Position numbers and translations under genes: made by a program
In this document: one piece after another, positions 1 through 64,000 of the stretch
Layout of the letters: each line of letters starts with the position of its first letter
How positions within the stretch are numbered: the stretch's first letter is position 1
The notes under the pieces: model-generated
What the model was told of the DNA's origin: nothing
The model's input: the letters and a program-made list of their open reading frames with translations, nothing else
Database searches by the model: none
NCBI GenBank assembly: GCA_946222885.1
Contig: CAMIAK010000001.1
Span: 230,806 to 294,805 of the forward strand
Direction: 5' to 3'
Origin: an uncultured Nesterenkonia sp.
GTDB taxonomy: Bacteria; Actinomycetota; Actinomycetes; Actinomycetales; Micrococcaceae
DNA length: 64,000 nucleotides

Positions 1-187
1 CGAGAGACCCCTGGCCGTCGGATTCCTATCCGTCGCCGCGCTGATGTACCTCTACAGCGTCATCGAGGCCCAAGTACTCAGCGACGGAAACCGGTGGCTA
101 CAGATCGGGTTCGTCGTCATCGCCCTCGGAGGGCTCGCCGCCCGGTGGTTGAGAATCCGGAAAGCGAACTACGACCCCGTGACATAG
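1..187 (+). CDS. 4-TM membrane protein, 3' fragment (copy 1 of the gene at 43221..43661; 5' end lies left of the window)
   Basis: Sequence identical to 43475..43661; ends at the TAG at 185-187. Confidence 0.5.
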   Translation, partial: ERPLAVGFLSVAALMYLYSVIEAQVLSDGNRWLQIGFVVIALGGLAARWLRIRKANYDPVT

Positions 188-197
188 GAGGGCTCTC

Positions 198-527
198 ATG
201 GGGGACGAGAACCCTCTGATCTACCTACTCGGCGGCGGATCACTATCGCTACTGATGGCAGCATTCATCAAAGGCGCGTGGGACTGGCTGAAAGGCCGAC
301 ACGAGCGAGAAAGAGCCCAGTCTAAGGACCGCCGCGACACCATCACCACCTTGAAGCAGGAGGTCCGGGACGCTGAGGCTGAGGCCGACGAGGCTCGGGC
401 AGAGTCCATCCGCCACCAGCGCCGAGCCAGCGTCCTCTGGGAGTACGCCTACCGGCTGAGGCGGCACACGATCAGCACCTACCAGGCTGACCCAGACAGC
501 CTCCCGCCCTGGCCCGAAGACCACTGA
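198..527 (+). CDS. lysis-cassette protein with N-terminal TM helix and charged coiled-coil tail (holin/spanin-like, hypothetical); copy 1
   Basis: 109-aa ORF with a GGGSLSLLMAAFIKGAW transmembrane segment followed by a charged helical region; sits immediately upstream of the endolysin; identical to 43672..44001. Confidence 0.5.
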   Translation: MGDENPLIYLLGGGSLSLLMAAFIKGAWDWLKGRHERERAQSKDRRDTITTLKQEVRDAEAEADEARAESIRHQRRASVLWEYAYRLRRHTISTYQADPDSLPPWPEDH

Positions 528-588
528 CCACACCCACAACCCCCGCTCCACACAGACGGGGGTTTTCTCATGCCTGAAGGAGGCCCCC

Positions 589-747
589 ATGGGGAAGCAC
601 CTGGTACACGACGACATCCCTATCGAGCTCGACGACGACGTGGATGTGTCCCTGCTCGACGCAGACCCGGACGACGAGGACAGCGGACTGGACCTGGAGA
701 AAGTCTACGCCGATGAGCTGGCCGACGCTGAGGAGGTGGAGGCATGA
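589..747 (+). CDS. small acidic protein (52 aa); copy 1
   Basis: ATG preceded by GAAGGAGG; very Asp/Glu-rich; its stop overlaps the endolysin ATG (ATGA). Confidence 0.4.
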   Translation: MGKHLVHDDIPIELDDDVDVSLLDADPDDEDSGLDLEKVYADELADAEEVEA

Positions 748-1898
748 GCACGATCATCTCCCGCGCCTCCTGGGGTGCTCGATTCCAGGACGGCTACGGT
801 AATCGCCCGGTCGGATCGCTGGCTGTGTACGGGCATCACAGCGTGACCGGCCACAGCGGCCCGTCGGCCACCTTCGCTCAGGACTGCGCCGCCGTGCGCA
901 CCGTCGAAAGGGTAGGGCAACAGATCTACCGAGTCGGGATGAGCTACACCTTCCTGATCCCGCCGTCTGGTCGGATCTTCCAAGGTGTCAGCATCGGCCG
1001 CGTCTCGGCCCACACGATCAACCGGAACACCGGTGGTGCCGGGATCTGCTTCATCGGCAATTACGAGCGCGAGTCCCTGACTGCCGCACAGATCGCGGCC
1101 ACAGCATGGCTCCTGGACCATGGGCGGCGGCAGGGCTGGTGGACCACTGACCGGTTCACCGCCCTGCACCGTGACGTCTTCGCCACCGCCTGCCCCGGCA
1201 GGAACGCCGTCAGTCCGCTCCGGGCTGTCCGGGCGTCCAGCGGCTCCACCTCCACCACGGGCGCCGGCTCCACCACCAATAGCCTGACCGGCTTCCTCCG
1301 CGCCACTCGCGACACGGAGCTGCGTAGCGGCCCTCTGTCCACGCACAAGAAGGTCCGCGACGTGAAGGAGGGTGAGCTGCTGATCGGCTCCGGGCAGGAT
1401 AGTCAGTGGTGGACTGGAGTCGGTGACCTTTGGGTGCCGAAATCCGCAGTCGAGAAGCGCAAGCACGGCGGTTCCAGTGACGTCCTGCACCACGGGCAGT
1501 GGCCCGACCGGGACCTGCCGCTGGACGCCAACCGGAGCCGTGAGTTCTTCCTCGCCTGGGAGGACCTCCTGCGCCGCACCGGCGACTGGAGCGACCGGGA
1601 CGGCAGCGTGCACGCGGCGATCAAGCGGTGGCTCCGCGGTGCATGGAACCCCGCCGCCAACTCTGGCAAGGGCTACGGCGTCGGCTGGGGCAAGGAGATG
1701 ACCGGCCAGTACGGGCGCGGCCTCAAGCGGGCACTACGCGACCGGGGCTTCTTCTCCGGCGACGTCTCCACCGGCGCATGGACCGACGAGCTCACCCGTG
1801 CGGAGAAGGCGTTCCTCAACGACCAGCGCCGCCACCTGGCACCCCAGCCGCCCTCGGCCACGACCCATACCCGCGCATTCTCAGGAAAGGTGCACTGA
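744..1898 (+). CDS. endolysin: N-acetylmuramoyl-L-alanine amidase (PGRP/Amidase_2) with C-terminal PG_binding_1-like domain; copy 1
   Basis: N-terminus shows the Amidase_2 pattern with His-His and a CPG zinc ligand (AVYGHHSVTGH ... ATACPG); the C-terminus has a GRGLKRALRDRGFF...TRAEKAFL peptidoglycan-binding motif. Confidence 0.85.
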   Translation: MSTIISRASWGARFQDGYGNRPVGSLAVYGHHSVTGHSGPSATFAQDCAAVRTVERVGQQIYRVGMSYTFLIPPSGRIFQGVSIGRVSAHTINRNTGGAGICFIGNYERESLTAAQIAATAWLLDHGRRQGWWTTDRFTALHRDVFATACPGRNAVSPLRAVRASSGSTSTTGAGSTTNSLTGFLRATRDTELRSGPLSTHKKVRDVKEGELLIGSGQDSQWWTGVGDLWVPKSAVEKRKHGGSSDVLHHGQWPDRDLPLDANRSREFFLAWEDLLRRTGDWSDRDGSVHAAIKRWLRGAWNPAANSGKGYGVGWGKEMTGQYGRGLKRALRDRGFFSGDVSTGAWTDELTRAEKAFLNDQRRHLAPQPPSATTHTRAFSGKVH

Positions 1899-1900
1899 TC

Positions 1901-2227
1901 ATGGCAGGAACCCCCACACAGCAGGCCCACCCGTGGAAAGCAGCCCTACGAACCGCGGTGCAGACCTTCCTTCCCCTGATCCTGGGGCTGATGATCGCAG
2001 GCCCGGAGATCGTGGAAGCCTTCGCTGACGTGCCCACTGATGGTGCCGCGTGGGCCACCCTCGGCGGTGTAGCAGTCGGCCTGTCTGCCGTGGCCGGTGC
2101 GCTGGCACGAGTCGCCGCAATCCCCGCCGTAGAGAAGGTGCTGATCCGCCTGGGTCTCGGCACCGGGGTCGAGAAAGAAGACCCCTGGGAAGTCGTCGAC
2201 AACCCGCCTGCACGCCCCGCAGAATAA
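1901..2227 (+). CDS. holin-like 2-TM protein; copy 1
   Basis: ATG overlaps the endolysin stop (TGATCATG); two hydrophobic helices (FLPLILGLMIAG, LGGVAVGLSAVAGALA) and a charged C-terminus. Confidence 0.6.
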   Translation: MAGTPTQQAHPWKAALRTAVQTFLPLILGLMIAGPEIVEAFADVPTDGAAWATLGGVAVGLSAVAGALARVAAIPAVEKVLIRLGLGTGVEKEDPWEVVDNPPARPAE

Positions 2228-2250
2228 GTACCGGAGCGAACACCGACAGA

Positions 2251-2294
2251 GCCGCCCCACCTTGCTTCGGCAGGGTGGGGCGGTTGCTTTTTTG
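2251..2294 (+). terminator. rho-independent terminator after lysis operon (copy 1)
   Basis: GC-rich stem GCCGCCCCACC...GGTGGGGCGG followed by a TTTTTT run. Confidence 0.7.
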
Positions 2295-2397
2295 TGTCCA
2301 AAACACGATTAGCCAGGTAGAATGAGAGCGGCCCCAGAGAGTGCTACCAACACTCACCAGGGCCTGACCCACTCACTTGAGATAGCAAGGAGGGGCT

Positions 2398-2931
2398 ATG
2401 AAAAAGCCTACCCCGATCACATCCATCCCCGAGTCCCAGGCCGAGATCGCTCGACTGCGGATTACACGCAACACGGACGTCTCGCCGCATGGTTGCTGGG
2501 AATGGAACAAGGCTCTCGACCGGTATGGATACGGTCGATTCCGCATCACATTGGCTGGTCAAGTTCGCTCCTCCGGCGCCCACCGCATATCTTGGCTTGT
2601 CTTCCGTGGGGAAATACCTGACCCGCGCTTGCAGATTGACCATCTCTGCCGCAACCGTCGATGTGTGAATCCCGATCATCTGGAACTCGTCACGAACTAT
2701 CAGAACTACGAGCGGGCAGCACCCTTCCCGGAATGGCAGTTCGGCGTTCGGGGCAGTCGTGGCCGCCCGCCTATCCGCACCAAGGAAAAATGTGCACACG
2801 GTCACCCATGGATCCCCGAGAACATCTATGTACGCGTGGATCGCAACGGATATGTCCACAAGACCTGCAAGCAGTGCAACCGCATTCGCAGCCTCGCGGC
2901 AAAGGTGAAGCGTCGGGCAAGCAGTGCCTAG
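2398..2931 (+). CDS. HNH endonuclease (HNH_3-type, free-standing); copy 1
   Basis: Motifs HGCWEW..YGYGRF..AHRISW..DHLCRNRRCVNPDHL..TN; RBS AAGGAGGG upstream. Confidence 0.85.
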   Translation: MKKPTPITSIPESQAEIARLRITRNTDVSPHGCWEWNKALDRYGYGRFRITLAGQVRSSGAHRISWLVFRGEIPDPRLQIDHLCRNRRCVNPDHLELVTNYQNYERAAPFPEWQFGVRGSRGRPPIRTKEKCAHGHPWIPENIYVRVDRNGYVHKTCKQCNRIRSLAAKVKRRASSA

Positions 2932-3127
2932 CCCAGGTCATACGGATCCCGCCATGATGACTCGGCCCGGCTGATCCTGTTTACCCACCCCGCAGGCACC
3001 CATGCGCTGCGGCTTTCGTGTGCCTAGGTGGCGTGAGGCCGGCCTCGCAAGGACACTAGTAGGTTCTCAGGAAGTCAACAGTCGCGACATCTCCTCCATG
3101 GCATCCTTAGCCGCAGGGGGTGGAGGC

Positions 3128-4243
3128 CTACGATCCCAGCGCCCGCGCCGCGTACCCTGCCGCCTCGAACTGCGCATCCGGCATCAGGTGTCCGTACACA
3201 TTCCTGGTCATTGTCTCGTCGTGTCCGAGGTGTGCGGCGAGCTTCCACGTCTCCATGCCGGCCGCCAGCATCAGTGACGCATGGGTATGCCTTAGCGCAT
3301 ACAGCGTTGGTTTCTTCGCCAGCTTGCCTGCTGTCCGAGCCTTCTCGGCAGCCCTGGAGAAAGCTCCAGACAGGGAGTCCTCTGACATCCAGTCGCCCCG
3401 AGCTCCGGGGAAGAGGCGTTCCTGGGACTCCCTGCCCTCACATCGCCTCTTCAGCATCTGCACCGCCGACGGTGGTAGCCCAATCGACCGGCGGGACGCC
3501 CGGGACTTCACCGGGCCAAGATGCTCGCCCTTCTCGCGGTCCTGATTGATAGCGATTGTCACCCGGATTACCGGCTGCTTTTGGTCTAGCCAGCAGTCCC
3601 CGACAGTGAGGGCGCGCAGCTCAGCAGGCCGCATACCGGTGGCAAGCATGAGCGCTGCTGCATCCTGGTAGGGCTGCGGAATCCGGTCAATGATCGCTTG
3701 GGCTTCGGTTCTGGTGAGGAACTGGTGATGCTCGGCCTCGTCTGTGCGCTCCACAGGAGGGAGCATCCCTGCTTTCATCGGGTTTCCAGACCTCCAGCCG
3801 CGCTCCTCGGCGTGCAGGAAGATGCTGGATAGCCAGCCGCAGATGTTGTGGATGTACTTCGGGCTCAGCCCCTTCTTCTCCAGGGAGATCACGAAGCGGC
3901 GGCAATCGTCCTCGCTGACCGTGTCCACCGGCCAAGACCCTAAAGTAGGACTGATGTGATTCTTGACGTAGGTCCGATAAGTCTGCACCGTGTAGGAGCG
4001 CGCTCGAAGCAGCTCCATCCTGTGCTCTGAGACCTGATTTACAGTCTTGGCGCGGGAAGACTGGCGTGCCAGTGCCTCGGCGGCGCGCTTACTGTCGCCG
4101 CCTACCTCCTCGATCAGTGACTTCCAGAGGTCTGCCTTCTCCCGGGTGGGCCATGTCTTGGATTTCTTGATGCCTTCTGGTGTGCGCCATACGACGCGGT
4201 ATGTCGTCCCCCTGGGACGCTCGCGGACTTCGATGCTAGCCAT
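3128..4243 (-). CDS. int: tyrosine integrase (phage integrase family); copy 1
   Basis: Arm-binding N-terminus (RPRGTTYRVVWRTPEGIKKSKTWPT) and a C-terminal catalytic region with R..H..R..Y (LRHTHASLML...HDETMTRNVYGHL); adjacent to the att site. Confidence 0.9.
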   Translation of the reverse strand: MASIEVRERPRGTTYRVVWRTPEGIKKSKTWPTREKADLWKSLIEEVGGDSKRAAEALARQSSRAKTVNQVSEHRMELLRARSYTVQTYRTYVKNHISPTLGSWPVDTVSEDDCRRFVISLEKKGLSPKYIHNICGWLSSIFLHAEERGWRSGNPMKAGMLPPVERTDEAEHHQFLTRTEAQAIIDRIPQPYQDAAALMLATGMRPAELRALTVGDCWLDQKQPVIRVTIAINQDREKGEHLGPVKSRASRRSIGLPPSAVQMLKRRCEGRESQERLFPGARGDWMSEDSLSGAFSRAAEKARTAGKLAKKPTLYALRHTHASLMLAAGMETWKLAAHLGHDETMTRNVYGHLMPDAQFEAAGYAARALGS

Positions 4244-4340
4244 GCCCTGATTCTAAGGGATTCTGGGGGACATAATTCCGTAACTGGGGGACTGGAAGCG
4301 ATTCGACACCCTCGGATCGGCATTATTCCGGCCCTCATTC

Positions 4341-4363
4341 GGCGGAGCGTGTGGGATTCGAAC
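4341..4363. other. attP-like core: last ~23 nt of tRNA-Ser (GGCGGAGCGTGTGGGATTCGAAC) at the phage-phage junction of the tandem prophage
   Basis: Identity with the 3' end of the full tRNA-Ser at 47815..47837; identity with copy 2 ends exactly at 4363/47837, after which phage left-arm sequence begins. Confidence 0.6.
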
Positions 4364-4466
4364 TCTCCCATCGCTGACTCCCGGCATGGCCCTGCATCCC
4401 TGCAATGACGCGGAAGTAGCGGCATTCGGAGAGGCCGTACGGTATGTACGTGTAGGGCGGTATGAG

Positions 4467-4492
4467 ACGCAAAAATACGGCATCTTGTCCCC
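4467..4492. terminator. hairpin plus T-run (bidirectional terminator between att and the repressor operon)
   Basis: Near-perfect palindrome TGTCCCCCAGGGGGACA followed by GCCTTTTTAT; a T-run also follows on the opposite strand. Confidence 0.55.
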
Positions 4493-4508
4493 CAGGGGGA
4501 CAGCCTTT

Positions 4509-4982
4509 TTATGACGTGGATATGACCGGCGCGATGGTGCCCGCGTAGACCTCTACCAGCCGGGGGAGCACGCCCAGCTCTTGGGCGACGGACTGGGAGC
4601 AGTCGGGGTAGATAGCGGTCGCCAGGGTCCACTCTGCGGGACTGATCAGCAGCCATGCTGCGTAGGTGTCGGCCTGGTCCTCGTGCTTCAGGGAGGTCCA
4701 CCGGTGGCCGTGGTGGGCGTGACCCAGCTCGTGGGCAAGCGTGGACCTGTACTGGATCGGCCCGAGACCGGAGAGGAGCCGGATCGTCCTGTGCCGGTGG
4801 TCGTATTCTCCCCACCTGCCTCGGCGCAGACTGGTCCGGTGCTCCACGTGCACGCCCATCCGGTGAGCGATCCCCTCAAGATCAGCCATGAGAGGGACGC
4901 TACCGGCAGGCAGGGACATGGCTACGTGGCACTGAATCAGGAAATAACTGTGCCCCCAGGCGAAAGCCCAGGGGCACAGCAT
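4509..4982 (-). CDS. ImmA/IrrE-family metallopeptidase (COG2856)
   Basis: HEXXH motif LAHELGHAHHGH with downstream Glu; last gene of the leftward repressor operon. True start may be the internal Met (MSLPAG...). Confidence 0.75.
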   Translation of the reverse strand: MLCPWAFAWGHSYFLIQCHVAMSLPAGSVPLMADLEGIAHRMGVHVEHRTSLRRGRWGEYDHRHRTIRLLSGLGPIQYRSTLAHELGHAHHGHRWTSLKHEDQADTYAAWLLISPAEWTLATAIYPDCSQSVAQELGVLPRLVEVYAGTIAPVISTS

Positions 4983-4994
4983 GCAAGGTTAATA

Positions 4995-5201
4995 TCAGCC
5001 TGTGGCGCGAAGGCGGCGAGCAAGGGTGTTAGCGCGCTTGGCGGTCTCATAGGCACGTCGATCCCGGAATACCAGGACTTCGTTTCGGTCACTTCGTTCG
5101 AGCTTGTAACCGGTCTCGTAAGTGGTGCCCCTCTGAACGCGCACCACTTTCTTATCGCCATTTGAAGGGGTGACGGACTTACGTTTAACCATGCGGATCA
5201 C
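4995..5201 (-). CDS. small basic hypothetical protein (68 aa), lower GC
   Basis: ORF in the repressor operon; AT-richer codons than its surroundings. Confidence 0.4.
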   Translation of the reverse strand: MIRMVKRKSVTPSNGDKKVVRVQRGTTYETGYKLERSDRNEVLVFRDRRAYETAKRANTLARRLRATG

Positions 5202-5694
5202 CTTCCTCTGGTGACTTCAGTGTATCCCCGCCAGACGTCTCTTGCTTGACTTCCTTCATCCTGTCCGTGAAGCTTTCCCAATCGTTACCGGGTGCGCCTC
5301 CTCCAGTGTTCTCGAAGACAGTATCGAGAATGGTAGTCATCAGTTCGGAGATGAAGAATCGGTCATCAGGGGTGACGTTCCAGTCCCACGCTTTGCGCGC
5401 TGCTTCATCGGGCTCTGAGTTCTCGTCTAGCTGAGATGTGTACGGCTCCTCTGAGCTAAGCATTCCCAGCATAGTGATTCCAAGCCCGACCTCGTTGAGG
5501 TCTTTACTGTGGCATTTGTCTATGGCGTATTGGACTCTGCGCCACCATTCGGCCTTGATGTCAGCCTGTTTTCGGTTAGAGATCGAACGCCAGGCAATGG
5601 CGCCTGCCCCTGTGGCTGCTAGCAGGGTTGCTATCGCGGCACTGTATTCAGCCCACATGGGGCCGGACTCAACGACTATTTCAATGGTGCTCAT
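5185..5694 (-). CDS. membrane-anchored hypothetical protein (169 aa), lower GC
   Basis: Single TM segment (AAIATLLAATGAGAIAW); sits between the repressor and ImmA. Confidence 0.45.
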   Translation of the reverse strand: MSTIEIVVESGPMWAEYSAAIATLLAATGAGAIAWRSISNRKQADIKAEWWRRVQYAIDKCHSKDLNEVGLGITMLGMLSSEEPYTSQLDENSEPDEAARKAWDWNVTPDDRFFISELMTTILDTVFENTGGGAPGNDWESFTDRMKEVKQETSGGDTLKSPEEGDPHG

Positions 5695-6179
5695 GGGCTG
5701 TGCTCTATGTCGTCGGGCCCGATCTGACCGTGGTCGCCCTGGTGCAGACTGTCGTCTGCGGCTAGGTCGTAGTCGTCGGGGTCTTCTGTGGCCGCACTCC
5801 CTGCGGCCTGATTCATGGGGGCGGCGTCTCCACGATGCCCCACCTCCTCTCCGTGTCCCTGCTCTGCCGCCACGGCCCTAATCAGCTCCGTAAGTGCGTC
5901 CTGGGTGCGCTTCGAGAGGCGGTGAACCTCGGTCGGCGGCTCCCATGCACGGGGCTGGATCTCTTGGCCGTGGGTGAGCTTGTAGATCTCCTTGGCAGGC
6001 ACGCGCAGAGCCTTCGCGAGAGCGTTGATCGTCTCATCACCGGGGGTGTGATCCCCGTGGACGGTGCGACTCGCAGTGCTCTGAGACATTCCGGCGCGCT
6101 CGGCAAGGCGACGGATAGACGAGAGTCCCGCCTTCTCCATCAGCTCCTGCCACTGCTGCGGCGTCTGTCTACGTGCCAT
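5691..6179 (-). CDS. XRE-family HTH repressor (cI/ImmR-like)
   Basis: HTH_3 motif IRRLAERAGMSQSTASRTV; divergent from the cro-like gene; alternative TTG start at 6200. Confidence 0.75.
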   Translation of the reverse strand: MARRQTPQQWQELMEKAGLSSIRRLAERAGMSQSTASRTVHGDHTPGDETINALAKALRVPAKEIYKLTHGQEIQPRAWEPPTEVHRLSKRTQDALTELIRAVAAEQGHGEEVGHRGDAAPMNQAAGSAATEDPDDYDLAADDSLHQGDHGQIGPDDIEHSP

Positions 6180-6379
6180 GAGGACAACCTTCTGAGACAA
6201 GGGGAAGCAAGGGCAACACCGAGTGTAGACGTTGCGGTTACAAACTCAGCTCAGATTCCCCGTGAATGCCCACAATTCAGGCGTTTACGGATGGGTTGCG
6301 CCCTGTAATCGAAGCCGTGTACAGTGAGTCTTGCATCGCCGAACACGGCGGGGTAAGGTTTACACATCAGGAGGAATCA
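6180..6379. promoter_or_regulatory. divergent repressor/cro switch region (operators not resolved)
   Basis: ~200-bp intergenic region between the divergent HTH genes; contains a CCGTGT..ACACGG inverted repeat and recurring GTTTAC/GTTAC half-site-like motifs. Confidence 0.4.
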
Positions 6380-6682
6380 GTGAGGACCTTCGCCAAGACC
6401 AGTCGAGGAGGAGTTTTCTTCGTGGAACTCATCAGCACAGATGCGCTGCGGCAGTACATGCGCTACCGCAACTACAGCGTCAAGGGGCTGGCGGATCGCA
6501 TCGGAGTCAGCAAGGCAACCATCGGCCACCTGCACTCAGGGGGCCGGAAGACGGTGGGGCCGGAGATTGCCAAGTCCATAGAGCGAGCACTGGACGCGCC
6601 AATCGGGTCTCTCTTTGTACCCAAAGTGAGTCATGGTGCACGCACCGGCGTCCACGCTAGCGGACGAAAGCAGGCGGCGTGA
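6380..6682 (+). CDS. Cro-like XRE HTH regulator
   Basis: GTG start 6 nt after AGGAGGA; HTH LADRIGVSKATIGHLHSG; ORF-track start 6266 is probably too far upstream. Confidence 0.65.
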   Translation: MRTFAKTSRGGVFFVELISTDALRQYMRYRNYSVKGLADRIGVSKATIGHLHSGGRKTVGPEIAKSIERALDAPIGSLFVPKVSHGARTGVHASGRKQAA

Positions 6683-6813
6683 TGGTGTACATCGCTATCG
6701 CCATCGCACTGGCCTCTATTTGCACCAGCGGCCTGAGTATTTATTGGGCCAAAGAGGCAGAGCGCATCAACGAGAAGATACGAGAGCTAGACCGGAGAGA
6801 CGGGGAGCTATGA
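6682..6813 (+). CDS. small membrane peptide (43 aa)
   Basis: Overlapping TGATG start with cro; MVYIAIAIALASICTSGLSIYW transmembrane segment plus a charged tail. Below the ORF-track size cutoff. Confidence 0.4.
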   Translation: MVYIAIAIALASICTSGLSIYWAKEAERINEKIRELDRRDGEL

Positions 6814-6815
6814 GG

Positions 6816-7289
6816 TCACTCCGCGAAGAACCCGCGAGGAGCAAACTCGGAGATGTTCCCTTTCTGCGTCTGGAACTGAACCCGCAGGCTGATTCTCAGC
6901 GGAGGCGGGATGTGCATCGGGGAGTCGGACTTCGGTTTTCTTCGCAGGTTAGCCAAGCTGATCTCCCAACGCTCTTGCTTAGTGATCGGTCGTCCCACGT
7001 GCAAGACATTGGGCGCCCCGCTCCCGACCGTCAACGTGACGATCGGATCAATCGCGGGGTCGTCAGAGTGGTTCAGCACAGCAAGCACGGACCGACTCGC
7101 GTCCCACTCGTATTCGAGCTTCACCACTGCATTCTCGGCACGTCTCTCAAACTCCGCGTTGCTGATCAGGACCGAGCGCCGCGTGTACCGGACAGCAAAA
7201 ACGGATACGACGAAGGCAGCCACGGCTATTCCAATGGCTATCCACTCACCTGGGGCGACATCGTTCAGGAACTGAAGCAGCTCTTCCAC
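6816..7289 (-). CDS. antisense-oriented membrane protein (157 aa), candidate superinfection-exclusion/lysogenic-conversion gene
   Basis: N-terminal TM (WIAIGIAVAAFVVSVFAV) plus a soluble domain; opposite orientation to the early operon; amino-acid composition looks genuine, unlike the overlapping Arg-rich 6633..7352 ORF. Confidence 0.55.
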   Translation of the reverse strand: MEELLQFLNDVAPGEWIAIGIAVAAFVVSVFAVRYTRRSVLISNAEFERRAENAVVKLEYEWDASRSVLAVLNHSDDPAIDPIVTLTVGSGAPNVLHVGRPITKQERWEISLANLRRKPKSDSPMHIPPPLRISLRVQFQTQKGNISEFAPRGFFAE

Positions 7290-7371
7290 ATCGACACCCT
7301 ATCCACCCCCAAGAAAAATGCCCCCGCAGTTGCAGCTGCGGAGGCGAAGTGATCAATAAGGAGATCGATCA

Positions 7372-7698
7372 ATGTCTACTCTACAGAAACTCATCGTCAA
7401 GGGCACGCACGACGAGCTGCCCAACGCCAAACACGGACGCTACAGCCGGTCCAACCCGCTGTGGGATGCCGTAGCCGAACAAGCACGGGACGCCGCCGGC
7501 CGCTGGGTCGCGTTCGAGATCCCGGGGCGCGGCTCCAAGAGCCTCGGCTCAGCCCGAACACACATCAAGGCAGGCAAGTACACCGCATTCTCAGACGGCG
7601 CTTGGGATGCCGCAGTGCGCGGAAACCTCATCTACGTCCGCTACTTGGGCGAAGCGTCCGCGGAGGTTGTGGACTTCAAGAAGGCGGAGGTGGCGTGA
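7372..7698 (+). CDS. hypothetical protein
   Basis: 108-aa ORF; RBS AAGGAGA upstream. Confidence 0.5.
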   Translation: MSTLQKLIVKGTHDELPNAKHGRYSRSNPLWDAVAEQARDAAGRWVAFEIPGRGSKSLGSARTHIKAGKYTAFSDGAWDAAVRGNLIYVRYLGEASAEVVDFKKAEVA

Positions 7699-8480
7699 TG
7701 GTGGAGATCATCCACGAGCAGCAGGACCAGCTCATCCCGATCAGGGAGCACGACGGCCAGCAGGCTGTCAGCGGCCGCGACCTCCACAGCTTCCTGGGTC
7801 TTGGCCGGGACTACACCACCTGGTTCAAGAAAATGACCGAGTACGGCTTCGTAGAGGGTCAGGACTACCTCCCCATTTCGGGGGAGGTTGCCCGAGAGGG
7901 ACGCGGGAGCGTCGAGCGCAAGGATCACGCGATCACTCTGGACATGGCGAAGGAACTGTCCATGATCCAGCGCACCGAGCGGGGCAAGCAGGCCCGCCAG
8001 TACTTCATCGAGTGCGAGAAGCAGATGAAAGCCCAGCCGTCCCGAGCGCTCACCTTCGAAGAGAAGACGCTGGAAGTCCTCCAGGGACTCTCCCAGCAGG
8101 TGGAGACTCAGCGTCGAGCGCTGGCAGTGGCAAAACCCAAGGCAGAGGCGTATGACGACTTCCTCTCCGACGGCGGCGACTATGACCGGCGCGGGGCCGC
8201 TTCCATCCTCTCCCGCCGCCACGGAGTCAACATCGGCCAGAACCAGCTAACCGACCTGCTCATCTCATGGGGCTGGATCGGAGAGGACCGACGGCCCAAG
8301 TACCCGTACACGGCGCGAGAGTACTTCACCTCCCGCCCCTACAAGGACCCGATCCTCAACGAGAAGACCGGGCAGTACTTCACCCCCGCCCCTCAGCTGC
8401 GCATCACCGCGAAGGGTATCGACGCCATCGCGAAGCGGATCAAGCGCGCTGAGGCGACCCCGAAGGAGATTGCGGCATGA
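7698..8480 (+). CDS. antirepressor (Rha-family N-terminal domain plus KilAC C-terminal domain)
   Basis: ATGA overlap with the upstream gene; N-terminal region (SGRDLHSFLGLGRDYTTWFKKMTEYGF) reads as Rha-like, C-terminal half as KilAC-like. Confidence 0.7.
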   Translation: MVEIIHEQQDQLIPIREHDGQQAVSGRDLHSFLGLGRDYTTWFKKMTEYGFVEGQDYLPISGEVAREGRGSVERKDHAITLDMAKELSMIQRTERGKQARQYFIECEKQMKAQPSRALTFEEKTLEVLQGLSQQVETQRRALAVAKPKAEAYDDFLSDGGDYDRRGAASILSRRHGVNIGQNQLTDLLISWGWIGEDRRPKYPYTAREYFTSRPYKDPILNEKTGQYFTPAPQLRITAKGIDAIAKRIKRAEATPKEIAA

Positions 8481-8800
8481 GGCAAGAGCGCCTGTACAAG
8501 ATCCGTGTCATCGAGTCCGACGAGCCAGATGACTTCGACTACGACGAACCCTGGGAGTCTGACCCGAACCCGCCCGGGTGGCGCGAGTACGCGCAGCAGC
8601 ACCCGCGGATCCCGGATGACGCCGACTTCTTCATCCCCCGGAAGGCGTGGGGAATCTTCCGCAGCAGGTCCAGCGCGAAGGACAAGCTGGCCTACTTCAC
8701 CCGATGGGGCATTGAGGCCGAGATCGTGGAGTGCACCCCGGCCTGGGAGAGCATCCCGGCGGCCAATGCCCGCCGTGCCCGCGAGAGGAGCGCCCGATGA
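8477..8800 (+). CDS. hypothetical protein
   Basis: 107-aa ORF, translationally coupled. Confidence 0.5.
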   Translation: MRQERLYKIRVIESDEPDDFDYDEPWESDPNPPGWREYAQQHPRIPDDADFFIPRKAWGIFRSRSSAKDKLAYFTRWGIEAEIVECTPAWESIPAANARRARERSAR

Positions 8801-9048
8801 CCACCGTGAGTACTGATTACAGGGTCTCAGATGTGGCCGAAGCGTTCGGGGTGAAGCCCCGCACGATCCGGGACTGGATCAAGCGCGGCAAGCTCCAAGC
8901 CTACAAGGTGCCCGACGATACGCCCCGCAGCGAGTACCGGGTTCCCGCGTCTGAGGTGGAGCGCATTAAGAACCGGTCCGCTCGCGCCGAGCAGCTGCCC
9001 CAGGATCTGGATGCCCTGATGGACAGGGCTCTGAAGCGCGCCGCCTAG
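8797..9048 (+). CDS. excisionase-like HTH protein (HTH_17/MerR-like Xis family)
   Basis: ATGA overlap start; motif YRVSDVAEAFGVKPRTIRDWIKRGKLQAYKV. Confidence 0.6.
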   Translation: MTTVSTDYRVSDVAEAFGVKPRTIRDWIKRGKLQAYKVPDDTPRSEYRVPASEVERIKNRSARAEQLPQDLDALMDRALKRAA

Positions 9049-9157
9049 GCCCACTCGCAGCCGCTACCTGCGGCACCCCCATCTTCACCGCCCGTTATGG
9101 CAGAACTTCCGGGCCTGCCCCGCACGGTCAAAGACCGGCGGATGAGAGGAGACACCT

Positions 9158-9403
9158 ATGCGTAGATACACCATCGAGGATGTGCGTGACCTCCAGCAGG
9201 ACGCGCTGGAGCAGCCTACGAAGCTGGACGCTGTGACCCACCTGCACGCCCATTACCCGCACTGCTCACTCCGCTGGATTGCCCGGCACCTGGAGGTGCT
9301 GACGACCTTGGACCCGGAGGCGCTGATCACCTGGATTGGCTACCCCGATCCCGTGGGCGAACAGGCAGCACGGACCGCTGACCGTGAGGCGGTGGCCGCA
9401 TGA
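9158..9403 (+). CDS. hypothetical protein
   Basis: 81-aa ORF. Confidence 0.4.
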   Translation: MRRYTIEDVRDLQQDALEQPTKLDAVTHLHAHYPHCSLRWIARHLEVLTTLDPEALITWIGYPDPVGEQAARTADREAVAA

Positions 9404-9536
9404 GTCCGGAGGAGCGGCAGAAGTACATGGAGGGCCTGGCGCGGCGTGTGGAGCTGGCCAGGGCTATCGATAACCCGGCTGGCGTGAAGCTGGCCTACGA
9501 GGCTGCGGCGAAAGCGAACCGGAAGGAGCAGCGGCG

Positions 9537-9764
9537 ATGAGCACATTTCTCACCCCGAAGATCAGCAATGAGGTGCAGAAGCTCCAGAACCTCGCAGCCG
9601 TGGTGGATCTCCAGTGGGACAGCTTCCTGCGAACCGCTAACCGGAGCCGTATCCAGGAGGCGGACACCACATTGCGGGACATGCAGACCCTGATCAAGGA
9701 GCTGCGCAGCGACCTGGGCCTGGAGGAGACCTACACCGCCGAGGCGCAGGAGGTGACGGCATGA
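9537..9764 (+). CDS. hypothetical protein
   Basis: 75-aa ORF; small coupled ORFs lie on either side (9400..9540, 9761..9859). Confidence 0.4.
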   Translation: MSTFLTPKISNEVQKLQNLAAVVDLQWDSFLRTANRSRIQEADTTLRDMQTLIKELRSDLGLEETYTAEAQEVTA

Positions 9765-9849
9765 GTGCGACGGACGCGGGCCTGGCAAGGGCCGAGGAGG
9801 CGGAGGAGTACGCGAATCGTAACTACTGCGCATCCTGTCAGCCGGAGGC

Positions 9850-10305
9850 ATGCCAATGACCTGCCCACTGAGCACCTGCCACCACTGGTACGCCGCCGAC
9901 CAGGACTGCACGCGCCTGGCTGAGCCGCATGAGGACATGTGCAGTGAGCACCTGGACCGCCAGACCTACCAGTGGACCCAGTTCCACGACGCCGACGAGT
10001 GCTGCCCTGAGCACTGCGACACCAACCACGAGGAGACCACCATGGAAGATGCAGCACCACTGACCGAGGACCAGATGCAGGACCACATCGAGGCTGTGCG
10101 GACCGCGTACCACCGCATCCGCGCCGAGCTGCACACGGCCAAGAGGGCCGACTCTGAGGGGCTTGGGCTCGATGAGGTCTACAAGTCCTTCGAGGACATC
10201 AAGACCGTCTCACGCGCCGCCCTATCCTCCCTGGATGCCCTGCGCGCTCACCAGGAGTACGAGCGGATCGAGTACGAGCTGCAGCAGGAGGCGATGGCCG
10301 CATGA
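9850..10305 (+). CDS. Cys/His-rich hypothetical protein
   Basis: 151 aa with several Cys/His clusters (CPLSTCHHW, CCPEHCD). Confidence 0.45.
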   Translation: MPMTCPLSTCHHWYAADQDCTRLAEPHEDMCSEHLDRQTYQWTQFHDADECCPEHCDTNHEETTMEDAAPLTEDQMQDHIEAVRTAYHRIRAELHTAKRADSEGLGLDEVYKSFEDIKTVSRAALSSLDALRAHQEYERIEYELQQEAMAA

Positions 10306-10460
10306 GACGCCACCTGATCATTGCCGGGCTCCTGCTGATCGCAGGGGCCTTTTCTTTTGCCCTGCTGGAAACCGCCGAGCTGATCGTCATGGGCGCCGTC
10401 CTTGTATGGGCCGGAGCCTGCGCGGTCGCCGCACTGGGTACTGAGGGGGTTGAGGTATGA
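10302..10460 (+). CDS. small membrane protein (52 aa)
   Basis: ATGA-coupled; hydrophobic LIIAGLLLIAGAF ... IVMGAVLVWAGA. Confidence 0.3.
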   Translation: MRRHLIIAGLLLIAGAFSFALLETAELIVMGAVLVWAGACAVAALGTEGVEV

Positions 10461-11278
10461 GCCTCACTGTCACTGAACGCGGGCTGGTCCATGATCTGGA
10501 TGAGCGGGTATATCACTCTGACCCGGTTGAGGGCGGCTCACTGTCCTCCACTGGGGCGAAGGAGATTCTCCGGTCCCCGGCGCACTACCGGCACTACATG
10601 GACTCTTCGCGTGAGCCCAAGCCGCAATTCGACTTCGGCAGCGCTGTCCACACGCTGGTACTGGGCGTCGGCTGGGATATTGAGCCGCTGGGGTTCGACT
10701 CCTGGCGCACCAAGGACGCCAAGGAGGCACGCGCCGAGGTCGAGGCCCAAGGGAAGGTCGCACTGCTGCGCAAGGACTTCGACCGTGCCGAGGCCGTGGC
10801 GATCTCCGTGCTCGAGCACCCCTCCGCGGGCAAGCTCTTCCGAAAGGGCGACGCCGAGGTGTCAGCGTTCGGGCAGCACCGCTCCGGGGTCTGGCTGCGC
10901 GGGCGCTTCGACTGGTTGGTCAATGGCACTCTGATTGACCTGAAGACCGTGCAGAGCGCCGACCCGCGCCGGTTCAATCGCACCGTCTGGGACTACGGGT
11001 ACGACGTCCAGGCCGCCCACTACATGGAGACCTACCGTCTCGCCACGGGGGAGCGGCCCAAGGGGTTCGTCCACGTGCTGGTCGAGAAGGAGCCGCCCTA
11101 CGCGGTCTCCGTGGTCCGGCTTAACCCTGAGTTCCTTGAGCTGGGGGAGCGTCGCCTGGAGCGCGCCATCGCCGCCTACAAGACCGCCTGCGACACCGGA
11201 CAGTGGCCCGGATACCCGCAGGTCATCCACACCATTGAGCCACTGCCCTACATGACATCCCAGGAGGACGACGAATGA
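10457..11278 (+). CDS. PD-(D/E)XK family exonuclease (RecE/Cas4-like phage exonuclease)
   Basis: D...DLK(T) motifs (GRFDWL, IDLKT); directly upstream of the RecT-like gene. Confidence 0.65.
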   Translation: MSLTVTERGLVHDLDERVYHSDPVEGGSLSSTGAKEILRSPAHYRHYMDSSREPKPQFDFGSAVHTLVLGVGWDIEPLGFDSWRTKDAKEARAEVEAQGKVALLRKDFDRAEAVAISVLEHPSAGKLFRKGDAEVSAFGQHRSGVWLRGRFDWLVNGTLIDLKTVQSADPRRFNRTVWDYGYDVQAAHYMETYRLATGERPKGFVHVLVEKEPPYAVSVVRLNPEFLELGERRLERAIAAYKTACDTGQWPGYPQVIHTIEPLPYMTSQEDDE

Positions 11279-11913
11279 ACGAGCTAGTCAAGCACGGAAG
11301 CATCGCGGAGAAGATCGACTGGGCCAAGAGTATCGCCCCCTCCGGGATCCTGCCGAAGAGCTACCGGAATCAGCCCGCGAACCTGCTGGTCGCGGCGGAG
11401 TACGCCGACGCGCTGCACATTCCCAGGATCAACGCGCTCACCAGCATCCACGTCATCGAGGGCACGCCGTCCCTGTCGGCTGACCTGATGGTGAAACTGG
11501 CCCGCGACGCCGGCCACCGGGTGCGCGTCCAATTCAAGGAGGGAGCCGCCCGCGCCGTGCTCATCCGAGACGACGATCCGGACTTCGAATACGAGTCGAT
11601 CTGGACCATGGACCGGGCGCAGAAAGCTGGGCTAACCGGCAAGGGGAACTGGAAGAACTACCCCGAAGCGATGCTGATGTCCCGCGCTAAGTCCGAGGTA
11701 GTCCGCATGGGAGCATCCGAGGTGCTGTCCGGATCCATCTACACGCCGGAGGAGCTGGGAGCCACGGTCAACGAGGCGGGAGAGCCTGCACAGCCCGCAC
11801 CGGCGACCACCGAGAACACCGGGACCACCTACGAGACCGTAGAAGACATCCTGGCCGACGACGAGACCGGGGAAGTCGTAGAGCCCGAGCCGGCGGCGGA
11901 GGTGCCATCGTGA
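11275..11913 (+). CDS. RecT-like single-strand annealing protein
   Basis: Motif NWKNYPEAMLMSRAKSEVVRMGASEV resembles the RecT W..hP..ML..rA...R region; coupled to the exonuclease and followed by SSB. Confidence 0.6.
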   Translation: MNELVKHGSIAEKIDWAKSIAPSGILPKSYRNQPANLLVAAEYADALHIPRINALTSIHVIEGTPSLSADLMVKLARDAGHRVRVQFKEGAARAVLIRDDDPDFEYESIWTMDRAQKAGLTGKGNWKNYPEAMLMSRAKSEVVRMGASEVLSGSIYTPEELGATVNEAGEPAQPAPATTENTGTTYETVEDILADDETGEVVEPEPAAEVPS

Positions 11914-12037
11914 TTGCCACCCACTCACACCCACCTATGGACCTTGGCTACTGGATCGCCTTGGCCGAGAAGGCTCTGCGCCGGCGCTCACTGCGGATGG
12001 CTGAGCTGTACATGAGACGAGCACTTGAGGAGACCTC

Positions 12038-12256
12038 ATGCCAGCCATGACAAGGCACGACGCGGTACAGCTTTGGGATGCCGCTATAGACCACTCCCAG
12101 GCCGTTCTGGCCGTCGATGGCGCCGCACGCCGCGCCGCGCTCACGGGGAGCGCAGAGGACGACATGAAGGCGATTAAGGCTCAGCACGAGCTAGAGGCCG
12201 CCATCGGAAGGCTGAAATCACTCATCGCAAAGCACGTAGAGGAGACCACCGCATGA
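12038..12256 (+). CDS. hypothetical protein
   Basis: 72-aa ORF. Confidence 0.4.
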   Translation: MPAMTRHDAVQLWDAAIDHSQAVLAVDGAARRAALTGSAEDDMKAIKAQHELEAAIGRLKSLIAKHVEETTA

Positions 12257-12723
12257 CCATCTCGGCACACATCGTAGGCAATCTGGTATCTGATCCGGAG
12301 CTGAAATTCACACCCAACGGCAAAGCGGTCGCTAACACCAGTATCGCCGTCAACCATGGCCGGAAGGACGATTCCGGCCAGTGGCAACAGACCGGGGCGA
12401 CCTTCCTGCGCATCAGCCTTTGGGGCCACCAGGCCGAGGAGGCTGCTGAGAAGCTGCGGAAGGGCCAGAAGGTCCAGGCTCAAGGACGGATCGAGACCCG
12501 CAAGTACGCCACCCAGCAGGGGGAGGAGAGGGAGTCCCTGGAGATGCAGGTCTTCGAGATTGGCCCGGTGCTGGCGAAGTTCCCACCGAAGGACCAGCAG
12601 TCTTCCGGGCTTAGTGGCGGCCAGCAGCAGTCCGGGTGGGGCACCCAGCCCGCGGGAGACACATGGGGTGGCACGCCCTCTGACGGCGGCTCCTGGGGCA
12701 CTCCCGGAGGCTCACCTTTCTAG
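12253..12723 (+). CDS. ssb: single-stranded DNA-binding protein
   Basis: OB-fold N-terminus (HIVGNLVSDPELKFTPNGKAVANTSIAVN), Gly/Gln-rich linker and a C-terminal acidic tip ending PF. Confidence 0.85.
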   Translation: MTISAHIVGNLVSDPELKFTPNGKAVANTSIAVNHGRKDDSGQWQQTGATFLRISLWGHQAEEAAEKLRKGQKVQAQGRIETRKYATQQGEERESLEMQVFEIGPVLAKFPPKDQQSSGLSGGQQQSGWGTQPAGDTWGGTPSDGGSWGTPGGSPF

Positions 12724-12805
12724 GGTGCTTGCACTTTACGCGCCCCTCTAAACCGGAACCAAGCCCTGGTAAACGCCGGGGCTTTCCTATTACCAGGAGA
12801 AGAAC

Positions 12806-13480
12806 ATGAGCAAGGAAGAGATCAGCAACCGCCTGCGTGACGCGGGCAATGGCCTGCATGGACTCGCGGCTGATGCCGACTACATTCTGGCCAAGCTTGA
12901 CGCCGTACGGGCCGAGCGGGATGCGTATCGGGCTGAGCGGGAGTCAGAAGAGCGGCGCGGAGATCTTCTGCGAGATGCCTATGAAGATTCCGTGGCCGAG
13001 CGGGACCAGCTGAAGCGCCAGGTCGAATCCTTTGAGCACGCAGAGCAGCAAGACACCACCGTCCCCCGCGTCATCACTCGTGATGAGTTGCGAAAAGGGC
13101 AGTGTGTCGCAGTCGGCCACAACGGGCACTGGCGCATCATCGAGACCGGGCGTCACATCGAAGAAATGAGCGGAGCGGAGATTCTGGATCACTTCGCCAT
13201 CTACCCCGGAGACACTCTTGTCCTGCTGGAGAATGCCCCGGCCGAGGAGCCGGAGCCGGTGAAGGTGGGCGACACGATCAACAGTGACACCAGGGCCGCT
13301 GAACTGCCGGAGGGGACGATCCTCTTGGATGACGACGCTGACCCGTGGCGCAAGAGCAAGTGCGGGCACTGGCAGGCGGCAGATCGCGGGTCAGACGAGC
13401 TCGTGTATCGCACGGCTAAGCCGGTGTTCTACACCAACGACCCGCTCACCGTCCTGTACCTGCCCAAGGAGGACGCATGA
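12806..13480 (+). CDS. hypothetical protein
   Basis: 224 aa; RBS CAGGAGAAG upstream. Confidence 0.5.
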   Translation: MSKEEISNRLRDAGNGLHGLAADADYILAKLDAVRAERDAYRAERESEERRGDLLRDAYEDSVAERDQLKRQVESFEHAEQQDTTVPRVITRDELRKGQCVAVGHNGHWRIIETGRHIEEMSGAEILDHFAIYPGDTLVLLENAPAEEPEPVKVGDTINSDTRAAELPEGTILLDDDADPWRKSKCGHWQAADRGSDELVYRTAKPVFYTNDPLTVLYLPKEDA

Positions 13481-13821
13481 GAGACTACACGCCGACCGCG
13501 GCAAGCATCCGGTCTGACTATATTCGTGGCGCTGCCGCCGACTTCATTGCCACAGAGGGCAAGCGGTGCCCCTGCGGAAGCGCCCACCCCGTGAAGTCCG
13601 AGACAGCCCGAGTTGCCCTCGTCTGGGACAGGGAAGCACGCGCCGCCGCAGGGCCGGAGTTCGACCGCTGGCTTGCCGAGGAGATCCGCAAGGCCAAGGC
13701 CGAGGCGTGGGAGTCATGCGCGGCAGTAGTTGAGGACATCATCATCGACTTGACCGGCGACATAGAGCCCCACGAGCGAATGCTCGCCAACCCCTACCGA
13801 GAGGAGGAGCACAGTGAGTGA
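13477..13821 (+). CDS. hypothetical protein
   Basis: 114 aa, coupled. Confidence 0.45.
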   Translation: MRDYTPTAASIRSDYIRGAAADFIATEGKRCPCGSAHPVKSETARVALVWDREARAAAGPEFDRWLAEEIRKAKAEAWESCAAVVEDIIIDLTGDIEPHERMLANPYREEEHSE

Positions 13822-14101
13822 CCAGATGACCCGGATCCAGCAGGAAGCCGAGGAAGGAGCCGAGGAGCAGGGCTACAACGTCCTCCCGAGCGTGTACGCA
13901 TACAAGAAGGGCTTCATTGCCGGTCGCACTGTTACCTCCGAGCAGGTGGAGAAGGCGGCAAAGGAGGTTTGGCGTCACCAGGTGGGTGCTGATACATCGG
14001 GCTTCTATAAGCACACTTACGCCCACACGGCAACGAAGTGCATGGACACGGCCCGAGCCGCTTTCGCCGCCGCAGGGTTCTACGTCGAAGGAGAAGAGTG
14101 A
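13814..14101 (+). CDS. hypothetical protein
   Basis: 95 aa, coupled. Confidence 0.45.
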   Translation: MSDQMTRIQQEAEEGAEEQGYNVLPSVYAYKKGFIAGRTVTSEQVEKAAKEVWRHQVGADTSGFYKHTYAHTATKCMDTARAAFAAAGFYVEGEE

Positions 14102-14263
14102 TGAGTCAGTTCCTGCATATTCACGCTCAATGGGACGGGGAGAAGTACTGCGCAGACTTTTGTGGAGTGCCGGTCTACGGCAAAGGCCCAACCGAGTTGC
14201 GCGCCGAATTAAAGGAGCTAGGAGCCATCGGCCCTATTCGGCTTCACTTAGACAGGAAGATCA

Positions 14264-14752
14264 ATGACTGACCTACACGACCGCCTGACCGCGAATCAGC
14301 GGATCATCGAGGCCGCGACAGAAGGACCGTGGGAGCTCCGCAAGGGACAAGGCATTGGAGGCGCTCGCGTCTACGAGCCGACAGGTTACCCGCTCCCTGG
14401 GTGCTTCAACTGCGGAGAAAACGATGGCGTCTATGAAGAGGAAGACGCCACCTTCATCGCCGCGTCTCGCACCCGCTGGGAGCAGGCCAACCGGGCGTTA
14501 CTGAAGGTGCTGGAGGTACACGGTCGGTTCGAGCTCTATGACCTGGAAGATGCCTGCTCTGACACCAGTGACTACCACCGACAAGAGCGGCATGTGGAGT
14601 GCACCGATGATCCCGGTGAATATTACTGCGAAGACATGCCAGTAGGGGCGGTGTGCGACCACTGCCGGGATTACGACGGGAGCCGCATGGACTGGCCCTG
14701 CCCGACCGTCCGAGCCCTCACCGAGAAGCTGACAGGAGAAGACGATGGGTGA
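14264..14752 (+). CDS. Cys-rich hypothetical protein
   Basis: 162 aa with CFNCGENDG ... CDHCRDYDG ... CP zinc-ribbon-like pairs. Confidence 0.45.
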   Translation: MTDLHDRLTANQRIIEAATEGPWELRKGQGIGGARVYEPTGYPLPGCFNCGENDGVYEEEDATFIAASRTRWEQANRALLKVLEVHGRFELYDLEDACSDTSDYHRQERHVECTDDPGEYYCEDMPVGAVCDHCRDYDGSRMDWPCPTVRALTEKLTGEDDG

Positions 14753-15029
14753 GTACGTTCCGACCATGAATGGAGTTCGCCTCTATTACGGACTGGGCAA
14801 ATACGAGTTCATGCCAGACTCGGCAGAGCACCCACAAGAGTTGCACCCCGAGTTCGACCGCTGGCTCTCCGAGGAGGTCCGGAAGGTCAAGGCCGAGGCG
14901 CTGAGGGAAGCGGCCGAGGAGCTGGACACCCGAGACCTTCGCAGCCTCACAGAAGAAACCCTGCGTGAGTGCGTGAGACAGATCGACTGGCTGCGTGCCC
15001 GTGCTCAGCAGATCGAGGAGGGCGCGTAG
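14745..15029 (+). CDS. hypothetical protein
   Basis: 94 aa. Confidence 0.4.
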   Translation: MGEYVPTMNGVRLYYGLGKYEFMPDSAEHPQELHPEFDRWLSEEVRKVKAEALREAAEELDTRDLRSLTEETLRECVRQIDWLRARAQQIEEGA

Positions 15030-15049
15030 CAACACCCGCGACAACAACC

Positions 15050-15076
15050 GGACCCCCACGAGGGGTCCTTTTTTAT
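15050..15076 (+). terminator. rho-independent terminator
   Basis: GGACCCC(cacga)GGGGTCC followed by TTTTTTAT. Confidence 0.6.
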
Positions 15077-15095
15077 GCCCTGAAAGGAGATCACA

Positions 15096-15395
15096 TTGCT
15101 GTGCTCTGACTGCAAGAGGCCCATGCGGCCCAATAAGGCCAGCGCCTCCGACTACCCCGGCACGATCCAGCACGTCGGGATGGGAGTCTGCCGGACCTGC
15201 CATGACCAGACCGTGAGGAAGCTGAAGGCGTCCAGGCGGAAGCAGCAGGAAGCCAGTCCTGCGCCGGCTCCGGACTACGCGACCTTCACCCCACCAGGCC
15301 TGCGTGACGCCGACCCGAAAGTCCGCCGTCACGCACAGAGCCTGGTCGACTATCTCCAGCTCCTGCGCAAGCAGCGTCAGGAGAAGACCTCATGA
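15096..15395 (+). CDS. zinc-ribbon hypothetical protein
   Basis: TTG start after AAAGGAGA; CSDC...CRTC pairs. Confidence 0.45.
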   Translation: MLCSDCKRPMRPNKASASDYPGTIQHVGMGVCRTCHDQTVRKLKASRRKQQEASPAPAPDYATFTPPGLRDADPKVRRHAQSLVDYLQLLRKQRQEKTS

Positions 15396-15748
15396 TCAGC
15401 TTCCACATCACGTGCTCGGCACGCCAGCATGACTCGCCGCACCACGTCGCCACCCTGAGCTTCCTGTGGGGCGAGTGGAGTCTGGAGCCGCGCTGGTGCG
15501 ACTGGGCTACCGCACGCCGGCCGCGGGACGGCTACCGGTTCCGCTGTCGCTCATGCGGGGCCTACGCCTCCGTCGAGAAAGCCGGACTGCAGGCAGCTCT
15601 CCGGCGGCTCCACGAGCACCAGCAGGACAGCCTCAGCATCCAGGGGATACGCACCCTGCACAGGACGCCAGGAGCCAACCTGAAACGACCACGGCCCCTG
15701 GCAGACGCCGGGGGCTTTCTACTTGAAAGGGGGCAGCGCAGTGCCTAA
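15392..15748 (+). CDS. hypothetical protein
   Basis: 118 aa, ATGA-coupled. Confidence 0.4.
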   Translation: MISFHITCSARQHDSPHHVATLSFLWGEWSLEPRWCDWATARRPRDGYRFRCRSCGAYASVEKAGLQAALRRLHEHQQDSLSIQGIRTLHRTPGANLKRPRPLADAGGFLLERGQRSA

Positions 15749-16148
15749 AGGAGATCACTGGAAGCACTGGAAAGAGCGACTTTGGGATGCAGGAATCGAA
15801 GACCCATCCACGGGGTGCATCTTATGGAAGAAATCTGCGAACAACCGTGGCTACGGAGTTATCTATTTCGACGGAAAGTTGCACCTCGCTCATCGCGCAG
15901 CGTGGCTTGCCAGACATGGCGAATGGCCACGTGGAGACATGGTTCTTGACCATGTTTGCAATAACAAGCTGTGCGTCAATGCGGATCACCTCCGCGAACT
16001 ACCGAACCACTTGAACATTCGTCGCGCCTATCCACGCGGCGACGAGAAGACTGAAAAGAAGCGCGCCCGCTGGCGACGCGCTAACGCGAAACGCCGCAAT
16101 TACCGTTACGCCGAAGGGGGTGGGCCAAATTCCTTGGTTCAAGGTTGA
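15723..16148 (+). CDS. HNH endonuclease (HNH_3-type paralog)
   Basis: GCILWKK..NRGYG..AHRAAW..DHVCNNKLCVNADHL; same motif order as the HNH genes at 2398/45872 and 18454. Confidence 0.8.
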   Translation: MKGGSAVPKGDHWKHWKERLWDAGIEDPSTGCILWKKSANNRGYGVIYFDGKLHLAHRAAWLARHGEWPRGDMVLDHVCNNKLCVNADHLRELPNHLNIRRAYPRGDEKTEKKRARWRRANAKRRNYRYAEGGGPNSLVQG

Positions 16149-16962
16149 CGACAAGTTCCACAGTCACCCGAAGGTCATGGAGCTGACCACCGGCGCAGTG
16201 GGTCTCTGGACACTGGCCGGCTCCTGGTGCGCGGACTACCTCACTGATGGGTTCATTCGGAAGGGGCAGATTCGCCGCCTGGGAGGCACGGAGGATGAAG
16301 CGGATCAACTCGTAGAGGCTGGCCTCTGGGAGCCAGTAGAAGGCGGCTGGCAGTTCCGTGACTGGGCTGAATACCAGCCTACTGCCGAGTCGGTGAGGCA
16401 GGGCCGTGACGATAAGTCACGTGGAGGCAAGCTGTCCGCGCATAACCGGTGGCACAAGGGAAAGGGCAAATCGGTAGCTGATTGTGAGTACTGCGATAGC
16501 TCCACTCATAAGACCTCTTATAGCTCACCTATAAGTGACCGATCAGATGGGGTATGGGATAGCGATGCTCCCGTACCCGAACCCGTACCAGAAGTACCTA
16601 AAGGTACTTCTTCCCCCAAACCCCCAAAGCCGCGGAAGAAGCCAGAGACCACCATCCCCGACGACTGGCAGCCCACCGACGCGCACAAGACAAAGGCGCA
16701 CGAGAAAGGAGTAGACCTCCAGCAGCAGGCAGAAGCATTCCGCCTCCATGCAGAGACCCACGACCGGCGCTGCGTGAACTGGAACTCAGCTTTCAGCATG
16801 TGGCTCACCAAGGCGCGGCCAGACACCGGGCCGAAGCAATACCAGAACGCCGCGGAGAAGAAGGTCGACGTCGCACGCCACTGGCTCTCGCAGCCCACCA
16901 GCCAAGCCCCCGCAGACCCGTGGGCAATCAAGCCCGCCACCAGGAAGGAGATCGGCCAGTGA
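16120..16962 (+). CDS. putative replisome organizer/replication protein (phage_rep_org_N-like N-terminus)
   Basis: N-terminus WFKVDDKFHSHPKVMELTTGAVGLWTLAGSW resembles the phage replisome-organizer N-terminal domain; Pro/Lys-rich linker. Confidence 0.4.
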   Translation: MGQIPWFKVDDKFHSHPKVMELTTGAVGLWTLAGSWCADYLTDGFIRKGQIRRLGGTEDEADQLVEAGLWEPVEGGWQFRDWAEYQPTAESVRQGRDDKSRGGKLSAHNRWHKGKGKSVADCEYCDSSTHKTSYSSPISDRSDGVWDSDAPVPEPVPEVPKGTSSPKPPKPRKKPETTIPDDWQPTDAHKTKAHEKGVDLQQQAEAFRLHAETHDRRCVNWNSAFSMWLTKARPDTGPKQYQNAAEKKVDVARHWLSQPTSQAPADPWAIKPATRKEIGQ

Positions 16963-17300
16963 CACCGGAGGAAGCTAAAGCAGTCGTCGTCTACCTGTCC
17001 AACATCGACGGCCGCGTGAGCATCTCGAAAGAGATCACTGCGCTACCCGAGACGTGGCACCAAGGGCTCAAGGACTACACCTACGATCAAGTCGCCTGGG
17101 GCATCCGCGAGTACTACGGGCGTCTAGCGCCGGACGGGGCACCCGTTCTTATCCCGGCGGAATGCCGTCGCATCCTCCAGAAGCACAAGACCATGCTTCA
17201 GGCCAAGGAGGAGCAGCGGCAGATCGAGCCACCAAGGAAGAATCCACCACCACCACATGTGAAAGCCAAGTTGGACAAGCTCTTCGGGAGGGAATCATGA
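16959..17300 (+). CDS. hypothetical protein
   Basis: GTG start overlapping the upstream stop; 113 aa. Confidence 0.4.
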   Translation: MTPEEAKAVVVYLSNIDGRVSISKEITALPETWHQGLKDYTYDQVAWGIREYYGRLAPDGAPVLIPAECRRILQKHKTMLQAKEEQRQIEPPRKNPPPPHVKAKLDKLFGRES

Positions 17301-17464
17301 ACACCGATCAGGCAAACAGGCTCATTGAGGTCATCGAGAATCTGATAGAGGCCTCAATCGAAGCTGATGGGCAGATGACAGAAGCGAGGATTCAGGCCTG
17401 GGATCGACTGACGGACTGGATCACCGAGGTGGCAGACCCCAACGATTACCCGGAGAAGTCATGA
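17297..17464 (+). CDS. small hypothetical protein (55 aa)
   Basis: ATGA-coupled ORF. Confidence 0.3.
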   Translation: MNTDQANRLIEVIENLIEASIEADGQMTEARIQAWDRLTDWITEVADPNDYPEKS

Positions 17465-17961
17465 CCATCACTCTCGACGTCACCGGCACACCGGCGCCGC
17501 AAGGCTCGAAGACTCATGTGGGCCACGGTCGCATGATCGAGTCCTCCAAGGCCGTCAAGCCCTGGCGGACCGCGATAAAAGCCGAGATCACGCGTACGGC
17601 CCGCGGTGGGCAGCACCAGTTGCTCGACGGCCCTGTGTGGGCAGAGATCGCCTTCCGCATGCCGCGGCCCAAGTCCCACTGGCGGGTTGGCAGGTTCGCC
17701 GGGCAGGTCAAGGACGGCTTCAAGCACGCCGAGCCCGACGCCTACCCGGACCTCGACAAGCTCGTCCGCTCCACCCTCGACGGGATCACCGCCACCAGCG
17801 CAGTCATCCAGGGCCGACGACGCTACGGGCAGGACGGCCACCTCAAAGACGACGGACAAGTCGTCAGGCTCACCGCATTCAAACGATACGTACTGGCGGG
17901 GGAGGAGCCGGGAGCGCTGATAACCCTGCTGGAGGCCACCAGCGCCGATCTGAGCGCCTAA
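17461..17961 (+). CDS. rusA: RusA-family Holliday junction resolvase
   Basis: TGTPAPQGSK ... KPWRTAIKAE ... MPRPKSHW pattern typical of RusA. Confidence 0.8.
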   Translation: MTITLDVTGTPAPQGSKTHVGHGRMIESSKAVKPWRTAIKAEITRTARGGQHQLLDGPVWAEIAFRMPRPKSHWRVGRFAGQVKDGFKHAEPDAYPDLDKLVRSTLDGITATSAVIQGRRRYGQDGHLKDDGQVVRLTAFKRYVLAGEEPGALITLLEATSADLSA

Positions 17962-17989
17962 CAGCCGCCCACAGTACCCAAACACCACC

Positions 17990-18014
17990 AGCGCCCCACG
18001 GGGCGCTTATTTCT
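17990..18014 (+). terminator. rho-independent terminator after rusA
   Basis: AGCGCCC(cacg)GGGCGCT followed by TATTTCT. Confidence 0.5.
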
Positions 18015-18041
18015 CGACCACTCAAGCGATGAGAGGCACGC

Positions 18042-18341
18042 ATGGCACTCACCACCCACCCCAAATGCGGCAAAACCTTCCCCGGAAACAGCACCCACGG
18101 CCACTGCTCCGGGTGCTGCGAAACCTTCACTGGGCTCGTGGCCTTCGACGCGCACCGAGTCGGAGAAGGCCACGAACGCCGCTGCGAAATCCAACCCTAC
18201 GAAACACCCACCGACAACGGACGCACCCGATACGGACACTGGCGCGACAGCAACGGGTACCTCCACTACGGCAAGAAACTCACTCGCGCCGAGAAAGAAC
18301 AGATCTGGGGGGGGGGAACGCCGCAGCTTGACCCCCGATGA
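18042..18341 (+). CDS. Cys-rich hypothetical protein, interrupted at a G10 tract (continues in the +1 frame to 18450)
   Basis: The ORF stops 25 nt after the G10 run at 18307-18316; the +1 frame continues cleanly to a TGA at 18448-18450 (..RRSLTPDERRNDIAALKALSEHKW..KAKEE). Confidence 0.5.
   Translation: MALTTHPKCGKTFPGNSTHGHCSGCCETFTGLVAFDAHRVGEGHERRCEIQPYETPTDNGRTRYGHWRDSNGYLHYGKKLTRAEKEQIWGGGTPQLDPR
18307..18316 (+). other. G10 homopolymer tract at the frameshift point
   Basis: Ten consecutive G; the reading frame flips from 0 to +1 across it. Confidence 0.8.
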
Positions 18342-18453
18342 GCGGCGCAACGACATCGCCGCACTCAAGGCGCTAAGTGAGCACAAGTGGACTGCAGTGA
18401 TACGGCACCACGAGCAGGAGATCAAGAAGAGCAAAGCTAAGGAGGAATGACGG

Positions 18454-19083
18454 ATGGCTCGAACCTGTGATTTCGAGAACTGCGGCAGGAAACACTACGG
18501 ACGCGGATACTGCGTGGGTCACTACAACCAGTCATGGAGGGGGCAGGAGATGAGGCCCCTCAAAGACGACATAACAGATGCCGAGCGTTTATGGTCGAAG
18601 GCCAGCAGGCCCGACGAAGCGAGCTGCTGGCAGTGGGAAGCCAGTAAATACCCGGCAGGCTACGGCCAGTTCTACACCAAAGGGGGACTCGTCCCGGCGC
18701 ATAGGTTCGCCTGGGAGCTGACCTACGGGGCAATCCCCGATGGCGCGCAAGTGGACCATGTTTGCCATAACCGCGCCTGCATCAATCCAGGCCACTTGAG
18801 GCTAGCGACCAACGCGCTAAACCTGCAGAACCGTGCAGCGTTGAACCGCAACAACACCAGCGGCCACCGTGGCGTCACATGGAAGCGCGGGTCGAAAGCG
18901 TGGGCAGCCCAAGCGGTGCTAGGCGGTAAGCGACACCACCTTGGGGTCTACGCCGACAAGGAAGAAGCGGCACGAGCGGCGACCGCCTGGCGTCGAGAAC
19001 ACATGCCCTACAGCATCAAAGACCAAGAGCCTACGGGCTCTTTTTTTATGCCAGAAACCACCAGCACAGAGGAGCAGAAATGA
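18454..19083 (+). CDS. HNH endonuclease fused to an AP2 DNA-binding domain (HNH_3-type paralog)
   Basis: CWQWEASKYPAGYG..AHRFAW..DHVCHNRACINPGHL followed by GHRGVTWKRGSKAWAAQAVLGGKRHHLGVY (AP2-like). Confidence 0.8.
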   Translation: MARTCDFENCGRKHYGRGYCVGHYNQSWRGQEMRPLKDDITDAERLWSKASRPDEASCWQWEASKYPAGYGQFYTKGGLVPAHRFAWELTYGAIPDGAQVDHVCHNRACINPGHLRLATNALNLQNRAALNRNNTSGHRGVTWKRGSKAWAAQAVLGGKRHHLGVYADKEEAARAATAWRREHMPYSIKDQEPTGSFFMPETTSTEEQK

Positions 19084-19231
19084 GCGACGACGGGACCCGC
19101 GCCCTGGAACGCATCGCAGACGCACTGGAACTACAGGCCCTCACCGCCCTGACACGTGAGCTGGTGAGCGGAGAGCGGCTGACTCACGTGGGTCACCGCA
19201 TCGACCAGCTCATCGGATACAAGGAGGACAA

Positions 19232-19426
19232 ATGAGCACCAGCTACATCCTTGCCCTGGGAGTCATCTACGCCTTTAGTGCGATTCAGTACCTCCTCGTC
19301 GTCCACCTGGACCGAGAAGTGAAGGAGATGAGGGGGCAGCATGACCGGGCAATGGGTGAGCTGATCCAGGCCAAGGCGCTACTTGCCAAGGCGACCATCC
19401 AAATGAAGAAAGGGGAAGGCGCATGA
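19232..19426 (+). CDS. small membrane protein (64 aa)
   Basis: TM segment ILALGVIYAFSAIQYLLVV. Confidence 0.4.
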   Translation: MSTSYILALGVIYAFSAIQYLLVVHLDREVKEMRGQHDRAMGELIQAKALLAKATIQMKKGEGA

Positions 19427-19761
19427 CCTATCCGAAGCCAGAAAGAGGACGCATGACACCGCACGAAGCAGAGGCCCTGGAATGGTCGCTCGTGAACCTG
19501 AATGAGGCGGCCCACCAGCTCCGGTGCGCCCGCATCGCAAGCGACGGCCCCGACGTGATCGAGGAGCTGGAGGGAGAGCTGCACGACGCCCACGGTGACT
19601 TCATCGGTAAGACCCGCATCTACACCACGCCCGCTGATGAGTACCCTCACGTACTCCTGGCGCTGGCGCGAGAGCTGGCTCAAGCCCACGCGCAGGGTGA
19701 GGCCACATACCACTACGGGGCCGTGCTCGGAGCAATCCGAGCCATGAAGGAGCGCCCATGA
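19423..19761 (+). CDS. hypothetical protein
   Basis: 112 aa, coupled. Confidence 0.45.
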   Translation: MTYPKPERGRMTPHEAEALEWSLVNLNEAAHQLRCARIASDGPDVIEELEGELHDAHGDFIGKTRIYTTPADEYPHVLLALARELAQAHAQGEATYHYGAVLGAIRAMKERP

Positions 19762-19863
19762 TCGAAATCATCATCCAGCCCGCCTAACCACAGCACCAGC
19801 ACACCCCAGCCCCTGGAAGCGCCACACAAGCGCACAGGGGCATTTCTATACCCAAGGAGAGAC

Positions 19864-20343
19864 ATGCCACGCACGACAGAGCAGAAGCTCGAAGCCGCCC
19901 GGAAGCGTCAAGCCGCAGCCGACGCAGCTTGGGACCGCACCGGACCGCAGACAAGAGACCCCGGCGCGCTGTCCGGAATCAAAGGCTACAACGACACCCC
20001 AGACCGAATCGCACGGAACATCAGCCGGACCACAAAGGCGGCACGTGAGGGAGTAGAAGCGGCCGAGAGCGTGAAGCGCCTGGAGCACAAGCTCGCCTCA
20101 GAGAAGAAGAACGCCGAGATCCGAGAGAACGCAACCCTCGAAGTAGCGCTCGAAGACCTCAAGGCAGGCGACCTCATCCGCTACGAGAACTACGGCCACC
20201 CCCGCAACGTGGGCCGGGTCCTCCGCGTCAACCAGAAAACAATCACCATCGACGCACCAGAACCCTACGACAAGCCCAAGATCGACAAGGCCCGCATCAT
20301 CGCCACCTCCCGACCGGCGAAGAAGGAGCCCGACGATGAGTGA
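19864..20343 (+). CDS. hypothetical protein
   Basis: 159 aa; RBS AAGGAGAG upstream. Confidence 0.5.
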   Translation: MPRTTEQKLEAARKRQAAADAAWDRTGPQTRDPGALSGIKGYNDTPDRIARNISRTTKAAREGVEAAESVKRLEHKLASEKKNAEIRENATLEVALEDLKAGDLIRYENYGHPRNVGRVLRVNQKTITIDAPEPYDKPKIDKARIIATSRPAKKEPDDE

Positions 20344-20550
20344 CCGCCGCTGTGAACACGACACCACCACCAGCACCATCCGCGACACCGACCAGGACGG
20401 CCAGCCCATCGAGTACCAGGTGTGCGACCGGTGCGACTGTGCGGTGGAGGCCCCATGAGCATCCTCTTCACCCTCGCCATCATCGGCACAGCATGGGCCA
20501 TCGTCGCCGGATGGTCCGCACTTATCAAGCGCATCTTGAAGGAGAAATGA

Positions 20551-21147
20551 ATGACCCTGCGGGACCACATCCACCAGCTCATTCGACCACACGCCACACG
20601 CCGACCAGACGGCCAATTCATCAAGCAGCCAGCACTGCTCGATCAGCTAGCAGGAGCCGTCAAGACCAGCAGCGGAGGACGCAGAGACAGCTCCGAAACA
20701 CCACTGCCCATCAATGCCGCAGCCATCGACCTCTGGAAGAACATCGACCAGACCCTGCGCGATGAAGAGCAAGAACGTGCCGGGACCATGCGAGGCACAC
20801 CCGGCGGCATCCTCCAACGCTGGGAGAACGAGCAGCGAGACGAGTGGACCGGCCACCTCGCACACGTCACCCTCGACATCATCGACCAGATCACTCAGCT
20901 CATCGACCCGCCGCCCAAGCGTCGAAAGCTCCGCAAGCCCTGCCCCGCCTGCGGAGAGGAGTGGGACTACACCGCCGACGGAGACCGGGAGCCCTGCCTC
21001 ACCGCCGGCACCCACGACGAGCACGGCGCCATGCTCAAGCCCGCCGACTACGACGTCTCCTGTTCAGCGTGCGGCGCCGAGTGGCGCGGCCAGCAGCTCA
21101 CCTGGGTGCTGCAGGTCATCGCGGACACGCCCCTCCAGAAGGCCTAG
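20551..21147 (+). CDS. hypothetical protein with C-terminal CxxC pairs
   Basis: 198 aa; CPACGEEW...CSACGAEW. Confidence 0.5.
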   Translation: MTLRDHIHQLIRPHATRRPDGQFIKQPALLDQLAGAVKTSSGGRRDSSETPLPINAAAIDLWKNIDQTLRDEEQERAGTMRGTPGGILQRWENEQRDEWTGHLAHVTLDIIDQITQLIDPPPKRRKLRKPCPACGEEWDYTADGDREPCLTAGTHDEHGAMLKPADYDVSCSACGAEWRGQQLTWVLQVIADTPLQKA

Positions 21148-21204
21148 AGGCTTCACGGTTCATGTGTTAACCTGGAGTCACCAGGCATACGTGTCTTCAA
21201 AACC

Positions 21205-21237
21205 AAGCCCCAGCCACACCGGCGGGGCTTTTCTTAT
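21205..21237 (+). terminator. rho-independent terminator (end of early operon)
   Basis: AAGCCCC(agccacaccggc)GGGGCTT followed by TTCTTAT; a second GAGCCCCGC..GCGGGGCTC hairpin at 21271-21310. Confidence 0.6.
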
Positions 21238-21412
21238 GCCCGGCATCAACCACCGGGCATGTGGGCACCGGCTTGAGCCCCGCTTTGAATCCCCCGTAAA
21301 AGCGCGGGGCTCGCCGGTACCCACCATCTCCACCCCGCGTCGCAGCCATGCCAAGCCGGTGACCACACCCGGCACGCATGGGGCGCGGGGCAAGACCACA
21401 GGAGGAAGCACG

Positions 21413-21712
21413 ATGGCCTGGTCCACATCCGACCGCAGGCATCGACTGCCATCCGACTGGCCCGACCTCAAGGCCCGAGTCAAGGCCCGAGCCCGAGGCC
21501 GGTGCGAGGCCGACCGACATGATCCCCGGTGCGATGGCACAGGCCACGACGCAGACCACATCCAGCCAGGCGACGACCACACACTCGAGAACCTGCAGTG
21601 GCTCAACACCCACTGCCACCGAGCCAAGACAGCACGCGAGAGTGCAGCACGCAACACAGCAGCAGCACAGCTGCGCAAGCGACCAGCAGAGTCGCATCCA
21701 GGACGACTCTAG
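21413..21712 (+). CDS. HNH endonuclease (small cos/packaging-associated type)
   Basis: RBS GGAGGAAG; motif GRCEADRHDPRCDGTGHDADHIQP...NLQWLNTHCH; the 20714..21712 ORF in the track is an over-extension in this frame. Confidence 0.8.
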   Translation: MAWSTSDRRHRLPSDWPDLKARVKARARGRCEADRHDPRCDGTGHDADHIQPGDDHTLENLQWLNTHCHRAKTARESAARNTAAAQLRKRPAESHPGRL

Positions 21713-21722
21713 GAGGCACGCC

Positions 21723-21947
21723 ATGCCCAGCATCCAGCTGCTACGATCCGTCGGAGGAAGGCAGAAGGATCAGATCATCAGCGTTGGTCAAGGACAAGCT
21801 GAGCATCTGATCGCCAATGGATATGCCAAGGCAGTCGAGGAGCCAGAGCCTGAGTCGAAGCCCGAACCGAAGCGACGCACTCGAGCACGGAAGGCCCAAG
21901 GGGGTGGGGGTGACTCCCCCTCGAAGGAGCCCACCACCGCCGGATAG
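21723..21947 (+). CDS. hypothetical protein (74 aa)
   Basis: In-frame ATG within ORF 21378..21947; basic/Pro-rich C-terminus. Confidence 0.4.
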   Translation: MPSIQLLRSVGGRQKDQIISVGQGQAEHLIANGYAKAVEEPEPESKPEPKRRTRARKAQGGGGDSPSKEPTTAG

Positions 21948-22080
21948 CATTCCCCGTTATTCGTTGGCATTTGATTTCATTTGCCGCCATTAAATGACAC
22001 TTGCTAACAACCAAAACGCCGTGCTTGCCGTAGTTCCCTGAGATTCCGCTGATTATTCGTAACGCTGATATACTTGTCTC

Positions 22081-22635
22081 ATGAACAAGAGTTGCGAGTC
22101 GTGCGGTTTGGGGCTGTTGATTGCCAGGGCCGATGCCAGGTTCTGCTCGGTCTCCTGCAAGCAGAGGGCGTACCGGAAGCGCAAAAAACAAGAGACGGTC
22201 ATCCCGGCCGAAATGCGCAACCGGGATCGCTGGGTGCGCTGGATTCTAAAGGGGCGCGGTGGGCGGATGACCAAGATCCCCGTTCAGGTGTCAGGTCGCA
22301 ACGCTTCTTCAGTTGACCCCTCAACATGGTCTGATTTTCGGTCAGCCGCCGAGTCCAGCATTGGCCGGGGCATGGGGTTCATGCTTGGCGATGGCATTGG
22401 GTGCTTCGACTTGGACCACTGCTTTACTGACGGTGAGCTTGCGGATTGGGCGCAAGAGCGGCTTGACGCTGTAGAAGATCCGTTATTTGTGGAAGTCTCG
22501 CAGTCCGGCGAGGGGTTGCATATTTTCTGCTGGATGGACGAACAGCCGGCCAACGCTCGAAGGGCGCACCCTGGCGTCGAGGTTTATTCGCAGAAGCGCT
22601 TTATCGCCATGACGGGGGACCGCTATGGCGGATGA
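22081..22635 (+). CDS. Zn-ribbon plus Prim-Pol (archaeo-eukaryotic primase, PF09250-like) domain protein
   Basis: CESCG..CSVSC ribbon, then RWVRWIL..KIPV..DPSTWSDF.., GFMLGDGIGCFDLDHCF (DxD), SQSGEGLHIFCW (sGxGxH), VEVYSQKRFIAMTGD; lower-GC codon usage. Confidence 0.55.
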   Translation: MNKSCESCGLGLLIARADARFCSVSCKQRAYRKRKKQETVIPAEMRNRDRWVRWILKGRGGRMTKIPVQVSGRNASSVDPSTWSDFRSAAESSIGRGMGFMLGDGIGCFDLDHCFTDGELADWAQERLDAVEDPLFVEVSQSGEGLHIFCWMDEQPANARRAHPGVEVYSQKRFIAMTGDRYGG

Positions 22636-23380
22636 GCAGGCATTTATCCGGGTGGCGATGTGCGGTCATGTTTATGAGTCGCCCCATCGGAGCGGCAGGG
22701 TTCGGCGGTTCGGTGAGTGCGATTGCAGCGAGCAACCGAAGGTGAGCAGCACGTTTCAGCAGGAGTGCTTGCGCTGCGGTGAGAGCTTCTGGTGGAAGAA
22801 ATATCGGGAGTATTGCTCAGAGCGGTGTCGGAGAACCATAGAACGACGCCGCAAGCTGGGGGTTCCAGTGCGAGACCGAGTGCCAGAGTGCGAGCGGTGC
22901 AAGCAGCCTATAGAGGACGCTTACCGAGTAAGCCAGGTCCGGTGTGCCGGTTGCCGAGGCAAAGAGACTCCATTTCTGGAAGACCGCACATGCCCGACCT
23001 GTGGCGGGATTTTCACTCCCACCAGGAGGAAACAGCGCTCTTGCTCAAACCGATGTGCCCAGAAGTGGTATAAGAAGAACGTTCGCGTTCCTGAGCCGTG
23101 GGATGATCGACGCCGCGCGAACTACCAGAAGCGGCGGGCACGCAAGCTTGAGCTTCCATCCGAGGACATACGGCCCATAAAGATATATGAGCGCGATGGC
23201 TGGATGTGTGGGATCTGCGAGCACCCCGTTGACCCCGAGATGAAGTGGCCCGATCCTCGGTCGCCATCCCTGGACCACGTGAAGCCTCTGTCTAAGGGCG
23301 GGCATCATATTGAATCAAACGTGCAGCTTGCTCATCTTGAATGCAATGTCTCGAAGGGAGACAGAGTTTTAGCCGCATAG
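22625..23380 (+). CDS. multi-zinc-ribbon protein with C-terminal HNH nuclease domain
   Basis: Repeated CxxC pairs; C-terminus DGWMCGICEHPVD..SLDHVKPLSKGGHH..NVQLAHLECNVSKGDR. Confidence 0.7.
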   Translation: MADEQAFIRVAMCGHVYESPHRSGRVRRFGECDCSEQPKVSSTFQQECLRCGESFWWKKYREYCSERCRRTIERRRKLGVPVRDRVPECERCKQPIEDAYRVSQVRCAGCRGKETPFLEDRTCPTCGGIFTPTRRKQRSCSNRCAQKWYKKNVRVPEPWDDRRRANYQKRRARKLELPSEDIRPIKIYERDGWMCGICEHPVDPEMKWPDPRSPSLDHVKPLSKGGHHIESNVQLAHLECNVSKGDRVLAA

Positions 23381-23392
23381 CCCCTGGAGGGC

Positions 23393-23776
23393 GTGACATC
23401 CCTGGAGGATACCGTGGCATCGAAGCCGAAGGCACCAAAGAACCTGCGTGAGCGAGGTCGGCGCACCTGGGACAACGTGACTAGCAAGTACGAGTTGCGT
23501 TTCGATGAGCTGGACATCCTGGAGGACATCTGCCGGGAGATTGACATGATCGACTCCCTAGAAGAGGCCCTTGAAGGAGCGCCTAAAACCGTACGTGGAT
23601 CACAGGGCCAGGAAGTCGCCAACCCCCTCATCACTGAGCTGCGCCAACATCGCTCCACCAAAAAGGCGCTTTGGGGTGCGATAAAATTGCCCGAAGAGAA
23701 CAATGTTCCAGCCGTGAACCAACAGCGTGATGCCATTCAGTCTCGCTGGGCGGCTGCTCATGGCGCGGTCGCGTAA
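23393..23776 (+). CDS. terminase small subunit (P27-family-like)
   Basis: KYELRFDELDILEDICREIDMID pattern; immediately upstream of and overlapping terL. Confidence 0.65.
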   Translation: MTSLEDTVASKPKAPKNLRERGRRTWDNVTSKYELRFDELDILEDICREIDMIDSLEEALEGAPKTVRGSQGQEVANPLITELRQHRSTKKALWGAIKLPEENNVPAVNQQRDAIQSRWAAAHGAVA

Positions 23777-25535
23777 TGCCGCCGCTGCCTATCTGCCGAA
23801 CCGCACTGACGAAGCTGAGGAGATCAAGGCCTGGTATCGCCAGGAGCTATCAGAGACGCTCCCTCAGATCGGGCTGAAGTATGAGCCGGTCAAGTGCGGT
23901 CCGACGTGGCAGCACGACGGATCCTCATGGGTGCTTCCTCGCTGGTCCCTGGGATGGGAGGCGCTTGCCTTCGCTGGTCAGCACCTGACCCATAAGGGCA
24001 AGCCGTGGAAGTTCACTATGGAGCAGGCGCGCTTCCTGCTGTGGTTCTACTCGGTGGATGAGCATGGCGTCTTCGACTATCACTCCGCTGTCCTGCAACG
24101 CCTGAAGGGCTGGGGCAAGGACCCCTTCGCCGCGGTACTGTCCGCGTCGGTTCTTGTCGGTCCTCTCGAGTTCGATCACTGGGGTGCGGATGATCAGCCG
24201 GTGGGACGACAGGTCAGCGACTCTTGGGTGCAGATTGCGGCTGTTTCGCTGGATCAGACGAAGAACACGATGAAGATCTTCCCTGGCCTTATCCCGGCGG
24301 AGACTCGGCGGCTCTTCGGGATCCAGATCGGCAAGCAGAACGTCTGGGCTCGTGGTGATGAGGCCCAGATCGAGGCCGTGACTGCCTCCCCGATGGCTAT
24401 TGAGGGCGGGCGTCCGAAGCTGATCATCCGGGCGGAGACCCAGAATTGGAACTCCTCCAATGGTGGCCATGACATGGCGGGTGCCATGGAGGGCAACGCG
24501 GCGAAGGCTGAGATGGGCACGCCGGCTCGGATCTTGGACATCTGCAACGCTTACCGGCCTGGTGAGGATTCGGTAGGGCAGCAGCAGCGTGAGGCCTGGG
24601 AGGAGTCGCAGGGCGAGGATGCCAAGACTGCCGATTTCGGTCTCATGTATGACTCTCTGGAGGCTCCCCCCGAGGCGGCGCTGACGAAGGATGATGCCCC
24701 GGAGGTCGTAGAGGCGGTCCGCGGTGACTCGGTGTGGCTCGACGCTAAGGGTCGCATCCTGAACTCGATCCTGAATCCGGCGAACAGCCCGGCGGAGTCG
24801 CGGCGCAAGTGGTACAACCAGGTGGTTGCCGCCGAGGATGCGTGGACGGAGCCACTGGAGTTTGACCCGCTCAAGGACACGGAGAAGGCGGTCGAGCCCA
24901 ACGAGGAGGTCACTCTCTTCCTGGACTGCGCGAAAACCGACGACGCCACGGCTCTTGTCGGGTGCCGCATGTCGGATGGACATGTCTTCACAGTGGATAT
25001 GTGGCAGCGCCCACCGGGCAAGCGCGGCGACGGATGGGTGGTGCCGCGCAACGCGGTCGATCAGCGGATCCGCGAGTGCCTGGACAAGTACCGGGTGGTC
25101 GGATTCTTCGGAGACCCGGCTCACGCCTTGGATGACGAGACGATGGACCGCTTTTGGGATCCGCTCTTCTCTGAATGGGACCTACTGGTGCGCCGCAAGG
25201 TCAAGGTCTGGGCGTCGGGAAAGACGACCGGGCGCGACTCCTCCGCGGTCATGTTCGACATGTCGGCCCGCGACAATGCACGGCGCTTCGCTGAGGCCGC
25301 GGCCTTCACGCTCGAGGAGATCAAGTCAGGCTCCTTCACCTGGGACGGCGACGCCAGACTCCGCAAACACGTGCTCAACGCACGCCGGTATCCGGTCCAG
25401 GGGTATGTGTCCATTGCCAAGGAATCCAGGGAATCCAAGAAGAAGGTTGACCTCGCGGTCGCCATGATCGGCGCTCGAATGGTCCGCCGGCAGGTGCTCA
25501 CACAAGGGAAGAAGAGAGGTGGCGGCGTATGGTGA
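23727..25535 (+). CDS. terminase large subunit
   Basis: 602 aa; Walker-A-like GWGKDPFAAVL and a C-terminal nuclease region; true start may be the ATG at 23760. Confidence 0.85.
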   Translation: MMPFSLAGRLLMARSRNAAAAYLPNRTDEAEEIKAWYRQELSETLPQIGLKYEPVKCGPTWQHDGSSWVLPRWSLGWEALAFAGQHLTHKGKPWKFTMEQARFLLWFYSVDEHGVFDYHSAVLQRLKGWGKDPFAAVLSASVLVGPLEFDHWGADDQPVGRQVSDSWVQIAAVSLDQTKNTMKIFPGLIPAETRRLFGIQIGKQNVWARGDEAQIEAVTASPMAIEGGRPKLIIRAETQNWNSSNGGHDMAGAMEGNAAKAEMGTPARILDICNAYRPGEDSVGQQQREAWEESQGEDAKTADFGLMYDSLEAPPEAALTKDDAPEVVEAVRGDSVWLDAKGRILNSILNPANSPAESRRKWYNQVVAAEDAWTEPLEFDPLKDTEKAVEPNEEVTLFLDCAKTDDATALVGCRMSDGHVFTVDMWQRPPGKRGDGWVVPRNAVDQRIRECLDKYRVVGFFGDPAHALDDETMDRFWDPLFSEWDLLVRRKVKVWASGKTTGRDSSAVMFDMSARDNARRFAEAAAFTLEEIKSGSFTWDGDARLRKHVLNARRYPVQGYVSIAKESRESKKKVDLAVAMIGARMVRRQVLTQGKKRGGGVW

Positions 25536-26848
25536 TGCGGGCTAGTGCCGTCATCGAGATGGCCCAGGACATGCTCATCCCAGAGCACAATCAGGTCAAG
25601 CGGGAGCTGGATCGGATTGACGGCTGGTGGCACATCAAGCCTGAGAAGACTCATCTTCCCAATGAGGCCAGCCGGGAGCACAAGGAGCTTCGTGACCTTT
25701 CTGAGGACCGCTGGCTATCCTTGGTGGTCACCACCGTGGCGCAGCAGCTCGCCGTAGAGGCAGTGCGCTCTACCCGTGACGGAGCCCAGGTCGATGCCAT
25801 CTGGAGGCCCTGGCAGCGCAACCGGATGAAGTCTCGGCAGAAGGCTATCCACCACGCCGCCATCGGCTATGGACACGCTTATGCGACCGTGAAGCCCGGT
25901 GATACCGGAGCGGTCATCCGTGGCCGCTCTCCCCGTGAGGTGTACGCGGTCTACGCTGACGCCGCAGTCGATGAGTATCCGATGCACTATCTGGACACTC
26001 GCAATGGCCTGGTGGTCACCGACGAGGATGCCGATTACTACCTCCACGACGACCACGGCCGGCTCCGGGTCATAGAGACTCGCATCCACGGCGTGGGTGT
26101 GCCTCCACTGATCCGGTACTCCAACAACATCGACCTGGAGGGACGCACCCCCGGTGAAGTGGAGCCGTACATCGCCACGGCGAAGCGGATCAACAAAACC
26201 ACCTATGACCGGATGCTGGTCCAGCACCATGAGTCCTGGAAGATCCGCACCGCCACCGGCCTGGATGAGCCGGGATCCGAAGAGGAGAACGAGCTCCGGA
26301 AGATGCTCCTACGCCAGGGCGACATCCTCACTGGCGGGGAGGGCGTGGAGTTCGGCACCCTGGACGGCACGGACCCCAAGGGCTTCATTGAAGCTAAGGA
26401 TGATGACGTCAAGACCCTTGCGGCGACTTCTCAGACTCCTTCCCATGCCCTCACCGGTGACATCATCAACTTGTCTGCTGACGCCATCACCGAGGCCCGC
26501 TCAATGCTGAACCTCAAGGCAGGGGAGCGCAAGCTTGCATTCGGAGACTCGCACTGCCAGGCGCTCCGCCTTGCGGCTCACATAGAGGGGCGCAAGGAAG
26601 ACGCGGCAGACTTCAGCCTGGAAATCCAATGGGCTGACCTTGAGTCCCGCTCCATGAACCAGGCCGCTGATTCCCTCGGCAAGATCTCCCAGATGCTGGA
26701 AGTACCGCCAGAGCTTCTGTGGGACCGCATCCCCTCGGTGACGGCCGATGAGGCGAAGATGTGGCGAGACCACCGCCAGAAGAACCCATCTGACCAGCAG
26801 ATGCTGGCGGCAGCACTGAGGGCTCAGGCCAGTGGCGCTGACGGATGA
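25529..26848 (+). CDS. portal protein
   Basis: 439 aa directly after terL; position and size typical of a portal. Confidence 0.75.
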   Translation: MVMRASAVIEMAQDMLIPEHNQVKRELDRIDGWWHIKPEKTHLPNEASREHKELRDLSEDRWLSLVVTTVAQQLAVEAVRSTRDGAQVDAIWRPWQRNRMKSRQKAIHHAAIGYGHAYATVKPGDTGAVIRGRSPREVYAVYADAAVDEYPMHYLDTRNGLVVTDEDADYYLHDDHGRLRVIETRIHGVGVPPLIRYSNNIDLEGRTPGEVEPYIATAKRINKTTYDRMLVQHHESWKIRTATGLDEPGSEEENELRKMLLRQGDILTGGEGVEFGTLDGTDPKGFIEAKDDDVKTLAATSQTPSHALTGDIINLSADAITEARSMLNLKAGERKLAFGDSHCQALRLAAHIEGRKEDAADFSLEIQWADLESRSMNQAADSLGKISQMLEVPPELLWDRIPSVTADEAKMWRDHRQKNPSDQQMLAAALRAQASGADG

Positions 26849-27671
26849 AGGCCGACGCCTCACCGAGGAACACCGTCTCGCCCAGCTGGCGGTCGGGGCG
26901 AACGCGGCGATCATCTCTGAGTCACTCTGGGACATGCTCGACCCCTACGACCTCGACGGCAGCCGTCAAGCCTGGATTGCGTCATCCCTGATCGCCGCCC
27001 AGCTGCAGTTCGGGCAGTCCACCAGCCTGGCCGAGACCTACGTGTCCTCCTACCAGGCGGTGGAGCTTCCTGGGGCCAATGAGATCGTCATCCGGCCATA
27101 CTTTAGGCCGGAGCGCGTGGCTGAGGATCTGGACCTCGCGGGGCCACAGTACATCAAGGCGTTGGTGCGCGATCAGGGCCTGACTCCAGAGCAGGCGCAT
27201 TCTGCCGCTCGGTCCCGCATGGTCGGTGTCTCTCGCAAGCACGCCATGAGCGGCGGCAGGGGCCTGATCGAGAACACTAACAATCAGGACCGCCGGGCCA
27301 TCGGGTACCGCAGAGTGACAGATGGTGACCCGTGCACCTTCTGCGCGATGCTCGCCTCCCGTGGCGCCCATTTTGGTACTCAGCGTGCTCACTCGGTGTA
27401 CAGGTCGGAGCGGACAGCTCTGGTGCGCAGCTCTGATGGAGGGAAATTCCATCTGCACTGCGCGTGCGCCACCGAGATCGTCTACGGCCACTGGGAGCCC
27501 AATGAGCGCGAACAGGTCTACGTGGACGCCTATGAGCGTGCTGCTCGGCAGCTCGACCAATCAGGCAAGCCCCGCACACAGAGTGAAGTCCTCTCGCTGA
27601 TGCGCGCTGATGATCAGGCGAACTTCCGTGACGGCCTGACGCGCCGCCGTAATTCTCCCGAGTCTGACTGA
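26832..27671 (+). CDS. head morphogenesis protein (MuF/SPP1 gp7-like minor capsid protein)
   Basis: GDPCTFCAMLASRG motif region; follows the portal. Confidence 0.7.
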   Translation: MALTDEGRRLTEEHRLAQLAVGANAAIISESLWDMLDPYDLDGSRQAWIASSLIAAQLQFGQSTSLAETYVSSYQAVELPGANEIVIRPYFRPERVAEDLDLAGPQYIKALVRDQGLTPEQAHSAARSRMVGVSRKHAMSGGRGLIENTNNQDRRAIGYRRVTDGDPCTFCAMLASRGAHFGTQRAHSVYRSERTALVRSSDGGKFHLHCACATEIVYGHWEPNEREQVYVDAYERAARQLDQSGKPRTQSEVLSLMRADDQANFRDGLTRRRNSPESD

Positions 27672-27727
27672 CTGCGGGTTATCCACCGCGCCCCAGGAGG
27701 CGCTCTATCTGTACCCCTGGAGGGTCG

Positions 27728-28240
27728 ATGTCCGAAGAGAATCAGAATCCCACCCCTGATGATGCTGGCGAAGATCAGGATCTCGAAGAGCGCGAGCAGG
27801 ACGAATCCCTGGAGGATGAATCCAGCGAAGAGCAGGACGACGACACTGACGGCGATTTCGACCGTGAGCGTGTCCTGCGCAAGCTCAAGAAGCTGAACTC
27901 CGAGAACCGCAATCTCCGTCAGGCCAAGAAGGACGCTGAGGCGCAGGCCAAGACGGCCGGCGAGAAGTCAGAGCAGGTGCAGGCCCTGGAGGCCACCAAT
28001 GCCCGCTACGAGACCCTTGCCGATAATGATCTGCCGCTGAAGCTTGCTAAGTGGATCTCGGCTACCGAGCCGGACAAGATCCTCGAGCAGGCCGAAGAGC
28101 TCCTCAGCCTGGGCTCCGCCGGCGGCAAGACCCCGCCGACTGACCAGCCTCGCGAGACGCCCAAGCAGCGACGCAAGCCGTACCAGGGCGACGAGATCGG
28201 CGACCCGGACGACTTTGCCAAAACCATCTATTCCAACTGA
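27728..28240 (+). CDS. scaffolding protein
   Basis: Highly acidic N-terminus plus a coiled-coil; precedes the major capsid gene. Confidence 0.55.
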   Translation: MSEENQNPTPDDAGEDQDLEEREQDESLEDESSEEQDDDTDGDFDRERVLRKLKKLNSENRNLRQAKKDAEAQAKTAGEKSEQVQALEATNARYETLADNDLPLKLAKWISATEPDKILEQAEELLSLGSAGGKTPPTDQPRETPKQRRKPYQGDEIGDPDDFAKTIYSN

Positions 28241-28283
28241 GCGCGTCACCGTGGCGCGCCGCATATCTAGGAGGTAGCCCGCC

Positions 28284-29207
28284 GTGGCACATACTCTTTA
28301 CACTCCCGAGCAGGCGGCTCGCGCCACGCTGGCAGTCCTGCGCCACCAGACCCTCCTGCCGCGCACCGTGCGCCAGGACTTCTCTCAGGAGTTCGTGGCC
28401 GGACGCGGACAGACCGTCAACGTCCTCGGCCCGATCTCCGCCGGCGATGCACGGGTCTACACCAAGAGCGACCGCGATTCTCGCGCCGCGATCCAGTTCA
28501 ACGATCTGGATCAGACCTGGTTCCCGGTGACCCTGGAGGATCAGGTCTACAACGCGATCCGACTGCCTGACGACTTCGCGACCTTCACTCTGACCAACCT
28601 CACTCAGCAGGTTCTGCGCCCGCAGGCTGAGTCCGTGGTCGATGAGCTTGCCGCTCCGCTGATCGCGCAGATGGTTGCCATCACCAACGAGGACGGCGCG
28701 GATGCGGTTCCTGCACTGGCTCCCGATGGCTCCAACTTCGCCGACGTCCTGGTGGCCCTGCGCAAGGTGCTCAACAAGCGCAAGGTGCCCGCTGCCGGTC
28801 GATATGTCGCCGTGGGTGCCAACGCTGAGGCTGCCCTGCTGCTGGCTCCCCAGCTGCAGAAGGTCAACGAGTCTGGCTCCTCCGAGGTGCTGCGTAACGC
28901 AACTCTCGGCCAGCTGTTCGGCTTCACGATCATCGCGGACCCGACCCTGCCGGATGACTTCATCCTGGCGTACAACCGGGACGCCTTCGCCCACGTGACC
29001 CGCCCGTCCCGCCAGCCTGACGGTGCCGCCTACTCGGCATCGGTGGCTGAGGGTGGCTACGCGCTGCGCTGGATTCAGCACTACAACCCGCTGCAGCTCG
29101 AGGACCAGTCCGTGGTGGACACCTTCTACGGTGCCACCACCCTGGACCCGCTGCGCGCAGTCTCCACCACCGTGGAAGGCGGCGGCGCCGGCGGCGCAGA
29201 GGGCTGA
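28284..29207 (+). CDS. major capsid protein
   Basis: 307 aa after the scaffold gene; RBS AGGAGGTAG. Confidence 0.7.
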   Translation: MAHTLYTPEQAARATLAVLRHQTLLPRTVRQDFSQEFVAGRGQTVNVLGPISAGDARVYTKSDRDSRAAIQFNDLDQTWFPVTLEDQVYNAIRLPDDFATFTLTNLTQQVLRPQAESVVDELAAPLIAQMVAITNEDGADAVPALAPDGSNFADVLVALRKVLNKRKVPAAGRYVAVGANAEAALLLAPQLQKVNESGSSEVLRNATLGQLFGFTIIADPTLPDDFILAYNRDAFAHVTRPSRQPDGAAYSASVAEGGYALRWIQHYNPLQLEDQSVVDTFYGATTLDPLRAVSTTVEGGGAGGAEG

Positions 29208-29228
29208 TCGACTCGACGCAGATAGGAG

Positions 29229-29663
29229 GTGACCATGGACACGCTCGCTTCAATCCAGGAGCTCTCCGACTGGATCGGGGAACCCATCCAGGAAGAGGCC
29301 GACGTCAAGCGCGCCGAGCTCTGCCTGCGGATCGCATCAGCGCTGGTCCGCAGCGAGGCTGGTCGCAAGTGGGACTCCGGAGAGGTCCCGGAAGCGGCGT
29401 CCATGGTCACCCTCTACTGCGCCTCACGGGTCTACGAGAACCGAGAGGCCGAGAACCAGTCCGGCATCGATAACTGGCAGGCGTCGCGGCAGGTCATGGA
29501 GGCCGGCGCATACCTGACGGCCTCCGAGAAGCGGATGCTCAGCCAGATCAACCGGTCTCGATTCGGTGGTCTCGGCACCATCTCCACCACCAAGCAGGAG
29601 CGGGAGAAGCCTCACGGGTGGGTGCCCACGGATACTCCTGACGTCTACTTCCCCTGGTACTGA
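29229..29663 (+). CDS. head-tail connector/adaptor protein
   Basis: Assigned from position and size (144 aa); RBS AGGAGGTGA. Confidence 0.5.
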   Translation: MTMDTLASIQELSDWIGEPIQEEADVKRAELCLRIASALVRSEAGRKWDSGEVPEAASMVTLYCASRVYENREAENQSGIDNWQASRQVMEAGAYLTASEKRMLSQINRSRFGGLGTISTTKQEREKPHGWVPTDTPDVYFPWY

Positions 29664-29672
29664 GGAGGCGGC

Positions 29673-30068
29673 ATGGGCATCAAGCAAGCTCTCAAGCGTG
29701 GCCGCAAGCTCGATGAGGAAGTCATGAATGACTCCTGTGTCATTAAGCGGCACACCGGGGAGCACCGGACCAACCCGGATACCGGAGTGGTGGAAGAAGT
29801 CGTCCTGGATGTTTATCGCGGACGGTGCTGGCTGAGCTCGTCGCCGGATACGGGTCGGACAATCCAGTCCGGAGAGCACTCCTACGCCACCGAGACGCCG
29901 CGCCTGCATCTACCGCATGACGTGGCCGTGAGGATCGGAGACGTAGCCACGATCACTCAGACCCAGACCGGCAACCCGACTGTGGGCCTGAAGATGACCC
30001 TGCTGGATCTTAATCGGGGCACCTACCGCACGTCGCAGCGCTGGAACGTGGAGGTGAAGACCCGATGA
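29673..30068 (+). CDS. head-tail joining (head closure) protein
   Basis: Assigned from position (131 aa). Confidence 0.5.
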   Translation: MGIKQALKRGRKLDEEVMNDSCVIKRHTGEHRTNPDTGVVEEVVLDVYRGRCWLSSSPDTGRTIQSGEHSYATETPRLHLPHDVAVRIGDVATITQTQTGNPTVGLKMTLLDLNRGTYRTSQRWNVEVKTR

Positions 30069-30445
30069 GCGGAGCAGGAGAACTCCGAGCCCTCGCCAGT
30101 GATCTTCGCCAGGCACCACGGAATCTCGAGTCTGAGACGAAGAGCATCATCAGCAAGGGTGGCGTCCAGATCAAGGACCGGATGCGCTCTGAAATGGGAC
30201 GCTCTCGACACTTTGGGCACATCGCCCGGTCCATTGACTTCGATGAGATCGGCAGCGGCGGAACCATCGGCGTCGAGGTCGGCCCTAACGCCGCTACGAG
30301 CTCATCAGCGCCCCTGGCCGGCATTGCCTACTTCGGTGGTGCCAACGGCGGTGGTGGCACAGTGCCGGATCCGATGCAGGCCCTGGAGGACGAGGCCAAC
30401 GAGACGGCCAGGTGGATCGCCAAGGCCGCTGGTGATGCTCTATGA
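30065..30445 (+). CDS. tail component (HK97 gp10-like)
   Basis: Assigned from position (126 aa), coupled. Confidence 0.45.
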   Translation: MSGAGELRALASDLRQAPRNLESETKSIISKGGVQIKDRMRSEMGRSRHFGHIARSIDFDEIGSGGTIGVEVGPNAATSSSAPLAGIAYFGGANGGGGTVPDPMQALEDEANETARWIAKAAGDAL

Positions 30446-30885
30446 CCGACTTCTACAAGGCCCTACAGGACCTCCTTCCGCCAGTGGTCCGCTCCTATAT
30501 CGACGTGCCCCGACTCTCAACCCCGCCGGAGGCCGCCGACTTCCCCTACGTGGTCCTCGGGGGCACTGAGCCCAATGCGCTCTCCGGACCTGACCGCTTC
30601 CGCCCCACACTCTCCGACAAGCCCTCGAAGGTCGTCCTGGACATCCGGATCACCTACGCCGGGCTCACTAGAGAGTCGGTGCGGGTGATGATGCGCCACG
30701 TCCGCTCAGCCCTGGCGACACCGCCAGCCGTCGAGGGCTACCGGTGCCACCTGAGCCGCCCGACCACCCTCCAGGCGCTCACCGTGGACCGCGACGTGTC
30801 CTGGGGCTCTCTCAACCCGCTCTACGCCCAAGACGAGCTACGTCTGACCGCACATCTAGCAGGAGGCTCCCATGCCCACCAGTGA
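30442..30885 (+). CDS. tail terminator-like protein
   Basis: Assigned from position (147 aa). Confidence 0.45.
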   Translation: MTDFYKALQDLLPPVVRSYIDVPRLSTPPEAADFPYVVLGGTEPNALSGPDRFRPTLSDKPSKVVLDIRITYAGLTRESVRVMMRHVRSALATPPAVEGYRCHLSRPTTLQALTVDRDVSWGSLNPLYAQDELRLTAHLAGGSHAHQ

Positions 30886-31078
30886 CGGATTCGTGACCGC
30901 CGTGAGCCCCAAGGGGCAGAAGCGGCGCGTCCCTCTCCACTACCTGGAGAACAAGGCTCTGGGGTACAAGCTGCCACCGAAGGCGCGTGCATCCCAGCAG
31001 AAGGCTCCCAAGGAGCCGGAGGAAAAGAAGCCCACCACCACCGGCTCTAAGGCCGAGACCAAGAAGGAGACCAAGTAA
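30872..31078 (+). CDS. small Lys/Pro-rich hypothetical protein
   Basis: 68-aa ORF between the terminator-like and major tail genes. Confidence 0.35.
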   Translation: MPTSDGFVTAVSPKGQKRRVPLHYLENKALGYKLPPKARASQQKAPKEPEEKKPTTTGSKAETKKETK

Positions 31079-31611
31079 TGCCACGCGTACTTGCTGACGG
31101 CCAGACCAAGCTGTCCATTCTCACCGAGAAGCCCGCCAACGTGGGCGCCCCGACTGCCGCCGAGCTCAACGCCGGCCATGACATGTCGTGCGCGATCCTC
31201 ACCAGCGACTTCGAGTTCACTGCTGCCGCGTCGGACATGCGCGACAACAAGACTCTGTGCCAGCGAGGTAATGCCCAGCGGCCCGGCGCGAGGAACCACA
31301 ACGCCGCGGCCACCATCTACCGCGAGTACCTCGAAGGCGGCGGACCGGACGAGGAGGACGCCGACAAGGGATTCCAGGCCGTAAAGGCCCAGGGCACCCA
31401 GGTCTGGGCCTACGGTCGCCTGACTGACAAGCGATCCTCGGAGGAATGGGCTGCCGGTGACGAGATCTACATGGGAGGCGAGTTCCTCACCGACACTCCG
31501 ACCCGCGGCGCACTGGACGATGACATTTCCTTCCGCGTCCAGTTCCTTCCCCAGGATGTCTACGACTTCATCGAGGTCGCATCCGATGGGTCCGGCGGCG
31601 GCGAGGCCTGA
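31078..31611 (+). CDS. major tail protein
   Basis: 177 aa immediately upstream of the chaperone gene pair and the tape measure gene. Confidence 0.6.
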   Translation: MPRVLADGQTKLSILTEKPANVGAPTAAELNAGHDMSCAILTSDFEFTAAASDMRDNKTLCQRGNAQRPGARNHNAAATIYREYLEGGGPDEEDADKGFQAVKAQGTQVWAYGRLTDKRSSEEWAAGDEIYMGGEFLTDTPTRGALDDDISFRVQFLPQDVYDFIEVASDGSGGGEA

Positions 31612-31708
31612 CCGCACATCCCCTTATACGCCGTGGCGCGGGCACTTCCAGGCTCGTCCGCGCCACGGTCACCCCTTCATGGAGCCTGGAGACTAGAGGA
31701 GCCTGGAT

Positions 31709-32308
31709 ATGACTGAGACCCCCGAGACCACTGCATCCCCCGAAGACTTCAACATCGATGACTGGCTGCAGGATGCACACCTGCCCGAGGATTCCTGCGA
31801 GATCTACAAGCGCCCTGACGTCATCTCAGAGCTGACCCGGATCAAGGCGCGTATCGAGGAAGAGGAAGCCGCAGACAGCGGCAAGACCCTCGGCGGCAAT
31901 CCCAAGGTCGGCGAGCTGCAGAAGCGATACGAGGAGCTGCTGGAGACCTTCGCCGACTCCCGAGCGACGGTCTATGTCCGCGCCGTCGCCGAGAAGACTC
32001 TCCGTGATCTGCGAGCCGAGCACGCCGTCGAGAAGGACGACTCGGCCAAGGTCAAGACGGAGAAGGCCACCGCACTGAGCTACGCGATCATGTCTCACGC
32101 CATCGTCGGCCTGGGAGGCAAGGACGGCACTCGGCACGAAGTCTCTCTGAGTCCGCAGCAGGTCGAAGTTCTTGAGTCCAAGATCGGTGACTCTCAGGGC
32201 AAGACGATCCTGGCGGCATGGAATCGTGCGCAGTCCCAGACTCCGGAGGTGACTGTAGATTTTTTGTCGCAGCCCTCTGGTATCAGCAAGGACGATACCA
32301 GCGACTGA
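31709..32308 (+). CDS. tail assembly chaperone (G-like product)
   Basis: Acidic 199-aa protein between the major tail and tape measure genes; contains a slippery site near its 3' end. Confidence 0.65.
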   Translation: MTETPETTASPEDFNIDDWLQDAHLPEDSCEIYKRPDVISELTRIKARIEEEEAADSGKTLGGNPKVGELQKRYEELLETFADSRATVYVRAVAEKTLRDLRAEHAVEKDDSAKVKTEKATALSYAIMSHAIVGLGGKDGTRHEVSLSPQQVEVLESKIGDSQGKTILAAWNRAQSQTPEVTVDFLSQPSGISKDDTSD

Positions 32309-32658
32309 TTCAGGTCCTTGAGACCGCCGAGAAGTATGGCCGCCCACCCTCTCACTGGCTGGGCGGCCTGGATGGTGAATGGGAGACCAAGGACCACATC
32401 CTCACCTTGGCCCTGACTGCCTATCGGGCCGGTCTGTGCTCCTGCGGAAACCCTGTCTCGGTGGCGCATCACCACGACAACGACGGCTGGTACGAGAAGC
32501 AGGTCTCTAAGTGCCACGCCTGCGCTGTCAGTGAGTCCCAAGAGGACGAGAAGCCCAAGCCTGGCGAGAAGGTCTACCCCGTGTACACCCGCCCTGATCA
32601 TCTGCACATCGGGGAGCGACCGGCACGGACTACTGAGCGCGCCGCCGCTCCTGAATAG
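32218..32658 (+). CDS. tail assembly chaperone -1 frame extension (T part of a G/GT-like fusion)
   Basis: ORF in the -1 frame overlapping the 3' end of the G-like gene; the fusion is reached by slippage at 32260-32266. Confidence 0.6.
   Translation: MESCAVPDSGGDCRFFVAALWYQQGRYQRLIQVLETAEKYGRPPSHWLGGLDGEWETKDHILTLALTAYRAGLCSCGNPVSVAHHHDNDGWYEKQVSKCHACAVSESQEDEKPKPGEKVYPVYTRPDHLHIGERPARTTERAAAPE
32260..32266 (+). other. programmed -1 frameshift slippery heptamer T_TTT_TTG
   Basis: X_XXY_YYZ heptamer in the 0 frame of the G-like gene (GAT TTT TTG); the -1 frame continues FFVAALWYQQGRYQ... Confidence 0.6.
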
Positions 32659-33016
32659 CGGCGTCAACGCCGCCGCGGTAACCCTGCTCGCGATAGTCGG
32701 GGCCTTGGGGCTCAGTCGGCTGTACTTCTGGTGCCGGTGGTGCCATGCGCTTCAAGAGGCTGATGACCTGCGCCATGAAGCCGTAGAGCAGTAGGAATAA
32801 ACCGAGGCCCACTAGGGACACGGTGAATATGACGCCACTGCTACCGTCGAGGAACTCAAGCGTGGCTACGACAAGGCTCAGCGTCAGAACGACGCCAAGG
32901 ACCGCTGACCCAGCCGAGAAAAGCCCGGCTCCTTCGATCTTTCGATTTCCCCTCATTTGGGCATTATCCCACATCCTCCGGAGGTGACCTATGGCTGATC
33001 GTCGCGTAAAAGTCAT
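32630..33016 (-). CDS. antisense 2-TM membrane protein (moron) between the chaperone and tape measure genes
   Basis: Hydrophobic helices LFSAGSAVLGVVLTLSLVVATL and VSLVGLGLFLLLYGF; lower GC; likely start at the internal Met (MWDNAQ/MRGNRK) because position 33016 overlaps the tape measure start. Confidence 0.45.
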   Translation of the reverse strand: MTFTRRSAIGHLRRMWDNAQMRGNRKIEGAGLFSAGSAVLGVVLTLSLVVATLEFLDGSSGVIFTVSLVGLGLFLLLYGFMAQVISLLKRMAPPAPEVQPTEPQGPDYREQGYRGGVDAAIQERRRAQ

Positions 33017-36000
33017 CCTGGAGGCCCAGGTAGCCGCCTACCAGCGAGGCATGGAGCAGGCAGCTAGTGCAACAGACAAGGCATCTGACTCGGCTGAGCG
33101 ACTGAGCGGGTCGGCTGGCAACCTGGATGATCTCGGTGCATCGGCGCAGAATATGGCGGCGGGCATGGACTCTGCCGGCGCCAGTGCCGCCTCTGCTGCT
33201 GGTGGACTCTCAGATGCCGGTGCTGCTGCTCAAGACGCCAGCGCCGGCATGCAGGACATTGGGTCTGCGGGACAGGATGCTTCCGCCAGCCTGGACTCCC
33301 TGGGCGCCTCCAATGCGAATGCCGCAGCGAGCTTCTCGGAGTCCAGTGCGGCACTGCATCGCCTGTCTGGTGGCATGGCCGGTATCTCAGCCGAGGCCCA
33401 GCAGGCAGGAAGTAGCCTCAACGGGGTTGGCGCGCAGTCCCAGGACGTGGCCGCTGCTATGTCGCAGGCCTCCGGATCAGCCCGTAACGCCGAAGCGGCA
33501 CTGGTGGGCGTGGGGGCGCAGTCCCAGAGCGCAGCATCCGGGATGTCCGCTGCCTCCGCGGCTGCTGCCGATGTGTCCGGCCAGATGTCCTCTCTCAATC
33601 GTGGCTTCCTGGAGACCGCCGGGAATATGGAGGGCGACTTCAACCGCGTGGCCGGCTCCCTCGCTGTGGTCGGTGGTGGGATTACCGCCGTCAATGGCTA
33701 CCTGGCCGCGACTGGCATCCAGTACAACACCCTCCAGCAGGTCAGCTCCAGAGCGATGGAGACCATGACCGGCTCCGCCTCCGCCGCGGCAGACCAGATG
33801 GAGCGCCTGCACGCCTTCGCTGATGAATCTCCCTTCTCTCGAGCCACCTGGATCGAGGCCCAGCAGCAGCTGATGGCTTTCGGCATGGAAGGCGAGCGGG
33901 TCATTCCCGTCATGGAGGGTATTCAGAACTCGGTGGCCGCCATCGGTGGCGGCGACCAGGAGATCATGCGCCTGGTGGACATCCTCGGCACTGTCGAGGG
34001 CCAAGGTCGCATGACCGGCACTGAGCTACAGCGCCTCGGCCAGATGGGCATCAATGCCGCCGAGCTTATCGGCTCAGCCATGGGCGTCTCCGGCAATGAG
34101 ATTCGCACACAGATCACCGCCGGTGCCCTCGACGCGGAGACGGCGATCACTGCCCTGACGGACGGAATGAACACACGGTTCGACGGTGCTGCCGAAGGCC
34201 TGCGGGACACCTTCACCGGTGCAGTTGACCGCATCCAGGCCCGTGTCCGCGATCTCGCCTCCGTCATGATGACTCCGCTGGTCGATCCCAACGGTGGCGG
34301 CTTCCTGATCGATGCCATGAACATGGCTGCAGACTTCGGCACTCAGCTCCTCGAGTTACCCCCGGTTGTCCTCCAAGTTGGCGGCGCTCTCAGTGGCCTG
34401 GCTGGTGCTGGAATGCTTGCTGGTGCCGGCTTCCTCGCGCTGGCGCCCCAGGTGTCCGCGGCCTATGACGCCTTCCAGCGCATGCGCGCTGCTCTTCCGG
34501 CACTCAACGTCTCCATGCGAACCCTCGCCGTCACAGCTGGTGTCGCCGTCGCCGCAGTTGCTGGGCTCGCGATCCTCAATCACATGGAAAACCAGCTTCG
34601 AGCTGGTGCCATGGGTGCTGAGGAGCTGGAGAACTCCTTGCGCAGAGCGGCCGAGGCTGGCGACGTATTCAACGGGCAGTTCGCTCACCTCGATGGCAGC
34701 GACCACATTGTGGGCTCGATGCTTCGTGCCCGAGAGGGAGTCGAGGATCTCAACGCGGCGTTCGAGTTGCTGAGCAACGGTGCTGCCGCCAATGTCGGCC
34801 CAGTGCTGGGTGGACTGCAGGCGAACATCTACGACCTGACCAGCGGCATTCCAGGCCTCGGGGCTGTCACCAAGTTCTTCGCTGCCGATATGGCCGATGC
34901 AGAAGAGGCCATCGCGCAAACTGACTCCGCCCTGGCTTCGATGGCGACTGGAGGGAATCTCGATGCTGCTATCGACAACATGTCTGCCTATGCAGACGGT
35001 CTCCGAGAGCAGGGCCATTCGGCGGACGAGATCATCGGAAAGTTCCCCGAGCTGGAAGCAGCGCTCTATGGCTATGCCGAAAGCCTTGGCGTATCCGTCA
35101 CAGAGGCAGAGATGGCCCGGTGGATGCTGGATGGCATTGCACCGAGTGCCGTTGAAGCTGCGGAGGGCATTGAGGGCCTGGCCGGCGGACTATCTGATGT
35201 CGGAAATTATGCCGCCGCCGCAGAAGCTGGCCTGAGCGACACAGGTACCGCTCTGACTGCGATTGCTGATTCCTCCTCGGAAGCGGCTTCTGCACTGAGT
35301 GAGATCGTGGACGCCTATACCCGCCTAGGTGTGATTCAGCTCGACGCCAGCGAGGCCCTGATGAGCTACAACGAGGCCCTGTGGGATCTCGACGCTGCCA
35401 TTGCTGAAAACGGCAACACTATGGACCGCAACACAGAGGCTGGGATCGCCAATCAGCGGGCCTTCCGTGATGTTGGTAAAGCTGCATGGGATCTCGCAGA
35501 GGCGAATCTCCAGGCGGGAGACTCAGCCGAGTCAGTGGCCGGCGGACTTCAGGGGACCTACGACAGCCTCTACGAGACTGCGACTGCCATGGGCTACACC
35601 TCCGATCAGGCGCATGAGTACGCAGCATCATTCATGCAGATTCCTGAGCACCACCGAACCGACGTCGAGGCCTTCTTCGAGGACTTCGCATCCGATGGCA
35701 TTGCAGCACTTGGCGTAAACCTGGAGAACATTCCAGAGATGAAGCGCGTCATCATTGATGTGGATGGCTCCAGCGTGCCCATGAACGTGGAGCTAACCCA
35801 AGCTGAAATCGACCAGATTCACGATAAAACCGTGGGTATTTACGCCAGTGATGACGGTACGGTCCTTGAAGTCCAGGGAGCTATCGACGGAATCACTGAC
35901 GGCGACGCTTTCGTGATGGTCGACGACGACGGCACTGTGCGTGAGGTGCAGGCGGAGATCATTGGTGTGCAGGACGGCCAGGCCACAGTGAGGGTGGATG

Positions 36001-36599
36001 ACGGCAACTCAGTCAATATCGTCCAGTGGGACATCGACAGCATTACTGATGGCTCATCTACAGTCCATGTCACAGACAGCGGCATCGCTGGCGTCGAGGG
36101 TCGTCTTAATTTCCTGGCTCGCACTCGTACGGCCCGCATTAATGTCGTGCAGAGCGCCTCATCTGTCGCAGGTGGGGTCTGGGATCGAGTTAGAACCCAA
36201 ATGGCCACCGGCGGAGCCGTCCGCGGGCCCGGCACGGGCACTTCAGATGACGTCCCCGCAATGCTCTCCAATGGAGAGCACGTCCTCACGGCCCGCGAAG
36301 TCCAGCTCATGGGCGGCCAGTCCGGTGTCTATAAATTCCGTTCCGAGCTGACTGGCGGACAGTCGAAGATGAGCACTGCTGTGGCGTCGGCTCGATCGAT
36401 GGTACCGGCCTATGCGGCTGGTGGCGCGGTGTCGCATCCGGGGATTGACTATGACCGGCTGGCGGCGACTCTGGGCCGCAATGTGGTCTTCAATTTCCAC
36501 ACTAATAACGCGGTCGCTGAGACTCCATCGGCTACTGCGAGCAAGTCTCTGGAGGCTATCGGCGCGGGCTTCTTGCCCTCGGAGGTGAATCATGTCTGA
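32991..36599 (+). CDS. tape measure protein
   Basis: 1202 aa, Ala/Gly/Ser-rich with periodic repeats; RBS GGAGGTGA; downstream of the chaperone frameshift pair. Confidence 0.9.
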   Translation: MADRRVKVILEAQVAAYQRGMEQAASATDKASDSAERLSGSAGNLDDLGASAQNMAAGMDSAGASAASAAGGLSDAGAAAQDASAGMQDIGSAGQDASASLDSLGASNANAAASFSESSAALHRLSGGMAGISAEAQQAGSSLNGVGAQSQDVAAAMSQASGSARNAEAALVGVGAQSQSAASGMSAASAAAADVSGQMSSLNRGFLETAGNMEGDFNRVAGSLAVVGGGITAVNGYLAATGIQYNTLQQVSSRAMETMTGSASAAADQMERLHAFADESPFSRATWIEAQQQLMAFGMEGERVIPVMEGIQNSVAAIGGGDQEIMRLVDILGTVEGQGRMTGTELQRLGQMGINAAELIGSAMGVSGNEIRTQITAGALDAETAITALTDGMNTRFDGAAEGLRDTFTGAVDRIQARVRDLASVMMTPLVDPNGGGFLIDAMNMAADFGTQLLELPPVVLQVGGALSGLAGAGMLAGAGFLALAPQVSAAYDAFQRMRAALPALNVSMRTLAVTAGVAVAAVAGLAILNHMENQLRAGAMGAEELENSLRRAAEAGDVFNGQFAHLDGSDHIVGSMLRAREGVEDLNAAFELLSNGAAANVGPVLGGLQANIYDLTSGIPGLGAVTKFFAADMADAEEAIAQTDSALASMATGGNLDAAIDNMSAYADGLREQGHSADEIIGKFPELEAALYGYAESLGVSVTEAEMARWMLDGIAPSAVEAAEGIEGLAGGLSDVGNYAAAAEAGLSDTGTALTAIADSSSEAASALSEIVDAYTRLGVIQLDASEALMSYNEALWDLDAAIAENGNTMDRNTEAGIANQRAFRDVGKAAWDLAEANLQAGDSAESVAGGLQGTYDSLYETATAMGYTSDQAHEYAASFMQIPEHHRTDVEAFFEDFASDGIAALGVNLENIPEMKRVIIDVDGSSVPMNVELTQAEIDQIHDKTVGIYASDDGTVLEVQGAIDGITDGDAFVMVDDDGTVREVQAEIIGVQDGQATVRVDDGNSVNIVQWDIDSITDGSSTVHVTDSGIAGVEGRLNFLARTRTARINVVQSASSVAGGVWDRVRTQMATGGAVRGPGTGTSDDVPAMLSNGEHVLTAREVQLMGGQSGVYKFRSELTGGQSKMSTAVASARSMVPAYAAGGAVSHPGIDYDRLAATLGRNVVFNFHTNNAVAETPSATASKSLEAIGAGFLPSEVNHV

Positions 36600-37569
36600 G
36601 CCGGATGTCTTCTACGAGATCCAGGGTGTCCCGCTGATCGATCGGCGGTGGGCGAGTGACCCTGTGCGTACGGATTCTGGGCCCGTCTATGGGGCCTGGG
36701 AGGCACTGCAGGGCACTTCGCTGCTGCCGTCTTTGCCTGGCTTCCGGGTCACGATGATCGACCGTCCGGGGATCCAGGGTGAGGCGCAGGTCCAGAACGC
36801 CCCTGTGATGGCCAAGGGCATCCCCTTGGTAGTCCGGTTCTATGCCGTCCAGGGCGACCCGACCTCGCCGGACTATGGGCGGGCTGGGCGCACAGTGGGG
36901 GAGCGGGCACATTTCCTGGACACGAATGTCCGGGAGTTCCTCTTCCGGTCGCAGATCGGCGCAGCCGGGTCGAAGGGGAATCTGCGGCTGTCCCGTCAGC
37001 TCGGCGTCAACGGCGAGGCCATGCACACCGTGGGTCGAGTCATTTCCTCCGCTGATCCCGAGTACGGGCCGGGCTACCACGAAGCCGAATATACATTCAT
37101 CTTCCATTCCCAGATCGGCACTTGGTATCGGGATTGGCAGTACGTCTCGGCCACGGCTAGGGCCGGTAGGACTACCGCCATTGAGGTCCCGATGGGCACA
37201 GCGCCAGTGCCGGACGCCAGGATCGCTATCCGAAGTCAGGGGACCGGAGTGTCTATGCCCTCGGGCACTCGGATCGTCAATGACCAGGGCCGAGGGTTTG
37301 AGATGCGTGGCACCTCCGGTGACGGGCGCTGGCGGATCATGGACGCCGAATCTCGGTGGGCGGTGACGATGCAGACCTCGACTGAGCAGCCGGACTGGTC
37401 GCTGGAGCCTACTAATCCGTACCAGATGGCCGAAGTCGAGAGACCCTCCGGTACGGCCCTGGAGATCAACCCGGGTGTGTCCGGACTCTCCCGCCGTGTC
37501 GGGCACGTGATCATCACTCCGACCGCCGACGTGTATGTGCAGATCGCTCTGCGTCCCCGCTACTTCTAG
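36592..37569 (+). CDS. distal tail protein (Dit-like)
   Basis: 325 aa immediately after the tape measure gene. Confidence 0.55.
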   Translation: MSEPDVFYEIQGVPLIDRRWASDPVRTDSGPVYGAWEALQGTSLLPSLPGFRVTMIDRPGIQGEAQVQNAPVMAKGIPLVVRFYAVQGDPTSPDYGRAGRTVGERAHFLDTNVREFLFRSQIGAAGSKGNLRLSRQLGVNGEAMHTVGRVISSADPEYGPGYHEAEYTFIFHSQIGTWYRDWQYVSATARAGRTTAIEVPMGTAPVPDARIAIRSQGTGVSMPSGTRIVNDQGRGFEMRGTSGDGRWRIMDAESRWAVTMQTSTEQPDWSLEPTNPYQMAEVERPSGTALEINPGVSGLSRRVGHVIITPTADVYVQIALRPRYF

Positions 37570-37578
37570 GAGGCACCG

Positions 37579-39528
37579 ATGACTGAGGTTCTTCCCAATG
37601 TGGACGAGGGCCGGCAGGTCGATACTGGTATCGCTTTGATGCTGTGCCGCCCGTGGACTGACCGGCCCCGGTCCCATGTGGTCCAGATGCGCGCCCAGGA
37701 CCTGGTGTCCGTGGAGGCCTCCTTCCCGCGTGGCGCTGCCGGGGCAATGCGCTTCACTACCATCCGGGGCCCACACAACGAGTTCCAGAAGCTTTTGCAC
37801 GCCCAGGCCTCCCATGAGACCGGCAGCGAGGAGTACTCCATCGCCGTGATGGTCTATGACCCGCGTCGCAAAGTGTGGGTGGAGCCGGACAACAACCGGT
37901 TCATCGTAGACCGGTGGGAAGACAATATCGCCTCCGACACCAACCACATCACCTATACCTGCCGGCAGGAAGTGGTGATGCTCAACAAGATGGTGCTCGG
38001 CAGGCACAGTGGCGATTGGCGGCTCAACAACGCCTACGACGAGGCTCTGGAGGCCTACAACGAGGCGGAGCGAGACTATGACTCGCTGATCCGGCAGGCC
38101 GAGAATGCCGCCCGAGAGGTCCAGCAGGATCGCTTCGGCCACACTCGCGGCCACCGCCTGTACGGCTACCGGGGCACCGACTGGATCATCCGGTCCCGCC
38201 CCGGCGTGGCACGCTGGGGGACACTGACCGTCTGCCACCTGCGCAAGAGGATCATGATCTACCAGCCCTCCACCAACCGGTGGTTGCTGCTCCCAGAGGA
38301 CCGGGGCTCCGACACTGATACTCAGCGTCAGCGGCTGATCGACCTGGGCAACCAGATCCGTCCCGCCCGGCAGCTTCTTCAGCGTCGCCGGTCTGCCCTG
38401 GCTCGAGCTGAGCGGGCACAGCGGGAGACCTCCCGTGGTGGCACGAGGTTCTTCTACCGCCGTACCCCGGCCAGGACTCTGGCGACCGCCTGGGCTGAGG
38501 GTGGTGCCCGTGATCTGGAGCGCCGCTGGCCGCCCGGGCCAGGGGTTCGGCGGCCCCGGCAGGCGAAGGGTTTCTGGCGGGACTGGACCAACACGAGGGA
38601 CGGCAAGGGGAACGCCTGGTCGAGGTCTACCTCCACCGCGAACTGGGAGTTCCCGCTGGGTATCGGATTCTTGGATATGGTGCTCGATTTCCAGGAGAAG
38701 GGCGAGATCGACTGGACCGCTCGGGGCGGGCGTGCCTTCAGTATCGTCCCGGCTGGCGGCTTAGAGGTGGACCAGTCCCGCCGCGTGGTCCTGCGTCTTG
38801 ATACGTCGGTCACGGAGGCACGGGAGTCGGGGGATCGGTCTCAGCATCACAGTGTGACCTTCGTGCGCACCGGAGATGAGAATCGCCCCGGCTACTTCCT
38901 GACCTGGGGGCCAAACGTGGCCACCAGCGGCACCCCGTGGGGCTGGCATGAGGCATCAGTCTCGGAGCCCAACGCAGACTCAAGGCACTCGGCCGCAGTC
39001 CTGACCCGCCCGGAGCGCGAGAAGGGCCACTACCGGGAGATCCGCAACTCGTCTCGCTCCATCACCGTCGGTCAGCATTCCCCGATTCCTCTGGTGGACT
39101 TCGCACCGCACCACTGGATCTCGGTGTATGACCACGAGGACTCACTCTCGAAGCGGATTGTGGATCAGATCGTGATCCGCCAGGACGGTGAGGGTCCACT
39201 GACCGCTGACATTCAGCTGGGTACACGCCGGCAGAGGCAATTCACTGACGTGTCCCGCACCCTGTCGCGGATCCTGGGCGGGATCGACCACATCCAGGGG
39301 CACATCCCTGCCGCCCCCGGGGTGTCGGAGCCGCAGATTCCGACCTCAGCGACCTACTCGCCGCCGCTGTCCGAGTTGTCTGCCGCTCTGCGGCACAACT
39401 TTGAGACGGGCCGACCCACCGTGGTGATCCGGGCGTCCTGGGCAGAGTCGGAGCTCAGGGAGCCAGATGACGCCGGGCAGGGCGAGGACCCAGCTGATGA
39501 CCCCATAGATGACGGGAGCGATCCATGA
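37579..39528 (+). CDS. tail protein (Tal-like/minor tail)
   Basis: 649 aa following the Dit-like gene. Confidence 0.55.
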   Translation: MTEVLPNVDEGRQVDTGIALMLCRPWTDRPRSHVVQMRAQDLVSVEASFPRGAAGAMRFTTIRGPHNEFQKLLHAQASHETGSEEYSIAVMVYDPRRKVWVEPDNNRFIVDRWEDNIASDTNHITYTCRQEVVMLNKMVLGRHSGDWRLNNAYDEALEAYNEAERDYDSLIRQAENAAREVQQDRFGHTRGHRLYGYRGTDWIIRSRPGVARWGTLTVCHLRKRIMIYQPSTNRWLLLPEDRGSDTDTQRQRLIDLGNQIRPARQLLQRRRSALARAERAQRETSRGGTRFFYRRTPARTLATAWAEGGARDLERRWPPGPGVRRPRQAKGFWRDWTNTRDGKGNAWSRSTSTANWEFPLGIGFLDMVLDFQEKGEIDWTARGGRAFSIVPAGGLEVDQSRRVVLRLDTSVTEARESGDRSQHHSVTFVRTGDENRPGYFLTWGPNVATSGTPWGWHEASVSEPNADSRHSAAVLTRPEREKGHYREIRNSSRSITVGQHSPIPLVDFAPHHWISVYDHEDSLSKRIVDQIVIRQDGEGPLTADIQLGTRRQRQFTDVSRTLSRILGGIDHIQGHIPAAPGVSEPQIPTSATYSPPLSELSAALRHNFETGRPTVVIRASWAESELREPDDAGQGEDPADDPIDDGSDP

Positions 39529-42473
39529 CCCATATCCCAGATGATGAGGGCCTGCTCCCGGGTGGGATTGTCCCGGATGAGACCACCCAGGGGACTGTGG
39601 TCTCTGGTCCGTCGTCCCAGCCTGTCCTGGGTGCCCCGGAGCCGCTGGAGAAGTGGTCTGATGAGGACCCGGAGTACATCGAGTTCGAGGAGCAGGAGGA
39701 AGACTCCGAAACCGACGAGCCCGAGGAGCTGACCGAGGAGGAGCTTGAGGCTGAGCCGCTGGAGTCTGACCCGCTGGACGGGCCACAGTGGGTCCGCTAC
39801 GAGCTCTGGGCGCAGAACCTCGACGATGAGACCGACTGGGTACTCATGGCCACTGAGGATGTGGACGGGGAGGCCCTGGAGGCCGAAGTCGGCCAGATCC
39901 CGACCGCGACCAGGATGCGCTTCCGGCTCCGGCTGATTGATGCCAACGGCCAGGCCTCGAAGTGGTCTGACGCGGTGGACATCACCACGCCCCGGGATCT
40001 GACGGCACCACCGCGCCCCCTGCCGCCTGTAGTCACGGGGAACAATGGGTTCGTCACGTTCTCCACTGACGGTGCACTGACCGGTGAGACCCCTCCGGAC
40101 CTATCGCACCTGCCGCTCTACATCCAGCAGATGCATCCCGCCGGTGACCCGGACGGTGAGCCCGGAGACCCGGTACGGCTGACTGAGTTCCGCACCGCCG
40201 GCCACCACACCACCGGCCAATTCCAGGACCGGGTCGAGCACCGCGCCTTCCTGACCGCGGTGGACACTACCGGCAATGAGTCTCCGCGCTCGGAGTACGT
40301 CTACTTCACCCCGACTGAGCCGGTGGACGCTGAGCGCATCCGTGATGAGGTGGATTCCATCTCTGAGCGGGTGGGCGAGGGGCTGGAGCAGTCTCTGACG
40401 GCTGGCCTTGTCTCGATGCAGGCGGACCTTGATGAGTTTCGTCAGGAGTGGGAAGACGCCGAGTGGGACGAAGAAGCGATGCAAGAGCTTCGCGACCGGC
40501 AACGCACTTTCGATGACCGACTGACAGCCGGTCTCGCGGAGGCTGAGGAGTCCTACCGTCGCCTGGCGATCCGCAGTACGGAGAACTTGATCAATGATCG
40601 GGGCTTCGATGTTCCGCTGAATACTGATCCTGCTGAGTGGTGGGCGGATAATCCCGACGTGTGGGAGCAGCGCAGCATCACCTTCGCCTCTGCTGATGTC
40701 GGCTCCTATCTGGCTTTGATGATCGAAGCCTGGGATGGGACCGCGCAGGGCATCTACTACCGGGCCTCCGATTCACCGCTGCCGGTAGAGCCGGGCGAGA
40801 CGTATCAGATTCGTTTCAAGCGATTCCGAAATTCGGATCCCACAGAGGTAGAGACCAGCATCAATGTGCAGTGGTCATTCCGTGACGGGACCACTGAATG
40901 GGATGGTCGCTATCATCTGGATGAGTACGCCAGTATGGAGCAGATCAGCCACCAGGTGACTGTCCCGGATGGTGCCATCGGCATGAGGCCTTATTGGCGC
41001 CTGGCGACTGATCAGTCCCTTTCCGGTTCCACTGCGCTCATGGGGCTGGTGGATCCGTCGATTTTCAAAATGAATGACGGCCAACTCACCGTGGATGGCA
41101 CGCTCCTGGCCCGTCACGTGGACATGGAGGACTTCACCGCAGACCAGGGCTTCCTCGACCACGCGATGGTCAACCTCATCCAGGGCCGCCTGGCGGAGTT
41201 TGATGAGGCCCTGATCGGGAACGTGCTCATCAAGGATGGCGCGATCACTCCCGAAAAGGTGGTGGTCGGCCCCCGGAACCAGATTACGGACAGGGACTTC
41301 AAGACTGTTCATGACGGTGAGACTGCGAGCTGGCATGATGCCGGGCGGAATTGGGAGACCGTAAGCGTCTCCTGGTCCAACCGTGCATTCCTCCGGATAG
41401 GGGACGACGCTCTAGCCTCCGGGGATAACGCCTTCGTCACCTACGGCGGGTCCCTCCCGGGCAACGCGGTTATCCCGTGCCAGCCCGGGGAAGTCTTCAA
41501 GCTGAGATTCCAAGTCCTCCGGTACGTCGGGTGGAGTAGCGATGATGACTACCGGGCACGCTTTCGGTGGGTGTCGGACGGCCAGGGTATCGCTTGGTCC
41601 ACGCTGAACTTCAGTGATGTCGGGAACCAGAGCTGGGCGGAGCTGGAGGCAACCGCACCAGAAGGTGCTGACAGCTTCTACCTCTCCTTCGCCAAGTTCG
41701 GATCAGTAGGAGCGGCTCGGGGCATTGGGAATGTCTCACTGCGATCGATGACGACCTCGGAAATGATCGTCCACGGGGCAGTCAAAGCAGTGCAGATCGA
41801 CGTCCAAGATCTCGCCGCAGCAAACGCCCGGATGCAGACCCTCTGGGCGGGCTTCGCCGGGTTCAGTGAGGCGCAGATCGACAACCTGCTCGCCAACGTG
41901 GGTCACTTCAAGACGATCAACGCCCCGCTGGTGCAGTCCCACACGCAGTCCAATCGCGGGTGGAAGCTACAGCCCTCCGGGGAGGCGGAGATCTACGACG
42001 GCAATGGCCGCCGGGTGCTCCACGCCCACGATGGTGGGCTCGACGTCGATGGGCACGCGACCCTGCGCTCGGCCGACATCTCAGGCCCGCTGCGTGTCGG
42101 CGGCGATGGCGAGGGCGGGATCGTCCCCGCCGGAGATAGGACCCGATTCCTAGGGCGGACCCCGGCGACCACCGGCCCCACGGACACGATGGCCTATGGG
42201 CGCACCGGGCAGATCGACCCACCCACGTCGCGGGTGGTCTTGCGGGTTACCTACGAGACCCCGACCCCTACATCGGCCCGTGTGCCGATCACCGGTATCC
42301 ATATCGGCTCGAGTCACGCCCCGCAGGCGCTGCCCACTACGGCGACCCAGAATCGTGACGCAAGCGGGTTCAGAATCCGGGTGCAGTACATGGCCGGCTG
42401 GCATTTCTGGGTCTACTACACCGCCTTCTGGGGCGACCCGCCCAACAGTGACGGATCAATCGAGGCAGGATAA
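39525..42473 (+). CDS. minor tail/receptor-binding-like protein
   Basis: 982 aa; strongly acidic N-terminal segment; last large gene of the tail module. Confidence 0.55.
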   Translation: MTHIPDDEGLLPGGIVPDETTQGTVVSGPSSQPVLGAPEPLEKWSDEDPEYIEFEEQEEDSETDEPEELTEEELEAEPLESDPLDGPQWVRYELWAQNLDDETDWVLMATEDVDGEALEAEVGQIPTATRMRFRLRLIDANGQASKWSDAVDITTPRDLTAPPRPLPPVVTGNNGFVTFSTDGALTGETPPDLSHLPLYIQQMHPAGDPDGEPGDPVRLTEFRTAGHHTTGQFQDRVEHRAFLTAVDTTGNESPRSEYVYFTPTEPVDAERIRDEVDSISERVGEGLEQSLTAGLVSMQADLDEFRQEWEDAEWDEEAMQELRDRQRTFDDRLTAGLAEAEESYRRLAIRSTENLINDRGFDVPLNTDPAEWWADNPDVWEQRSITFASADVGSYLALMIEAWDGTAQGIYYRASDSPLPVEPGETYQIRFKRFRNSDPTEVETSINVQWSFRDGTTEWDGRYHLDEYASMEQISHQVTVPDGAIGMRPYWRLATDQSLSGSTALMGLVDPSIFKMNDGQLTVDGTLLARHVDMEDFTADQGFLDHAMVNLIQGRLAEFDEALIGNVLIKDGAITPEKVVVGPRNQITDRDFKTVHDGETASWHDAGRNWETVSVSWSNRAFLRIGDDALASGDNAFVTYGGSLPGNAVIPCQPGEVFKLRFQVLRYVGWSSDDDYRARFRWVSDGQGIAWSTLNFSDVGNQSWAELEATAPEGADSFYLSFAKFGSVGAARGIGNVSLRSMTTSEMIVHGAVKAVQIDVQDLAAANARMQTLWAGFAGFSEAQIDNLLANVGHFKTINAPLVQSHTQSNRGWKLQPSGEAEIYDGNGRRVLHAHDGGLDVDGHATLRSADISGPLRVGGDGEGGIVPAGDRTRFLGRTPATTGPTDTMAYGRTGQIDPPTSRVVLRVTYETPTPTSARVPITGIHIGSSHAPQALPTTATQNRDASGFRIRVQYMAGWHFWVYYTAFWGDPPNSDGSIEAG

Positions 42474-42483
42474 GGAGGGCATC

Positions 42484-43224
42484 TTGGAGGATGCACATAT
42501 CACTGAGGACCACCTCCTCATCCACGAGCGCACGTATGCCGACACTGATGGTGAGGAGGTGGCCGACCTCCACGACATACCCCTGGCCGCAGTCGCCAGC
42601 TACTCCGAGCTGCTCGGCTACTCGAATGCGGTGGATGTGGTCTCGGCGATCACCGCAGCCAGCGGAGATGTGGAGGGTGCTATCGCGGAGCCGCTGATGG
42701 TGCTCACCTACCGGGAGCAGGCCAGGGAGCAAGCCGCCGCACAGGCGGTGCTGGATCACCCGGCTGTCCACCCGAGATCGCCCGCACTGGCGGGGGCGCT
42801 TGCCGCCTATGAGGCAATGTGCGAGATCAGTGGCACACGTGACCCAGCTGAATCTCTGCTGGTGCGGTGCCAGAAGGAGGCGCGTCGGAAGCTGGGCCTG
42901 CCCGACCCGGTCCAGCGGCCCTCTATCCAGCGAGGTCAGCACACCCTCTGTGACCCGGCACCCCACCTGGCCACCGAGGACCCGGCCTTCGGGGTCGAGG
43001 ATCGGCAGAGGCTCGCCGCAGTGCTCGCGTCGAAATGCAGCCCGGATGACCAGGACGAGGACGCGCCGCGCTGGCTGGATTTCATCCAAGCCAGGCGGGA
43101 GGCCTTCTGCCACTCTCTGACCGGCAGCATCGTGGACCCGCTGACACCAGCGGCACCCGAGCCGCAGGAGCAGCCGCTGACCATGGAGGCCCTACGGGAC
43201 CGCTACAGAAGCGAGGACGCATGA
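42484..43224 (+). CDS. hypothetical protein
   Basis: In-frame TTG 7 nt after AGGAGGG; the 42196 start in the track overlaps the tail gene. Confidence 0.45.
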   Translation: MEDAHITEDHLLIHERTYADTDGEEVADLHDIPLAAVASYSELLGYSNAVDVVSAITAASGDVEGAIAEPLMVLTYREQAREQAAAQAVLDHPAVHPRSPALAGALAAYEAMCEISGTRDPAESLLVRCQKEARRKLGLPDPVQRPSIQRGQHTLCDPAPHLATEDPAFGVEDRQRLAAVLASKCSPDDQDEDAPRWLDFIQARREAFCHSLTGSIVDPLTPAAPEPQEQPLTMEALRDRYRSEDA

Positions 43225-43661
43225 ATAAGCCACGCGCACCACTCGGGCTCGCATCGAAGGTCTGGGCATTCATCGAGGAACCGAAGTCGGTCACCCTCGT
43301 CCAAGCAGTCGGGGTCTACACCACCGCGATAATCTTCGGCGTGCTCTCATTCCTGCACCCGCCCCGGACCACGTCAGTGATCCTCGGTGACTTCCTGGTC
43401 ACCAGCATCTCTGCGCTGATGATCTTCGCCGGGGCGGTAGGTGTGGTCACTAGCGTTACTGGCTGGTGGTGGATCGAGAGACCCCTGGCCGTCGGATTCC
43501 TATCCGTCGCCGCGCTGATGTACCTCTACAGCGTCATCGAGGCCCAAGTACTCAGCGACGGAAACCGGTGGCTACAGATCGGGTTCGTCGTCATCGCCCT
43601 CGGAGGGCTCGCCGCCCGGTGGTTGAGAATCCGGAAAGCGAACTACGACCCCGTGACATAG
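43221..43661 (+). CDS. 4-TM membrane protein (holin/antiholin-like) heading the lysis cassette
   Basis: Four hydrophobic helices; upstream of the endolysin. Confidence 0.55.
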   Translation: MNKPRAPLGLASKVWAFIEEPKSVTLVQAVGVYTTAIIFGVLSFLHPPRTTSVILGDFLVTSISALMIFAGAVGVVTSVTGWWWIERPLAVGFLSVAALMYLYSVIEAQVLSDGNRWLQIGFVVIALGGLAARWLRIRKANYDPVT

Positions 43662-43671
43662 GAGGGCTCTC

Positions 43672-44001
43672 ATGGGGGACGAGAACCCTCTGATCTACCT
43701 ACTCGGCGGCGGATCACTATCGCTACTGATGGCAGCATTCATCAAAGGCGCGTGGGACTGGCTGAAAGGCCGACACGAGCGAGAAAGAGCCCAGTCTAAG
43801 GACCGCCGCGACACCATCACCACCTTGAAGCAGGAGGTCCGGGACGCTGAGGCTGAGGCCGACGAGGCTCGGGCAGAGTCCATCCGCCACCAGCGCCGAG
43901 CCAGCGTCCTCTGGGAGTACGCCTACCGGCTGAGGCGGCACACGATCAGCACCTACCAGGCTGACCCAGACAGCCTCCCGCCCTGGCCCGAAGACCACTG
44001 A
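43672..44001 (+). CDS. TM plus coiled-coil lysis-cassette protein (copy 2 of 198..527)
   Basis: Identical to copy 1. Confidence 0.5.
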   Translation: MGDENPLIYLLGGGSLSLLMAAFIKGAWDWLKGRHERERAQSKDRRDTITTLKQEVRDAEAEADEARAESIRHQRRASVLWEYAYRLRRHTISTYQADPDSLPPWPEDH

Positions 44002-44062
44002 CCACACCCACAACCCCCGCTCCACACAGACGGGGGTTTTCTCATGCCTGAAGGAGGCCCCC

Positions 44063-44221
44063 ATGGGGAAGCACCTGGTACACGACGACATCCCTATCGA
44101 GCTCGACGACGACGTGGATGTGTCCCTGCTCGACGCAGACCCGGACGACGAGGACAGCGGACTGGACCTGGAGAAAGTCTACGCCGATGAGCTGGCCGAC
44201 GCTGAGGAGGTGGAGGCATGA
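44063..44221 (+). CDS. small acidic protein (copy 2 of 589..747)
   Basis: Identical to copy 1. Confidence 0.4.
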   Translation: MGKHLVHDDIPIELDDDVDVSLLDADPDDEDSGLDLEKVYADELADAEEVEA

Positions 44222-45372
44222 GCACGATCATCTCCCGCGCCTCCTGGGGTGCTCGATTCCAGGACGGCTACGGTAATCGCCCGGTCGGATCGCTGGCTGT
44301 GTACGGGCATCACAGCGTGACCGGCCACAGCGGCCCGTCGGCCACCTTCGCTCAGGACTGCGCCGCCGTGCGCACCGTCGAAAGGGTAGGGCAACAGATC
44401 TACCGAGTCGGGATGAGCTACACCTTCCTGATCCCGCCGTCTGGTCGGATCTTCCAAGGTGTCAGCATCGGCCGCGTCTCGGCCCACACGATCAACCGGA
44501 ACACCGGTGGTGCCGGGATCTGCTTCATCGGCAATTACGAGCGCGAGTCCCTGACTGCCGCACAGATCGCGGCCACAGCATGGCTCCTGGACCATGGGCG
44601 GCGGCAGGGCTGGTGGACCACTGACCGGTTCACCGCCCTGCACCGTGACGTCTTCGCCACCGCCTGCCCCGGCAGGAACGCCGTCAGTCCGCTCCGGGCT
44701 GTCCGGGCGTCCAGCGGCTCCACCTCCACCACGGGCGCCGGCTCCACCACCAATAGCCTGACCGGCTTCCTCCGCGCCACTCGCGACACGGAGCTGCGTA
44801 GCGGCCCTCTGTCCACGCACAAGAAGGTCCGCGACGTGAAGGAGGGTGAGCTGCTGATCGGCTCCGGGCAGGATAGTCAGTGGTGGACTGGAGTCGGTGA
44901 CCTTTGGGTGCCGAAATCCGCAGTCGAGAAGCGCAAGCACGGCGGTTCCAGTGACGTCCTGCACCACGGGCAGTGGCCCGACCGGGACCTGCCGCTGGAC
45001 GCCAACCGGAGCCGTGAGTTCTTCCTCGCCTGGGAGGACCTCCTGCGCCGCACCGGCGACTGGAGCGACCGGGACGGCAGCGTGCACGCGGCGATCAAGC
45101 GGTGGCTCCGCGGTGCATGGAACCCCGCCGCCAACTCTGGCAAGGGCTACGGCGTCGGCTGGGGCAAGGAGATGACCGGCCAGTACGGGCGCGGCCTCAA
45201 GCGGGCACTACGCGACCGGGGCTTCTTCTCCGGCGACGTCTCCACCGGCGCATGGACCGACGAGCTCACCCGTGCGGAGAAGGCGTTCCTCAACGACCAG
45301 CGCCGCCACCTGGCACCCCAGCCGCCCTCGGCCACGACCCATACCCGCGCATTCTCAGGAAAGGTGCACTGA
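44218..45372 (+). CDS. endolysin: amidase_2/PGRP plus PG-binding domain (copy 2)
   Basis: Identical to 744..1898. Confidence 0.85.
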   Translation: MSTIISRASWGARFQDGYGNRPVGSLAVYGHHSVTGHSGPSATFAQDCAAVRTVERVGQQIYRVGMSYTFLIPPSGRIFQGVSIGRVSAHTINRNTGGAGICFIGNYERESLTAAQIAATAWLLDHGRRQGWWTTDRFTALHRDVFATACPGRNAVSPLRAVRASSGSTSTTGAGSTTNSLTGFLRATRDTELRSGPLSTHKKVRDVKEGELLIGSGQDSQWWTGVGDLWVPKSAVEKRKHGGSSDVLHHGQWPDRDLPLDANRSREFFLAWEDLLRRTGDWSDRDGSVHAAIKRWLRGAWNPAANSGKGYGVGWGKEMTGQYGRGLKRALRDRGFFSGDVSTGAWTDELTRAEKAFLNDQRRHLAPQPPSATTHTRAFSGKVH

Positions 45373-45374
45373 TC

Positions 45375-45701
45375 ATGGCAGGAACCCCCACACAGCAGGC
45401 CCACCCGTGGAAAGCAGCCCTACGAACCGCGGTGCAGACCTTCCTTCCCCTGATCCTGGGGCTGATGATCGCAGGCCCGGAGATCGTGGAAGCCTTCGCT
45501 GACGTGCCCACTGATGGTGCCGCGTGGGCCACCCTCGGCGGTGTAGCAGTCGGCCTGTCTGCCGTGGCCGGTGCGCTGGCACGAGTCGCCGCAATCCCCG
45601 CCGTAGAGAAGGTGCTGATCCGCCTGGGTCTCGGCACCGGGGTCGAGAAAGAAGACCCCTGGGAAGTCGTCGACAACCCGCCTGCACGCCCCGCAGAATA
45701 A
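45375..45701 (+). CDS. holin-like 2-TM protein (copy 2)
   Basis: Identical to 1901..2227. Confidence 0.6.
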   Translation: MAGTPTQQAHPWKAALRTAVQTFLPLILGLMIAGPEIVEAFADVPTDGAAWATLGGVAVGLSAVAGALARVAAIPAVEKVLIRLGLGTGVEKEDPWEVVDNPPARPAE

Positions 45702-45724
45702 GTACCGGAGCGAACACCGACAGA

Positions 45725-45768
45725 GCCGCCCCACCTTGCTTCGGCAGGGTGGGGCGGTTGCTTTTTTG
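45725..45768 (+). terminator. rho-independent terminator after lysis operon (copy 2)
   Basis: Identical to 2251..2294. Confidence 0.7.
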
Positions 45769-45871
45769 TGTCCAAAACACGATTAGCCAGGTAGAATGAG
45801 AGCGGCCCCAGAGAGTGCTACCAACACTCACCAGGGCCTGACCCACTCACTTGAGATAGCAAGGAGGGGCT

Positions 45872-46405
45872 ATGAAAAAGCCTACCCCGATCACATCCAT
45901 CCCCGAGTCCCAGGCCGAGATCGCTCGACTGCGGATTACACGCAACACGGACGTCTCGCCGCATGGTTGCTGGGAATGGAACAAGGCTCTCGACCGGTAT
46001 GGATACGGTCGATTCCGCATCACATTGGCTGGTCAAGTTCGCTCCTCCGGCGCCCACCGCATATCTTGGCTTGTCTTCCGTGGGGAAATACCTGACCCGC
46101 GCTTGCAGATTGACCATCTCTGCCGCAACCGTCGATGTGTGAATCCCGATCATCTGGAACTCGTCACGAACTATCAGAACTACGAGCGGGCAGCACCCTT
46201 CCCGGAATGGCAGTTCGGCGTTCGGGGCAGTCGTGGCCGCCCGCCTATCCGCACCAAGGAAAAATGTGCACACGGTCACCCATGGATCCCCGAGAACATC
46301 TATGTACGCGTGGATCGCAACGGATATGTCCACAAGACCTGCAAGCAGTGCAACCGCATTCGCAGCCTCGCGGCAAAGGTGAAGCGTCGGGCAAGCAGTG
46401 CCTAG
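45872..46405 (+). CDS. HNH endonuclease (HNH_3-type; copy 2)
   Basis: Identical to 2398..2931. Confidence 0.85.
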   Translation: MKKPTPITSIPESQAEIARLRITRNTDVSPHGCWEWNKALDRYGYGRFRITLAGQVRSSGAHRISWLVFRGEIPDPRLQIDHLCRNRRCVNPDHLELVTNYQNYERAAPFPEWQFGVRGSRGRPPIRTKEKCAHGHPWIPENIYVRVDRNGYVHKTCKQCNRIRSLAAKVKRRASSA

Positions 46406-46601
46406 CCCAGGTCATACGGATCCCGCCATGATGACTCGGCCCGGCTGATCCTGTTTACCCACCCCGCAGGCACCCATGCGCTGCGGCTTTCGTGTGCCTA
46501 GGTGGCGTGAGGCCGGCCTCGCAAGGACACTAGTAGGTTCTCAGGAAGTCAACAGTCGCGACATCTCCTCCATGGCATCCTTAGCCGCAGGGGGTGGAGG
46601 C

Positions 46602-47717
46602 CTACGATCCCAGCGCCCGCGCCGCGTACCCTGCCGCCTCGAACTGCGCATCCGGCATCAGGTGTCCGTACACATTCCTGGTCATTGTCTCGTCGTGTCC
46701 GAGGTGTGCGGCGAGCTTCCACGTCTCCATGCCGGCCGCCAGCATCAGTGACGCATGGGTATGCCTTAGCGCATACAGCGTTGGTTTCTTCGCCAGCTTG
46801 CCTGCTGTCCGAGCCTTCTCGGCAGCCCTGGAGAAAGCTCCAGACAGGGAGTCCTCTGACATCCAGTCGCCCCGAGCTCCGGGGAAGAGGCGTTCCTGGG
46901 ACTCCCTGCCCTCACATCGCCTCTTCAGCATCTGCACCGCCGACGGTGGTAGCCCAATCGACCGGCGGGACGCCCGGGACTTCACCGGGCCAAGATGCTC
47001 GCCCTTCTCGCGGTCCTGATTGATAGCGATTGTCACCCGGATTACCGGCTGCTTTTGGTCTAGCCAGCAGTCCCCGACAGTGAGGGCGCGCAGCTCAGCA
47101 GGCCGCATACCGGTGGCAAGCATGAGCGCTGCTGCATCCTGGTAGGGCTGCGGAATCCGGTCAATGATCGCTTGGGCTTCGGTTCTGGTGAGGAACTGGT
47201 GATGCTCGGCCTCGTCTGTGCGCTCCACAGGAGGGAGCATCCCTGCTTTCATCGGGTTTCCAGACCTCCAGCCGCGCTCCTCGGCGTGCAGGAAGATGCT
47301 GGATAGCCAGCCGCAGATGTTGTGGATGTACTTCGGGCTCAGCCCCTTCTTCTCCAGGGAGATCACGAAGCGGCGGCAATCGTCCTCGCTGACCGTGTCC
47401 ACCGGCCAAGACCCTAAAGTAGGACTGATGTGATTCTTGACGTAGGTCCGATAAGTCTGCACCGTGTAGGAGCGCGCTCGAAGCAGCTCCATCCTGTGCT
47501 CTGAGACCTGATTTACAGTCTTGGCGCGGGAAGACTGGCGTGCCAGTGCCTCGGCGGCGCGCTTACTGTCGCCGCCTACCTCCTCGATCAGTGACTTCCA
47601 GAGGTCTGCCTTCTCCCGGGTGGGCCATGTCTTGGATTTCTTGATGCCTTCTGGTGTGCGCCATACGACGCGGTATGTCGTCCCCCTGGGACGCTCGCGG
47701 ACTTCGATGCTAGCCAT
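46602..47717 (-). CDS. int: tyrosine integrase (copy 2)
   Basis: Identical to 3128..4243; adjacent to the complete tRNA-Ser. Confidence 0.9.
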   Translation of the reverse strand: MASIEVRERPRGTTYRVVWRTPEGIKKSKTWPTREKADLWKSLIEEVGGDSKRAAEALARQSSRAKTVNQVSEHRMELLRARSYTVQTYRTYVKNHISPTLGSWPVDTVSEDDCRRFVISLEKKGLSPKYIHNICGWLSSIFLHAEERGWRSGNPMKAGMLPPVERTDEAEHHQFLTRTEAQAIIDRIPQPYQDAAALMLATGMRPAELRALTVGDCWLDQKQPVIRVTIAINQDREKGEHLGPVKSRASRRSIGLPPSAVQMLKRRCEGRESQERLFPGARGDWMSEDSLSGAFSRAAEKARTAGKLAKKPTLYALRHTHASLMLAAGMETWKLAAHLGHDETMTRNVYGHLMPDAQFEAAGYAARALGS

Positions 47718-47813
47718 GCCCTGATTCTAAGGGATTCTGGGGGACATAATTCCGTAACTGGGGGACTGGAAGCGATTCGACACCCTCGGATCGGCATTAT
47801 TCCGGCCCTCATT

Positions 47814-47904
47814 CGGCGGAGCGTGTGGGATTCGAACCCACGGTGCAGGGTCACTGCACAACAGTTTTCAAGACTGTCACCTTCGGCCGCTCGGACAACG
47901 CTCC
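47814..47904 (-). tRNA. tRNA-Ser (anticodon TGA), type II with long variable arm; prophage attachment target
   Basis: Reverse complement GGAGCGT...TTGTGCAGTGACCCTGCAC...GGGTTCGAATCCCACACGCTCCGCC; anticodon loop CTTGAAA; 7-bp acceptor stem; GTTCGAATC T-loop. Confidence 0.85.
47815..47837. other. attR core (shared with the attP-like junction at 4341..4363)
   Basis: Copy-1/copy-2 identity ends at 47837; host tRNA body continues from 47838. Confidence 0.6.
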
Positions 47905-47990
47905 TGACGTATGGAATTGTGCTGGTCTCCCGGCCCGTGAGGGTGAGAAACTCCAGATAGAGACTATACGTGAGGCAGGGGAGTGATCGC

Positions 47991-48983
47991 ATGCGCGCAG
48001 TGCAGTACGCCGACGCCGGCGGCCCGGAGGTCGTCCGGGTCGCCGAGGCCGAGGATCCGGTCCCGGGCGCCGGCGAGGTGCTGATCGAGGTCGCCGCCGC
48101 CGGGCTCAACCGCGCCGACGTCATGCAGCGCATGGGGGTCTACCCGCCGCCGCAGGGCGTCACCGAGATTCCCGGCCTGGAGGTCTCCGGGACCGTGGTC
48201 GCCGCAGGTGAGGGCAGTGAGGACGCCGTCCGGCGGCTCATCGGCAGCGAGGTCGTGGCGCTGCTCGCCGGCGGAGGCTACGCGGAGAAGGTCGCCGTGG
48301 ACGCCCGGCAGGTGCTGCCCGTCCCCGCCGGAGTCAGCCTTCTCGACGCCGCCGGGCTGATCGAGGTCGCCGCCACCGTCCACTCCAACCTCCGCGGGGA
48401 GGCCGGGGTGACCGCAGAGGACGTGGTGCTCATCCACGGCGGCACCGGCGGCATCGGCAGCTTTGCCCTGCAGCACCTTCGCGAACTCGGCGCCACCACC
48501 ATCACCACAGTGGGCAGCCCGCAGAAGGCGGAACTGGCCGCCCGTCTGGGCGCCGACCACGTCATCGACTACCGGGAGGAGGACGTGAAGGACCGGATCA
48601 GGGAGATCACCGGCGGCCGCGGCGTCGACGTGATCCTCGACGTCGTCGGCGCCAAATACCTGGAGGCCAACCTCAAGTCCCTGGCCGTGGACGGCCGGAT
48701 GGTCGTCATCGGGCTGCAGGGCGGGAGGAAGGCAGAGCTGGACCTGGGGCTCATGCTCGGCAGGCGGCTGCGCATCATCGCCACCACGCTGCGCTCCCGC
48801 GACGCGGCGAGCAAGGGGCAGATCCTCCGGGGCGTGGCCGAAGAGGTCTGGCCGCTCATCGAGGCCGGCGCCATCTCCGTGCAGACCGACCGCGTCTTCC
48901 CTCTGGAGCAGGCGCAGGCCGCCCAGGAGTACTTCGACTCCGGCGAGCACACCGGAAAGATCCTCCTGGAGATCAGCCGGTAG
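47991..48983 (+). CDS. qor: NADPH:quinone oxidoreductase (MDR family)
   Basis: MRAVQYADAGGPEVVRV...GAGEVLIEVAAAGLNRADVMQRMG; GxGxxG-like nucleotide-binding motif IHGGTGGIGS. Confidence 0.8.
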   Translation: MRAVQYADAGGPEVVRVAEAEDPVPGAGEVLIEVAAAGLNRADVMQRMGVYPPPQGVTEIPGLEVSGTVVAAGEGSEDAVRRLIGSEVVALLAGGGYAEKVAVDARQVLPVPAGVSLLDAAGLIEVAATVHSNLRGEAGVTAEDVVLIHGGTGGIGSFALQHLRELGATTITTVGSPQKAELAARLGADHVIDYREEDVKDRIREITGGRGVDVILDVVGAKYLEANLKSLAVDGRMVVIGLQGGRKAELDLGLMLGRRLRIIATTLRSRDAASKGQILRGVAEEVWPLIEAGAISVQTDRVFPLEQAQAAQEYFDSGEHTGKILLEISR

Positions 48984-48995
48984 ACTTCCAGCACT

Positions 48996-49418
48996 ATGAA
49001 GCTGCTCACCCGACGCCGCCGCGCCCGCCGGCTGGACAAGGACCTCGGCAGGGGGCTCTGGCGCCAGGCCCATGACCGCTACGTCCGGGGTCTGGACCGC
49101 TACCACCAGGTGATCGAAGGCGTGGAGGACGACGCCGTCTACAACCAGCTGGTGCTCATCGGAGACGAGCTCTCCGAGCAGCTGACCGTGGTCTACGAGC
49201 TGTGCCGGAGGGCGAACGCCCAGCACCCGGGGGAGGGGATGCATGTCCCCGGAGCGGCCCGGCCGCTGCATTCGGCGCTCTCCCGGGCCGCGAACAACTT
49301 GGCGACGGCGGCGGAGGCCGCAGCGATGGTGCGGCTGGGGAGTGCTGAGGTGACCTCTGTACGGCGTCGTGCGGACCAGGTGCTGACCTGCCTGCAGGGT
49401 GTGGGAACAGACGGCTGA
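48996..49418 (+). CDS. hypothetical protein
   Basis: 140-aa ORF. Confidence 0.45.
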   Translation: MKLLTRRRRARRLDKDLGRGLWRQAHDRYVRGLDRYHQVIEGVEDDAVYNQLVLIGDELSEQLTVVYELCRRANAQHPGEGMHVPGAARPLHSALSRAANNLATAAEAAAMVRLGSAEVTSVRRRADQVLTCLQGVGTDG

Positions 49419-49424
49419 GAAAGC

Positions 49425-49499
49425 GGAGCCTCCTACCGGATTTGAACCGGTGACCTTTCCATTACGAGTGGAATGCTCTACCAGCTGAGCTAAGGAGGC
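49425..49499 (-). tRNA. tRNA-Thr (anticodon CGT)
   Basis: Reverse complement GCCTCCTTAGCTCAGCTGGTAGAGCATTCCACTCGTAATGGAAAGGTCACCGGTTCAAATCCGGTAGGAGGCT; loop CTCGTAA. Confidence 0.8.
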
Positions 49500-49579
49500 C
49501 TGCGCTGCGCTTCTGCGCGCGCGAGTCATCACTTTACTCGCAGCGCGCAGAAGCGGTCAAAGCGCGGCATCGGCGGCTC

Positions 49580-50593
49580 TCAGAGGGCCGGCTCGCTGCT
49601 TTTCAGGCGTGCATCCTCCCGTGCCGGGACCACCATGACCGGGCCGTCGGCCTTCAGCAGGACCCCGCGGGAGACCGACCCCAGCAGCGTGCTGCTGATG
49701 CCCCCGCGGCCCCGGGTGCCCAGCACGGTCAGCTGGGACTTCGGAGCTTCGGCCACCATGACCTCAGCGGCAGCGCCCTCGATCACCTCGCAGTCGATCC
49801 GCAGCTGGAGGAAGTGCCCCTGCAGCCAGGCGCATTCGTCCTTGAGCTTCTTCTCCAGGTGCTGCCGGTGCCGGCGGGTGAACTCGGGGTCCCGCGGCGC
49901 CAGCTCCGGGTACCAGATCAGGGCTGCGTCCAGCGGGGGCATCGCCAGCACCACCCGCAGGGAGGTGCCGCGGGCGACGGCGGCCTCCGCGGCCTCCAGC
50001 GCTGCGGCGCGGCCATGGGAGGAGCCGTCCACCCCCACCGTCACCGGACGCGGATCCTCCACCGGGGAGAACAGGGTCTGCCCGCTGGAGGCCTCCGGGT
50101 CATAGCTGGCCGGGACCACCACAGCCGGACAGTCGGTGTGGGCGGGGACCGAGGACGCCACCGAGCCCAGCATCATGCCGATGAAGCCTCCGCGGCCGCG
50201 GCTTCCTACCACAACCAGCGAGGCCTGCGGGGAGAGCCCGATCAGCACGCCTGCGGCGTCGCCGTACTCGATCCGGTAGGTCACCTCGCCGGGATAGTCG
50301 ACCAGATAGCGCCGGGCCTCCTCGAGGATGTCCTCGGCGCCTTTCTTGGCCAGCGAGCTGCCGGTGAGGTCGGTGGTGCTGTCGACATAGCCGGAGATCG
50401 CCGCGGGAACCGTATAGGCGGTGATCACCGTCAGGGGAAGGTCCTTGCGCTGGGCCGCGCGGGCCGCCCAGTGCAAGGCGCGGGTCGACTGTTGGGAGCC
50501 GTCATAGCCGAGGATCACTCCGAGCGGGCGGCCGGTGGTCTGAACGTCGTTGTCCATAGAAGCCTCCTGGTGTGGTGCCGGCGACCTCATCAT
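49580..50593 (-). CDS. universal stress protein (tandem UspA domains)
   Basis: Two Usp-like halves (VILGYDGSQQS.., VTVGVDGSSHG..); C-terminal GTRGRGG..LGSVS motifs. Confidence 0.75.
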   Translation of the reverse strand: MMRSPAPHQEASMDNDVQTTGRPLGVILGYDGSQQSTRALHWAARAAQRKDLPLTVITAYTVPAAISGYVDSTTDLTGSSLAKKGAEDILEEARRYLVDYPGEVTYRIEYGDAAGVLIGLSPQASLVVVGSRGRGGFIGMMLGSVASSVPAHTDCPAVVVPASYDPEASSGQTLFSPVEDPRPVTVGVDGSSHGRAAALEAAEAAVARGTSLRVVLAMPPLDAALIWYPELAPRDPEFTRRHRQHLEKKLKDECAWLQGHFLQLRIDCEVIEGAAAEVMVAEAPKSQLTVLGTRGRGGISSTLLGSVSRGVLLKADGPVMVVPAREDARLKSSEPAL

Positions 50594-50741
50594 CGCCGGG
50601 ACACCAGTCTACGCCTGTTTTTCTACAAGTTGTAGAAAAGCGACTTCGTCGTTTTTCTCGGCTCTCACTCGCCTCGGCGCTGCCGAGCAGGCTCGGCGCC
50701 GCGCTCGGCTCAATCGGCCGCAGAAGATGCGGTGTGCCTTC

Positions 50742-52274
50742 TCAGCACTCCTGACGGCCCTCGAAGAGCTCGCCCTCCAGAAGATAGGCGTCCACGACGT
50801 CGGTCACGCAGTCCGCCCCGGGGCGGTAGGCCAGGTGCCCCTCACCCTCGTAGACCAGCAGCGAGGAGCCCGGCACCAGCTGGTGCATGTTCTCCGCCCA
50901 CTCCAGCGGGGTGGCCGGATCGCCGGTGGTGCCGATGAAGAGCATCCGGCCGGCGTCGTCGGCCTCCGGCTCGGAGGGTTCGCCCACCGGCTCATGCGGC
51001 CATTCCTCGCAGGTGACGCCCGAATGGCCCAGGTAGGGGCCGAAGGTGGGGGAGGCCTCGGTCAGCTCCTCGACCTCCGCCTCGATGTCCTCGGGCTCCG
51101 AGGAGACGGGGTAGTCCAGGCACATGATGGCGCGGAAGGCCATCTGGCTCATCCATTCGTAGCTGCCGTCGTCGTCCCGTCCGGCGGATTGGTCGGCCCA
51201 ATGCAGGAAGGCGTAGAAGTCTCCCTCCTCCAGCGCCAGGGAGAGTCCTTGGCTGAGGAACTCCCAGCCCTGCGGGTCATACATCGGCAGGATGAACCCG
51301 CTGACGAACACGCTGATCGGCATGGTGCGTCCGTCCACGTCCTGCCAGGGCTCCTCGGAGATCTGCTCGAAGAGGTCCTGGACCGTGGCGACGACGTCCT
51401 CGGGGCCGCCCTCCACCGGGCAGTCCTCCTGCTCCACGCACCATTCCGCGTAGCCCTCCAGGGCGCTCTCGAAGCCGCGGGCCTGGGCGAGCTCCAGCTC
51501 ATGGGAGTCCACGGAGGTGTCCATCATCCCGTCGAGCACGAAGCGCCCGACCGTCTCCGGGTGATGCTCGGCGTAGCTCATGCCCAGCTTGGTGCCGTAG
51601 GAGAAGCCCAGGTAGTGCAGCTCCTCCTCTCCGAGGGCTGCCCGGATCACGTCCATGTCCCGGGAGGCCGAGACGGTGTCCACATGTTCCAAGACCGGCC
51701 CGGTGCCCTCTTCGCACTGGCCGGCCAGCCAGGCTGCCTGCTCGCGGGCCTCCTCCAGGGCGGCCTCCTCGTCCAGATCCTCCTCCTGGACCTGCTCGCG
51801 GAAGGTGTCCATCTCCTCATCGCTGAGGCACTGCACCGGAGCCGAACGGTTCACCCCGCGGGGGTCGAAGCCCACCACGTTGTACTCCTCCAGCAGCGCA
51901 TCGGTGAAGGTGGAGCCCAGCTGGTCGGCCACGATGTTGTAGCCGGAGGACCCGGGGCCGCCCGGATTGGTGAGCAGATGGGGCGCCTCCTCACCGGCGG
52001 TGTCCGAGCTGATGACCTCGATCTCGATCTGCTCACCGTCGGGCTCCTCATAGTCCAGGGGGACGGCCACCGAGGCGCAGAGCCTGTTGCCCTCGCACTC
52101 CTCCCAGGAGAGCTCCTGGTCGTAGAAGGCGGAGAACTCCTCCTGCTCAGCCAGCGGGACCCCCTCCTCGCCGCCGGGATCCTGGGGGTCCTCCGGGGCC
52201 CCGCAGGAGCTGATCAGCAGGGCGACGGCGGAGAGTCCGGCCAGCCGGGAGAGCCGGGGCGATGCGCTGATCAC
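50742..52274 (-). CDS. secreted lipoprotein alpha/beta hydrolase (S33 tripeptidyl-aminopeptidase-like)
   Basis: Signal peptide with lipobox LISSCG; GFSYGT nucleophile elbow. Confidence 0.7.
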   Translation of the reverse strand: MISASPRLSRLAGLSAVALLISSCGAPEDPQDPGGEEGVPLAEQEEFSAFYDQELSWEECEGNRLCASVAVPLDYEEPDGEQIEIEVISSDTAGEEAPHLLTNPGGPGSSGYNIVADQLGSTFTDALLEEYNVVGFDPRGVNRSAPVQCLSDEEMDTFREQVQEEDLDEEAALEEAREQAAWLAGQCEEGTGPVLEHVDTVSASRDMDVIRAALGEEELHYLGFSYGTKLGMSYAEHHPETVGRFVLDGMMDTSVDSHELELAQARGFESALEGYAEWCVEQEDCPVEGGPEDVVATVQDLFEQISEEPWQDVDGRTMPISVFVSGFILPMYDPQGWEFLSQGLSLALEEGDFYAFLHWADQSAGRDDDGSYEWMSQMAFRAIMCLDYPVSSEPEDIEAEVEELTEASPTFGPYLGHSGVTCEEWPHEPVGEPSEPEADDAGRMLFIGTTGDPATPLEWAENMHQLVPGSSLLVYEGEGHLAYRPGADCVTDVVDAYLLEGELFEGRQEC

Positions 52275-53470
52275 GGGATGCGGGTTCCTTTCGCAGAGGT
52301 GGACTTCGGCGCGGAGGCGAAGGTCATCATCAGGGCCTCCATCGCCAGCAGCGGCGGCACGTTCTGCCCGATCCGTGTCCTGGCCGTGCTGATGGAGTCC
52401 AGGCAGCGCAGCGCATGCTCCGGGGTGGTGCCCTCGGCGTAGGCGGTGATCTCGGAGCGCAGGTGCTCATTGATCAGCTCGACGCCGGTCCCCAGCTTCA
52501 GGCTGAGCACATCCCGGTAGACGGCGGTCAGGTCGATCAGCGCCCGGTCCAGGGAGTCGGCCACCGCGCGCTTGGTGCGCCGGGCGTGGTCCTCCTCCAT
52601 GCGTTTGAACTGGCTGCGCAGCTTCGGGGGGATCTTCTCCTCCGGGTCCAGGCCCAGCGAGCGGCGCAGTGAGGCCTGCTCCTCGGCCAGCCGGGCGTCG
52701 GCGTCGGCCTGGGCGTCGGCCTGGGTCATCTCCACCAGCTGCCCGGCGGCCTGCACGGCGTCGGAGGAGGAGCGCACCCGCAGGGGAAGGGTGACGATGT
52801 CCTCCCGGCGTCTGCGGGACTCCGGGTCCCGGGCCAGCCGGCGGGCCACCCCGATGTGGTTCTGCGAGACCCGTGCGGCGAAGTGCGCCTGCTCCTGGTT
52901 CAGCCCGTCGCGGGCGGCCAGCAGCTCGGCGACGGCGCCGGCCGGCGGGATGCGCAGGCTCACCAGCCGGCAGCGCGAGCGGATGGTCACCAGCACGTCC
53001 GCGGGGCTGGGGGCGCACAGGATCCAGATGGTGTGCGGCGGGGGCTCCTCGATCGCCTTGAGCAGCACGTTGGTGGCGCGCTCGGTCATGCGGTCGGCGT
53101 CCTCGACCACGATCACGCGCCAACGGGCGTTCTGCGGCCTGTCCTGGGCGGTGGTGACGAGCTCGCGGACGTCCTCGATCCGGTAGGAGACGTTCTCCGT
53201 GGAGACCATCTTCACCGAGGGGTGGCCCTCCCCGGCGACCAGCCGGCAGGAGCGGCACTGTCCGCATCCGGGGGAGTCCGGGCGCTCGCAGTTCAGAGCG
53301 GCGGCGAAGGCCCGGGCCGCGTTGGAGCGTCCCGAGCCCGGCGGCCCGGTGAACAGCCAGGCGTGGGCCGGGGTGCCGTCGGAGGCCGCACGGCGCAGCT
53401 GCTCCACCACGGCATCCTGGCCGACCAGCTCGTCGAAGACCGACGCCGGCGTCGTGTGCGTCTCAGCCAT
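52271..53470 (-). CDS. holB: DNA polymerase III subunit delta'
   Basis: HAWLFTGPPGSGRSNAARAFAAALNCE Walker A; clamp-loader fold signature. Confidence 0.8.
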   Translation of the reverse strand: MAETHTTPASVFDELVGQDAVVEQLRRAASDGTPAHAWLFTGPPGSGRSNAARAFAAALNCERPDSPGCGQCRSCRLVAGEGHPSVKMVSTENVSYRIEDVRELVTTAQDRPQNARWRVIVVEDADRMTERATNVLLKAIEEPPPHTIWILCAPSPADVLVTIRSRCRLVSLRIPPAGAVAELLAARDGLNQEQAHFAARVSQNHIGVARRLARDPESRRRREDIVTLPLRVRSSSDAVQAAGQLVEMTQADAQADADARLAEEQASLRRSLGLDPEEKIPPKLRSQFKRMEEDHARRTKRAVADSLDRALIDLTAVYRDVLSLKLGTGVELINEHLRSEITAYAEGTTPEHALRCLDSISTARTRIGQNVPPLLAMEALMMTFASAPKSTSAKGTRIP

Positions 53471-54143
53471 CCAGCAGCTCCTCCACCCGTGCGCGGATCC
53501 GGTCCTGCACCGTCTCCGGGGCCTCTGCGGCGTCGACCACCAGGTAGCGGGCCGGATCGGCGGCGGCCTGTTCCAGGAAGGCCGAGCGCAGCCGGGAGTG
53601 GAACTCCTCCCCGGCGGACTCCATGCGGTCGGCCCGGCCGTCCCCGCGGGCGGCCATGCGCTCCCGGGCGATCGCCGGGTCCAGGTCCAGGATGACGGTC
53701 AGGTCCGGCCGCAGCCCTCCGGTCGCCCAGCTGTTCACGGAGGCGACGGCCTCGGTCCCCAGCCCGCGGCCCATGCCCTGATAGGCCACGGAGGAGTCCA
53801 CGTAGCGGTCGGTGAGCACGCAGGTTCCGGCGGCCAGCGCGGGTTCGATCCGTTGGACCACATGGGCGGCCCGGGAGGCGGCGAAGAGCAGCGCCTCGGT
53901 GCGCGGGTCGATCTCCCCCTGGCCGTGGTCCAGCAGCAGGGAGCGGATCCTCTCCCCGATGGGGGTGCCGCCGGGCTCGCGGGTGCGGTCGCAGGGCAGG
54001 CCCCGCGAGCCCAGCCAGGCCTCGAGCAGGTCGATCTGCGTGGTCTTGCCCGCGCCGTCTCCGCCCTCCACCGCCAGGAACACGCCACGTCCCGGCCTCT
54101 CGGCCTCGGGTGTCTCCCGCACAGCGGGTTTCGCATCGTTCAC
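53463..54143 (-). CDS. tmk: thymidylate kinase
   Basis: GVFLAVEGGDGAGKTTQ P-loop, DRY motif; the GTG start at 54143 is chosen because the longer ORF (to 54290) overlaps metB. Confidence 0.8.
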   Translation of the reverse strand: MNDAKPAVRETPEAERPGRGVFLAVEGGDGAGKTTQIDLLEAWLGSRGLPCDRTREPGGTPIGERIRSLLLDHGQGEIDPRTEALLFAASRAAHVVQRIEPALAAGTCVLTDRYVDSSVAYQGMGRGLGTEAVASVNSWATGGLRPDLTVILDLDPAIARERMAARGDGRADRMESAGEEFHSRLRSAFLEQAAADPARYLVVDAAEAPETVQDRIRARVEELLDG

Positions 54144-54184
54144 AGGGGACAGCCTATCGAGCCGCGGTGACAGGAGAAGCTGAC

Positions 54185-55546
54185 ATGAAACGCGAGGCGT
54201 CAGCGCGGCCGGCACGTTGGAGATACGGTGAGAGGGTGAGTGAGGATCCAAGGAACAGCGAGCCCGACGCCGGCCGGTCCGGCGACGCATGGCACACCGT
54301 CTCCGGCCAGGCCGAGCGGACCTTCGTGGTCTCCGCCGGCCGGCCGCATGAGCCCAACTCCCCGGTGAACCCCCCGGTGGACTTCACCTCCACCTACACC
54401 TACCGCCCGAGTGTGGAGCAGCCGCAGGTCTACGCCCGGGAGGGCATCCCCTCCTTCCGGCCCCTGGAGGAGCTGATCGCCGGACTCGAGGGAGGCACCC
54501 GCTCGGCCTACTACGGCAGCGGGATGGTGGCCAAGGACCAGGAGCAGCCGGTGGAGGTCCAGCCTGCGCTGCTGTTCTCCTCCGGGCTCTCCGCGGTCTC
54601 CGCAGTGCTGAACCTGCTGCCGCTGGGCAGCCACGTGATCCTGCCCCGGCACGCCTATATGGGCTTCTACACGATGGCTCAGCAGATGGCGGAGAAGGGC
54701 ATGTTCACCCTGCATCGTGTGGACATCGCCGACACCGAACAGGTCCGGACCACCCTGCAGGACGTCTCCACCCTCGCCCGCGCCCAGGACGCCGAGGTCC
54801 TGCTGTGGATCGAATCGCCCACCAACCCGATGCTGGAGATCGCCGACCTCCCCGCGCTGACCGCCGAGGCCAGGCGCCGCGGCGTGATCACCGCCGTGGA
54901 CAACACCTTCGCGACGCCGCTGCGCCAGCGCCCGCTGAAGCACGGAGCCGACATCGTGGTCCATTCGGTCACCAAGTTCCTCTCCGGGCACTCCGACGTC
55001 ATCATGGGGGCCGCGGTCACCGGCGACGCCGAGCTGCACCGCCGCCTGCACGCCCACCGCAACCTCCACGGCACCATCCCCGGGCCGATGGAGGTCTTCC
55101 TCGCCCTGCGCGGAGTCCGCACCCTGGCCATCCGCCTGGACGCCGCGGAGCAGAACGCCGGACAGCTCGCCGCGCGGCTGGAGTCCCTGGCCGCCGAAGG
55201 CTCGCTGCCCCTGCGCTCGGTCTCCTACCCCGGGCTGGCCAGCCACCCCCAGCACGAGCGCGCGACGGCGCAGCTGGGCGGCTACGGCGCCATCGTCACC
55301 ATCGACACCGGCTCGCGCGCGGCCGCCGACTCCGTCCTGGAGCATCTGCGGCTCTGGACCCCGGCCACCAGCCTGGGCGGCGTGGAGTCCCTGGCCGAGC
55401 GGCGTCGCCGGCATCCCGGTGAGCCGCAGACCGTGCCGGAGGGGCTGATCCGGCTCTCGGTGGGAATCGAGGACGCCGGGGACCTCTTCGACGACCTGCT
55501 CGGCGCGCTGCGGAGCACCGCTGAGATCCTTCGCGAGAACGGATAG
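54185..55546 (+). CDS. metB: PLP-dependent cystathionine gamma-synthase/O-succinylhomoserine sulfhydrylase-like enzyme
   Basis: Cys/Met-metabolism PLP family motifs (HSVTKFLSGHSDV, VESLAE); ATG at 54185 after AGGAGAAG; the ORF-track GTG at 54110 overlaps tmk. Confidence 0.75.
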   Translation: MKREASARPARWRYGERVSEDPRNSEPDAGRSGDAWHTVSGQAERTFVVSAGRPHEPNSPVNPPVDFTSTYTYRPSVEQPQVYAREGIPSFRPLEELIAGLEGGTRSAYYGSGMVAKDQEQPVEVQPALLFSSGLSAVSAVLNLLPLGSHVILPRHAYMGFYTMAQQMAEKGMFTLHRVDIADTEQVRTTLQDVSTLARAQDAEVLLWIESPTNPMLEIADLPALTAEARRRGVITAVDNTFATPLRQRPLKHGADIVVHSVTKFLSGHSDVIMGAAVTGDAELHRRLHAHRNLHGTIPGPMEVFLALRGVRTLAIRLDAAEQNAGQLAARLESLAAEGSLPLRSVSYPGLASHPQHERATAQLGGYGAIVTIDTGSRAAADSVLEHLRLWTPATSLGGVESLAERRRRHPGEPQTVPEGLIRLSVGIEDAGDLFDDLLGALRSTAEILRENG

Positions 55547-55555
55547 CATCTAGGT

Positions 55556-55864
55556 ATGTCTGAAATCTGGTACACCGTCCTGGTGGCGGAGGTGTGGCTC
55601 TTCCTCATCTTCGGCGTGGTCTGCCTGGTGGTCTCGGCGATCGCCCTGCTGAAGTGCCTGCCGAAGAACGCCGCGCGGTTCGATGCTGCGATGAAGCGCA
55701 CCAAGGGCTTCTGGATGGCGATGACCGGCGGTGCCGTGCTGCTCTCGCTGATCGGCGTCTACTCCCAGCTCTATGGCGGCCCCTTCGGCTTTCTCTTCCC
55801 GGTGATCGCCGCCTGCATGGCCTCGGTCTACCTGGCCGACGTCGAGCCCGAAGTCTCCGGCTGA
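55556..55864 (+). CDS. DUF2516-family membrane protein
   Basis: 102 aa with 3 TM helices; conserved partner of gpmA in Actinobacteria. Confidence 0.55.
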   Translation: MSEIWYTVLVAEVWLFLIFGVVCLVVSAIALLKCLPKNAARFDAAMKRTKGFWMAMTGGAVLLSLIGVYSQLYGGPFGFLFPVIAACMASVYLADVEPEVSG

Positions 55865-55909
55865 CCTCCCCATACCCCTGCACCCCGCAACGAAGGGACT
55901 GACACACCC

Positions 55910-56656
55910 ATGGCCCACAACCTGATCCTGCTCCGCCACGGGCAGAGCGACTGGAACGAGAAGAACCTCTTCACCGGCTGGGTGGACGTCCAGCTGACGG
56001 AGAAGGGCCGCGCCGAGGCCGCACGCGGCGGCGAGCTCCTCAAGGAGAACGGCCTGCTGCCCGACGTCGTGCACACCTCGCTGCTGCAGCGCGCGATCAC
56101 CACCTCCCATCTGGCACTGGAGGCCGCGGACCGTCTGTGGATCCCGGTCAAGCGCGACTGGCGCCTCAACGAGCGGCACTACGGCGCCCTCCAGGGCAAG
56201 GACAAGACCCAGATCCGTGAGACCTACGGCGACGAGCAGTTCATGGTCTGGCGCCGCTCCTACGACACCCCGCCGCCGGAGATCGACGCCGACGACGAGT
56301 TCTCGCAGGCCGGCGACCCGCGCTACGCGGACCTGGGCGACGCCGCACCGAAGACCGAGTGCCTGAAGGACGTCGTCGAGCGCTTCCTGCCCTACTGGGA
56401 GGCTGAGGTCGTCCCGGACCTGAAGGCCGGGAAGACCGTTCTGCTGGCGGCCCACGGCAACTCGCTGCGCGCCCTGGTGAAGTACCTGGACGGCATCAGC
56501 GACGAGGACATCGCCGGGGTGAACATCCCCACCGGGATCCCCCTGCACTACGAGCTGGACGAAGACCTCAAGCCGGTCACCGCAGGCGGCACCTACCTGG
56601 ACCCCGAGGCGGCGAAGGAGGCCATCCAGGCCGTCGCCAACCAGGGCAAGAAGTAG
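55910..56656 (+). CDS. gpmA: 2,3-bisphosphoglycerate-dependent phosphoglycerate mutase
   Basis: [20 protein letters not shown] catalytic His motif; RHYGALQG. Confidence 0.9.
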
Positions 56657-56676
56657 TCACGACGCCAGGTGTGTCA

Positions 56677-56739
56677 GAACTGCGGGAAGTAGCGCCTCCA
56701 GGGGACGACTTCCCGCAGTTCTGACACACCCAGCGGGAG
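56677..56739. repeat. REP-like palindromic element, copy 1 (23-bp arms GGTGTGTCAGAACTGCGGGAAGT / ACTTCCCGCAGTTCTGACACACC, 17-nt loop)
   Basis: Perfect 23-bp inverted repeat just after the gpmA stop. Confidence 0.7.
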
Positions 56740-56855
56740 TGTGGCCGCATGCAGTTTCCTCCAGAGACAGGAGACTGCCGGAGGTGACACGGTCGGCTCT
56801 CCAGAGAATGGGAGCTTTTCGGTCCGAAGGAGTCAGCGGCGGAGATCCTGCTGTC

Positions 56856-57818
56856 ATGCGGAACCCCGAGCCGCTTCCTGCGGAACTCCATGGCCGCCTC
56901 TTCACCAGGGCTGAGGCCGTGGCGCGGGGAGTGACGGACAATCGTCTGAAGGCCCGCGACATCACCAGGGTCGCTCGGGCCACCTATCGGCATGATCCGA
57001 TTCAGGGGTCCACGGAGGCTGCCGACGACGTCGGCTCCAACTCTCGGCGGACAGAGTTTCTGCGGGCGATCTGCAGCAGGGCGCCCCGTTCCTGGGTCAG
57101 TCATGTGACGGCGGCCCAGGTATACGGCCTCATGCTTCCACGGCGGTTGGACCATGACTCTCGGATTCACCTCACGGGGGTCAGCCGTTCCCACTACAGC
57201 CGTGATGACCCACAAGTGATTCTTCATAGGGCAAGGGAGCCGACGGCTGACCTGCGCGAGGTTCGGGGCCTCCGAGTCTCTTCACCTGAGAGGCTCGTCG
57301 TCGAGCTGTCCTCCTGTCTGAGTCTGACGGAGCTCGTCACGGTCGGCGATCAACTGGTGCGCAGACCCCATCCACGGCTGGAGCCTCGAGAAGAGCCGTG
57401 GGCGAGTCTTCCGGCGCTGAGGAGAGCGGTTGAGGAGCGGAGAGGCCAGCGCGGTGTTCCTCAGGCGCGGAAGGCCCTCGAACTGGTGCGAGTGGGCGCG
57501 GACTCACCGCCGGAGACCCGCATGAGGCTCGCCCTGCACGAGGCTGGTCTGCCGGAGCCCGAGCTGCAGATTCAGCTGGAGCCGGGCGACCGGCACTCGC
57601 CAGCCGGTGATGCCGGGTACCGGCACGAGCGGATCGTCATCCAGTACGACGGCGACCACCACTTCAGTGCTGAGCAGCAGGCTCGTGATCAGCGCAGGAA
57701 TGCGCAGTTCGAGAGGGCCGGCTGGACGGTGGTCATGGTCAACCGCGTCGATCTCGGGGAGAACTTCACCGGGATGGTCAGGCGCGTCATGTCGCTTCTG
57801 GAGCGAAGAACCCTGTGA
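56856..57818 (+). CDS. DUF559 (Vsr-fold endonuclease-like) domain protein
   Basis: C-terminal IVIQYDGDHHFSAEQQARDQRRNAQFERAGWTVVMV pattern; start chosen at MRNPEP (ORF-track start 56739 lies inside the repeat). Confidence 0.6.
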   Translation: MRNPEPLPAELHGRLFTRAEAVARGVTDNRLKARDITRVARATYRHDPIQGSTEAADDVGSNSRRTEFLRAICSRAPRSWVSHVTAAQVYGLMLPRRLDHDSRIHLTGVSRSHYSRDDPQVILHRAREPTADLREVRGLRVSSPERLVVELSSCLSLTELVTVGDQLVRRPHPRLEPREEPWASLPALRRAVEERRGQRGVPQARKALELVRVGADSPPETRMRLALHEAGLPEPELQIQLEPGDRHSPAGDAGYRHERIVIQYDGDHHFSAEQQARDQRRNAQFERAGWTVVMVNRVDLGENFTGMVRRVMSLLERRTL

Positions 57819-57820
57819 CA

Positions 57821-57882
57821 GGTGTGTCAGAACTGCGGAAATAGCGGTTCTGGGGGCCTCATTTCTGCAGTTCTGACACACC
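57821..57882. repeat. REP-like palindromic element, copy 2 (22-bp arms GGTGTGTCAGAACTGCGGAAAT / ATTTCTGCAGTTCTGACACACC, 1 mismatch)
   Basis: Same terminal 18-mer as copy 1; lies between the DUF559 stop and the phoU stop. Confidence 0.7.
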
Positions 57883-57902
57883 CGGGCGGGGGAGGGAGCG
57901 GA

Positions 57903-58559
57903 TCACTCGCTGTAGCGGGAGTCCCATTCGCCGGTGACCAGGTATTCGACCTTCTTCGCGACGGCGACGCCGTGGTCGCCGAAGCGCTCGAAGAAGCGGC
58001 TGGCCAGGACACAGTCGGCGGTCGAGGCCGCCGATGCGTCCCAGTCCTCGGTGGCGATGACGGTGAAGACTCCGGCGTGGAGCTCGTTGATCTGCTCGTT
58101 GAGCGCGGCGATCTCCTGCACCAGATGCAGCTCCCGGGTCTCCAGCAGCTCGGTGACCCGCTCGGAGATGGCGATGCTGTGGCGCGCCATCTTCTCGTAG
58201 GTGGGGTGCAGCACGGCCGGGGCGACCTGGTCCGGGTAGCGCAGTCGCACCAGCTGCGCGATGTGCCGGGCCAGGTCGCCCATGCGTTCCAGGGAGGTGC
58301 TCATCCGGAGTGCGCCCACGATCATGCGCAGGTCCGAGGCCACCGGGCCCTGGAGCGCCAACAGGTCGATGGCCTTCTCGTCCAGCTCGACCTGCAGCTT
58401 GTCGATGCGCGTATCAGCGGCGATGACCTCCTCGGCCAGCTGCACATCGGCGCTCTCGAAGGACACGTACGCGCGGTCCATGGCTTTGGAGACCAGCGTG
58501 GAGATCTCGATCAGCTGCTCGCCGAGGTTCTGCAGATCTTCCTGGAAAAGCTTGCGCAC
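57903..58559 (-). CDS. phoU: phosphate transport system regulator PhoU
   Basis: 218 aa of PhoU-domain helical repeats. Confidence 0.85.
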   Translation of the reverse strand: MRKLFQEDLQNLGEQLIEISTLVSKAMDRAYVSFESADVQLAEEVIAADTRIDKLQVELDEKAIDLLALQGPVASDLRMIVGALRMSTSLERMGDLARHIAQLVRLRYPDQVAPAVLHPTYEKMARHSIAISERVTELLETRELHLVQEIAALNEQINELHAGVFTVIATEDWDASAASTADCVLASRFFERFGDHGVAVAKKVEYLVTGEWDSRYSE

Positions 58560-58735
58560 GTGAACGGGGTCCTTTCGTAGAGCGTCGGGGCCGGCGCCCC
58601 ACCGGTAGAGTCTCCTTCCTGCGGGTGAACTCCCGCGTCCACATCAGTCGACGCGCAGGTGAACGGTTGTTGAACCCCTGGCGTCCTCGGGGCCCCGCGG
58701 CGACGAGCACATGAACACATGCCTAAGCTGTAGGG

Positions 58736-60007
58736 GTGGACCCCCTGATCATCGCCATCATCGCCGGCCTCGTCGGCCTGGCGCTCGGCGTCGTCGGGAT
58801 GCATGCCTTCCGGGTCAGCGAGCGCCAGCGCGCCGCCGGCATCGACGTCGACGAGCCCACCATGCCGGAGGGCGCCACCGAGGTGCTGGCCTCGCTGGGT
58901 CTGGCCTACATCGTGGTGGACACCGTGGACGGCGTCGTGCGGGCGAATCCCTCGGCCTATGCCTTCGGGCTGGTGCGCGGCCACACGGTGGTCCACCAGG
59001 AGCTGCTGAACCTGACCGCCCGGGTCCGCGCCGACGGCGTCATCATCGACCAGGAGTATGAGCTGCCCCGCGGGCTGCGCGGGGAGATGTCGATCGTGGT
59101 GCACCTGCGCGTGGCCCCGCTGGGGGATGAGTACATCCTGATCCTCGCCGACGACCGCACCGAGTTCTCCCGCATCGAGGCGGTGCGCAACGACTTCGTC
59201 GCCAACGTCTCCCACGAGCTGAAGACCCCGGTGGGCGCCATCAGCCTGCTCACCGAGACCATCGAGGACGCCGCGGACGACCCCGATGCCGTCACCCGCT
59301 TCTCCCAGCGTCTGCACAAGGAGTCCCGCCGGCTGGCCGCGCTGGTGCAGGACATCATCGAGCTCTCCCGGGTCCAGGGCAAGAACATCGTCCACCAGGG
59401 CACCCCGGTGGACCTCAACGAGATCCTCTCCGAGGCGATGGACCGCTCCCGGCTGCCGGCCGAGGCGAAGAACATCGAGATCCGGCTGGGCGGGGAGCTG
59501 CCCCGCCGGGTCCACGGCGACGCTGACCAGCTGATGATGGCCTTCCGGAACCTGGTGGACAACGCGGTCCGCTACTCCCCGGAGAACACCCGGGTCGGAG
59601 TGGGGCTGTCCTCCCGCGACGGCATCGCCCAGGTCACCATCACCGACCAGGGGATCGGCATCGCGCCGGAGGACCAGGAGCGCATCTTCGAGCGCTTCTA
59701 CCGCGTCGACGCCGCCCGCTCCCGCCAGACCGGGGGCACCGGCCTGGGGCTGAGCATCGTCAAGCATGTGATCAGCAACCACGGCGGCGAGGTCTCCCTC
59801 TGGTCCCAGCAGGGCAGGGGCTCGACCTTCACCGTCCGGCTGCCCGAGCTCGATGAGAACATGGACCACCCGGCCCTTCCGCACGGCCCGCCGGCCGGGC
59901 AGGTGCCCCAGCAGGCGTCCCCGCACAGCTCCCATCACCGCACATCACCATCCGGAACCGCAGCATCCGAGACATCAGGATCTGACCCAGCAGGAGGAAC
60001 AGAGTGA
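58736..60007 (+). CDS. senX3: sensor histidine kinase (SenX3-like)
   Basis: N-terminal TM, H-box VSHELKTP, HATPase motifs (GTGLGLSIVK); upstream of regX3. Confidence 0.8.
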   Translation: MDPLIIAIIAGLVGLALGVVGMHAFRVSERQRAAGIDVDEPTMPEGATEVLASLGLAYIVVDTVDGVVRANPSAYAFGLVRGHTVVHQELLNLTARVRADGVIIDQEYELPRGLRGEMSIVVHLRVAPLGDEYILILADDRTEFSRIEAVRNDFVANVSHELKTPVGAISLLTETIEDAADDPDAVTRFSQRLHKESRRLAALVQDIIELSRVQGKNIVHQGTPVDLNEILSEAMDRSRLPAEAKNIEIRLGGELPRRVHGDADQLMMAFRNLVDNAVRYSPENTRVGVGLSSRDGIAQVTITDQGIGIAPEDQERIFERFYRVDAARSRQTGGTGLGLSIVKHVISNHGGEVSLWSQQGRGSTFTVRLPELDENMDHPALPHGPPAGQVPQQASPHSSHHRTSPSGTAASETSGSDPAGGTE

Positions 60008-60684
60008 CCAGGATTCTCATCGTCGAAGACGAGGCCTCGTTCTCAGAGGCTCTCGCGTACACCTTGGAGAAGGAGGGGTACGACGTCACTGTGGCCGAGG
60101 ACGGTGTGGCCGCAGTCGAGATCTTCGACCAGGAGGGAGCCGACCTGGTCCTCCTGGACCTGATGCTGCCCGGCCAGCCGGGCACCGAGGTCTGCCGGCA
60201 GATCCGCCAGCGCTCGCAGGTGCCGGTGATCATGCTCACCGCCAAGGACTCCGAGATCGACAAGGTCGTGGGCCTGGAGCTCGGCGCCGACGACTACGTG
60301 ACCAAGCCCTACTCCTCCCGCGAGCTGCTGGCCCGGGTCCGGGCGGTGCTGCGCCGTCATGTGGACACCGAGATCGACGAGGGCTCCATGGTCTCGGCCG
60401 GCCCGGTCCGGATGGATGTGGAGCGCCACACCGTGGAGGTCGGGGGAGAGGCCGCCTCCCTGCCCCTGAAGGAGTTCGAGCTGCTGGAGATGCTGCTGCG
60501 CAACGCCGGGCGCGTGCTGACCCGCGGCCAGCTCATCGACCGGGTCTGGGGCTCCGACTACGTGGGCGACACCAAGACCCTGGACGTGCACGTCAAGCGC
60601 CTGCGCGCCAAGATCGAGCCGGACCCCTCCAGCCCCCGCTACCTCATCACCGTCCGCGGCTTGGGGTATAAGTTCGAAGCTTGA
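60004..60684 (+). CDS. regX3: OmpR-family response regulator (RegX3-like)
   Basis: Receiver domain (ILIVEDE..DLVLLDLMLPG) plus winged-helix C-terminus (YLITVRGLGYKF). Confidence 0.85.
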   Translation: MTRILIVEDEASFSEALAYTLEKEGYDVTVAEDGVAAVEIFDQEGADLVLLDLMLPGQPGTEVCRQIRQRSQVPVIMLTAKDSEIDKVVGLELGADDYVTKPYSSRELLARVRAVLRRHVDTEIDEGSMVSAGPVRMDVERHTVEVGGEAASLPLKEFELLEMLLRNAGRVLTRGQLIDRVWGSDYVGDTKTLDVHVKRLRAKIEPDPSSPRYLITVRGLGYKFEA

Positions 60685-60786
60685 CCTCAGGGAAGCAGAG
60701 AGCGGTGCAGCGGCCGCCGAGCCGGGCGCGGTGCGGGGCGTTAGACTGGTCCCTGGTCAGATCCGGTCTTGAGGTCAGGAGTGTGT

Positions 60787-62421
60787 ATGAGCACCGCAGA
60801 GAACAGCCAGCCCATCCGCCGAGCACTGATCTCCGTCTATGACAAGACCGGCCTGGAGGAGCTCGCCCGCGGCCTGCACGAGGCCGGCGTCGAGCTGGTC
60901 TCCACCGGCTCCACCGCCAAGCGCATCGCCGAGGCCGGGGTCCCGGTCACCGAGGTCTCCGAGGTCACCGGCTTCCAGGAGTGCCTGGACGGCCGGGTGA
61001 AGACCCTGCACCCCCGTGTGCACGCCGGCATTCTGGCCGACCGCCGCCGGGAGGACCACCGCGCCCAGCTCGAGGAGCTGGAGATCCGGCCCTTCGATCT
61101 GGTGGTGGTGAACCTCTACCCCTTCGCCGACACCGTCGCCTCGGGCGCCTCCGAGGACGAGATCGTCGAGCAGATCGACATCGGCGGCCCCTCCATGGTG
61201 CGCGCCGCCGCGAAGAACCACGCCTCGGTCGCCGTGGTGGTGGATCCGCTGCGCTATCGGGAGGTGCTCGCCGCCGCGGCGCAGGGAGGCTTCACGCTGT
61301 CCGCCCGCCAGCGCCTGGCCGCCCTGGCCTTCGCGCACACCGCCGCCTATGACACCGCGGTGGCGCGCTGGACCTCCCAGCAGTTCGACGACGACTTCGA
61401 CGCCTCCAGCCTCCCGGCGTCCCCGCTGGCCCAGGAGGACAAGAAGCTGCAGTTCCCGCCCTACGCCGGCCTGGCCCTGGAACGGGTCACCGGACTGCGC
61501 TACGGCGAGAACTCCCACCAGCCGGCCGCGCTCTACGCCGACACCCAGGGGCTGCCGGGCCTGGCCCAGGCCGAGACCCTGCACGGCAAGGCGATGAGCT
61601 ACAACAACTACGTCGACGCCGACGCCGCGGTCCGCACCGCCTTCGACTTCGCCGAGCCCGCAGTGGCGATCATCAAGCACGCCAACCCCTGCGGCGTGGC
61701 TGTGGGCGCCACTGTGGCCGAGGCCCACCAGAAGGCTCACGCCTGCGATCCGCTCTCCGCCTTCGGAGGGGTCATCGCCGCCAACCGCACGGTCACCGCC
61801 GCCATGGCCGAGACCGTGGCCGGAATCTTCACCGAGGTCGTCGTCGCCCCGGACTTCGAGGAACAGGCCCTGGAGATCCTCACCCGGAAGAAGAACATCC
61901 GGCTGCTCAAGCTGGCCGAGGGGCACGGCCGGGAACGGGTGGAGTACAAGCAGATCTCCGGAGGCATGCTGCTGCAGGCCTCCGACGCCCTCGACGCCGA
62001 CGGCGACAGCCCGCAGAGCTGGAAGCTCGCCTCCGGCCCCGCCGCCGATGAGCAGACCCTGGCCGATCTGGAATTCGCCTGGCGCGCCGTGCGCTCGGTG
62101 AAGTCCAACGCGATCCTGCTGGCCTCCGAAGGCTCCACCGTGGGCATCGGCATGGGCCAGGTCAACCGCCTGGACTCCTGCCGCCTGGCGGTCCAGCGCG
62201 CCAACACCCTGGCCGGCGACGGCGTGGACCGCGCGCGCGGCTCGGTGGCCGCCTCCGACGCCTTCTTCCCCTTCGCCGACGGGCTGCAGAGCCTGATCAC
62301 CGCCGGTGTGCGCGCCGTCGTCCAGCCGGGCGGCTCGCAGCGCGACGAGGAGGTCATCGCCGCGGCCGAGGAGGCCGGGCTGACCATGTACCTCACCGGT
62401 GCGCGCCACTTCTTCCACTGA
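60787..62421 (+). CDS. purH: bifunctional AICAR formyltransferase/IMP cyclohydrolase
   Basis: [11 protein letters not shown]..., [25 protein letters not shown] motifs. Confidence 0.9.
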
Positions 62422-62451
62422 GACTTTCCCTGATAAGGGGGTGCCGTTCGC

Positions 62452-63786
62452 ATGACCGAACAGCTGGACGACCTCGAAGACCTGATCCGCGATGAGCGGC
62501 TGCGCGACCTGCGCGTCGCACTGGACGACCTGAACACCGGCGACATCGTCGACTTCCTGGAGCGCCTCGGCGTGAAGGACCGTGCGGTGACCTTCCGGCT
62601 GCTGCCCAAGGACACCGCCGTCGAGGTCTTCGACATGCTGGACCAGTCCCTGCAGCACGAGATCATCCAGGGGCTGAAGGACCTCGACGTCGCGCACTTC
62701 TTCGAGTCCCTGGACCCGGACGACCGTGTCCGCCTGATGGACGAGATGCCGGCCTCGGTGGCGCGCAAGATGATGCGCCATCTGGACCCGCGCGAACGCA
62801 GTCTGACCAACATCGTGCTGGGCTACCCGGACGGCACCATCGGCCGCCAGATGTCCCCGGAGTTCGTGGCGATCCCGGAGCACTGGAGCGTCTCCCAGGC
62901 CATGGAGAAGGTCCGCCGCTCCGGGCAGGACGCGGAGACCCTCTACACCCTGCCCGTGGTGGACCGTGCGCGGCTGCTCAAGGGCGTGGTCTCGCTGCGC
63001 GACCTGGTCGCCGCAGGGGATGAGACGCCCATCGCCGAGATCATGGCCGAGGTGGACTCGGTGGACGCCGACCACGACGCCGAGGACGCGGCCCGCCGCT
63101 GTGCGGACCGCAAGCACCTGGCCATGCCGGTCACCGACTCCGAGCACCGGGTGGTCGGAATCTTCACCGTGGACGACGCCCTGGACATCCTGGAGCGCGC
63201 GGAGAACGAGGACGCCGCCCGCCACGGCGGCGCCGAGCCGCTGAACCGCCCCTACCTCTCCACCCCGGTGCTTCACCTGATGCGGCTGCGCGTGGTGTGG
63301 CTGCTGGTGCTCGCCGTCGGCGCCACCCTGACGGTGACTGTGCTGGACCGCTTCGAGGACACTCTGGAGTCGGTGGTCGTGCTGGCGCTGTTCGTGCCGC
63401 TGCTGATCGGCACCGGCGGAAACGTCGGCAACCAGGCGGCGACGACGATCACCCGCGCCCTGGCCCTCGGCGACGTCGCGACCCGTGACGTCTTCAAGGT
63501 GCTCTGGCGGGAGTTCCGGGTGGGCGTGACCCTGGGCGGCTCCCTGGGCGTGCTCGCGGTGCTGCTGGTGGGGGTGATCTACGGCTGGGAGGTCGGTGCG
63601 GTCATCGGCCTGACCATGCTGACCCTGTGCTCGCTGGCCGCCTCGGTGGGCGGGCTGATGCCGCTGCTGGCGAAGAAGCTGGGCTTCGACCCGGCGGTCT
63701 TCGCCAACCCCTTCATCGCGACCTTCGTGGACGCCACCGGGCTGATCATCTACTTCCTGATCGCCCAGAGCGTGCTGGGCATCTGA
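62452..63786 (+). CDS. mgtE: magnesium transporter MgtE
   Basis: N-terminal MgtE_N, CBS pair, C-terminal 5-TM MgtE domain (GNVGNQAATTITRALALG). Confidence 0.85.
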   Translation: MTEQLDDLEDLIRDERLRDLRVALDDLNTGDIVDFLERLGVKDRAVTFRLLPKDTAVEVFDMLDQSLQHEIIQGLKDLDVAHFFESLDPDDRVRLMDEMPASVARKMMRHLDPRERSLTNIVLGYPDGTIGRQMSPEFVAIPEHWSVSQAMEKVRRSGQDAETLYTLPVVDRARLLKGVVSLRDLVAAGDETPIAEIMAEVDSVDADHDAEDAARRCADRKHLAMPVTDSEHRVVGIFTVDDALDILERAENEDAARHGGAEPLNRPYLSTPVLHLMRLRVVWLLVLAVGATLTVTVLDRFEDTLESVVVLALFVPLLIGTGGNVGNQAATTITRALALGDVATRDVFKVLWREFRVGVTLGGSLGVLAVLLVGVIYGWEVGAVIGLTMLTLCSLAASVGGLMPLLAKKLGFDPAVFANPFIATFVDATGLIIYFLIAQSVLGI

Positions 63787-63849
63787 GGCGTGCCGGTCGC
63801 GGCGGCGCGGGGCCGCCGTCGTCGGGTAGATTGAGACGCGGACAACTGA

Positions 63850-64000
<151 letters not shown>

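What the first reader, a model, noticed from the sequence alone, without database searches (positions are those of the whole stretch)
6682..7371. Convergent small membrane peptide and antisense membrane protein embedded in the early-lytic operon
Right after cro, a 43-aa TM peptide on the + strand is followed by a 157-aa TM protein encoded on the opposite strand (6816..7289). The antisense gene has its own upstream region at 7290..7371, which contains the hairpin CCGCAGttgcagCTGCGG. A gene transcribed against the lytic direction in this position is a classic lysogenic-conversion or superinfection-exclusion arrangement. Neither protein shows a recognisable family from sequence alone.
Basis: inference. 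Interest (0 to 1): 0.55.

Follow-up and report, generated by a model that had tools for sequence, protein, structure and literature searches.

The report
Reverse membrane gene plus antisense terminator
Between cro and the antirepressor operon, this actinobacterial prophage carries an exchangeable pair of membrane-protein genes with no known relatives, and the hairpin next to them is the terminator of a predicted small antisense RNA aimed at the antirepressor operon; the layout is a familiar kind, but its parts are new and untested.

Summary

- **The minus-strand ORF is the real gene.** Codon statistics favour it over the open plus-strand mirror ORF. In two related phages the syntenic minus-strand frame is conserved and the mirror frame is not.
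- **It has no detectable relatives.** Searches of 5.8 billion proteins, 1.84 billion cluster representatives and every family library returned only itself.
- **The slot between cro and a conserved 108-aa/antirepressor operon is variable.** It is empty in two relatives. In three it holds the peptide plus a reverse, N-terminally anchored membrane protein, with two unrelated C-terminal domains among them.
- **A likely leaderless promoter is conserved.** All three reverse genes follow the 12-mer GGTGGATAGGGT, which places a TAGGGT -10 element 6-7 nt before the start codon.
- **The hairpin is not part of that promoter.** It is a minus-strand intrinsic terminator, conserved with compensatory changes even where no reverse gene exists. 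It ends a predicted ~60-nt antisense RNA covering the ribosome-binding site of the 108-aa gene, as P22 sar does for ant.

A lysogen-expressed exclusion or defence role is plausible but untested. This is ordinary in kind and modestly interesting.

The parts
6380..6682 (+). cro-like HTH gene. Alternative starts are GTG 6380, GTG 6422 and ATG 6266. It is the first gene of the rightward early operon.
   Evidence: HTH_3/HTH_31 hits. Shine-Dalgarno sequences precede both 6380 and 6422. Homologous cro genes occur in the relatives.
6682..6813 (+). 43-aa peptide gene: an N-terminal transmembrane helix followed by a charged helix (…KIRELDRRDGEL). It is translationally coupled to cro through a TGATG overlap.
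   Evidence: coordinates. (+0.24 bits/codon). (hydrophobic segment 2-20). Analogous peptides lie in the same position in L003 and L004, 27-31% identical, sharing an I..L.RRD motif with L003.
6816..7289 (-). 157-aa gene with no relatives: an acidic N-terminus, one transmembrane helix (residues 15-33), an RYTRR flank, and a strand-rich C-terminal domain of about 120 aa.
   Evidence: coding strand. (only itself found). (helix and flank charges). (secondary structure from low-confidence models).
7296..7307 (-). Conserved 12-mer GGTGGATAGGGT. TAGGGT (7301 to 7296) is a -10 element of the TANNNT type, 6 nt before the GTG start. It is a candidate promoter for a leaderless mRNA.
   Evidence: The identical 12-mer precedes the reverse genes of L003 (7-nt spacer) and L004/L006 (6-nt spacer). 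It occurs once in the window. DNA similarity between window and L003 in this part is confined to 7296-7352.
7311..7345 (-). Intrinsic terminator on the minus strand: a 10-bp stem (7320-7345), a 6-nt loop, and the tail AUUUUUCUU (7319 to 7311).
   Evidence: The scan finds it here and in L003, L004 and L007. On the minus strand 51 of 51 pair cells form, with one U·G pair per sequence and 2 pairs with compensatory changes. On the plus strand 90% form, with one C·A mismatch per sequence. The minus-strand fold is 2-6 kcal/mol more stable.
7346..7370 (-). 5' part of the predicted antisense RNA. The stem-loop GAUCGAU-CUCCUU-AUUGAUC shows the complement of the Shine-Dalgarno sequence AAGGAG (7358-7363) in its loop.
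   Evidence: 60 nt, -26.8 kcal/mol, z = -6.6. All five relatives fold as a 5' stem-loop plus terminator. The minus strand is always the more stable. The 5' stem is not in a common register across relatives.
7378..7383 (-). Predicted -10 element (TAGAGT) of the antisense-RNA promoter, inside codons 3-4 of the 108-aa gene. The expected transcription start is near 7370-7371.
   Evidence: A TANNNT hexamer is kept in all five relatives (TAGAGT, TAGCCT, TACAGT, TACACT, TAGACT). It depends on a rare CTA or GTA codon in every one. CTA is 3.6% of Leu codons and GTA 9.5% of Val codons in this phage.
7372..8480 (+). Target operon: the 108-aa gene (7372-7698), overlapping by GTGATG the AntA/KilAC antirepressor gene (7698-8480).
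   Evidence: AntA 4.6e-24, ANT 1.8e-13. The 108-aa family has 5 clusters, always followed by a Bro-N or Ant gene where Pfam hits are on record.

Best explanation
Two separate things lie side by side.

**1. An exchangeable two-gene cargo (6682-7307)** sits between cro and the antirepressor operon.
- The 43-aa membrane peptide is made with cro from the early rightward promoter.
- The 157-aa protein is made from the opposite strand, from its own TAGGGT promoter, as a leaderless mRNA.
- It is anchored in the membrane by its N-terminal helix. Its variable C-terminal domain is probably on the cytoplasmic side.
- No terminator separates the two convergent genes, and no plus-strand promoter is evident for the downstream operon. 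Rightward early transcription must therefore run through the reverse gene.
- So the 157-aa protein would be made mainly when the early promoter is repressed, in the lysogen, and shut down on induction.
- Its most likely role is an accessory one for the lysogen: exclusion of, or defence against, other phages at the membrane.

**2. The hairpin (7311-7345) belongs to the neighbouring operon.**
- It terminates a ~60-nt antisense RNA that starts inside the first codons of the 108-aa gene.
- That RNA covers the gene's Shine-Dalgarno sequence, limiting translation of the 108-aa/antirepressor operon as sar RNA does for ant in P22.
- It also stops this leftward transcript just before the reverse gene's promoter.

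**Shown:** the ORFs, the coding strand, the lack of relatives, the variability of the slot, the conserved 12-mer, and the strand-specific conserved terminator.
**Inferred:** promoter activity, leaderless start, timing of expression, topology, protein function, and the existence and action of the antisense RNA.
For: - **Coding strand.**. In L003 and L004 the minus-strand frames align over the full length (E 4e-12, 2e-4) while the plus-strand mirror frames do not.
- **Variable slot.**
  - L007 and L008-L010 go from cro straight to the terminator and the 110/111-aa gene.
  - The window, L003 and L004/L005/L006 carry the peptide plus a reverse membrane protein.
  - The window's protein is unrelated to the other two.
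- **Promoter.** The identical 12-mer lies 6-7 nt from each start codon, with no usable Shine-Dalgarno sequence. It is unique in the window.
- **No terminator or stable structure at the convergent junction**.
- **Membrane anchor and charge bias.** Every member has no K or R before the helix and 2-5 after it.
- **Terminator.**
- **Antisense promoter and fold.**
- **Antirepressor downstream.**
- **Precedents.** Prophage-expressed membrane proteins that exclude or abort other phages in actinobacteriophages (PMC6426606). sar RNA inhibiting antirepression in P22 (PMC5415839).
Against: - There are no transcript data, so neither promoter is shown to fire.
- The TAGGGT element has no -35 partner.
- The 157-aa protein has no relatives at all, so conservation cannot confirm that it is translated. 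All 8 public copies are identical.
- Presence or absence of the cargo among only five relatives can be explained by a single gain or loss. The peptide-protein pairing therefore rests on thin phylogenetic evidence.
- There is no similarity to any known defence or exclusion protein.
- Structure models are poor (pLDDT 48-53).
- The 5' stem-loop of the antisense RNA is not in a common register in the alignment.
- The -10 of the antisense promoter overlaps a conserved protein motif (L/V-Q-K-L-I-V-K-G). Part of its conservation is therefore due to coding.
- No Rfam family matches.
Confidence: 0.55

Rival explanations
1. The minus-strand transcript is mainly regulatory. A leftward promoter to the right of cro sends RNA antisense through the peptide gene and cro towards cI, lowering Cro and feeding repressor synthesis, as the lambda P_RE transcript does. 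The 157-aa ORF would then be a passenger or secondary.
For: The reverse gene points the same way as cI (5691-6200, -) and lies on the far side of cro. No minus-strand terminator lies between 6816 and cro, so its transcript should run antisense into the peptide gene and cro. The promoter 12-mer is conserved while the gene behind it has been swapped.
Against: Relatives L007 and L008-L010 have cI and cro but no such promoter, so it is not a core part of the switch. The ORFs behind it show coding signatures and a conserved architecture. No activator site is evident.
Confidence: 0.15
2. The peptide and the reverse gene work as a toxin-antidote pair of the type I kind. The small hydrophobic peptide harms the membrane, and the convergent overlapping transcript, or the 157-aa protein itself, holds it in check.
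For: The peptide is 43 aa, with one transmembrane helix and a charged tail. The convergent genes have 3' ends 2 nt apart here and overlap by 10 and 19 nt in L003 and L004. No terminator lies between them. The peptide and the reverse gene occur together or not at all.
Against: The peptide gene has no promoter of its own. It is coupled to the preceding early gene by a TGATG overlap in all three phages. It would therefore be silent in the lysogen, where a toxin-antidote pair needs to act. No toxin family matched.
Confidence: 0.08
3. The 157-aa ORF is a shadow of a real plus-strand gene (6633-7352), or the stretch is non-coding and only the plus-strand early transcript matters.
For: Both strands are open here (239 aa on +). 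The same is true in L003 and L004, and a public gene call on L004 chose the plus-strand frame. The protein has no relatives.
Against: Codon position GC and codon log-likelihood favour the minus strand. Only the minus-strand frames are conserved between L003 and L004. A clean N-terminal membrane helix appears in all three minus-strand frames. A conserved promoter-like element sits at a fixed distance from each minus-strand start.
Confidence: 0.07
4. The hairpin is a protein-binding palindrome (an operator) or a plus-strand RNA element of the early transcript, not a minus-strand terminator.
For: Compensatory changes would also keep a DNA palindrome symmetric. The plus strand still folds, at -17 to -21 kcal/mol for the hairpin stretch. 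It lies on the path of the early transcript.
Against: Every relative has one mismatch that is C·A on the plus strand and U·G on the minus strand. Every relative has the T-run on the minus-strand 3' side only. The sequence of the inner stem varies freely (CGCAG, CAGCAG, CACCTG, CAGCTG), which a specific operator would not tolerate. No copy of it lies in the cI-cro intergenic region.
Confidence: 0.1

Closest known systems
Prophage-expressed membrane proteins that exclude or abort other phages in actinobacteriophages: the mycobacteriophage Charlie single membrane protein, Gordonia phage CarolAnn gp43/44, Sbash gp30/31 (PMC6426606). From my own knowledge also lactococcal Sie2009 and P22 SieA.
   Same: A temperate phage gene next to the immunity region, oriented like the repressor and against the early lytic genes. 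It is membrane-anchored, variable between close relatives, and without wider homologues.
   Different: There is no sequence or profile similarity to any of them. It has a single N-terminal helix, not the four-helix channel type of CarolAnn gp43. It lies to the right of cro inside the early operon rather than in the repressor operon. It is paired with a small early-strand peptide. Neither expression nor phenotype has been tested.
Morons of lambdoid phages: extra transcription units present in some relatives and absent in others (my own knowledge of the Hendrix/Juhala definition; accessory loci reviewed in PMC7067206).
   Same: It is present or absent among relatives in a fixed slot, and has a candidate promoter of its own.
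   Different: It has no terminator of its own at the 3' end. The promoter appears to belong to the conserved backbone, with the gene behind it swapped.
P22 sar RNA, a ~69-nt antisense RNA over the ant ribosome-binding site (PMC5415839; details from my own knowledge of Liao et al. and Wu et al., 1987), and lambda OOP RNA.
   Same: A short leftward transcript inside a rightward operon, complementary to the ribosome-binding site of the operon that carries the antirepressor, and ending in an intrinsic terminator.
   Different: There is no sequence relation and no Rfam match. The host is a high-GC Gram-positive bacterium. The target is the 108-aa gene upstream of ant, not ant itself. It is predicted only.

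Membership tests
Superinfection-exclusion / prophage defence membrane proteins | Encoded by a temperate phage or prophage | tested here: met
   Integrase, ImmA-like peptidase, cI and cro are present. The prophage ends at tRNA-Ser.
Superinfection-exclusion / prophage defence membrane proteins | Expressed in the lysogen, independently of the lytic promoters | tested here: inconclusive
   A conserved TAGGGT element lies 6 nt from the start codon. There are no transcript data.
Superinfection-exclusion / prophage defence membrane proteins | Membrane-located | tested here: met
   One hydrophobic helix at residues 15-33, mean Kyte-Doolittle score 2.29. This is a prediction only.
Superinfection-exclusion / prophage defence membrane proteins | Blocks DNA entry or growth of a superinfecting phage | not testable with these tools
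   This needs plating and DNA-entry assays.
Superinfection-exclusion / prophage defence membrane proteins | Homology to a described exclusion or defence protein | tested here: not met
   No PADLOC, Pfam, PHROG, NCBIfam or PDB match. Only itself was found in the two large protein searches.
Moron | Present in some close relatives and absent in others at the same position | tested here: met
Moron | Own promoter and own downstream terminator | tested here: not met
   A candidate promoter is present. No terminator or stable structure follows the stop at 6816.
sar-type cis-antisense RNA | Short transcript complementary to the ribosome-binding site of the target, with its own promoter and terminator | tested here: inconclusive
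   The terminator is well supported. The -10 is kept through rare codons. The fold has z = -6.6. Transcription is not shown.
sar-type cis-antisense RNA | Target operon encodes an antirepressor | tested here: met
   AntA and KilAC domains at 7698-8480, overlapping the 108-aa gene.
sar-type cis-antisense RNA | Sequence or structure homology to a curated RNA family | tested here: not met
   No Rfam match at E up to 1 in 5000-9000.
Type I toxin-antitoxin | Small hydrophobic toxin peptide with its own promoter, controlled by an overlapping antisense RNA | tested here: not met
   The peptide fits in size and hydrophobicity. However, it is coupled to the preceding early gene by a TGATG overlap and has no promoter of its own.
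RexAB / CarolAnn gp43-44 type abortive infection | Multi-pass channel protein plus a DUF4747-like sensor | tested here: not met
   Each protein has a single helix. There is no Pfam or PADLOC hit.

The most novel reading that the evidence does not exclude
The stretch from the leaderless TAGGGT promoter to the antisense-RNA terminator is a fixed expression socket in this phage lineage. Unrelated membrane-anchored effector domains are swapped into it. The conserved early-strand peptide is the phage's own off-switch: on induction it neutralises the effector in the membrane, while convergent early transcription stops its synthesis. This would be a new two-part exclusion or abortive-infection system with built-in self-immunity.
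Probability: 0.12. Interest if true: 0.65.

Novelty: new member of a known kind. Interest (0 to 1): 0.36.

Why it matters
If the 157-aa protein protects the lysogen, it adds a defence or exclusion protein with no known relatives, from a host group (most likely Microbacterium) where none has been described. It would also show that such genes can be swapped behind a fixed leaderless promoter.

The predicted antisense RNA would be a sar-like control of an antirepressor operon in an actinobacterial phage, a group where phage antisense RNAs are little studied to my knowledge. It gives a simple test: one synonymous codon change.

The case also shows a practical trap. In high-GC phages both strands of such a gene stay open, and one public gene call in a relative took the wrong strand.

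Tried and rejected
- **Homology for the 157-aa protein.** None found in any of:
  - Pfam, PHROGs, PADLOC, NCBIfam and PDB sequences;
  - tblastn against 50,697 phage records;
  - the word-indexed search of 5.8 billion proteins;
  - full HMMER against 1.84 billion representatives.
- **Profile of the L003 and L004 reverse proteins.** It returned only L003's own protein.
- **More relatives of the 108-aa family.** None in genome contigs, viral contigs, metagenome contigs or the phage records.
- **Structure.** Single-sequence AlphaFold2 models of the full protein and of residues 40-157 were poor (pLDDT 48.5 and 53.3). Foldseek on the better model gave only weak FN3/Ig-like sandwich matches (best E 0.011, TM below 0.5). 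I do not use these.
- **Rfam.** No match.
- **Operator-like repeats linking the cI-cro region to 7290-7371.** None convincing.
- **Plus-strand promoter hit at 7291-7319 (TCGACA-17-AAAAAT).** Rejected. It is not conserved in the relatives, and its A-run is explained by the minus-strand terminator tail.
- **TTGACG as a -35 for the antisense promoter.** Rejected, because it lies only 11 nt from the -10.
- **Generic terminator-pattern scan of IMG/VR.** It returned mostly unrelated terminators and gave no further relatives.
- **Extra contigs carrying the same cI.** Too short to show the slot.

Full report
**Setting.** The window holds a prophage of about 63% G+C in a host of about 70% G+C.
- Bases 1-4363 are identical to 43475-47837. 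Two copies of a 43,474-bp unit therefore lie in tandem, ending at tRNA-Ser.
- The closest cultured phage by large terminase is Microbacterium phage Footloose, at 75% identity. The host is therefore probably a Microbacterium; this is an inference.
- The immunity region reads as follows:
  - ImmA-like peptidase 4509-4982 (-);
  - a 169-aa membrane-anchored ORF 5185-5694 (-);
  - cI-like HTH 5691-6200 (-);
  - cro-like HTH ending at 6682 (+);
  - the 43-aa peptide 6682-6813 (+);
  - the 157-aa ORF 6816-7289 (-);
  - a 108-aa gene 7372-7698 (+);
  - an AntA/KilAC antirepressor 7698-8480 (+).

- The peptide's ATG overlaps the cro stop as TGATG. The reverse ORF starts at GTG 7289 and stops at 6816.
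- Both strands are open here, with a 239-aa plus-strand ORF at 6633-7352, so the coding strand had to be tested.
  - Codon-position G+C is 0.61/0.43/0.72 on the minus strand and 0.70/0.47/0.59 on the plus strand.
  - A codon model trained on twelve long ORFs (at least 250 aa) of this prophage gives +0.15 and -0.11 bits per codon respectively. cI scores +0.20 and the peptide +0.24.
  - Public gene calls on eight contigs take the minus-strand ORF and the 43-aa ORF.

**No relatives.**
- The 157-aa protein matched only itself in the 5.8-billion-protein search and in a full HMMER scan of 1.84 billion representatives.
- It matched nothing in Pfam, PHROGs, PADLOC, NCBIfam, PDB sequences or the phage records.
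- Single-sequence structure models were poor. Their Foldseek matches were weak and generic.

**Relatives of the neighbourhood.** The 108-aa protein has four other clusters, at 66-87% identity. Their contigs show what the slot between cro and this gene can hold.
- In L007 and L008-L010, cro is followed directly by the hairpin and the 110/111-aa gene.
- In L003 and in L004/L005/L006, the slot holds a small plus-strand peptide with an N-terminal membrane helix and an Arg-rich tail. A reverse ORF converges on it: 189 aa in L003 (1287-1856) and 182 aa in L004 (3591-4139).
- The two reverse proteins are homologous over their full length on the minus-strand frame (E 4e-12). Their plus-strand mirror frames are not conserved. 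This settles the coding strand there, although one public gene call chose the mirror frame.
- The window's 157-aa protein is unrelated to them.
- All three share one architecture: an acidic N-terminus, one helix, then a K/R-rich flank. By the positive-inside rule the C-terminal domain faces the cytoplasm (inference).
- The three peptides are weakly alike, at 27-31% identity. The window's KIRELDRRD aligns with L003's QIARLNRRD.

**A promoter for the reverse gene.**
- In all three phages the reverse start codon is preceded by the identical 12-mer GGTGGATAGGGT, with 6, 7 and 6 nt between TAGGGT and the start codon.
- The 12-mer occurs once in the window.
- TAGGGT fits the TANNNT -10 element of actinobacterial housekeeping promoters. 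The spacing puts the transcription start on the start codon, which makes a leaderless mRNA, a form common in actinobacteria (my own knowledge). No usable Shine-Dalgarno sequence is present.
- DNA similarity between the window and L003 in this part is confined to 7296-7352. The promoter therefore belongs to the conserved frame, and the gene behind it has been exchanged.

**The hairpin is a minus-strand terminator.**
- Read on the minus strand it is GCCUCCGCAG-CUGCAA-CUGCGGGGGC followed by AUUUUUCUU.
- The same element is found by the scan in L003, L004 and L007 and is visible in L010. That includes the phages with no reverse gene, where it abuts the cro stop.
- On the minus strand all 51 pair cells form. 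Two pairs show compensatory changes, and each sequence has one U·G pair.
- On the plus strand that position is a C·A mismatch in every sequence, so only 90% of cells pair.
- The minus-strand hairpin is 2-6 kcal/mol more stable in all five. The T-run is always on the minus-strand 3' side.
- It therefore ends a leftward transcript, and all genes to its right are rightward.

**Source of that transcript.**
- Inside codons 3-4 (or 5-7 in the longer versions) of the 108-aa gene, all five relatives keep a minus-strand TANNNT: TAGAGT, TAGCCT, TACAGT, TACACT and TAGACT.
- It depends on a CTA or GTA codon in every case. CTA is 3.6% of Leu codons and GTA 9.5% of Val codons in this phage. It also depends on the preceding codon starting with A.
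- A start near 7370 gives a 60-nt RNA that folds as a 5' stem-loop with CUCCUU in the loop, followed by the terminator. CUCCUU is the complement of the Shine-Dalgarno sequence at 7358-7363. The fold is -26.8 kcal/mol with z = -6.6.
- The other four give the same two-hairpin shape, with z from -4.5 to -6.6. All are more stable than their plus-strand complements.
- The 5' stems are not in a common register in the alignment, so only the terminator is supported by covariation.
- Rfam has no match.
- By design this resembles P22 sar RNA, which inhibits antirepressor synthesis (PMC5415839).

**How the cargo probably works.**
- No terminator or stable structure lies at the convergent junction.
- No conserved plus-strand promoter precedes the 108-aa gene. 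Early rightward transcription should therefore cross the reverse gene.
- The reverse gene would then be expressed when the early promoter is repressed and suppressed on induction (inference).
- It is a membrane-anchored protein with an exchangeable domain, placed beside the immunity genes and oriented like the repressor. That is the pattern of prophage exclusion and defence genes in actinobacteriophages (PMC6426606).
- I take this as the most likely role, at roughly 35-40% for defence or exclusion specifically. The rest is spread over the rivals listed in the report.
- The peptide's role is unknown. That it occurs with the reverse gene in three mosaic contexts suggests a functional link, but one gain or loss could explain the pattern.

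**Verdict.**
- The hairpin was misread. It is the best-supported functional element here, and it belongs to a different unit.
- The finding is a new member of a known kind, resting on sequence evidence only.

Noticed in passing
window 1-4363 and 43475-47837: The two stretches are 100% identical. This indicates two tandem copies of a 43,474-bp prophage, with integrase at the right end and tRNA-Ser (47815-47904) at the junction with the host. The same contig in ENA shows both junction types. It could be true tandem lysogeny or an assembly effect.
   Followed up: partly
window 5185-5694 (-): A 169-aa ORF overlaps the cI stop. It has an N-terminal hydrophobic segment and a K/R-rich flank and matches no family. 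A 50% identical homologue sits behind cI in L004 (1094-1537). It is a second candidate lysogen-expressed membrane protein, in the repressor operon.
   Followed up: partly
L004 3591-4172 (also L005): The public gene call took the plus-strand mirror ORF (3606-4172, 188 aa). The frame conserved with L003 is the minus-strand ORF 3591-4139. This is a likely wrong-strand annotation, typical of high-GC DNA.
   Followed up: yes
L004 4172-4324 (+): A 50-aa ORF lies between the TAGGGT promoter and the terminator, and its 3' end runs through the terminator hairpin. Its codon-position G+C (0.71/0.51/0.57) does not look coding.
   Followed up: no
L004 2798-3475 (+): A 225-aa T5orf172-like (GIY-YIG type) gene is inserted between cro and the peptide gene. 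This is another sign that the region is a mosaic hot spot.
   Followed up: no
L035 2400-2500, also L122 and L132 (IMG/VR contigs): Unrelated low-GC phage contigs show the same design. A TATAAT lies inside the first codons of a 316-aa replication-like gene. It is followed on the antisense strand by the complement of that gene's ribosome-binding site and an antisense-only terminator. The layout may be a recurrent phage device.
   Followed up: partly
L011 3282-4024 (Microbacterium phage Footloose MZ150789, 25281-26023): A 744-bp unannotated gap follows the cro-side HTH genes and holds no credible ORF. Its nature is unknown.
   Followed up: no
window 6296-6324 (+): A candidate early rightward promoter upstream of cro, TTGCGC-18 nt-TACAGT. 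Its -10 is preceded by TG, as in the predicted antisense-RNA promoters (CTGTAGAGT and CTGTACAGT). This was read from the sequence and not tested.
   Followed up: no

What the first reader, a model, noticed from the sequence alone, without database searches (positions are those of the whole stretch)
21948..23380. Lower-GC inserted module between the cos-HNH and terS: Zn-ribbon Prim-Pol-domain protein plus multi-Zn-ribbon HNH
An AT-rich tract of ~130 bp (21948..22080, well below the local ~66% GC) precedes two genes with visibly AT-richer codons. It contains a direct TTATTCGT repeat. The first gene is a 184-aa protein that is essentially a stand-alone AEP/Prim-Pol catalytic domain (hhhDhD, sGxGxH and TGD motifs) with an N-terminal CxxC ribbon and no helicase partner. 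The second is a 251-aa protein of stacked zinc ribbons ending in an HNH nuclease. A primase-polymerase in the packaging module, beside where the cos site is expected, is atypical. It looks like a horizontally acquired mobile or selfish cassette, or an uncharacterised accessory system.
Basis: partly seen in the sequence, partly recalled or inferred. Interest (0 to 1): 0.7.

Follow-up and report, generated by a model that had tools for sequence, protein, structure and literature searches.

The report
Phage chromosome-end primase-polymerase plus HNH cassette
The first 1.4 kb of this prophage's packaged chromosome is an optional, swappable cassette encoding a minimal zinc-ribbon DNA primase-polymerase plus an HNH nuclease, and in more than 100 phages of Actinobacteria this enzyme family sits between the DNA-packaging cut site and the packaging genes, a link whose purpose is unknown.

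Summary
21948-22080 is the most AT-rich 133 bp of the prophage. 22081-22635 encodes a Zn-ribbon + AEP primase-polymerase core (phrog_8643, E 1.5e-58; AF2 pLDDT 89.7; best fold match phage NrS-1 Prim-Pol). 22625-23380 encodes a multi-Zn-ribbon HNH nuclease.

The "atypical location" reading is wrong.
- Alignment with phage and contig ends puts the virion left end at 21946, so the module is the chromosome's first 1.43 kb.
- The 165-220-aa family lies between cos and terS in 80/80 IMG/VR loci, 23/24 genome loci and many isolates, in either orientation.
- Active-site and Zn residues are invariant in 104 members.
- The gene has its own -10 promoter 6-7 nt before the start codon (83/86) and a conserved box, GGATTAWSCGTWACA.

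The "horizontally exchanged accessory cassette" reading is right.
- Footloose lacks both genes.
- Only 14 of 286 cluster-F records carry the primpol.
- The Samy homologue is transcribed in lysogens without the terminase genes.
- Rare fusions join the primpol to terS or to an HNH2-like nuclease.

Function is untested. My best guess is site-directed DNA synthesis linked to the cos/terminase machinery.

The parts
21413..21712 (+). Context: cos-associated HNH endonuclease (HNH1), the second-to-last gene of the virion chromosome
   Evidence: PF01844 at 24.4 bits and phrog_333 at E 1e-30. It is the homologue of Footloose gp71 at that phage's right end. HNH1-like genes flank cos in many primpol loci.
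21723..21947 (+). Context: small DUF7302 ORF, the last gene of the virion chromosome. Its stop codon overlaps the predicted cos cut.
   Evidence: PF23976 at 27.9 bits. It is the homologue of Footloose gp72.
21896..21946 (.). Predicted cos site. It comprises the conserved G-rich motif CCAAGGGGGTGGGGGTGACTCCCC (21896-21920), an inverted repeat GGGGGTGGG/CCCACCACC (21900-21938), ACCGCCGGAT (21936-21945, the candidate 3' cohesive end), and the first base of the virion left end at 21946 (AGCA...).
   Evidence: The 22-nt motif matches the Footloose right end at 95% identity. In the MAFFT alignment, the Footloose record start and the starts of contigs L009, L016, L036, L039 and L049 all align at window 21946. 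The exact overhang was not determined.
21948..22080 (+). AT-rich left-end leader. It contains the diverged left-end motif GTTATTCGTTGG (21956-21967, with TTATTCGT copy 1), the conserved box GATTATTCGTAAC (22051-22063, with copy 2), and the -10 hexamer TATACT (22069-22074) lying 6 nt before the ATG. This predicts a leaderless primpol mRNA.
   Evidence: GC 0.444, the lowest in the prophage. Box and -10 statistics across 86 unique loci: 74/86 against a 4.5% background and 83/86 against 0.9%. The box occurs only once in the prophage.
22081..22635 (+). Minimal Zn-ribbon primase-polymerase, 184 aa. Zn ribbon: C5, C8, C22, C26 (nt 22093-22158), followed by a long helix (residues 24-40). AEP core: residues ~45-184, with motif I D110/D112 (nt 22408-22416), motif II S142..H147 (to nt 22521) and motif III E167 (nt 22579-22581). 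There is no helix-bundle domain and no helicase.
   Evidence: phrog_8643 at E 1.5e-58 over the full length. Homologues are 175-215 aa and many carry PF09250. AF2 pLDDT 89.7. Foldseek to NrS-1 N300 at E 1.7e-10. Profile search against PDB sequences: 7ola at E 1.7e-27 and NrS-1 at 3e-26. Key residues are invariant in 104 members.
22625..23380 (+). Multi-Zn-ribbon HNH endonuclease (HNH2), 251 aa, overlapping the primpol stop by 11 nt. Ribbons at C48/C51..C64/C68, C89/C92..C107/C110 and C123/C126..C140/C144. HNH core at residues 195-247 (nt 23207-23365).
   Evidence: PF01844 at E 6.5e-8 and phrog_1271 at E 6e-24. The same overlapping primpol+HNH pair occurs in L014-L016 (primpol 93% identical) and in L153 (primpol 46%, HNH 53%). 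It is absent in L017 and between primpol and terS in 80/80 IMG/VR loci. Homologues of the C-terminal half are cos-adjacent HNH genes in Gordonia and Mycobacterium phages.
23393..25535 (+). Context: terS (23393 or 23414..23776) and terL (23727..25535), the start of the conserved packaging and structural operon
   Evidence: phrog_1496 at E 8e-23 and phrog_9 at E 2e-61. The terS ribosome-binding region aligns with Footloose nt 61-79. The alternative GTG start at 23414 was used by the gene caller in L152.

Best explanation
WHAT IT IS (shown; confidence about 0.9).
The window holds a 43.5-kb cos-type temperate siphophage integrated in tandem at a tRNA-Ser gene of a high-GC actinobacterium. Its cos site lies at about 21896-21946. 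The finding is therefore the first 1.43 kb of the packaged chromosome, wedged between cos and terS. It has three parts:
(i) an AT-rich leader carrying a -10-only promoter placed 6 nt before the ATG (a leaderless mRNA) and a conserved 13-15-nt box;
(ii) a 184-aa enzyme made of an N-terminal CxxC...CxxxC zinc ribbon, a helix, and a bare AEP Prim-Pol catalytic core related to the NrS-1 enzyme;
(iii) a translationally coupled multi-zinc-ribbon HNH nuclease.
The cassette is optional and horizontally exchanged. For the primpol family, however, the cos-terS slot is the invariant address, in either orientation.

HOW IT MOST LIKELY WORKS (inferred).
- The primpol is a catalytically active enzyme transcribed on its own, not a decayed domain (about 0.8).
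- It lacks the helix-bundle domain that positions the initiating nucleotide in NrS-1 and pRN1, so the zinc ribbon probably supplies template or site recognition. The box that always travels with the gene is the prime candidate site, for autoregulation, priming or both (about 0.4).
- Three facts point to a link with the cos-processing machinery: the gene is never found away from cos/terS, it occurs fused to terS and to an HNH2-type nuclease, and it is dispensable for basic replication and packaging. I therefore think it acts as an accessory to terS, terL and HNH. It would start or extend DNA synthesis from nicks or single-stranded DNA made at the chromosome end, for example nick-primed rolling-circle (concatemer) synthesis or repair of cos ends. 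In this lineage HNH2 would be its dedicated nicking partner (about 0.3 for a terminase/cos-linked role, about 0.2 for nick-and-extend specifically).
For: Identity.

cos mapping.

Positional rule:
- Gene 1 lies 185-300 bp from the left end in Bauer, Krakatau, B22, Poushou, Juicebox and Samy.
- 80/80 IMG/VR loci are next to terL: 50 co-directional and 30 divergent.
- Isolate xhp1, with annotated 3' cos ends, shows HNH, cos, <primpol, terS>, terL>.
- 23/24 full-length matches in GTDB genomes are next to terS/terL, while matches to the AEP core alone, inside 290-860-aa proteins, never are.

Selection on catalysis: D110, D112, H147, S142, Y169, R173 and C22 are 104/104. C5, C8 and E167 are 103/104.

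Own promoter and box.

Independent transcription: in Samy lysogens, SAMYPH_1 is in the most-expressed set in 6/10 non-inducing conditions, while terS, terL and all structural genes are not (PMC11302927 Table S3).

Not the replicative primase:
- Samy also encodes a large DNA primase and a DNA polymerase.
- Cluster-F phages that are near-identical with and without the gene are both viable isolates.

Links to terS and HNH:
- P0169 = primpol::terS (phrog_1496). In L157 it is the only terS, lying between an HNH and terL.
- P0125 = primpol::terS (phrog_1459).
- P0229 = HNH2-like::primpol.
- The overlapping primpol+HNH pair is conserved down to 46%/53% identity.

Role of the HBD in primer initiation: PMC8718748.
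Against: - No biochemical or genetic data exist for any family member. I found no paper discussing the gene's location.
- Expression in the Samy lysogen without the terminase genes fits a moron-type function (defence or repair) at least as well as a packaging-linked one.
- The gene is dispensable.
- The fusions are 3 of about 219 clusters, come from metagenome assemblies, and only one was inspected at DNA level.
- The box-to-cos geometry differs between the two orientations, so the box cannot be a fixed part of cosB.
- AEP cores without an HBD may be poor primases.
- The consensus sigma-70 scan did not call the promoter, because there is no -35 element.
- The position of the cumulative GC-skew minimum near cos (21749) is weak evidence, because the amplitude is small.
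Confidence: 0.45

Rival explanations
1. Moron-type accessory gene. The primpol is expressed from the prophage and serves the lysogen or inter-phage conflict, for example DNA-damage tolerance or repriming, or exclusion of or counter-defence against other phages. It sits in the cos-terS interval only because that junction tolerates insertions and recombines often.
For: - It has an autonomous -10 promoter producing a leaderless transcript.
- The Samy homologue is transcribed in uninduced lysogens together with the repressor and integrase, but not with terS or terL.
- Its distribution is sporadic on near-identical backbones.
- The carriers whose lifestyle is evident here (this prophage, the Samy prophage, the GTDB prophage loci) are temperate.
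- Both cos flanks are swap sites for cassettes.
Against: - There is no hit to any PADLOC defence model.
- A pure hotspot model does not explain why the family is never found at other accessory-gene hotspots (80/80 and 23/24).
- It also does not explain why the slot is kept even when the gene is inverted.
- The fusions to terS and HNH argue for a physical link to the packaging proteins.
Confidence: 0.3
2. Selfish mobile cassette. The module spreads by homing or gene conversion at the double-strand break made at cos or by its HNH, with no benefit to the phage. The primpol is cargo, or helps copy the element.
For: - Presence/absence polymorphism has sharp boundaries at the cos core and the terS start.
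- GC is somewhat lower.
- HNH2 is present in only a sub-lineage, and the primpol lacks its usual C-terminal tail where an HNH follows.
- The primpol allele is far more diverged (55% aa) than the flanks (70-78% nt) relative to L017.
Against: - More than 95% of family members have no HNH between primpol and terS.
- The primpol+HNH pair has co-diverged to 46%/53% identity, so it is not a recent invasion.
- Strict purifying selection acts on catalytic and Zn residues, and a conserved promoter and box span phages of six or more host genera.
Confidence: 0.15
3. It is the phage's replicative primase or origin-specific initiator (ColE2-Rep-like). The AT-rich tract and box would be the origin, and the host polymerase would extend the primer.
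For: - It is the only polymerase- or primase-like gene in this prophage. The early region has RecE/RecT, RusA and a replication-initiator-like protein, but no primase, helicase or polymerase.
- Its closest solved relatives are replicative enzymes.
- An AT-rich tract and a unique conserved box lie next to the gene.
- The cumulative GC-skew minimum of the prophage unit is at 21749, about 200 bp from cos.
Against: - Samy carries it alongside a full primase and a DNA polymerase.
- Near-identical phages without it are viable.
- It lacks an HBD and a helicase.
- It lies in the packaging module, not the replication module.
- Strong AT-richness of the leader is limited to this lineage; in other loci the upstream GC is close to the locus GC.
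Confidence: 0.1

Closest known systems
Phage NrS-1 primase-polymerase (gp28, N300 fragment; PDB 6A9W, 6JOP, 7RR3)
   Same: AEP Prim-Pol catalytic fold. Foldseek E 1.7e-10, TMq 0.64-0.66, 28-31% identity. The profile match at E 3e-26 aligns DLDH, SxSGxGLH and EVY...RY. Like NrS-1's S108-P109-S110 loop, the window has S140-Q141-S142 (PMC8718748).
   Different: NrS-1 has no zinc finger, but it has a helix-bundle domain needed for efficient priming and a C-terminal helicase-like ring, and it is the replicative polymerase. The window protein has an N-terminal zinc ribbon, ends right after the core, and sits in the packaging module.
The 797-aa 'DNA primase' of PDB 7OLA/7OM0 (from memory, the SaPI5 primase-helicase), and phage primase-helicases of phrog_1829/3022
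   Same: Best sequence match among solved structures. Profile positions 36-187 match chain residues 21-184 at E 1.7e-27. The N-terminal 160 positions of phrog_1829 match at E 3e-34.
   Different: These are 770-800-aa fusions with helicase domains encoded in replication modules. AEP-core-only matches inside long proteins are never next to a terminase.
phrog_8643 / RefSeq 'DNA polymerase/primase' gene 1 of actinobacteriophages (Samy SAMYPH_1, Krakatau gp1, B22 gp1, VWB gp30, xhp1 gp1)
   Same: Same family, length, zinc ribbon, motifs and cos-terS position. This is the family the window gene belongs to.
   Different: The window member lacks the ~20-aa C-terminal tail (PxxLADL...) that most members have, and it is followed by an overlapping HNH gene. 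No member has been characterised.
cos-associated HNH endonucleases of terminase-HNH packaging systems (Kala et al. 2014 PNAS, as cited in PMC9030533)
   Same: HNH1 (21413-21712) is a typical example, adjacent to cos and the terminase. Homologues of HNH2's C-terminal half occupy cos-flanking positions in Gordonia (gene 1) and cluster-F Mycobacterium phages (last gene).
   Different: HNH2 is a second, longer nuclease with three extra zinc ribbons, on the other side of cos and coupled to the primpol. Whether it acts in cos cleavage, homing or nicking for the primpol is unknown.
Stand-alone AEP enzymes that act at DNA ends or fixed sites: LigD PolDom / Prim-PolC in mycobacterial NHEJ/BER, and the plasmid ColE2 Rep primase (from memory)
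   Same: AEP cores without a helicase that work at breaks or gaps, or at one specific site next to their own gene. They are functional analogies for an end-linked or site-directed role.
   Different: Different AEP clades. No sequence or fold match was obtained here, and none is linked to a terminase.

Membership tests
AEP superfamily, Prim-Pol clade | AEP catalytic fold | tested here: met
   AF2 pLDDT 89.7. The top six Foldseek PDB hits are all NrS-1 Prim-Pol (E ~1e-10), followed by the pRN1 primase.
AEP superfamily, Prim-Pol clade | Motif I DxD, motif II sxH and motif III acidic residue, all conserved | tested here: met
D110, D112, S142 and H147 are 104/104 and E167 is 103/104. They align with DLDH, SPSGDGLH and LEVY of NrS-1 and 7OLA.
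AEP superfamily, Prim-Pol clade | Pfam PF09250 (Prim-Pol) above the gathering score | tested here: not met
   No PF09250 hit at E<=1 on this sequence. PF08800 scores 15.3 bits against a cutoff of 22.4. Many homologues carry precomputed PF09250 hits, some of them weak.
AEP superfamily, Prim-Pol clade | Primase and polymerase activity | not testable with these tools
   This needs a biochemical assay.
Replicative primase-polymerases of NrS-1 / pRN1 ORF904 type | Helix-bundle domain C-terminal to the core, required for primer initiation | tested here: not met
   The protein ends 5 residues after TG179. Family length is 164-219 aa. PF22763 (the HBD) is seen only in long relatives such as P0211. The role of the HBD is described in PMC8718748.
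Replicative primase-helicase fusions (D5/SaPI/phrog_1829 type) | C-terminal helicase domain; encoded in the replication module | tested here: not met
   184 aa with no helicase. It is located between cos and terS.
phrog_8643 small phage 'DNA polymerase/primase' | Full-length profile match | tested here: met
   E 1.5e-58; residues 3-183 match profile positions 2-172 of 179.
phrog_8643 small phage 'DNA polymerase/primase' | N-terminal CxxC...CxxxC/H zinc ribbon and position between cos and terS (features found here to be universal in the family) | tested here: met
   Zn ligands are present in 103-104 of 104 members. Position: 80/80, 23/24 and the isolates.
HNH endonuclease (PF01844), applied to the 251-aa protein | HNH beta-beta-alpha-metal core above the gathering score, with DH...N...H residues | tested here: met
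   33.0 bits against 21.4. D217-H218, N232 and H237 are present in SLDHVKPLSKGGHHIESNVQLAHLEC, flanked by C195/C198 and C240.
Terminase-associated cos HNH (HK97 gp74 type) | HNH gene adjacent to cos and the terminase genes | tested here: met
   HNH1 lies upstream of cos and HNH2 lies between cos and terS.
Terminase-associated cos HNH (HK97 gp74 type) | Required for, or stimulates, cos cleavage with TerL | not testable with these tools
   This needs in vitro cos cleavage or genetics.
Free-standing homing HNH endonuclease, applied to HNH2 | Sporadic presence among close relatives at one fixed site | tested here: inconclusive
   HNH2 is absent in L017 and in 80/80 IMG/VR loci. However, the primpol+HNH pair is conserved down to 46%/53% identity in L153, which argues for a stable partnership.
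Known anti-phage defence systems (PADLOC-DB) | Match to a defence-system protein model | tested here: not met
   The primpol has no hit. HNH2 has only a generic type II REase HNH match at E 1e-6.
Moron (independently transcribed prophage accessory gene) | Own promoter, with expression in the lysogen independent of neighbouring operons | tested here: inconclusive
   The promoter is inferred from sequence in 83/86 loci. Lysogen expression is shown only for the 42%-identical Samy homologue. Nothing is known for this prophage.

The most novel reading that the evidence does not exclude
The Zn-ribbon Prim-Pol is an accessory component of the cos-packaging machinery. It docks on terS and/or the HNH nuclease at the chromosome end and couples site-specific DNA synthesis to cos nicking, either nick-primed or primase-primed. 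This could launch rolling-circle concatemer synthesis or restore damaged cohesive ends. It would be a direct mechanistic link between an archaeo-eukaryotic-type primase and a phage terminase, which I did not find described in the literature I could search.
Probability: 0.22. Interest if true: 0.85.

Novelty: new variant of a known kind. Interest (0 to 1): 0.62.

Why it matters
AEP primase-polymerases in mobile elements are normally read as replication initiators and are usually fused to helicases. This is a trimmed variant, a zinc ribbon plus a bare catalytic core, with three unusual properties:
- It is never found away from the cos-terS junction of actinobacteriophages.
- It keeps a perfect active site.
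- It carries its own conserved promoter and box, and it is occasionally fused to terS or to an HNH nuclease.

If the linkage is functional, it reveals an unknown step at phage chromosome ends, coupling DNA synthesis to end formation or end repair. If it is instead a lysogen-expressed moron, it is a new class of prophage-borne polymerase.

Either way the question is directly testable. Near-isogenic natural pairs exist in a tractable system: Mycobacterium smegmatis cluster-F phages Krakatau or CaptainTrips (with the gene) against Sandalphon or Fruitloop (without it).

There is also a practical point. Current annotations of the gene and its neighbours are inconsistent ('hypothetical', 'HNH endonuclease', 'DNA binding protein', and terS labelled 'minor tail protein').

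Tried and rejected
- Pfam gave no PF09250 hit on the window protein. NCBIfam and PADLOC gave nothing useful.
- The search for related loci failed with the 28-sequence alignment and found nothing with the single protein. A tighter 13-sequence alignment worked.
- The sigma-70 consensus scan did not call the + strand promoter, because these promoters have no -35 element. The terminator-like hairpins inside the primpol gene are at chance level.
- Six literature searches found no description of the gene's position or function. The Kazlauskas 2018 AEP survey (PMC5862659) and the Bifidobacterium prophage paper yielded no relevant passage for the search terms used.
- I rejected 'TGD' as motif III, because D180 is variable.
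- I rejected the box as a fixed part of cosB. Its distance to cos is about 100-250 bp in co-directional loci but about 700 bp in divergent loci, and its distance to the -10 hexamer varies from -3 to +28 nt.
- I rejected 'recent HNH homing insertion' as the sole account of HNH2, because the pair is conserved at 46%/53% identity.
- I rejected the replicative-primase reading.
- The resemblance of the box variants (CGTAAC, CGTTAC, TGTGAC) to the NrS-1 and pRN1 GTG(A) recognition sites is only a lead.
- The GC-skew minimum near cos is too shallow to count as evidence for an origin.
Full report
**1. The observation**

The tract 21948..22080 has GC 0.444. That is the lowest 133-bp window of the phage part of the sequence (mean 0.629, sd 0.045).

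The two genes are only modestly GC-poor (0.589 and 0.578; GC3 0.70 and 0.65, against 0.76-0.81 in terL, portal and DUF7341). The core gene terS is equally low (0.576). Local GC is about 0.63, not 0.66.

TTATTCGT occurs only at 21957 and 22053 in the whole window. On its own, one 8-mer repeat in 133 bp is not significant. However, each copy lies in a separately conserved element, described in sections 2 and 7.

**2. Context and the cos site**

The window contains a temperate siphophage. From left to right it has a tyrosine integrase, an anti-repressor, RecE/RecT, a replication-initiator-like protein, RusA and an HNH-AP2 nuclease. Then come HNH1 (21413..21712), a DUF7302 ORF (21723..21947), the module, terS, terL and portal.

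Positions 1-4363 are 100% identical to 43475-47837. The window therefore holds two tandem copies of a 43,474-bp prophage. They end in the 3' part of tRNA-Ser (47815-47904), with 69-70% GC host DNA beyond.

The closest isolate is Microbacterium phage Footloose, with 71% nucleotide identity over terL, portal and MuF. Its genome ends with homologues of HNH1 and the small ORF, and it begins with terS at nt 79.
- A 22-nt motif lying 28-49 nt before Footloose's right end is 95% identical to window 21896-21917.
- Footloose's terS ribosome-binding region aligns with window 23378-23396.
- In a multiple alignment, the start of the Footloose record and the starts of five independent contigs (L009, L016, L036, L039, L049) fall on one column, AGCA..., which is window position 21946.
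- That column is preceded by the conserved ACCGCCGGAT and followed by the left-end motif GTCCTGCGTGCG. The window has the diverged form GTTATTCGTTGG, which contains TTATTCGT copy 1.

So the virion left end is predicted at 21946, and the finding is the first 1.43 kb of the packaged chromosome.

**3. The 184-aa protein**

- It matches phrog_8643 ('DNA polymerase/primase', 179 positions) end to end at E 1.5e-58. It also matches the first ~160 positions of 770-790-aa phage primases.
- Pfam gives no PF09250 hit on this sequence. Its homologues, all 175-215 aa, often carry PF09250, and NCBI names them 'bifunctional DNA primase/polymerase'.
- An AlphaFold2 model is confident (pLDDT 89.7, pTM 0.81). 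It shows a small N-terminal ribbon, a helix at residues 24-40, and an alpha/beta core.
- Its only significant PDB fold matches are the phage NrS-1 primase-polymerase N300 structures (E ~1e-10, 28-31% identity, TMq 0.64-0.66). The pRN1 primase follows.
- A family profile hits the 797-aa 'DNA primase' 7OLA (E 1.7e-27) and NrS-1 (E 3e-26), aligning DLDH, SxSGxGLH and EVY...RY.

Across 104 unique family members (39-56% identical to the window; 164-219 aa), conservation is as follows:
- Zn ligands: C5 and C8 are 103/104, C22 is 104/104, and C26 is C in 92 and H in 12.
- D110, D112, S142, H147, Y169 and R173 are 104/104, and E167 is 103/104.

The protein stops right after the catalytic core. It has no helicase and no helix-bundle domain. 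That domain drives primer initiation in NrS-1 and pRN1 (PMC8718748) and is present in long relatives (PF22763 in P0211). An exhaustive profile search finds 219 clusters at 50% identity with E<=1e-30. Matches that include the zinc ribbon are almost all 165-235 aa, and the long proteins match only from the core onward.

**4. The 251-aa protein**

It has three CxxC...C ribbons. Two follow the same CxxCG...(F/Y)CSxxC(R/K) pattern as the primpol's ribbon. A canonical HNH core follows (PF01844, 33 bits; phrog_1271, E 6e-24).

Homologues of its C-terminal half are cos-flanking HNH genes elsewhere. They are gene 1 in Gordonia phages SweatNTears and GAL1, and the last gene in cluster-F mycobacteriophages such as Sandalphon (gp104, 247 aa, 40% identity).

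**5. The position is the rule, not an oddity**

- In isolates with defined ends the homologue is gene 1, starting 185-300 bp from the left end and followed by terS and terL. Examples are Arthrobacter phage Bauer, Mycobacterium phage Krakatau (and 13 further cluster-F records), Propionibacterium phage B22 and relatives, Corynebacterium phages Poushou and Juicebox, and Streptomyces phage Samy. Samy's cos end was mapped experimentally (PMC11302927).
- In five metagenomic contexts the order is primpol, terS, terL, portal, MuF.
- Among the best 80 of 197 IMG/VR loci, all 80 have a terminase next to the gene. In 50 it is co-directional, and 12 of those contigs begin 190-305 bp upstream of it.
- In the other 30 it is divergent from terS. 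An HNH1-like gene lies beyond its 3' end, and seven contigs end 125-211 bp after it.
- Isolate Actinomyces phage xhp1, which has annotated 3' cohesive ends, confirms the divergent layout: HNH, cos, <primpol, terS>, terL>.
- In GTDB genomes, 23 of 24 full-length matches lie next to terS/terL. The hosts are Arthrobacter, Agrococcus, Microbacterium, Pseudoclavibacter, Nocardia, Plantibacter, Corynebacterium, Actinomyces, Schaalia and Streptomyces.
- The 27 matches that lack the Zn ribbon (mostly from Firmicutes; most in 290-860-aa ORFs, a few only short fragments) never lie next to terS/terL.

**6. It is nevertheless optional and exchanged**

- Footloose lacks both genes.
- Relative L017 shares flanks at 70-78% nucleotide identity. 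Its primpol is only 55% identical at protein level, and it has no HNH2.
- In cluster F, 286 records share Krakatau's terS/terL DNA at 92-99.6% identity, but only 14 have the 746-nt primpol segment.
- Krakatau and Sandalphon share an identical 33-nt cos core and then differ on both flanks. Krakatau has the primpol on the left. Sandalphon has a ZnR-HNH on the right.
- Samy carries the small primpol in addition to a large DNA primase and a DNA polymerase.

The gene is therefore neither the core replicative primase nor essential for packaging.

**7. Its own promoter, and a box that travels with it**

In 83 of 86 unique upstream regions a TAnnnT hexamer (TACAAT, TAGACT, TAGAAT...) ends 6-9 nt before the start codon (6-7 nt in 81 of them). 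The background rate is 0.9%. This implies a leaderless mRNA.

In 74 of 86 a (C/T)GT(A/T/G)AC box lies within 60 nt, against a 4.5% background. The extended consensus is GGATTAWSCGTWACA. The box overlaps the -10 hexamer in divergent loci, and lies 5-11 nt, or occasionally 18-28 nt, upstream in the others.

In the window the box is GATTATTCGTAAC (22051-22063, containing TTATTCGT copy 2). The -10 hexamer is TATACT (22069-22074), and the ATG follows 6 nt later. The box is unique in the prophage. Footloose, which has no primpol, has no box.

The only protein common to all these loci is the primpol itself. Binding through its zinc ribbon, for autoregulation and/or template recognition, is therefore the most economical inference, but it is untested.

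Independent transcription has experimental support in one homologue. In Samy lysogens, SAMYPH_1 and SAMYPH_2 fall in the most-expressed gene set in 6 and 7 of 10 non-inducing conditions. terS, terL and all structural genes do not (PMC11302927 Table S3).

**8. Links to terS and HNH**

- The overlapping primpol+HNH pair of the window recurs in L014-L016 (primpol 93% identical) and, deeply diverged, in L153 (primpol 46%, HNH 53%). In each case the primpol lacks the usual C-terminal tail.
- A different HNH follows the tail-less primpol in L156.
- Three predicted fusion proteins exist. P0169 joins the primpol to terS of phrog_1496, the window's own terS family. P0125 joins it to terS of phrog_1459. 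P0229 joins an HNH2-type multi-ribbon nuclease to a ZnR-primpol.
- For P0169 the DNA context (L157) reads HNH, a gap, the fusion, then terL, with no separate terS. The terS domain begins ~10 residues after the core, so this is a compact fusion and not a read-through.
- These are few, and they come from metagenome assemblies.

**9. Mechanism**

Shown:
- the anatomy;
- the fold;
- conservation of the catalytic and Zn sites;
- the positional rule in both orientations;
- dispensability and exchange.

Supported by sequence statistics: the autonomous promoter and the box. Lysogen transcription is shown only in the Samy homologue.

Inferred:
- The enzyme is active, and the zinc ribbon provides the site or template recognition that the missing helix-bundle domain would otherwise give.
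- The enzyme works with the cos-processing proteins. I favour DNA synthesis started or extended at nicks or single-stranded DNA at the chromosome end (concatemer launch or end repair), with HNH2 as nicking partner in this lineage.

I put about 0.3 on a cos/terminase-linked role, and about 0.3 on the main rival. That rival is a lysogen-expressed moron (repair, tolerance or inter-phage conflict) that merely resides in a recombination-prone slot. A purely selfish cassette gets about 0.15 and a replicative initiator about 0.1.

Against the moron and hotspot views stand the exclusivity of the address, its retention when the gene is inverted, and the fusions. Against the cos-linked view stand dispensability, lysogen expression, and the absence of any experiment.

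**10. Novelty**

The protein family is already annotated (PHROG 8643; RefSeq 'DNA polymerase/primase'), so the gene itself is a new member of a known family. I found the following described in none of the papers I could search:
- the architecture as a distinct variant (Zn ribbon plus bare core, no HBD or helicase);
- its strict cos-terS address;
- the conserved leaderless promoter and box;
- the terS and HNH fusions.

That literature is limited to open-access text.

**11. Limits**

- cos was mapped by homology to record and contig ends, not by reads, and the overhang length is unknown.
- terS and terL were detected with a tblastn panel, so very divergent terminases could be missed (for example L115).
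- The IMG/VR and GTDB samples were seeded with two conserved peptides and may under-sample divergent members.
- Promoter and box function, enzymatic activity, and every mechanistic step are untested.

Noticed in passing
window 1-4363 and 43475-47837; tRNA-Ser 47815-47904(-): The first 4363 bases are 100% identical to 43475-47837. The window therefore contains two tandem copies of a 43,474-bp prophage (endolysin-like gene and tyrosine integrase at the unit's end). Identity stops inside the 3' end of tRNA-Ser(tga), giving an att core of about GGCGGAGCGTGTGGGATTCGAAC. Host DNA at GC ~0.69-0.70 follows.
   Followed up: partly
window 22051-22074; loci L009-L012, L017-L097, L001-L004, L149: A conserved non-coding box, GGATTAWSCGTWACA, and a -10-only promoter ending 6-7 nt before the start codon accompany the small primpol gene in phages of many actinobacterial genera. 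The box-to--10 spacing varies from overlapping to +28 nt. This suggests a protein-binding site rather than a core promoter element.
   Followed up: yes
proteins P0125, P0169 (locus L157:1957-2922), P0229: These are predicted natural fusions. Two join the primpol to terS, with two different terS families. One joins an HNH2-like nuclease to the primpol. In L157 the fusion is the only terS present, lying between an HNH and terL.
   Followed up: partly
L002/L008 (Krakatau) vs L150/L151 (Sandalphon): Cluster-F mycobacteriophages share an identical 33-nt cos core but swap cassettes on both flanks. Krakatau has the primpol on the left flank. Sandalphon has a 247-aa ZnR-HNH on the right flank. Only 14 of 286 related records carry the primpol.
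   Followed up: yes
window 21749 (cumulative GC-skew minimum); skews either side of 21946: Over one prophage unit, the global minimum of cumulative GC skew lies ~200 bp from the predicted cos end. AT skew drops from 0.34 in the 5 kb to the left to 0.05 in the 5 kb to the right, although all genes there are on the same strand. The amplitude is small and a second local minimum exists near 33-34 kb.
   Followed up: partly
window 18454-19083, 21413-21712, 22625-23380: Three different HNH nucleases lie within 5 kb around cos: an HNH_3 + AP2 homing-type enzyme (phrog_3593), the short cos-type HNH1 (phrog_333) and the multi-ribbon HNH2 (phrog_1271).
   Followed up: partly
window 21900-21947: The stop codon of the last virion gene (the DUF7302 ORF) overlaps the predicted cos cut. 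A 9-nt inverted repeat, GGGGGTGGG/CCCACCACC (21900-21908 and 21930-21938), brackets the region just upstream of the cut.
   Followed up: no
L002, L004, L150 (public records): Annotation is inconsistent in public records. terS homologues are labelled 'minor tail protein' in the RefSeq records of Krakatau and Sandalphon, and the same label appears on VWB gp32, which I take to be its terS from its position just before terL. The small primpol is variously 'hypothetical protein', 'HNH endonuclease', 'DNA binding protein' or 'DNA polymerase/primase'.
   Followed up: no
window 22081-22158 and 22766-23056: The primpol's N-terminal ribbon and two of HNH2's ribbons share one pattern, CxxCG-x9-12-(F/Y)CSxxC(R/K)xxxxR. 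Both proteins also hit the same unknown-function family, phrog_1333. This suggests a common DNA-binding module.
   Followed up: partly

What the first reader, a model, noticed from the sequence alone, without database searches (positions are those of the whole stretch)
32630..33016. Reverse-strand 2-TM membrane protein gene (moron) between the tail chaperone and tape measure genes
The ~330-bp interval between the GT-like stop and the tape measure start is occupied, on the opposite strand, by an ORF with two strong hydrophobic helices and a Pro-rich tail. It has an SD-like GGAGG before an internal Met and lower GC than the flanking tail genes. Chaperone and tape measure genes are normally adjacent. 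Antisense insertions here are typically lysogeny-expressed morons (exclusion, conversion or defence).
Basis: partly seen in the sequence, partly recalled or inferred. Interest (0 to 1): 0.55.

Follow-up and report, generated by a model that had tools for sequence, protein, structure and literature searches.

The report
Antisense membrane-protein gene before tape measure
A temperate actinobacterial phage carries a small two-helix membrane-protein gene, with its own promoter, backwards between its tail chaperone and tape measure genes; most relatives have a gene of this kind at the same spot, and it probably blocks infection by rival phages, though that is untested.

Summary
The ORF is real. The likely gene is 32630-32956 (minus strand, 108 aa), not the full 128-aa ORF. 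It fills the 332-bp gap between the G/GT tail chaperone stop (32658) and the tape measure start (32991).

The product has two strong hydrophobic helices with basic ends and a Pro-rich tail, and no detectable homologue in 5.8 billion proteins.

The start ATG is instead preceded by TGgGATAAT plus 6 nt, the layout of an extended -10 promoter giving a leaderless mRNA.

Among 63 related tail modules, 46 hold an antisense ORF in this gap, 45 of them membrane proteins and 42 small two-helix ones. Fourteen have the two genes abutting. Most of these ORFs show the same promoter layout. The largest family is under purifying selection (median dN/dS 0.25) and includes Arthrobacter phage Hum25 gp16, annotated "membrane protein".

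This is also the position of HK97 gene 15, the original moron, an inner-membrane superinfection-exclusion protein.

So the gene is an accessory transcription unit in a lineage-wide slot, not a one-off insertion. An exclusion function is inferred, not shown. It is a new member of a known kind, of moderate interest.

The parts
32630..32956 (-). Most likely coding sequence, 108 aa plus stop (TAG at 32632-32630): MRGNRKIEG...ERRRAQ
   Evidence: The ORF is listed. A 108-aa product (P0001) is called in public assemblies. Codon-position GC is 0.70/0.45/0.69. The sequence is identical in three independent samples.
32963..32971 (-). Extended -10 promoter-like element TGgGATAAT, 6 nt upstream of the ATG. 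It predicts a leaderless mRNA that starts at or next to 32956.
   Evidence: TGn-NANNNT-N6-ATG occurs only twice in the 64-kb window, and at 8 of 5,595 ATGs in 16 sequences. The same layout precedes most positional analogues. No -35 hexamer reaches the consensus scan threshold. Transcription itself is inferred.
32957..33016 (-). Open 5' extension of the ORF (20 codons), probably not translated. It runs antisense across the tape measure start.
   Evidence: No usable SD or -10 element precedes the ATGs at 33016 or 32974. The same 'TRRSA' extension appears in unrelated loci because the tape measure N-terminus is conserved.
32846..32929 (-). Helix 1 (residues 10-37), first transmembrane segment
   Evidence: Kyte-Doolittle means up to 2.3. 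AlphaFold2 helix H10-37.
32744..32836 (-). Helix 2 (residues 41-71), second transmembrane segment. A short acidic loop, EFLDGSSG, lies between the two helices.
   Evidence: Kyte-Doolittle means up to 2.3. AlphaFold2 helix H41-71.
32633..32743 (-). C-terminal tail (residues 72-108): a Pro-rich linker, then a predicted helix at 88-106. Inferred to be cytoplasmic by the positive-inside rule (KR follows helix 2; RGNRK is at the N-terminus).
   Evidence: Sequence. AlphaFold2 gives H88-106 at pLDDT of about 60-65. The topology is inferred.
32975..32984 (.). Palindrome CCTCCGGAGG. The plus-strand GGAGG (32980-32984) is the tape measure gene's Shine-Dalgarno.
   Evidence: Read directly from the sequence.
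31709..32658 (+). Tail assembly chaperone G (31709-32308) and the GT fusion frame ending at 32658. The -1 slippery heptamer T_TTT_TTG is at 32260-32266.
   Evidence: PHROG tail assembly chaperone matches. ORFs. Heptamer and frames.
32991..36599 (+). Tape measure protein gene (1202 aa). Its start diverges from the antisense gene's start across a 34-bp spacer.
   Evidence: PF20155 TMP_3 at E=9e-20 and tape measure PHROGs.
32630..32658 (.). 29-nt convergent overlap between the 3' ends of the GT frame and the antisense gene
   Evidence: Coordinates. Comparable overlaps occur in L004, Hum25 and Faja.

Best explanation
Shown:
- A 108-aa gene (32956 to 32630, minus strand) sits in the 332-bp gap between the tail chaperone GT stop and the tape measure start of a 43.5-kb temperate siphophage.
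- It encodes a helical-hairpin membrane protein: two hydrophobic helices, basic N-terminus, acidic loop, basic start to the tail.
- It is preceded by an extended -10 element placed 6 nt from the ATG.
- The same slot, orientation, protein architecture and promoter layout recur in most relatives of this tail module, although the protein sequences are often unrelated.

Inferred:
- Host RNA polymerase transcribes it as a leaderless mRNA, independently of and against the late tail operon. It is therefore made when late genes are silent, in the lysogen and perhaps early in infection.
- The protein inserts N-in/C-in into the cytoplasmic membrane.

Inferred by analogy only:
- It acts as a superinfection-exclusion factor. 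It would prevent incoming phages with a cognate tail and tape measure from opening the membrane channel for DNA entry, as HK97 gp15 does from the same genomic position.
- Its linkage to the tape measure gene keeps blocker and target together when tail modules recombine. T5 llp lies next to its receptor-binding protein gene in the same way.
For: A real gene:
- Coding-type codon-position GC.
- A two-segment hydrophobic profile found in only 2 of 209 comparable ORFs.
- Called as a 108-aa product in independent assemblies.

Own promoter and leaderless layout:
- TGgGATAAT-N6-ATG occurs twice in the window and at 0.14% of ATGs overall.
- 28 of 34 distinct antisense ORFs in this slot have NANNNT 5-8 nt before the ATG nearest the first helix, 20 of them with TGn.
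- The integrase gene of the same phage has TAGAAT-N6-ATG.

Lineage-wide slot:
- 46 of 63 loci are occupied and 14 are adjacent.
- Annotated examples are Hum25 gp16 and TripleJ gp17 ('membrane protein') and Faja gp18.
- The largest family has a median dN/dS of 0.25.
- The antisense proteins diverge faster than the flanking T and tape measure N-terminal sequences.

Temperate context:
- Integrase, repressor and ImmA in the window. Hum25 and Faja encode integrases. Five carriers are prophages in bacterial genomes.
- The lytic Amigo-type relative Molivia lacks the gene (PMC5513430).

Analogy:
- HK97 gene 15 lies between the tail chaperone and tape measure genes. Its product is an inner-membrane protein that blocks entry in a tail-dependent way (PMC3594210).
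- T5 Llp is encoded next to pb5, and cognate exclusion proteins lie next to receptor-binding protein genes in many siphophages (PMC9586334).
Against: - There are no expression data of any kind. The promoter is a sequence motif with no matching -35, and no terminator was found.
- The protein has no homologue. It matches no defence model, and no Pfam family above threshold.
- It is not detectably related to the other occupants of the slot (hhalign probability 1.1%). Evidence from those families therefore transfers only by position and architecture.
- HK97 gp15 has one transmembrane helix and is from a Gram-negative system.
- Occupancy in most relatives could equally mean a role in the phage's own cycle.
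- All copies of this gene are identical, so selection on this particular ORF cannot be measured.
Confidence: 0.5

Rival explanations
1. It has some other lysogen-expressed membrane function: an abortive-infection or toxin-like membrane protein, prophage stabilisation, or envelope or transport conversion. It would be expressed from the same independent promoter but would not block DNA entry.
For: The evidence for an independent, non-late transcription unit fits this equally well. Small hydrophobic hairpins are typical of membrane-depolarising effectors (general knowledge). The slot also holds quite different cargo in some relatives: a lipoprotein-like 128-aa ORF in L070, and a two-gene cassette in L021/L065. 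That is typical of a general accessory-gene site.
Against: There is no PADLOC or Pfam match. At 108 aa, or 58-108 aa across the slot, the proteins are larger than classic type I toxins. The persistent linkage to the tape measure start across much divergence is better explained by a tail-related target.
Confidence: 0.2
2. It has a lysis-related role, as a holin or antiholin-like two-helix protein.
For: There are weak matches to PF07332 (actinobacterial Holin-X): 17.8 and 16.7 bits for the window protein and 14.7 bits for Faja gp18. The architecture (two helices, inferred N-in/C-in, charged C-tail) resembles class II holins (general knowledge).
Against: All scores are below the 28.4-bit cut-off and cover only the hydrophobic hairpin. 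The gene is antisense to the late operon and about 11 kb from the lysis cassette. That cassette has its own 4-helix holin-like gene (43221-43661) upstream of the amidase endolysin at 44218-45372. Hum25 has an annotated holin next to its endolysin in addition to gp16.
Confidence: 0.08
3. The transcript matters more than the protein. Antisense transcription from this promoter into T and G, or promoter occlusion at the tape measure start, would tune or silence late tail-gene expression, and the ORF would be secondary.
For: The promoter lies in the 34-bp spacer directly opposite the tape measure ribosome-binding site. No terminator follows the gene, so transcription would run antisense into GT. 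The 3' ends overlap by 29 nt.
Against: The positional analogues are under purifying selection at the protein level (median dN/dS 0.25). They keep a two-helix architecture even when the sequences are unrelated. Neither would be needed for a purely RNA or transcriptional role.
Confidence: 0.07
4. It is not a gene. The gap would be a non-coding spacer, and the ORF a by-product of high GC content.
For: Long spurious ORFs are common in this 64.5%-GC window (273 ORFs of at least 80 aa). There is no homologue anywhere, and no variation among copies to test selection.
Against: The codon-position GC, the rare double hydrophobic profile, the promoter motif exactly at the caller's start codon, and the recurrence of same-architecture ORFs in the same gap in relatives all argue for a gene. 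Relatives without an ORF have no gap (28 bp or less).
Confidence: 0.05

Closest known systems
HK97 gene 15 moron (gp15, YebO-like inner-membrane superinfection-exclusion protein)
   Same: [quoted passage not shown] It is also a small inner-membrane protein and an independent transcription unit within the tail operon, absent from some close relatives (PMC3594210).
   Different: gp15 is described as having a single N-terminal membrane helix (my recollection of Cumby et al. 2012, cited), and it has its own terminator. I recall it being co-oriented with the tail genes; I did not check that here. The window gene is antisense, has two helices and no detectable terminator, shows no YebO or other Pfam match, and comes from an actinobacterial phage. 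Its function is untested.
Arthrobacter phage Hum25 gp16 / TripleJ gp17 ('membrane protein') and Faja gp18, with their metagenomic relatives
   Same: They share the slot (T stop to tape measure start), the antisense orientation, the two-helix hairpin with basic ends, and the TGn-NANNNT-N6-ATG layout. They occur in temperate phages with the same tail tube family.
   Different: There is no detectable sequence relationship: BLASTP finds nothing and hhalign gives 1-6% probability. Those proteins are 58-84 aa and lack the roughly 37-residue Pro-rich helical tail. None has a tested function.
T5 Llp and Cor-type exclusion lipoproteins encoded beside the receptor-binding protein gene; TP-J34 Ltp (targets the tape measure protein)
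   Same: The concept is shared: an exclusion gene kept next to the virion gene whose action it blocks (PMC9586334). The tape measure protein is a known exclusion target (Ltp, as described in PMC11480721).
   Different: Those are lipoproteins with a signal peptide and lipobox. The window protein has no cysteine at all. One relative, L070, does carry a lipoprotein-like ORF in the slot.
Class II holins / Pfam PF07332 Holin-X
   Same: Two transmembrane helices and a charged C-terminal tail. Weak profile matches.
   Different: The scores are below the gathering threshold. The gene is not in the lysis cassette and is antisense to the late genes.

Membership tests
Moron (Juhala/Hendrix sense; HK97 gene 15 archetype) | Lies between two genes that are adjacent in related phages | tested here: met
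   14 of 63 related loci have the T stop and tape measure start 28 bp or less apart. LuckyBarnes has none. However, 46 of 63 are occupied, so occupation is the commoner state here.
Moron (Juhala/Hendrix sense; HK97 gene 15 archetype) | Own promoter | tested here: met
   Met at sequence level only. TGgGATAAT lies 6 nt before the ATG. The motif is rare (2 per window; 0.14% of ATGs) and recurs in 28 of 34 analogues. No -35 match was found.
Moron (Juhala/Hendrix sense; HK97 gene 15 archetype) | Own terminator | tested here: not met
   No terminator-like site lies downstream on the minus strand. The fold of 32700-32540 is no better than shuffles, z = -1.0.
Moron (Juhala/Hendrix sense; HK97 gene 15 archetype) | Base composition differs from surrounding genes | tested here: not met
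   GC is 0.60-0.61, against 0.608, 0.612 and 0.622 for G, T and TMP.
Moron (Juhala/Hendrix sense; HK97 gene 15 archetype) | Expressed from the repressed prophage | not testable with these tools
   This needs lysogen RNA-seq or 5'-RACE.
HK97 gp15 / YebO-like exclusion proteins | Sequence similarity to gp15/YebO and a single N-terminal membrane helix | tested here: not met
   No YebO or related Pfam hit down to E=1. Two helices rather than one. gp15 itself was not aligned directly.
HK97 gp15 / YebO-like exclusion proteins | Blocks DNA entry in a tail- or tape-measure-dependent way | not testable with these tools
   This needs plating, DNA-entry and escape-mutant experiments.
Hum25 gp16-type antisense membrane proteins (largest family in the slot) | Sequence homology (MTQTG..KKRG..two helices..GKWRERPAGD) | tested here: not met
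   hhalign probability 1.1-1.6%. hmmsearch gives 6 bits, E=0.028 in a 33-sequence set.
Hum25 gp16-type antisense membrane proteins (largest family in the slot) | Slot, orientation, two-helix architecture, leaderless-type promoter | tested here: met
Pfam PF07332 Phage_holin_3_6 (Holin-X) | Profile score at or above the 28.4-bit gathering threshold | tested here: not met
   17.8 bits for the 128-aa form and 16.7 bits for the 108-aa form.
Pfam PF07332 Phage_holin_3_6 (Holin-X) | Encoded with the endolysin in the lysis cassette | tested here: not met
   The endolysin is at 44218-45372, with a 4-helix candidate at 43221-43661. The antisense gene is about 11 kb away on the other strand.
Ltp/Llp/Cor-type exclusion lipoproteins | Signal peptide with a lipobox cysteine | tested here: not met
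   The 108-aa sequence contains no cysteine.
Known anti-phage defence proteins (PADLOC-DB 2.0) | Match to any defence-system model | tested here: not met
   No family at E of 1 or less for the window protein or three positional analogues.

The most novel reading that the evidence does not exclude
The T-to-tape-measure gap of this actinobacterial siphophage lineage is a dedicated slot for fast-evolving, leaderless, antisense two-helix membrane proteins. Each would be a cognate lock for the neighbouring tape measure protein: a membrane blocker that co-evolves with, and recombines together with, the protein that opens the host membrane for DNA entry. The unrelated sequences, including this orphan, would then be the product of an arms race or of repeated replacement within one functional class.
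Probability: 0.3. Interest if true: 0.6.

Novelty: new member of a known kind. Interest (0 to 1): 0.4.

Why it matters
If the inference holds, this gene is an actinobacterial counterpart of the HK97 gp15 type of exclusion. It would mark a predictable place to find such genes in Arthrobacter, Glutamicibacter, Nocardioides and related prophages.

Culturable phages with analogues exist (Hum25, Pitbull, TripleJ, Faja, Hestia on Arthrobacter globiformis B-2979), so the idea can be tested directly.

There are two practical gains. The slot and its TGn-NANNNT-N6-ATG signature give annotators a rule for calling these small genes and their starts; Pitbull's copy is unannotated and Hum25's start may be set too far downstream. 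It is also a reminder that GGAGG next to a divergent gene pair can belong to the other strand.

As a single orphan ORF with no functional data, the finding is otherwise fairly ordinary.

Tried and rejected
Searches that found nothing:
- Homologues of the protein: the word-indexed search of 5.8 billion proteins, exhaustive phmmer against 1.84 billion representatives and tblastn against 50,697 phage genomes returned only the protein itself or nothing.
- PHROGs, Pfam and PADLOC: nothing above threshold.
- Megablast of the region against phage genomes.
- Single-protein scans for related loci with the tail tube protein. An 8-sequence alignment was too diverse to seed a scan. A 4-sequence alignment worked.
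- Literature searches for a description of a reverse gene between chaperone and tape measure genes in actinobacteriophages. I found only the Cluster O HNH insertion at that junction.

Analyses that gave no usable signal:
- AlphaFold2 on the single sequence gave a helical hairpin plus a C-terminal helix (pLDDT 72). Foldseek against BFVD gave no match at E of 0.001 or less.
- BLASTP and profile comparisons with the positional analogues were not significant for the window protein.
- The consensus promoter/terminator scan found no full sigma-70 site and no terminator for the gene. Folding of the 3' region was not significant.
- Variation among copies for a selection test: all four copies are identical.

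Rejected:
- The 128-aa and 114-aa starts.
- The plus-strand ORFs 32531-32794 and 32823-32987. They have wrong or interrupted frames and poor codon-position GC.
- My first automated junction survey. It misplaced T stops in several loci and was replaced by a homology-anchored one.
Full report
**Context**

The window holds a 43,474-bp temperate siphophage in high-GC actinobacterial DNA.
- The tail tube gene (31078-31611, PF25595), tail assembly chaperone G (31709-32308) and tape measure gene (32991-36599, PF20155) are identified by Pfam and PHROGs.
- G has a canonical -1 slippery heptamer T_TTT_TTG at 32260-32266.
- A tyrosine integrase (46602-47717, minus), an HTH repressor (5691-6200, minus) and an ImmA-like peptidase (4509-4982, minus) show the phage is temperate.
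- The lysis cassette lies far from the finding: a 4-helix holin-like protein at 43221-43661 and an amidase endolysin at 44218-45372.
- The same phage occurs, 100% identical across this region, in contigs from three independent samples.

**The observation**

A minus-strand ORF spans 32630..33016 (128 aa).
- It fills the 332-bp gap between the GT stop and the tape measure ATG, and overlaps the T frame by 29 nt at its 3' end.
- Codon-position GC from the ATG at 32956 is 0.70/0.45/0.69, the pattern of the neighbouring genes. No plus-strand frame stays open across the gap.
- The product has two hydrophobic segments with 19-residue Kyte-Doolittle means up to 2.3.
- Among 209 ORFs of 80-200 aa in all six frames of the window, only this one and one Cys-rich, compositionally non-coding ORF have two such segments.
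- AlphaFold2 on the single sequence predicts helices at 10-37, 41-71 and 88-106 (mean pLDDT 72).
- The basic residues sit at the N-terminus (RGNRK) and just after helix 2 (KR), and the loop (EFLDGSSG) is acidic. By the positive-inside rule this gives an N-in/C-in hairpin with a roughly 37-residue cytoplasmic tail. The topology is inferred.

- GGAGG on the minus strand is half of the palindrome CCTCCGGAGG (32975-32984). Its plus-strand half is the tape measure Shine-Dalgarno, 6 nt before that gene's ATG. On the minus strand it touches the ATG at 32974 and is 18 nt from the ATG at 32956.
- GC content (0.60-0.61) is not lower than that of G, T or the tape measure gene (0.608-0.622).

**Start and promoter**

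Gene callers in public assemblies start the protein at the ATG at 32956, giving 108 aa.
- That ATG is preceded by TGgGATAAT and then 6 nt. This is an extended -10 element at the distance expected if transcription begins at the A of the ATG. Leaderless mRNAs of this kind are common in actinobacteria (established knowledge).
- TGn-NANNNT-N6-ATG occurs only twice in the 64-kb window on both strands, and both sites are at the start of an ORF.
- The motif is found at 8 of 5,595 ATG trinucleotides across 16 sequences.
- The integrase gene of this phage has TAGAAT-N6-ATG at its start.
- The strict sigma-70 scan finds no -35/-10 pair and no terminator for the gene. The 3' region does not fold better than shuffles.
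- The 20 codons upstream of 32956 are the antisense reading of the conserved tape measure N-terminus (MADRRV...). The same 'TRRSA' extension appears in unrelated loci for that reason, so I do not count them as part of the gene.

**Relatives**

The protein itself is an orphan. Only itself is found in 5.8 billion clustered proteins and in an exhaustive phmmer scan of 1.84 billion representatives. Nothing is found by tblastn in phage genomes.

The position, however, is not unique. Examples found first:
- A contig whose chaperone is 50% identical (L004) has a 95-aa antisense two-helix ORF in the same gap.
- Arthrobacter phage Hum25 has gp16, annotated 'membrane protein'. Pitbull has the same ORF unannotated.
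- Faja, TripleJ and Hestia have gp18, gp17 ('membrane protein') and gp18 respectively.

I then fetched loci using an alignment of tail tube proteins: 14 prophage loci from bacterial genomes and 80 IMG/VR loci. I located the T stop and tape measure start in each by homology. Of 63 loci where both could be placed:

| Junction state | Loci |
|---|---|
| Gap of 141 bp or more with an antisense ORF | 46 |
| of which the ORF is a membrane protein | 45 |
| of which it is a small two-helix protein (58-108 aa) | 42 |
| Genes 28 bp or less apart | 14 |
| Large gap, no antisense ORF | 3 |

- The three other membrane-protein occupants are L070, a lipoprotein-like 128-aa ORF, and L021/L065, a cassette of a single-helix protein plus a DUF4177-like ORF. 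L085 holds an ORF with no hydrophobic segment.
- This sample is redundant in places. It is also biased towards loci that my queries could anchor.

**What the analogues show**

- Of 34 distinct antisense ORFs evaluated, 28 have NANNNT 5-8 nt (mostly 6) before the ATG nearest the first helix, 20 of them with TGn. Many also have a TTtAgA-like -35 about 16 nt upstream.
- The proteins fall into one large family (22 of 33 trimmed sequences; consensus MTQTG..KKRG..two helices..GKWRERPAGD). There is also a Faja-type family that is probably distantly related to it (hhalign 65-84%), and several singletons including the window protein (hhalign 1.1%).
- In the large family, dN/dS is below 1 in all 26 usable pairs, with a median of 0.25. 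These are therefore real protein-coding genes.
- The proteins diverge faster than their neighbours. Where the adjacent T domains are 75-90% identical, the antisense proteins average 48% and the tape measure N-termini 59%.
- Carriers are temperate or integrated. Hum25 and Faja encode integrases, and L021, L024, L025, L026 and L030 lie in bacterial genomes.
- Other prophages lack the gene (L018, L019, L022, L023, L027-L029), so it is dispensable.
- The lytic Amigo-type relative Molivia has no such ORF (PMC5513430).

**Interpretation**

What is shown is a real gene for a small helical-hairpin membrane protein, with a promoter-like element of its own. It is antisense to the late tail operon and occupies a slot that this phage lineage usually fills with a gene of the same architecture.

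What is inferred is that it is transcribed by host RNA polymerase when late genes are off.

What rests on analogy alone is the function.
[quoted passage not shown] Its product inserts in the inner membrane and blocks superinfection in a way that depends on the incoming phage's tail region (PMC3594210).
- Exclusion genes are often kept next to the virion gene they counteract. T5 llp lies next to pb5, and cognate exclusion proteins lie beside receptor-binding protein genes (PMC9586334).
- The tape measure protein is a known exclusion target (Ltp, as summarised in PMC11480721).
- I therefore favour a membrane-level block of tape-measure-mediated DNA entry. I put this at about 0.35-0.4 for that specific function, and about 0.85 that the ORF is a genuine membrane-protein gene.

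**Rivals**

- Another lysogen-expressed membrane function, such as a toxin or abortive-infection effector or envelope conversion, fits the same anatomy. It is favoured by the varied cargo seen in a few relatives.
- A holin-type role is suggested only by sub-threshold PF07332 matches (16.7-17.8 bits against a 28.4-bit cut-off). The location and orientation argue against it, as does a separate lysis cassette.
- A purely transcriptional or antisense-RNA role is hard to reconcile with protein-level purifying selection in the analogues.
- 'Not a gene' is unlikely given composition, hydrophobic profile, promoter placement and recurrence.

**Comparison and novelty**

The gene works like, and sits like, the HK97 gp15 moron. 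It is not a member of that family, which has a YebO-like sequence and a single helix. It is also not a member of the Holin-X, Ltp/Llp or PADLOC families.

It meets two of four testable moron criteria: placement between genes that are adjacent elsewhere, and its own promoter. It fails the other two: its own terminator, and deviant composition.

Positional analogues are already annotated as 'membrane protein' in SEA-PHAGES genomes. My literature searches found no description of the slot as such.

I rate it a new member of a known kind. The comparative result (a lineage-wide, leaderless, antisense two-helix gene slot before the tape measure gene) is the more interesting by-product, and it can be tested in culturable Arthrobacter phages.

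Noticed in passing
window 1-4363 and 43475-47837; tRNA at 47815-47904: The first 4,363 bases are 100% identical to 43475-47837 (offset 43,474 bp). They carry the lysis genes, an HNH gene and the integrase, and end in the att core ...GGGATTCGAAC. After the second copy come the rest of a tRNA-Ser(tga) gene and host DNA at about 70% GC; after the first copy comes the phage immunity region. This is either a tandem prophage or an assembly that joined the circular (attP) form to the integrated form.
   Followed up: partly
window 22066-22635 (+): This is the only other TGn-NANNNT-N6-ATG site in the window: TGATATACT-N6-ATG at 22081. It starts a 184-aa ORF just upstream of the HNH and terminase genes. 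It may be a leaderless start at the head of the late region.
   Followed up: no
window 46602-47717 (-) and 6816-7289 (-): The integrase start has TAGAAT-N6-ATG. A 157-aa single-helix membrane ORF beside the immunity genes has TAGGGT-N6-GTG. Both have leaderless-type layouts, and the second is another candidate lysogen-expressed membrane protein.
   Followed up: no
L011 4915-5130 (-) (Arthrobacter phage Pitbull, PQ184828.1 8960-9172); L009 6415-6630 (-): Pitbull has an unannotated 71-aa ORF that is 97% identical to Hum25 gp16, in the 217-bp gap before its tape measure gene. Hum25 gp16 is annotated from a downstream ATG (56 aa), but the promoter-like motif sits before the upstream ATG (71 aa).
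   Followed up: partly
L070 7680-8066 (-); L021/L065 7646-8256 (-): Some relatives carry different antisense cargo in the same slot. One is a 128-aa ORF with a lipoprotein-like N-terminus (MIKRGFTLAIGASLALTVTGCGG...). Another is a two-gene cassette of a weak DUF4177-like 64-aa ORF plus a 139-aa single-helix protein.
   Followed up: no
L003 5608-5943 (-): A relative whose chaperone is 76% identical has an antisense 111-aa, non-membrane ORF between the tail tube and chaperone genes, one junction upstream of the slot studied here. The contig ends before the tape measure junction.
   Followed up: no
L085 7657-7812 (-): This locus has a 188-bp gap at the junction, but its antisense ORF has no hydrophobic segment. 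It may be a frameshifted or decayed copy of the L026-type gene.
   Followed up: no
window 32658-32673: A GC-rich hairpin, GCGGCG-TCAA-CGCCGC, begins at the last base of the GT stop codon and has no T-run after it. It lies inside the 3' part of the antisense gene. Its significance is unknown.
   Followed up: no
window 44063-44221 (+): A 52-aa, extremely acidic ORF (MGKHLVHDDIPIELDDDVDV...) lies directly upstream of, and overlaps the start of, the amidase endolysin gene.
   Followed up: no
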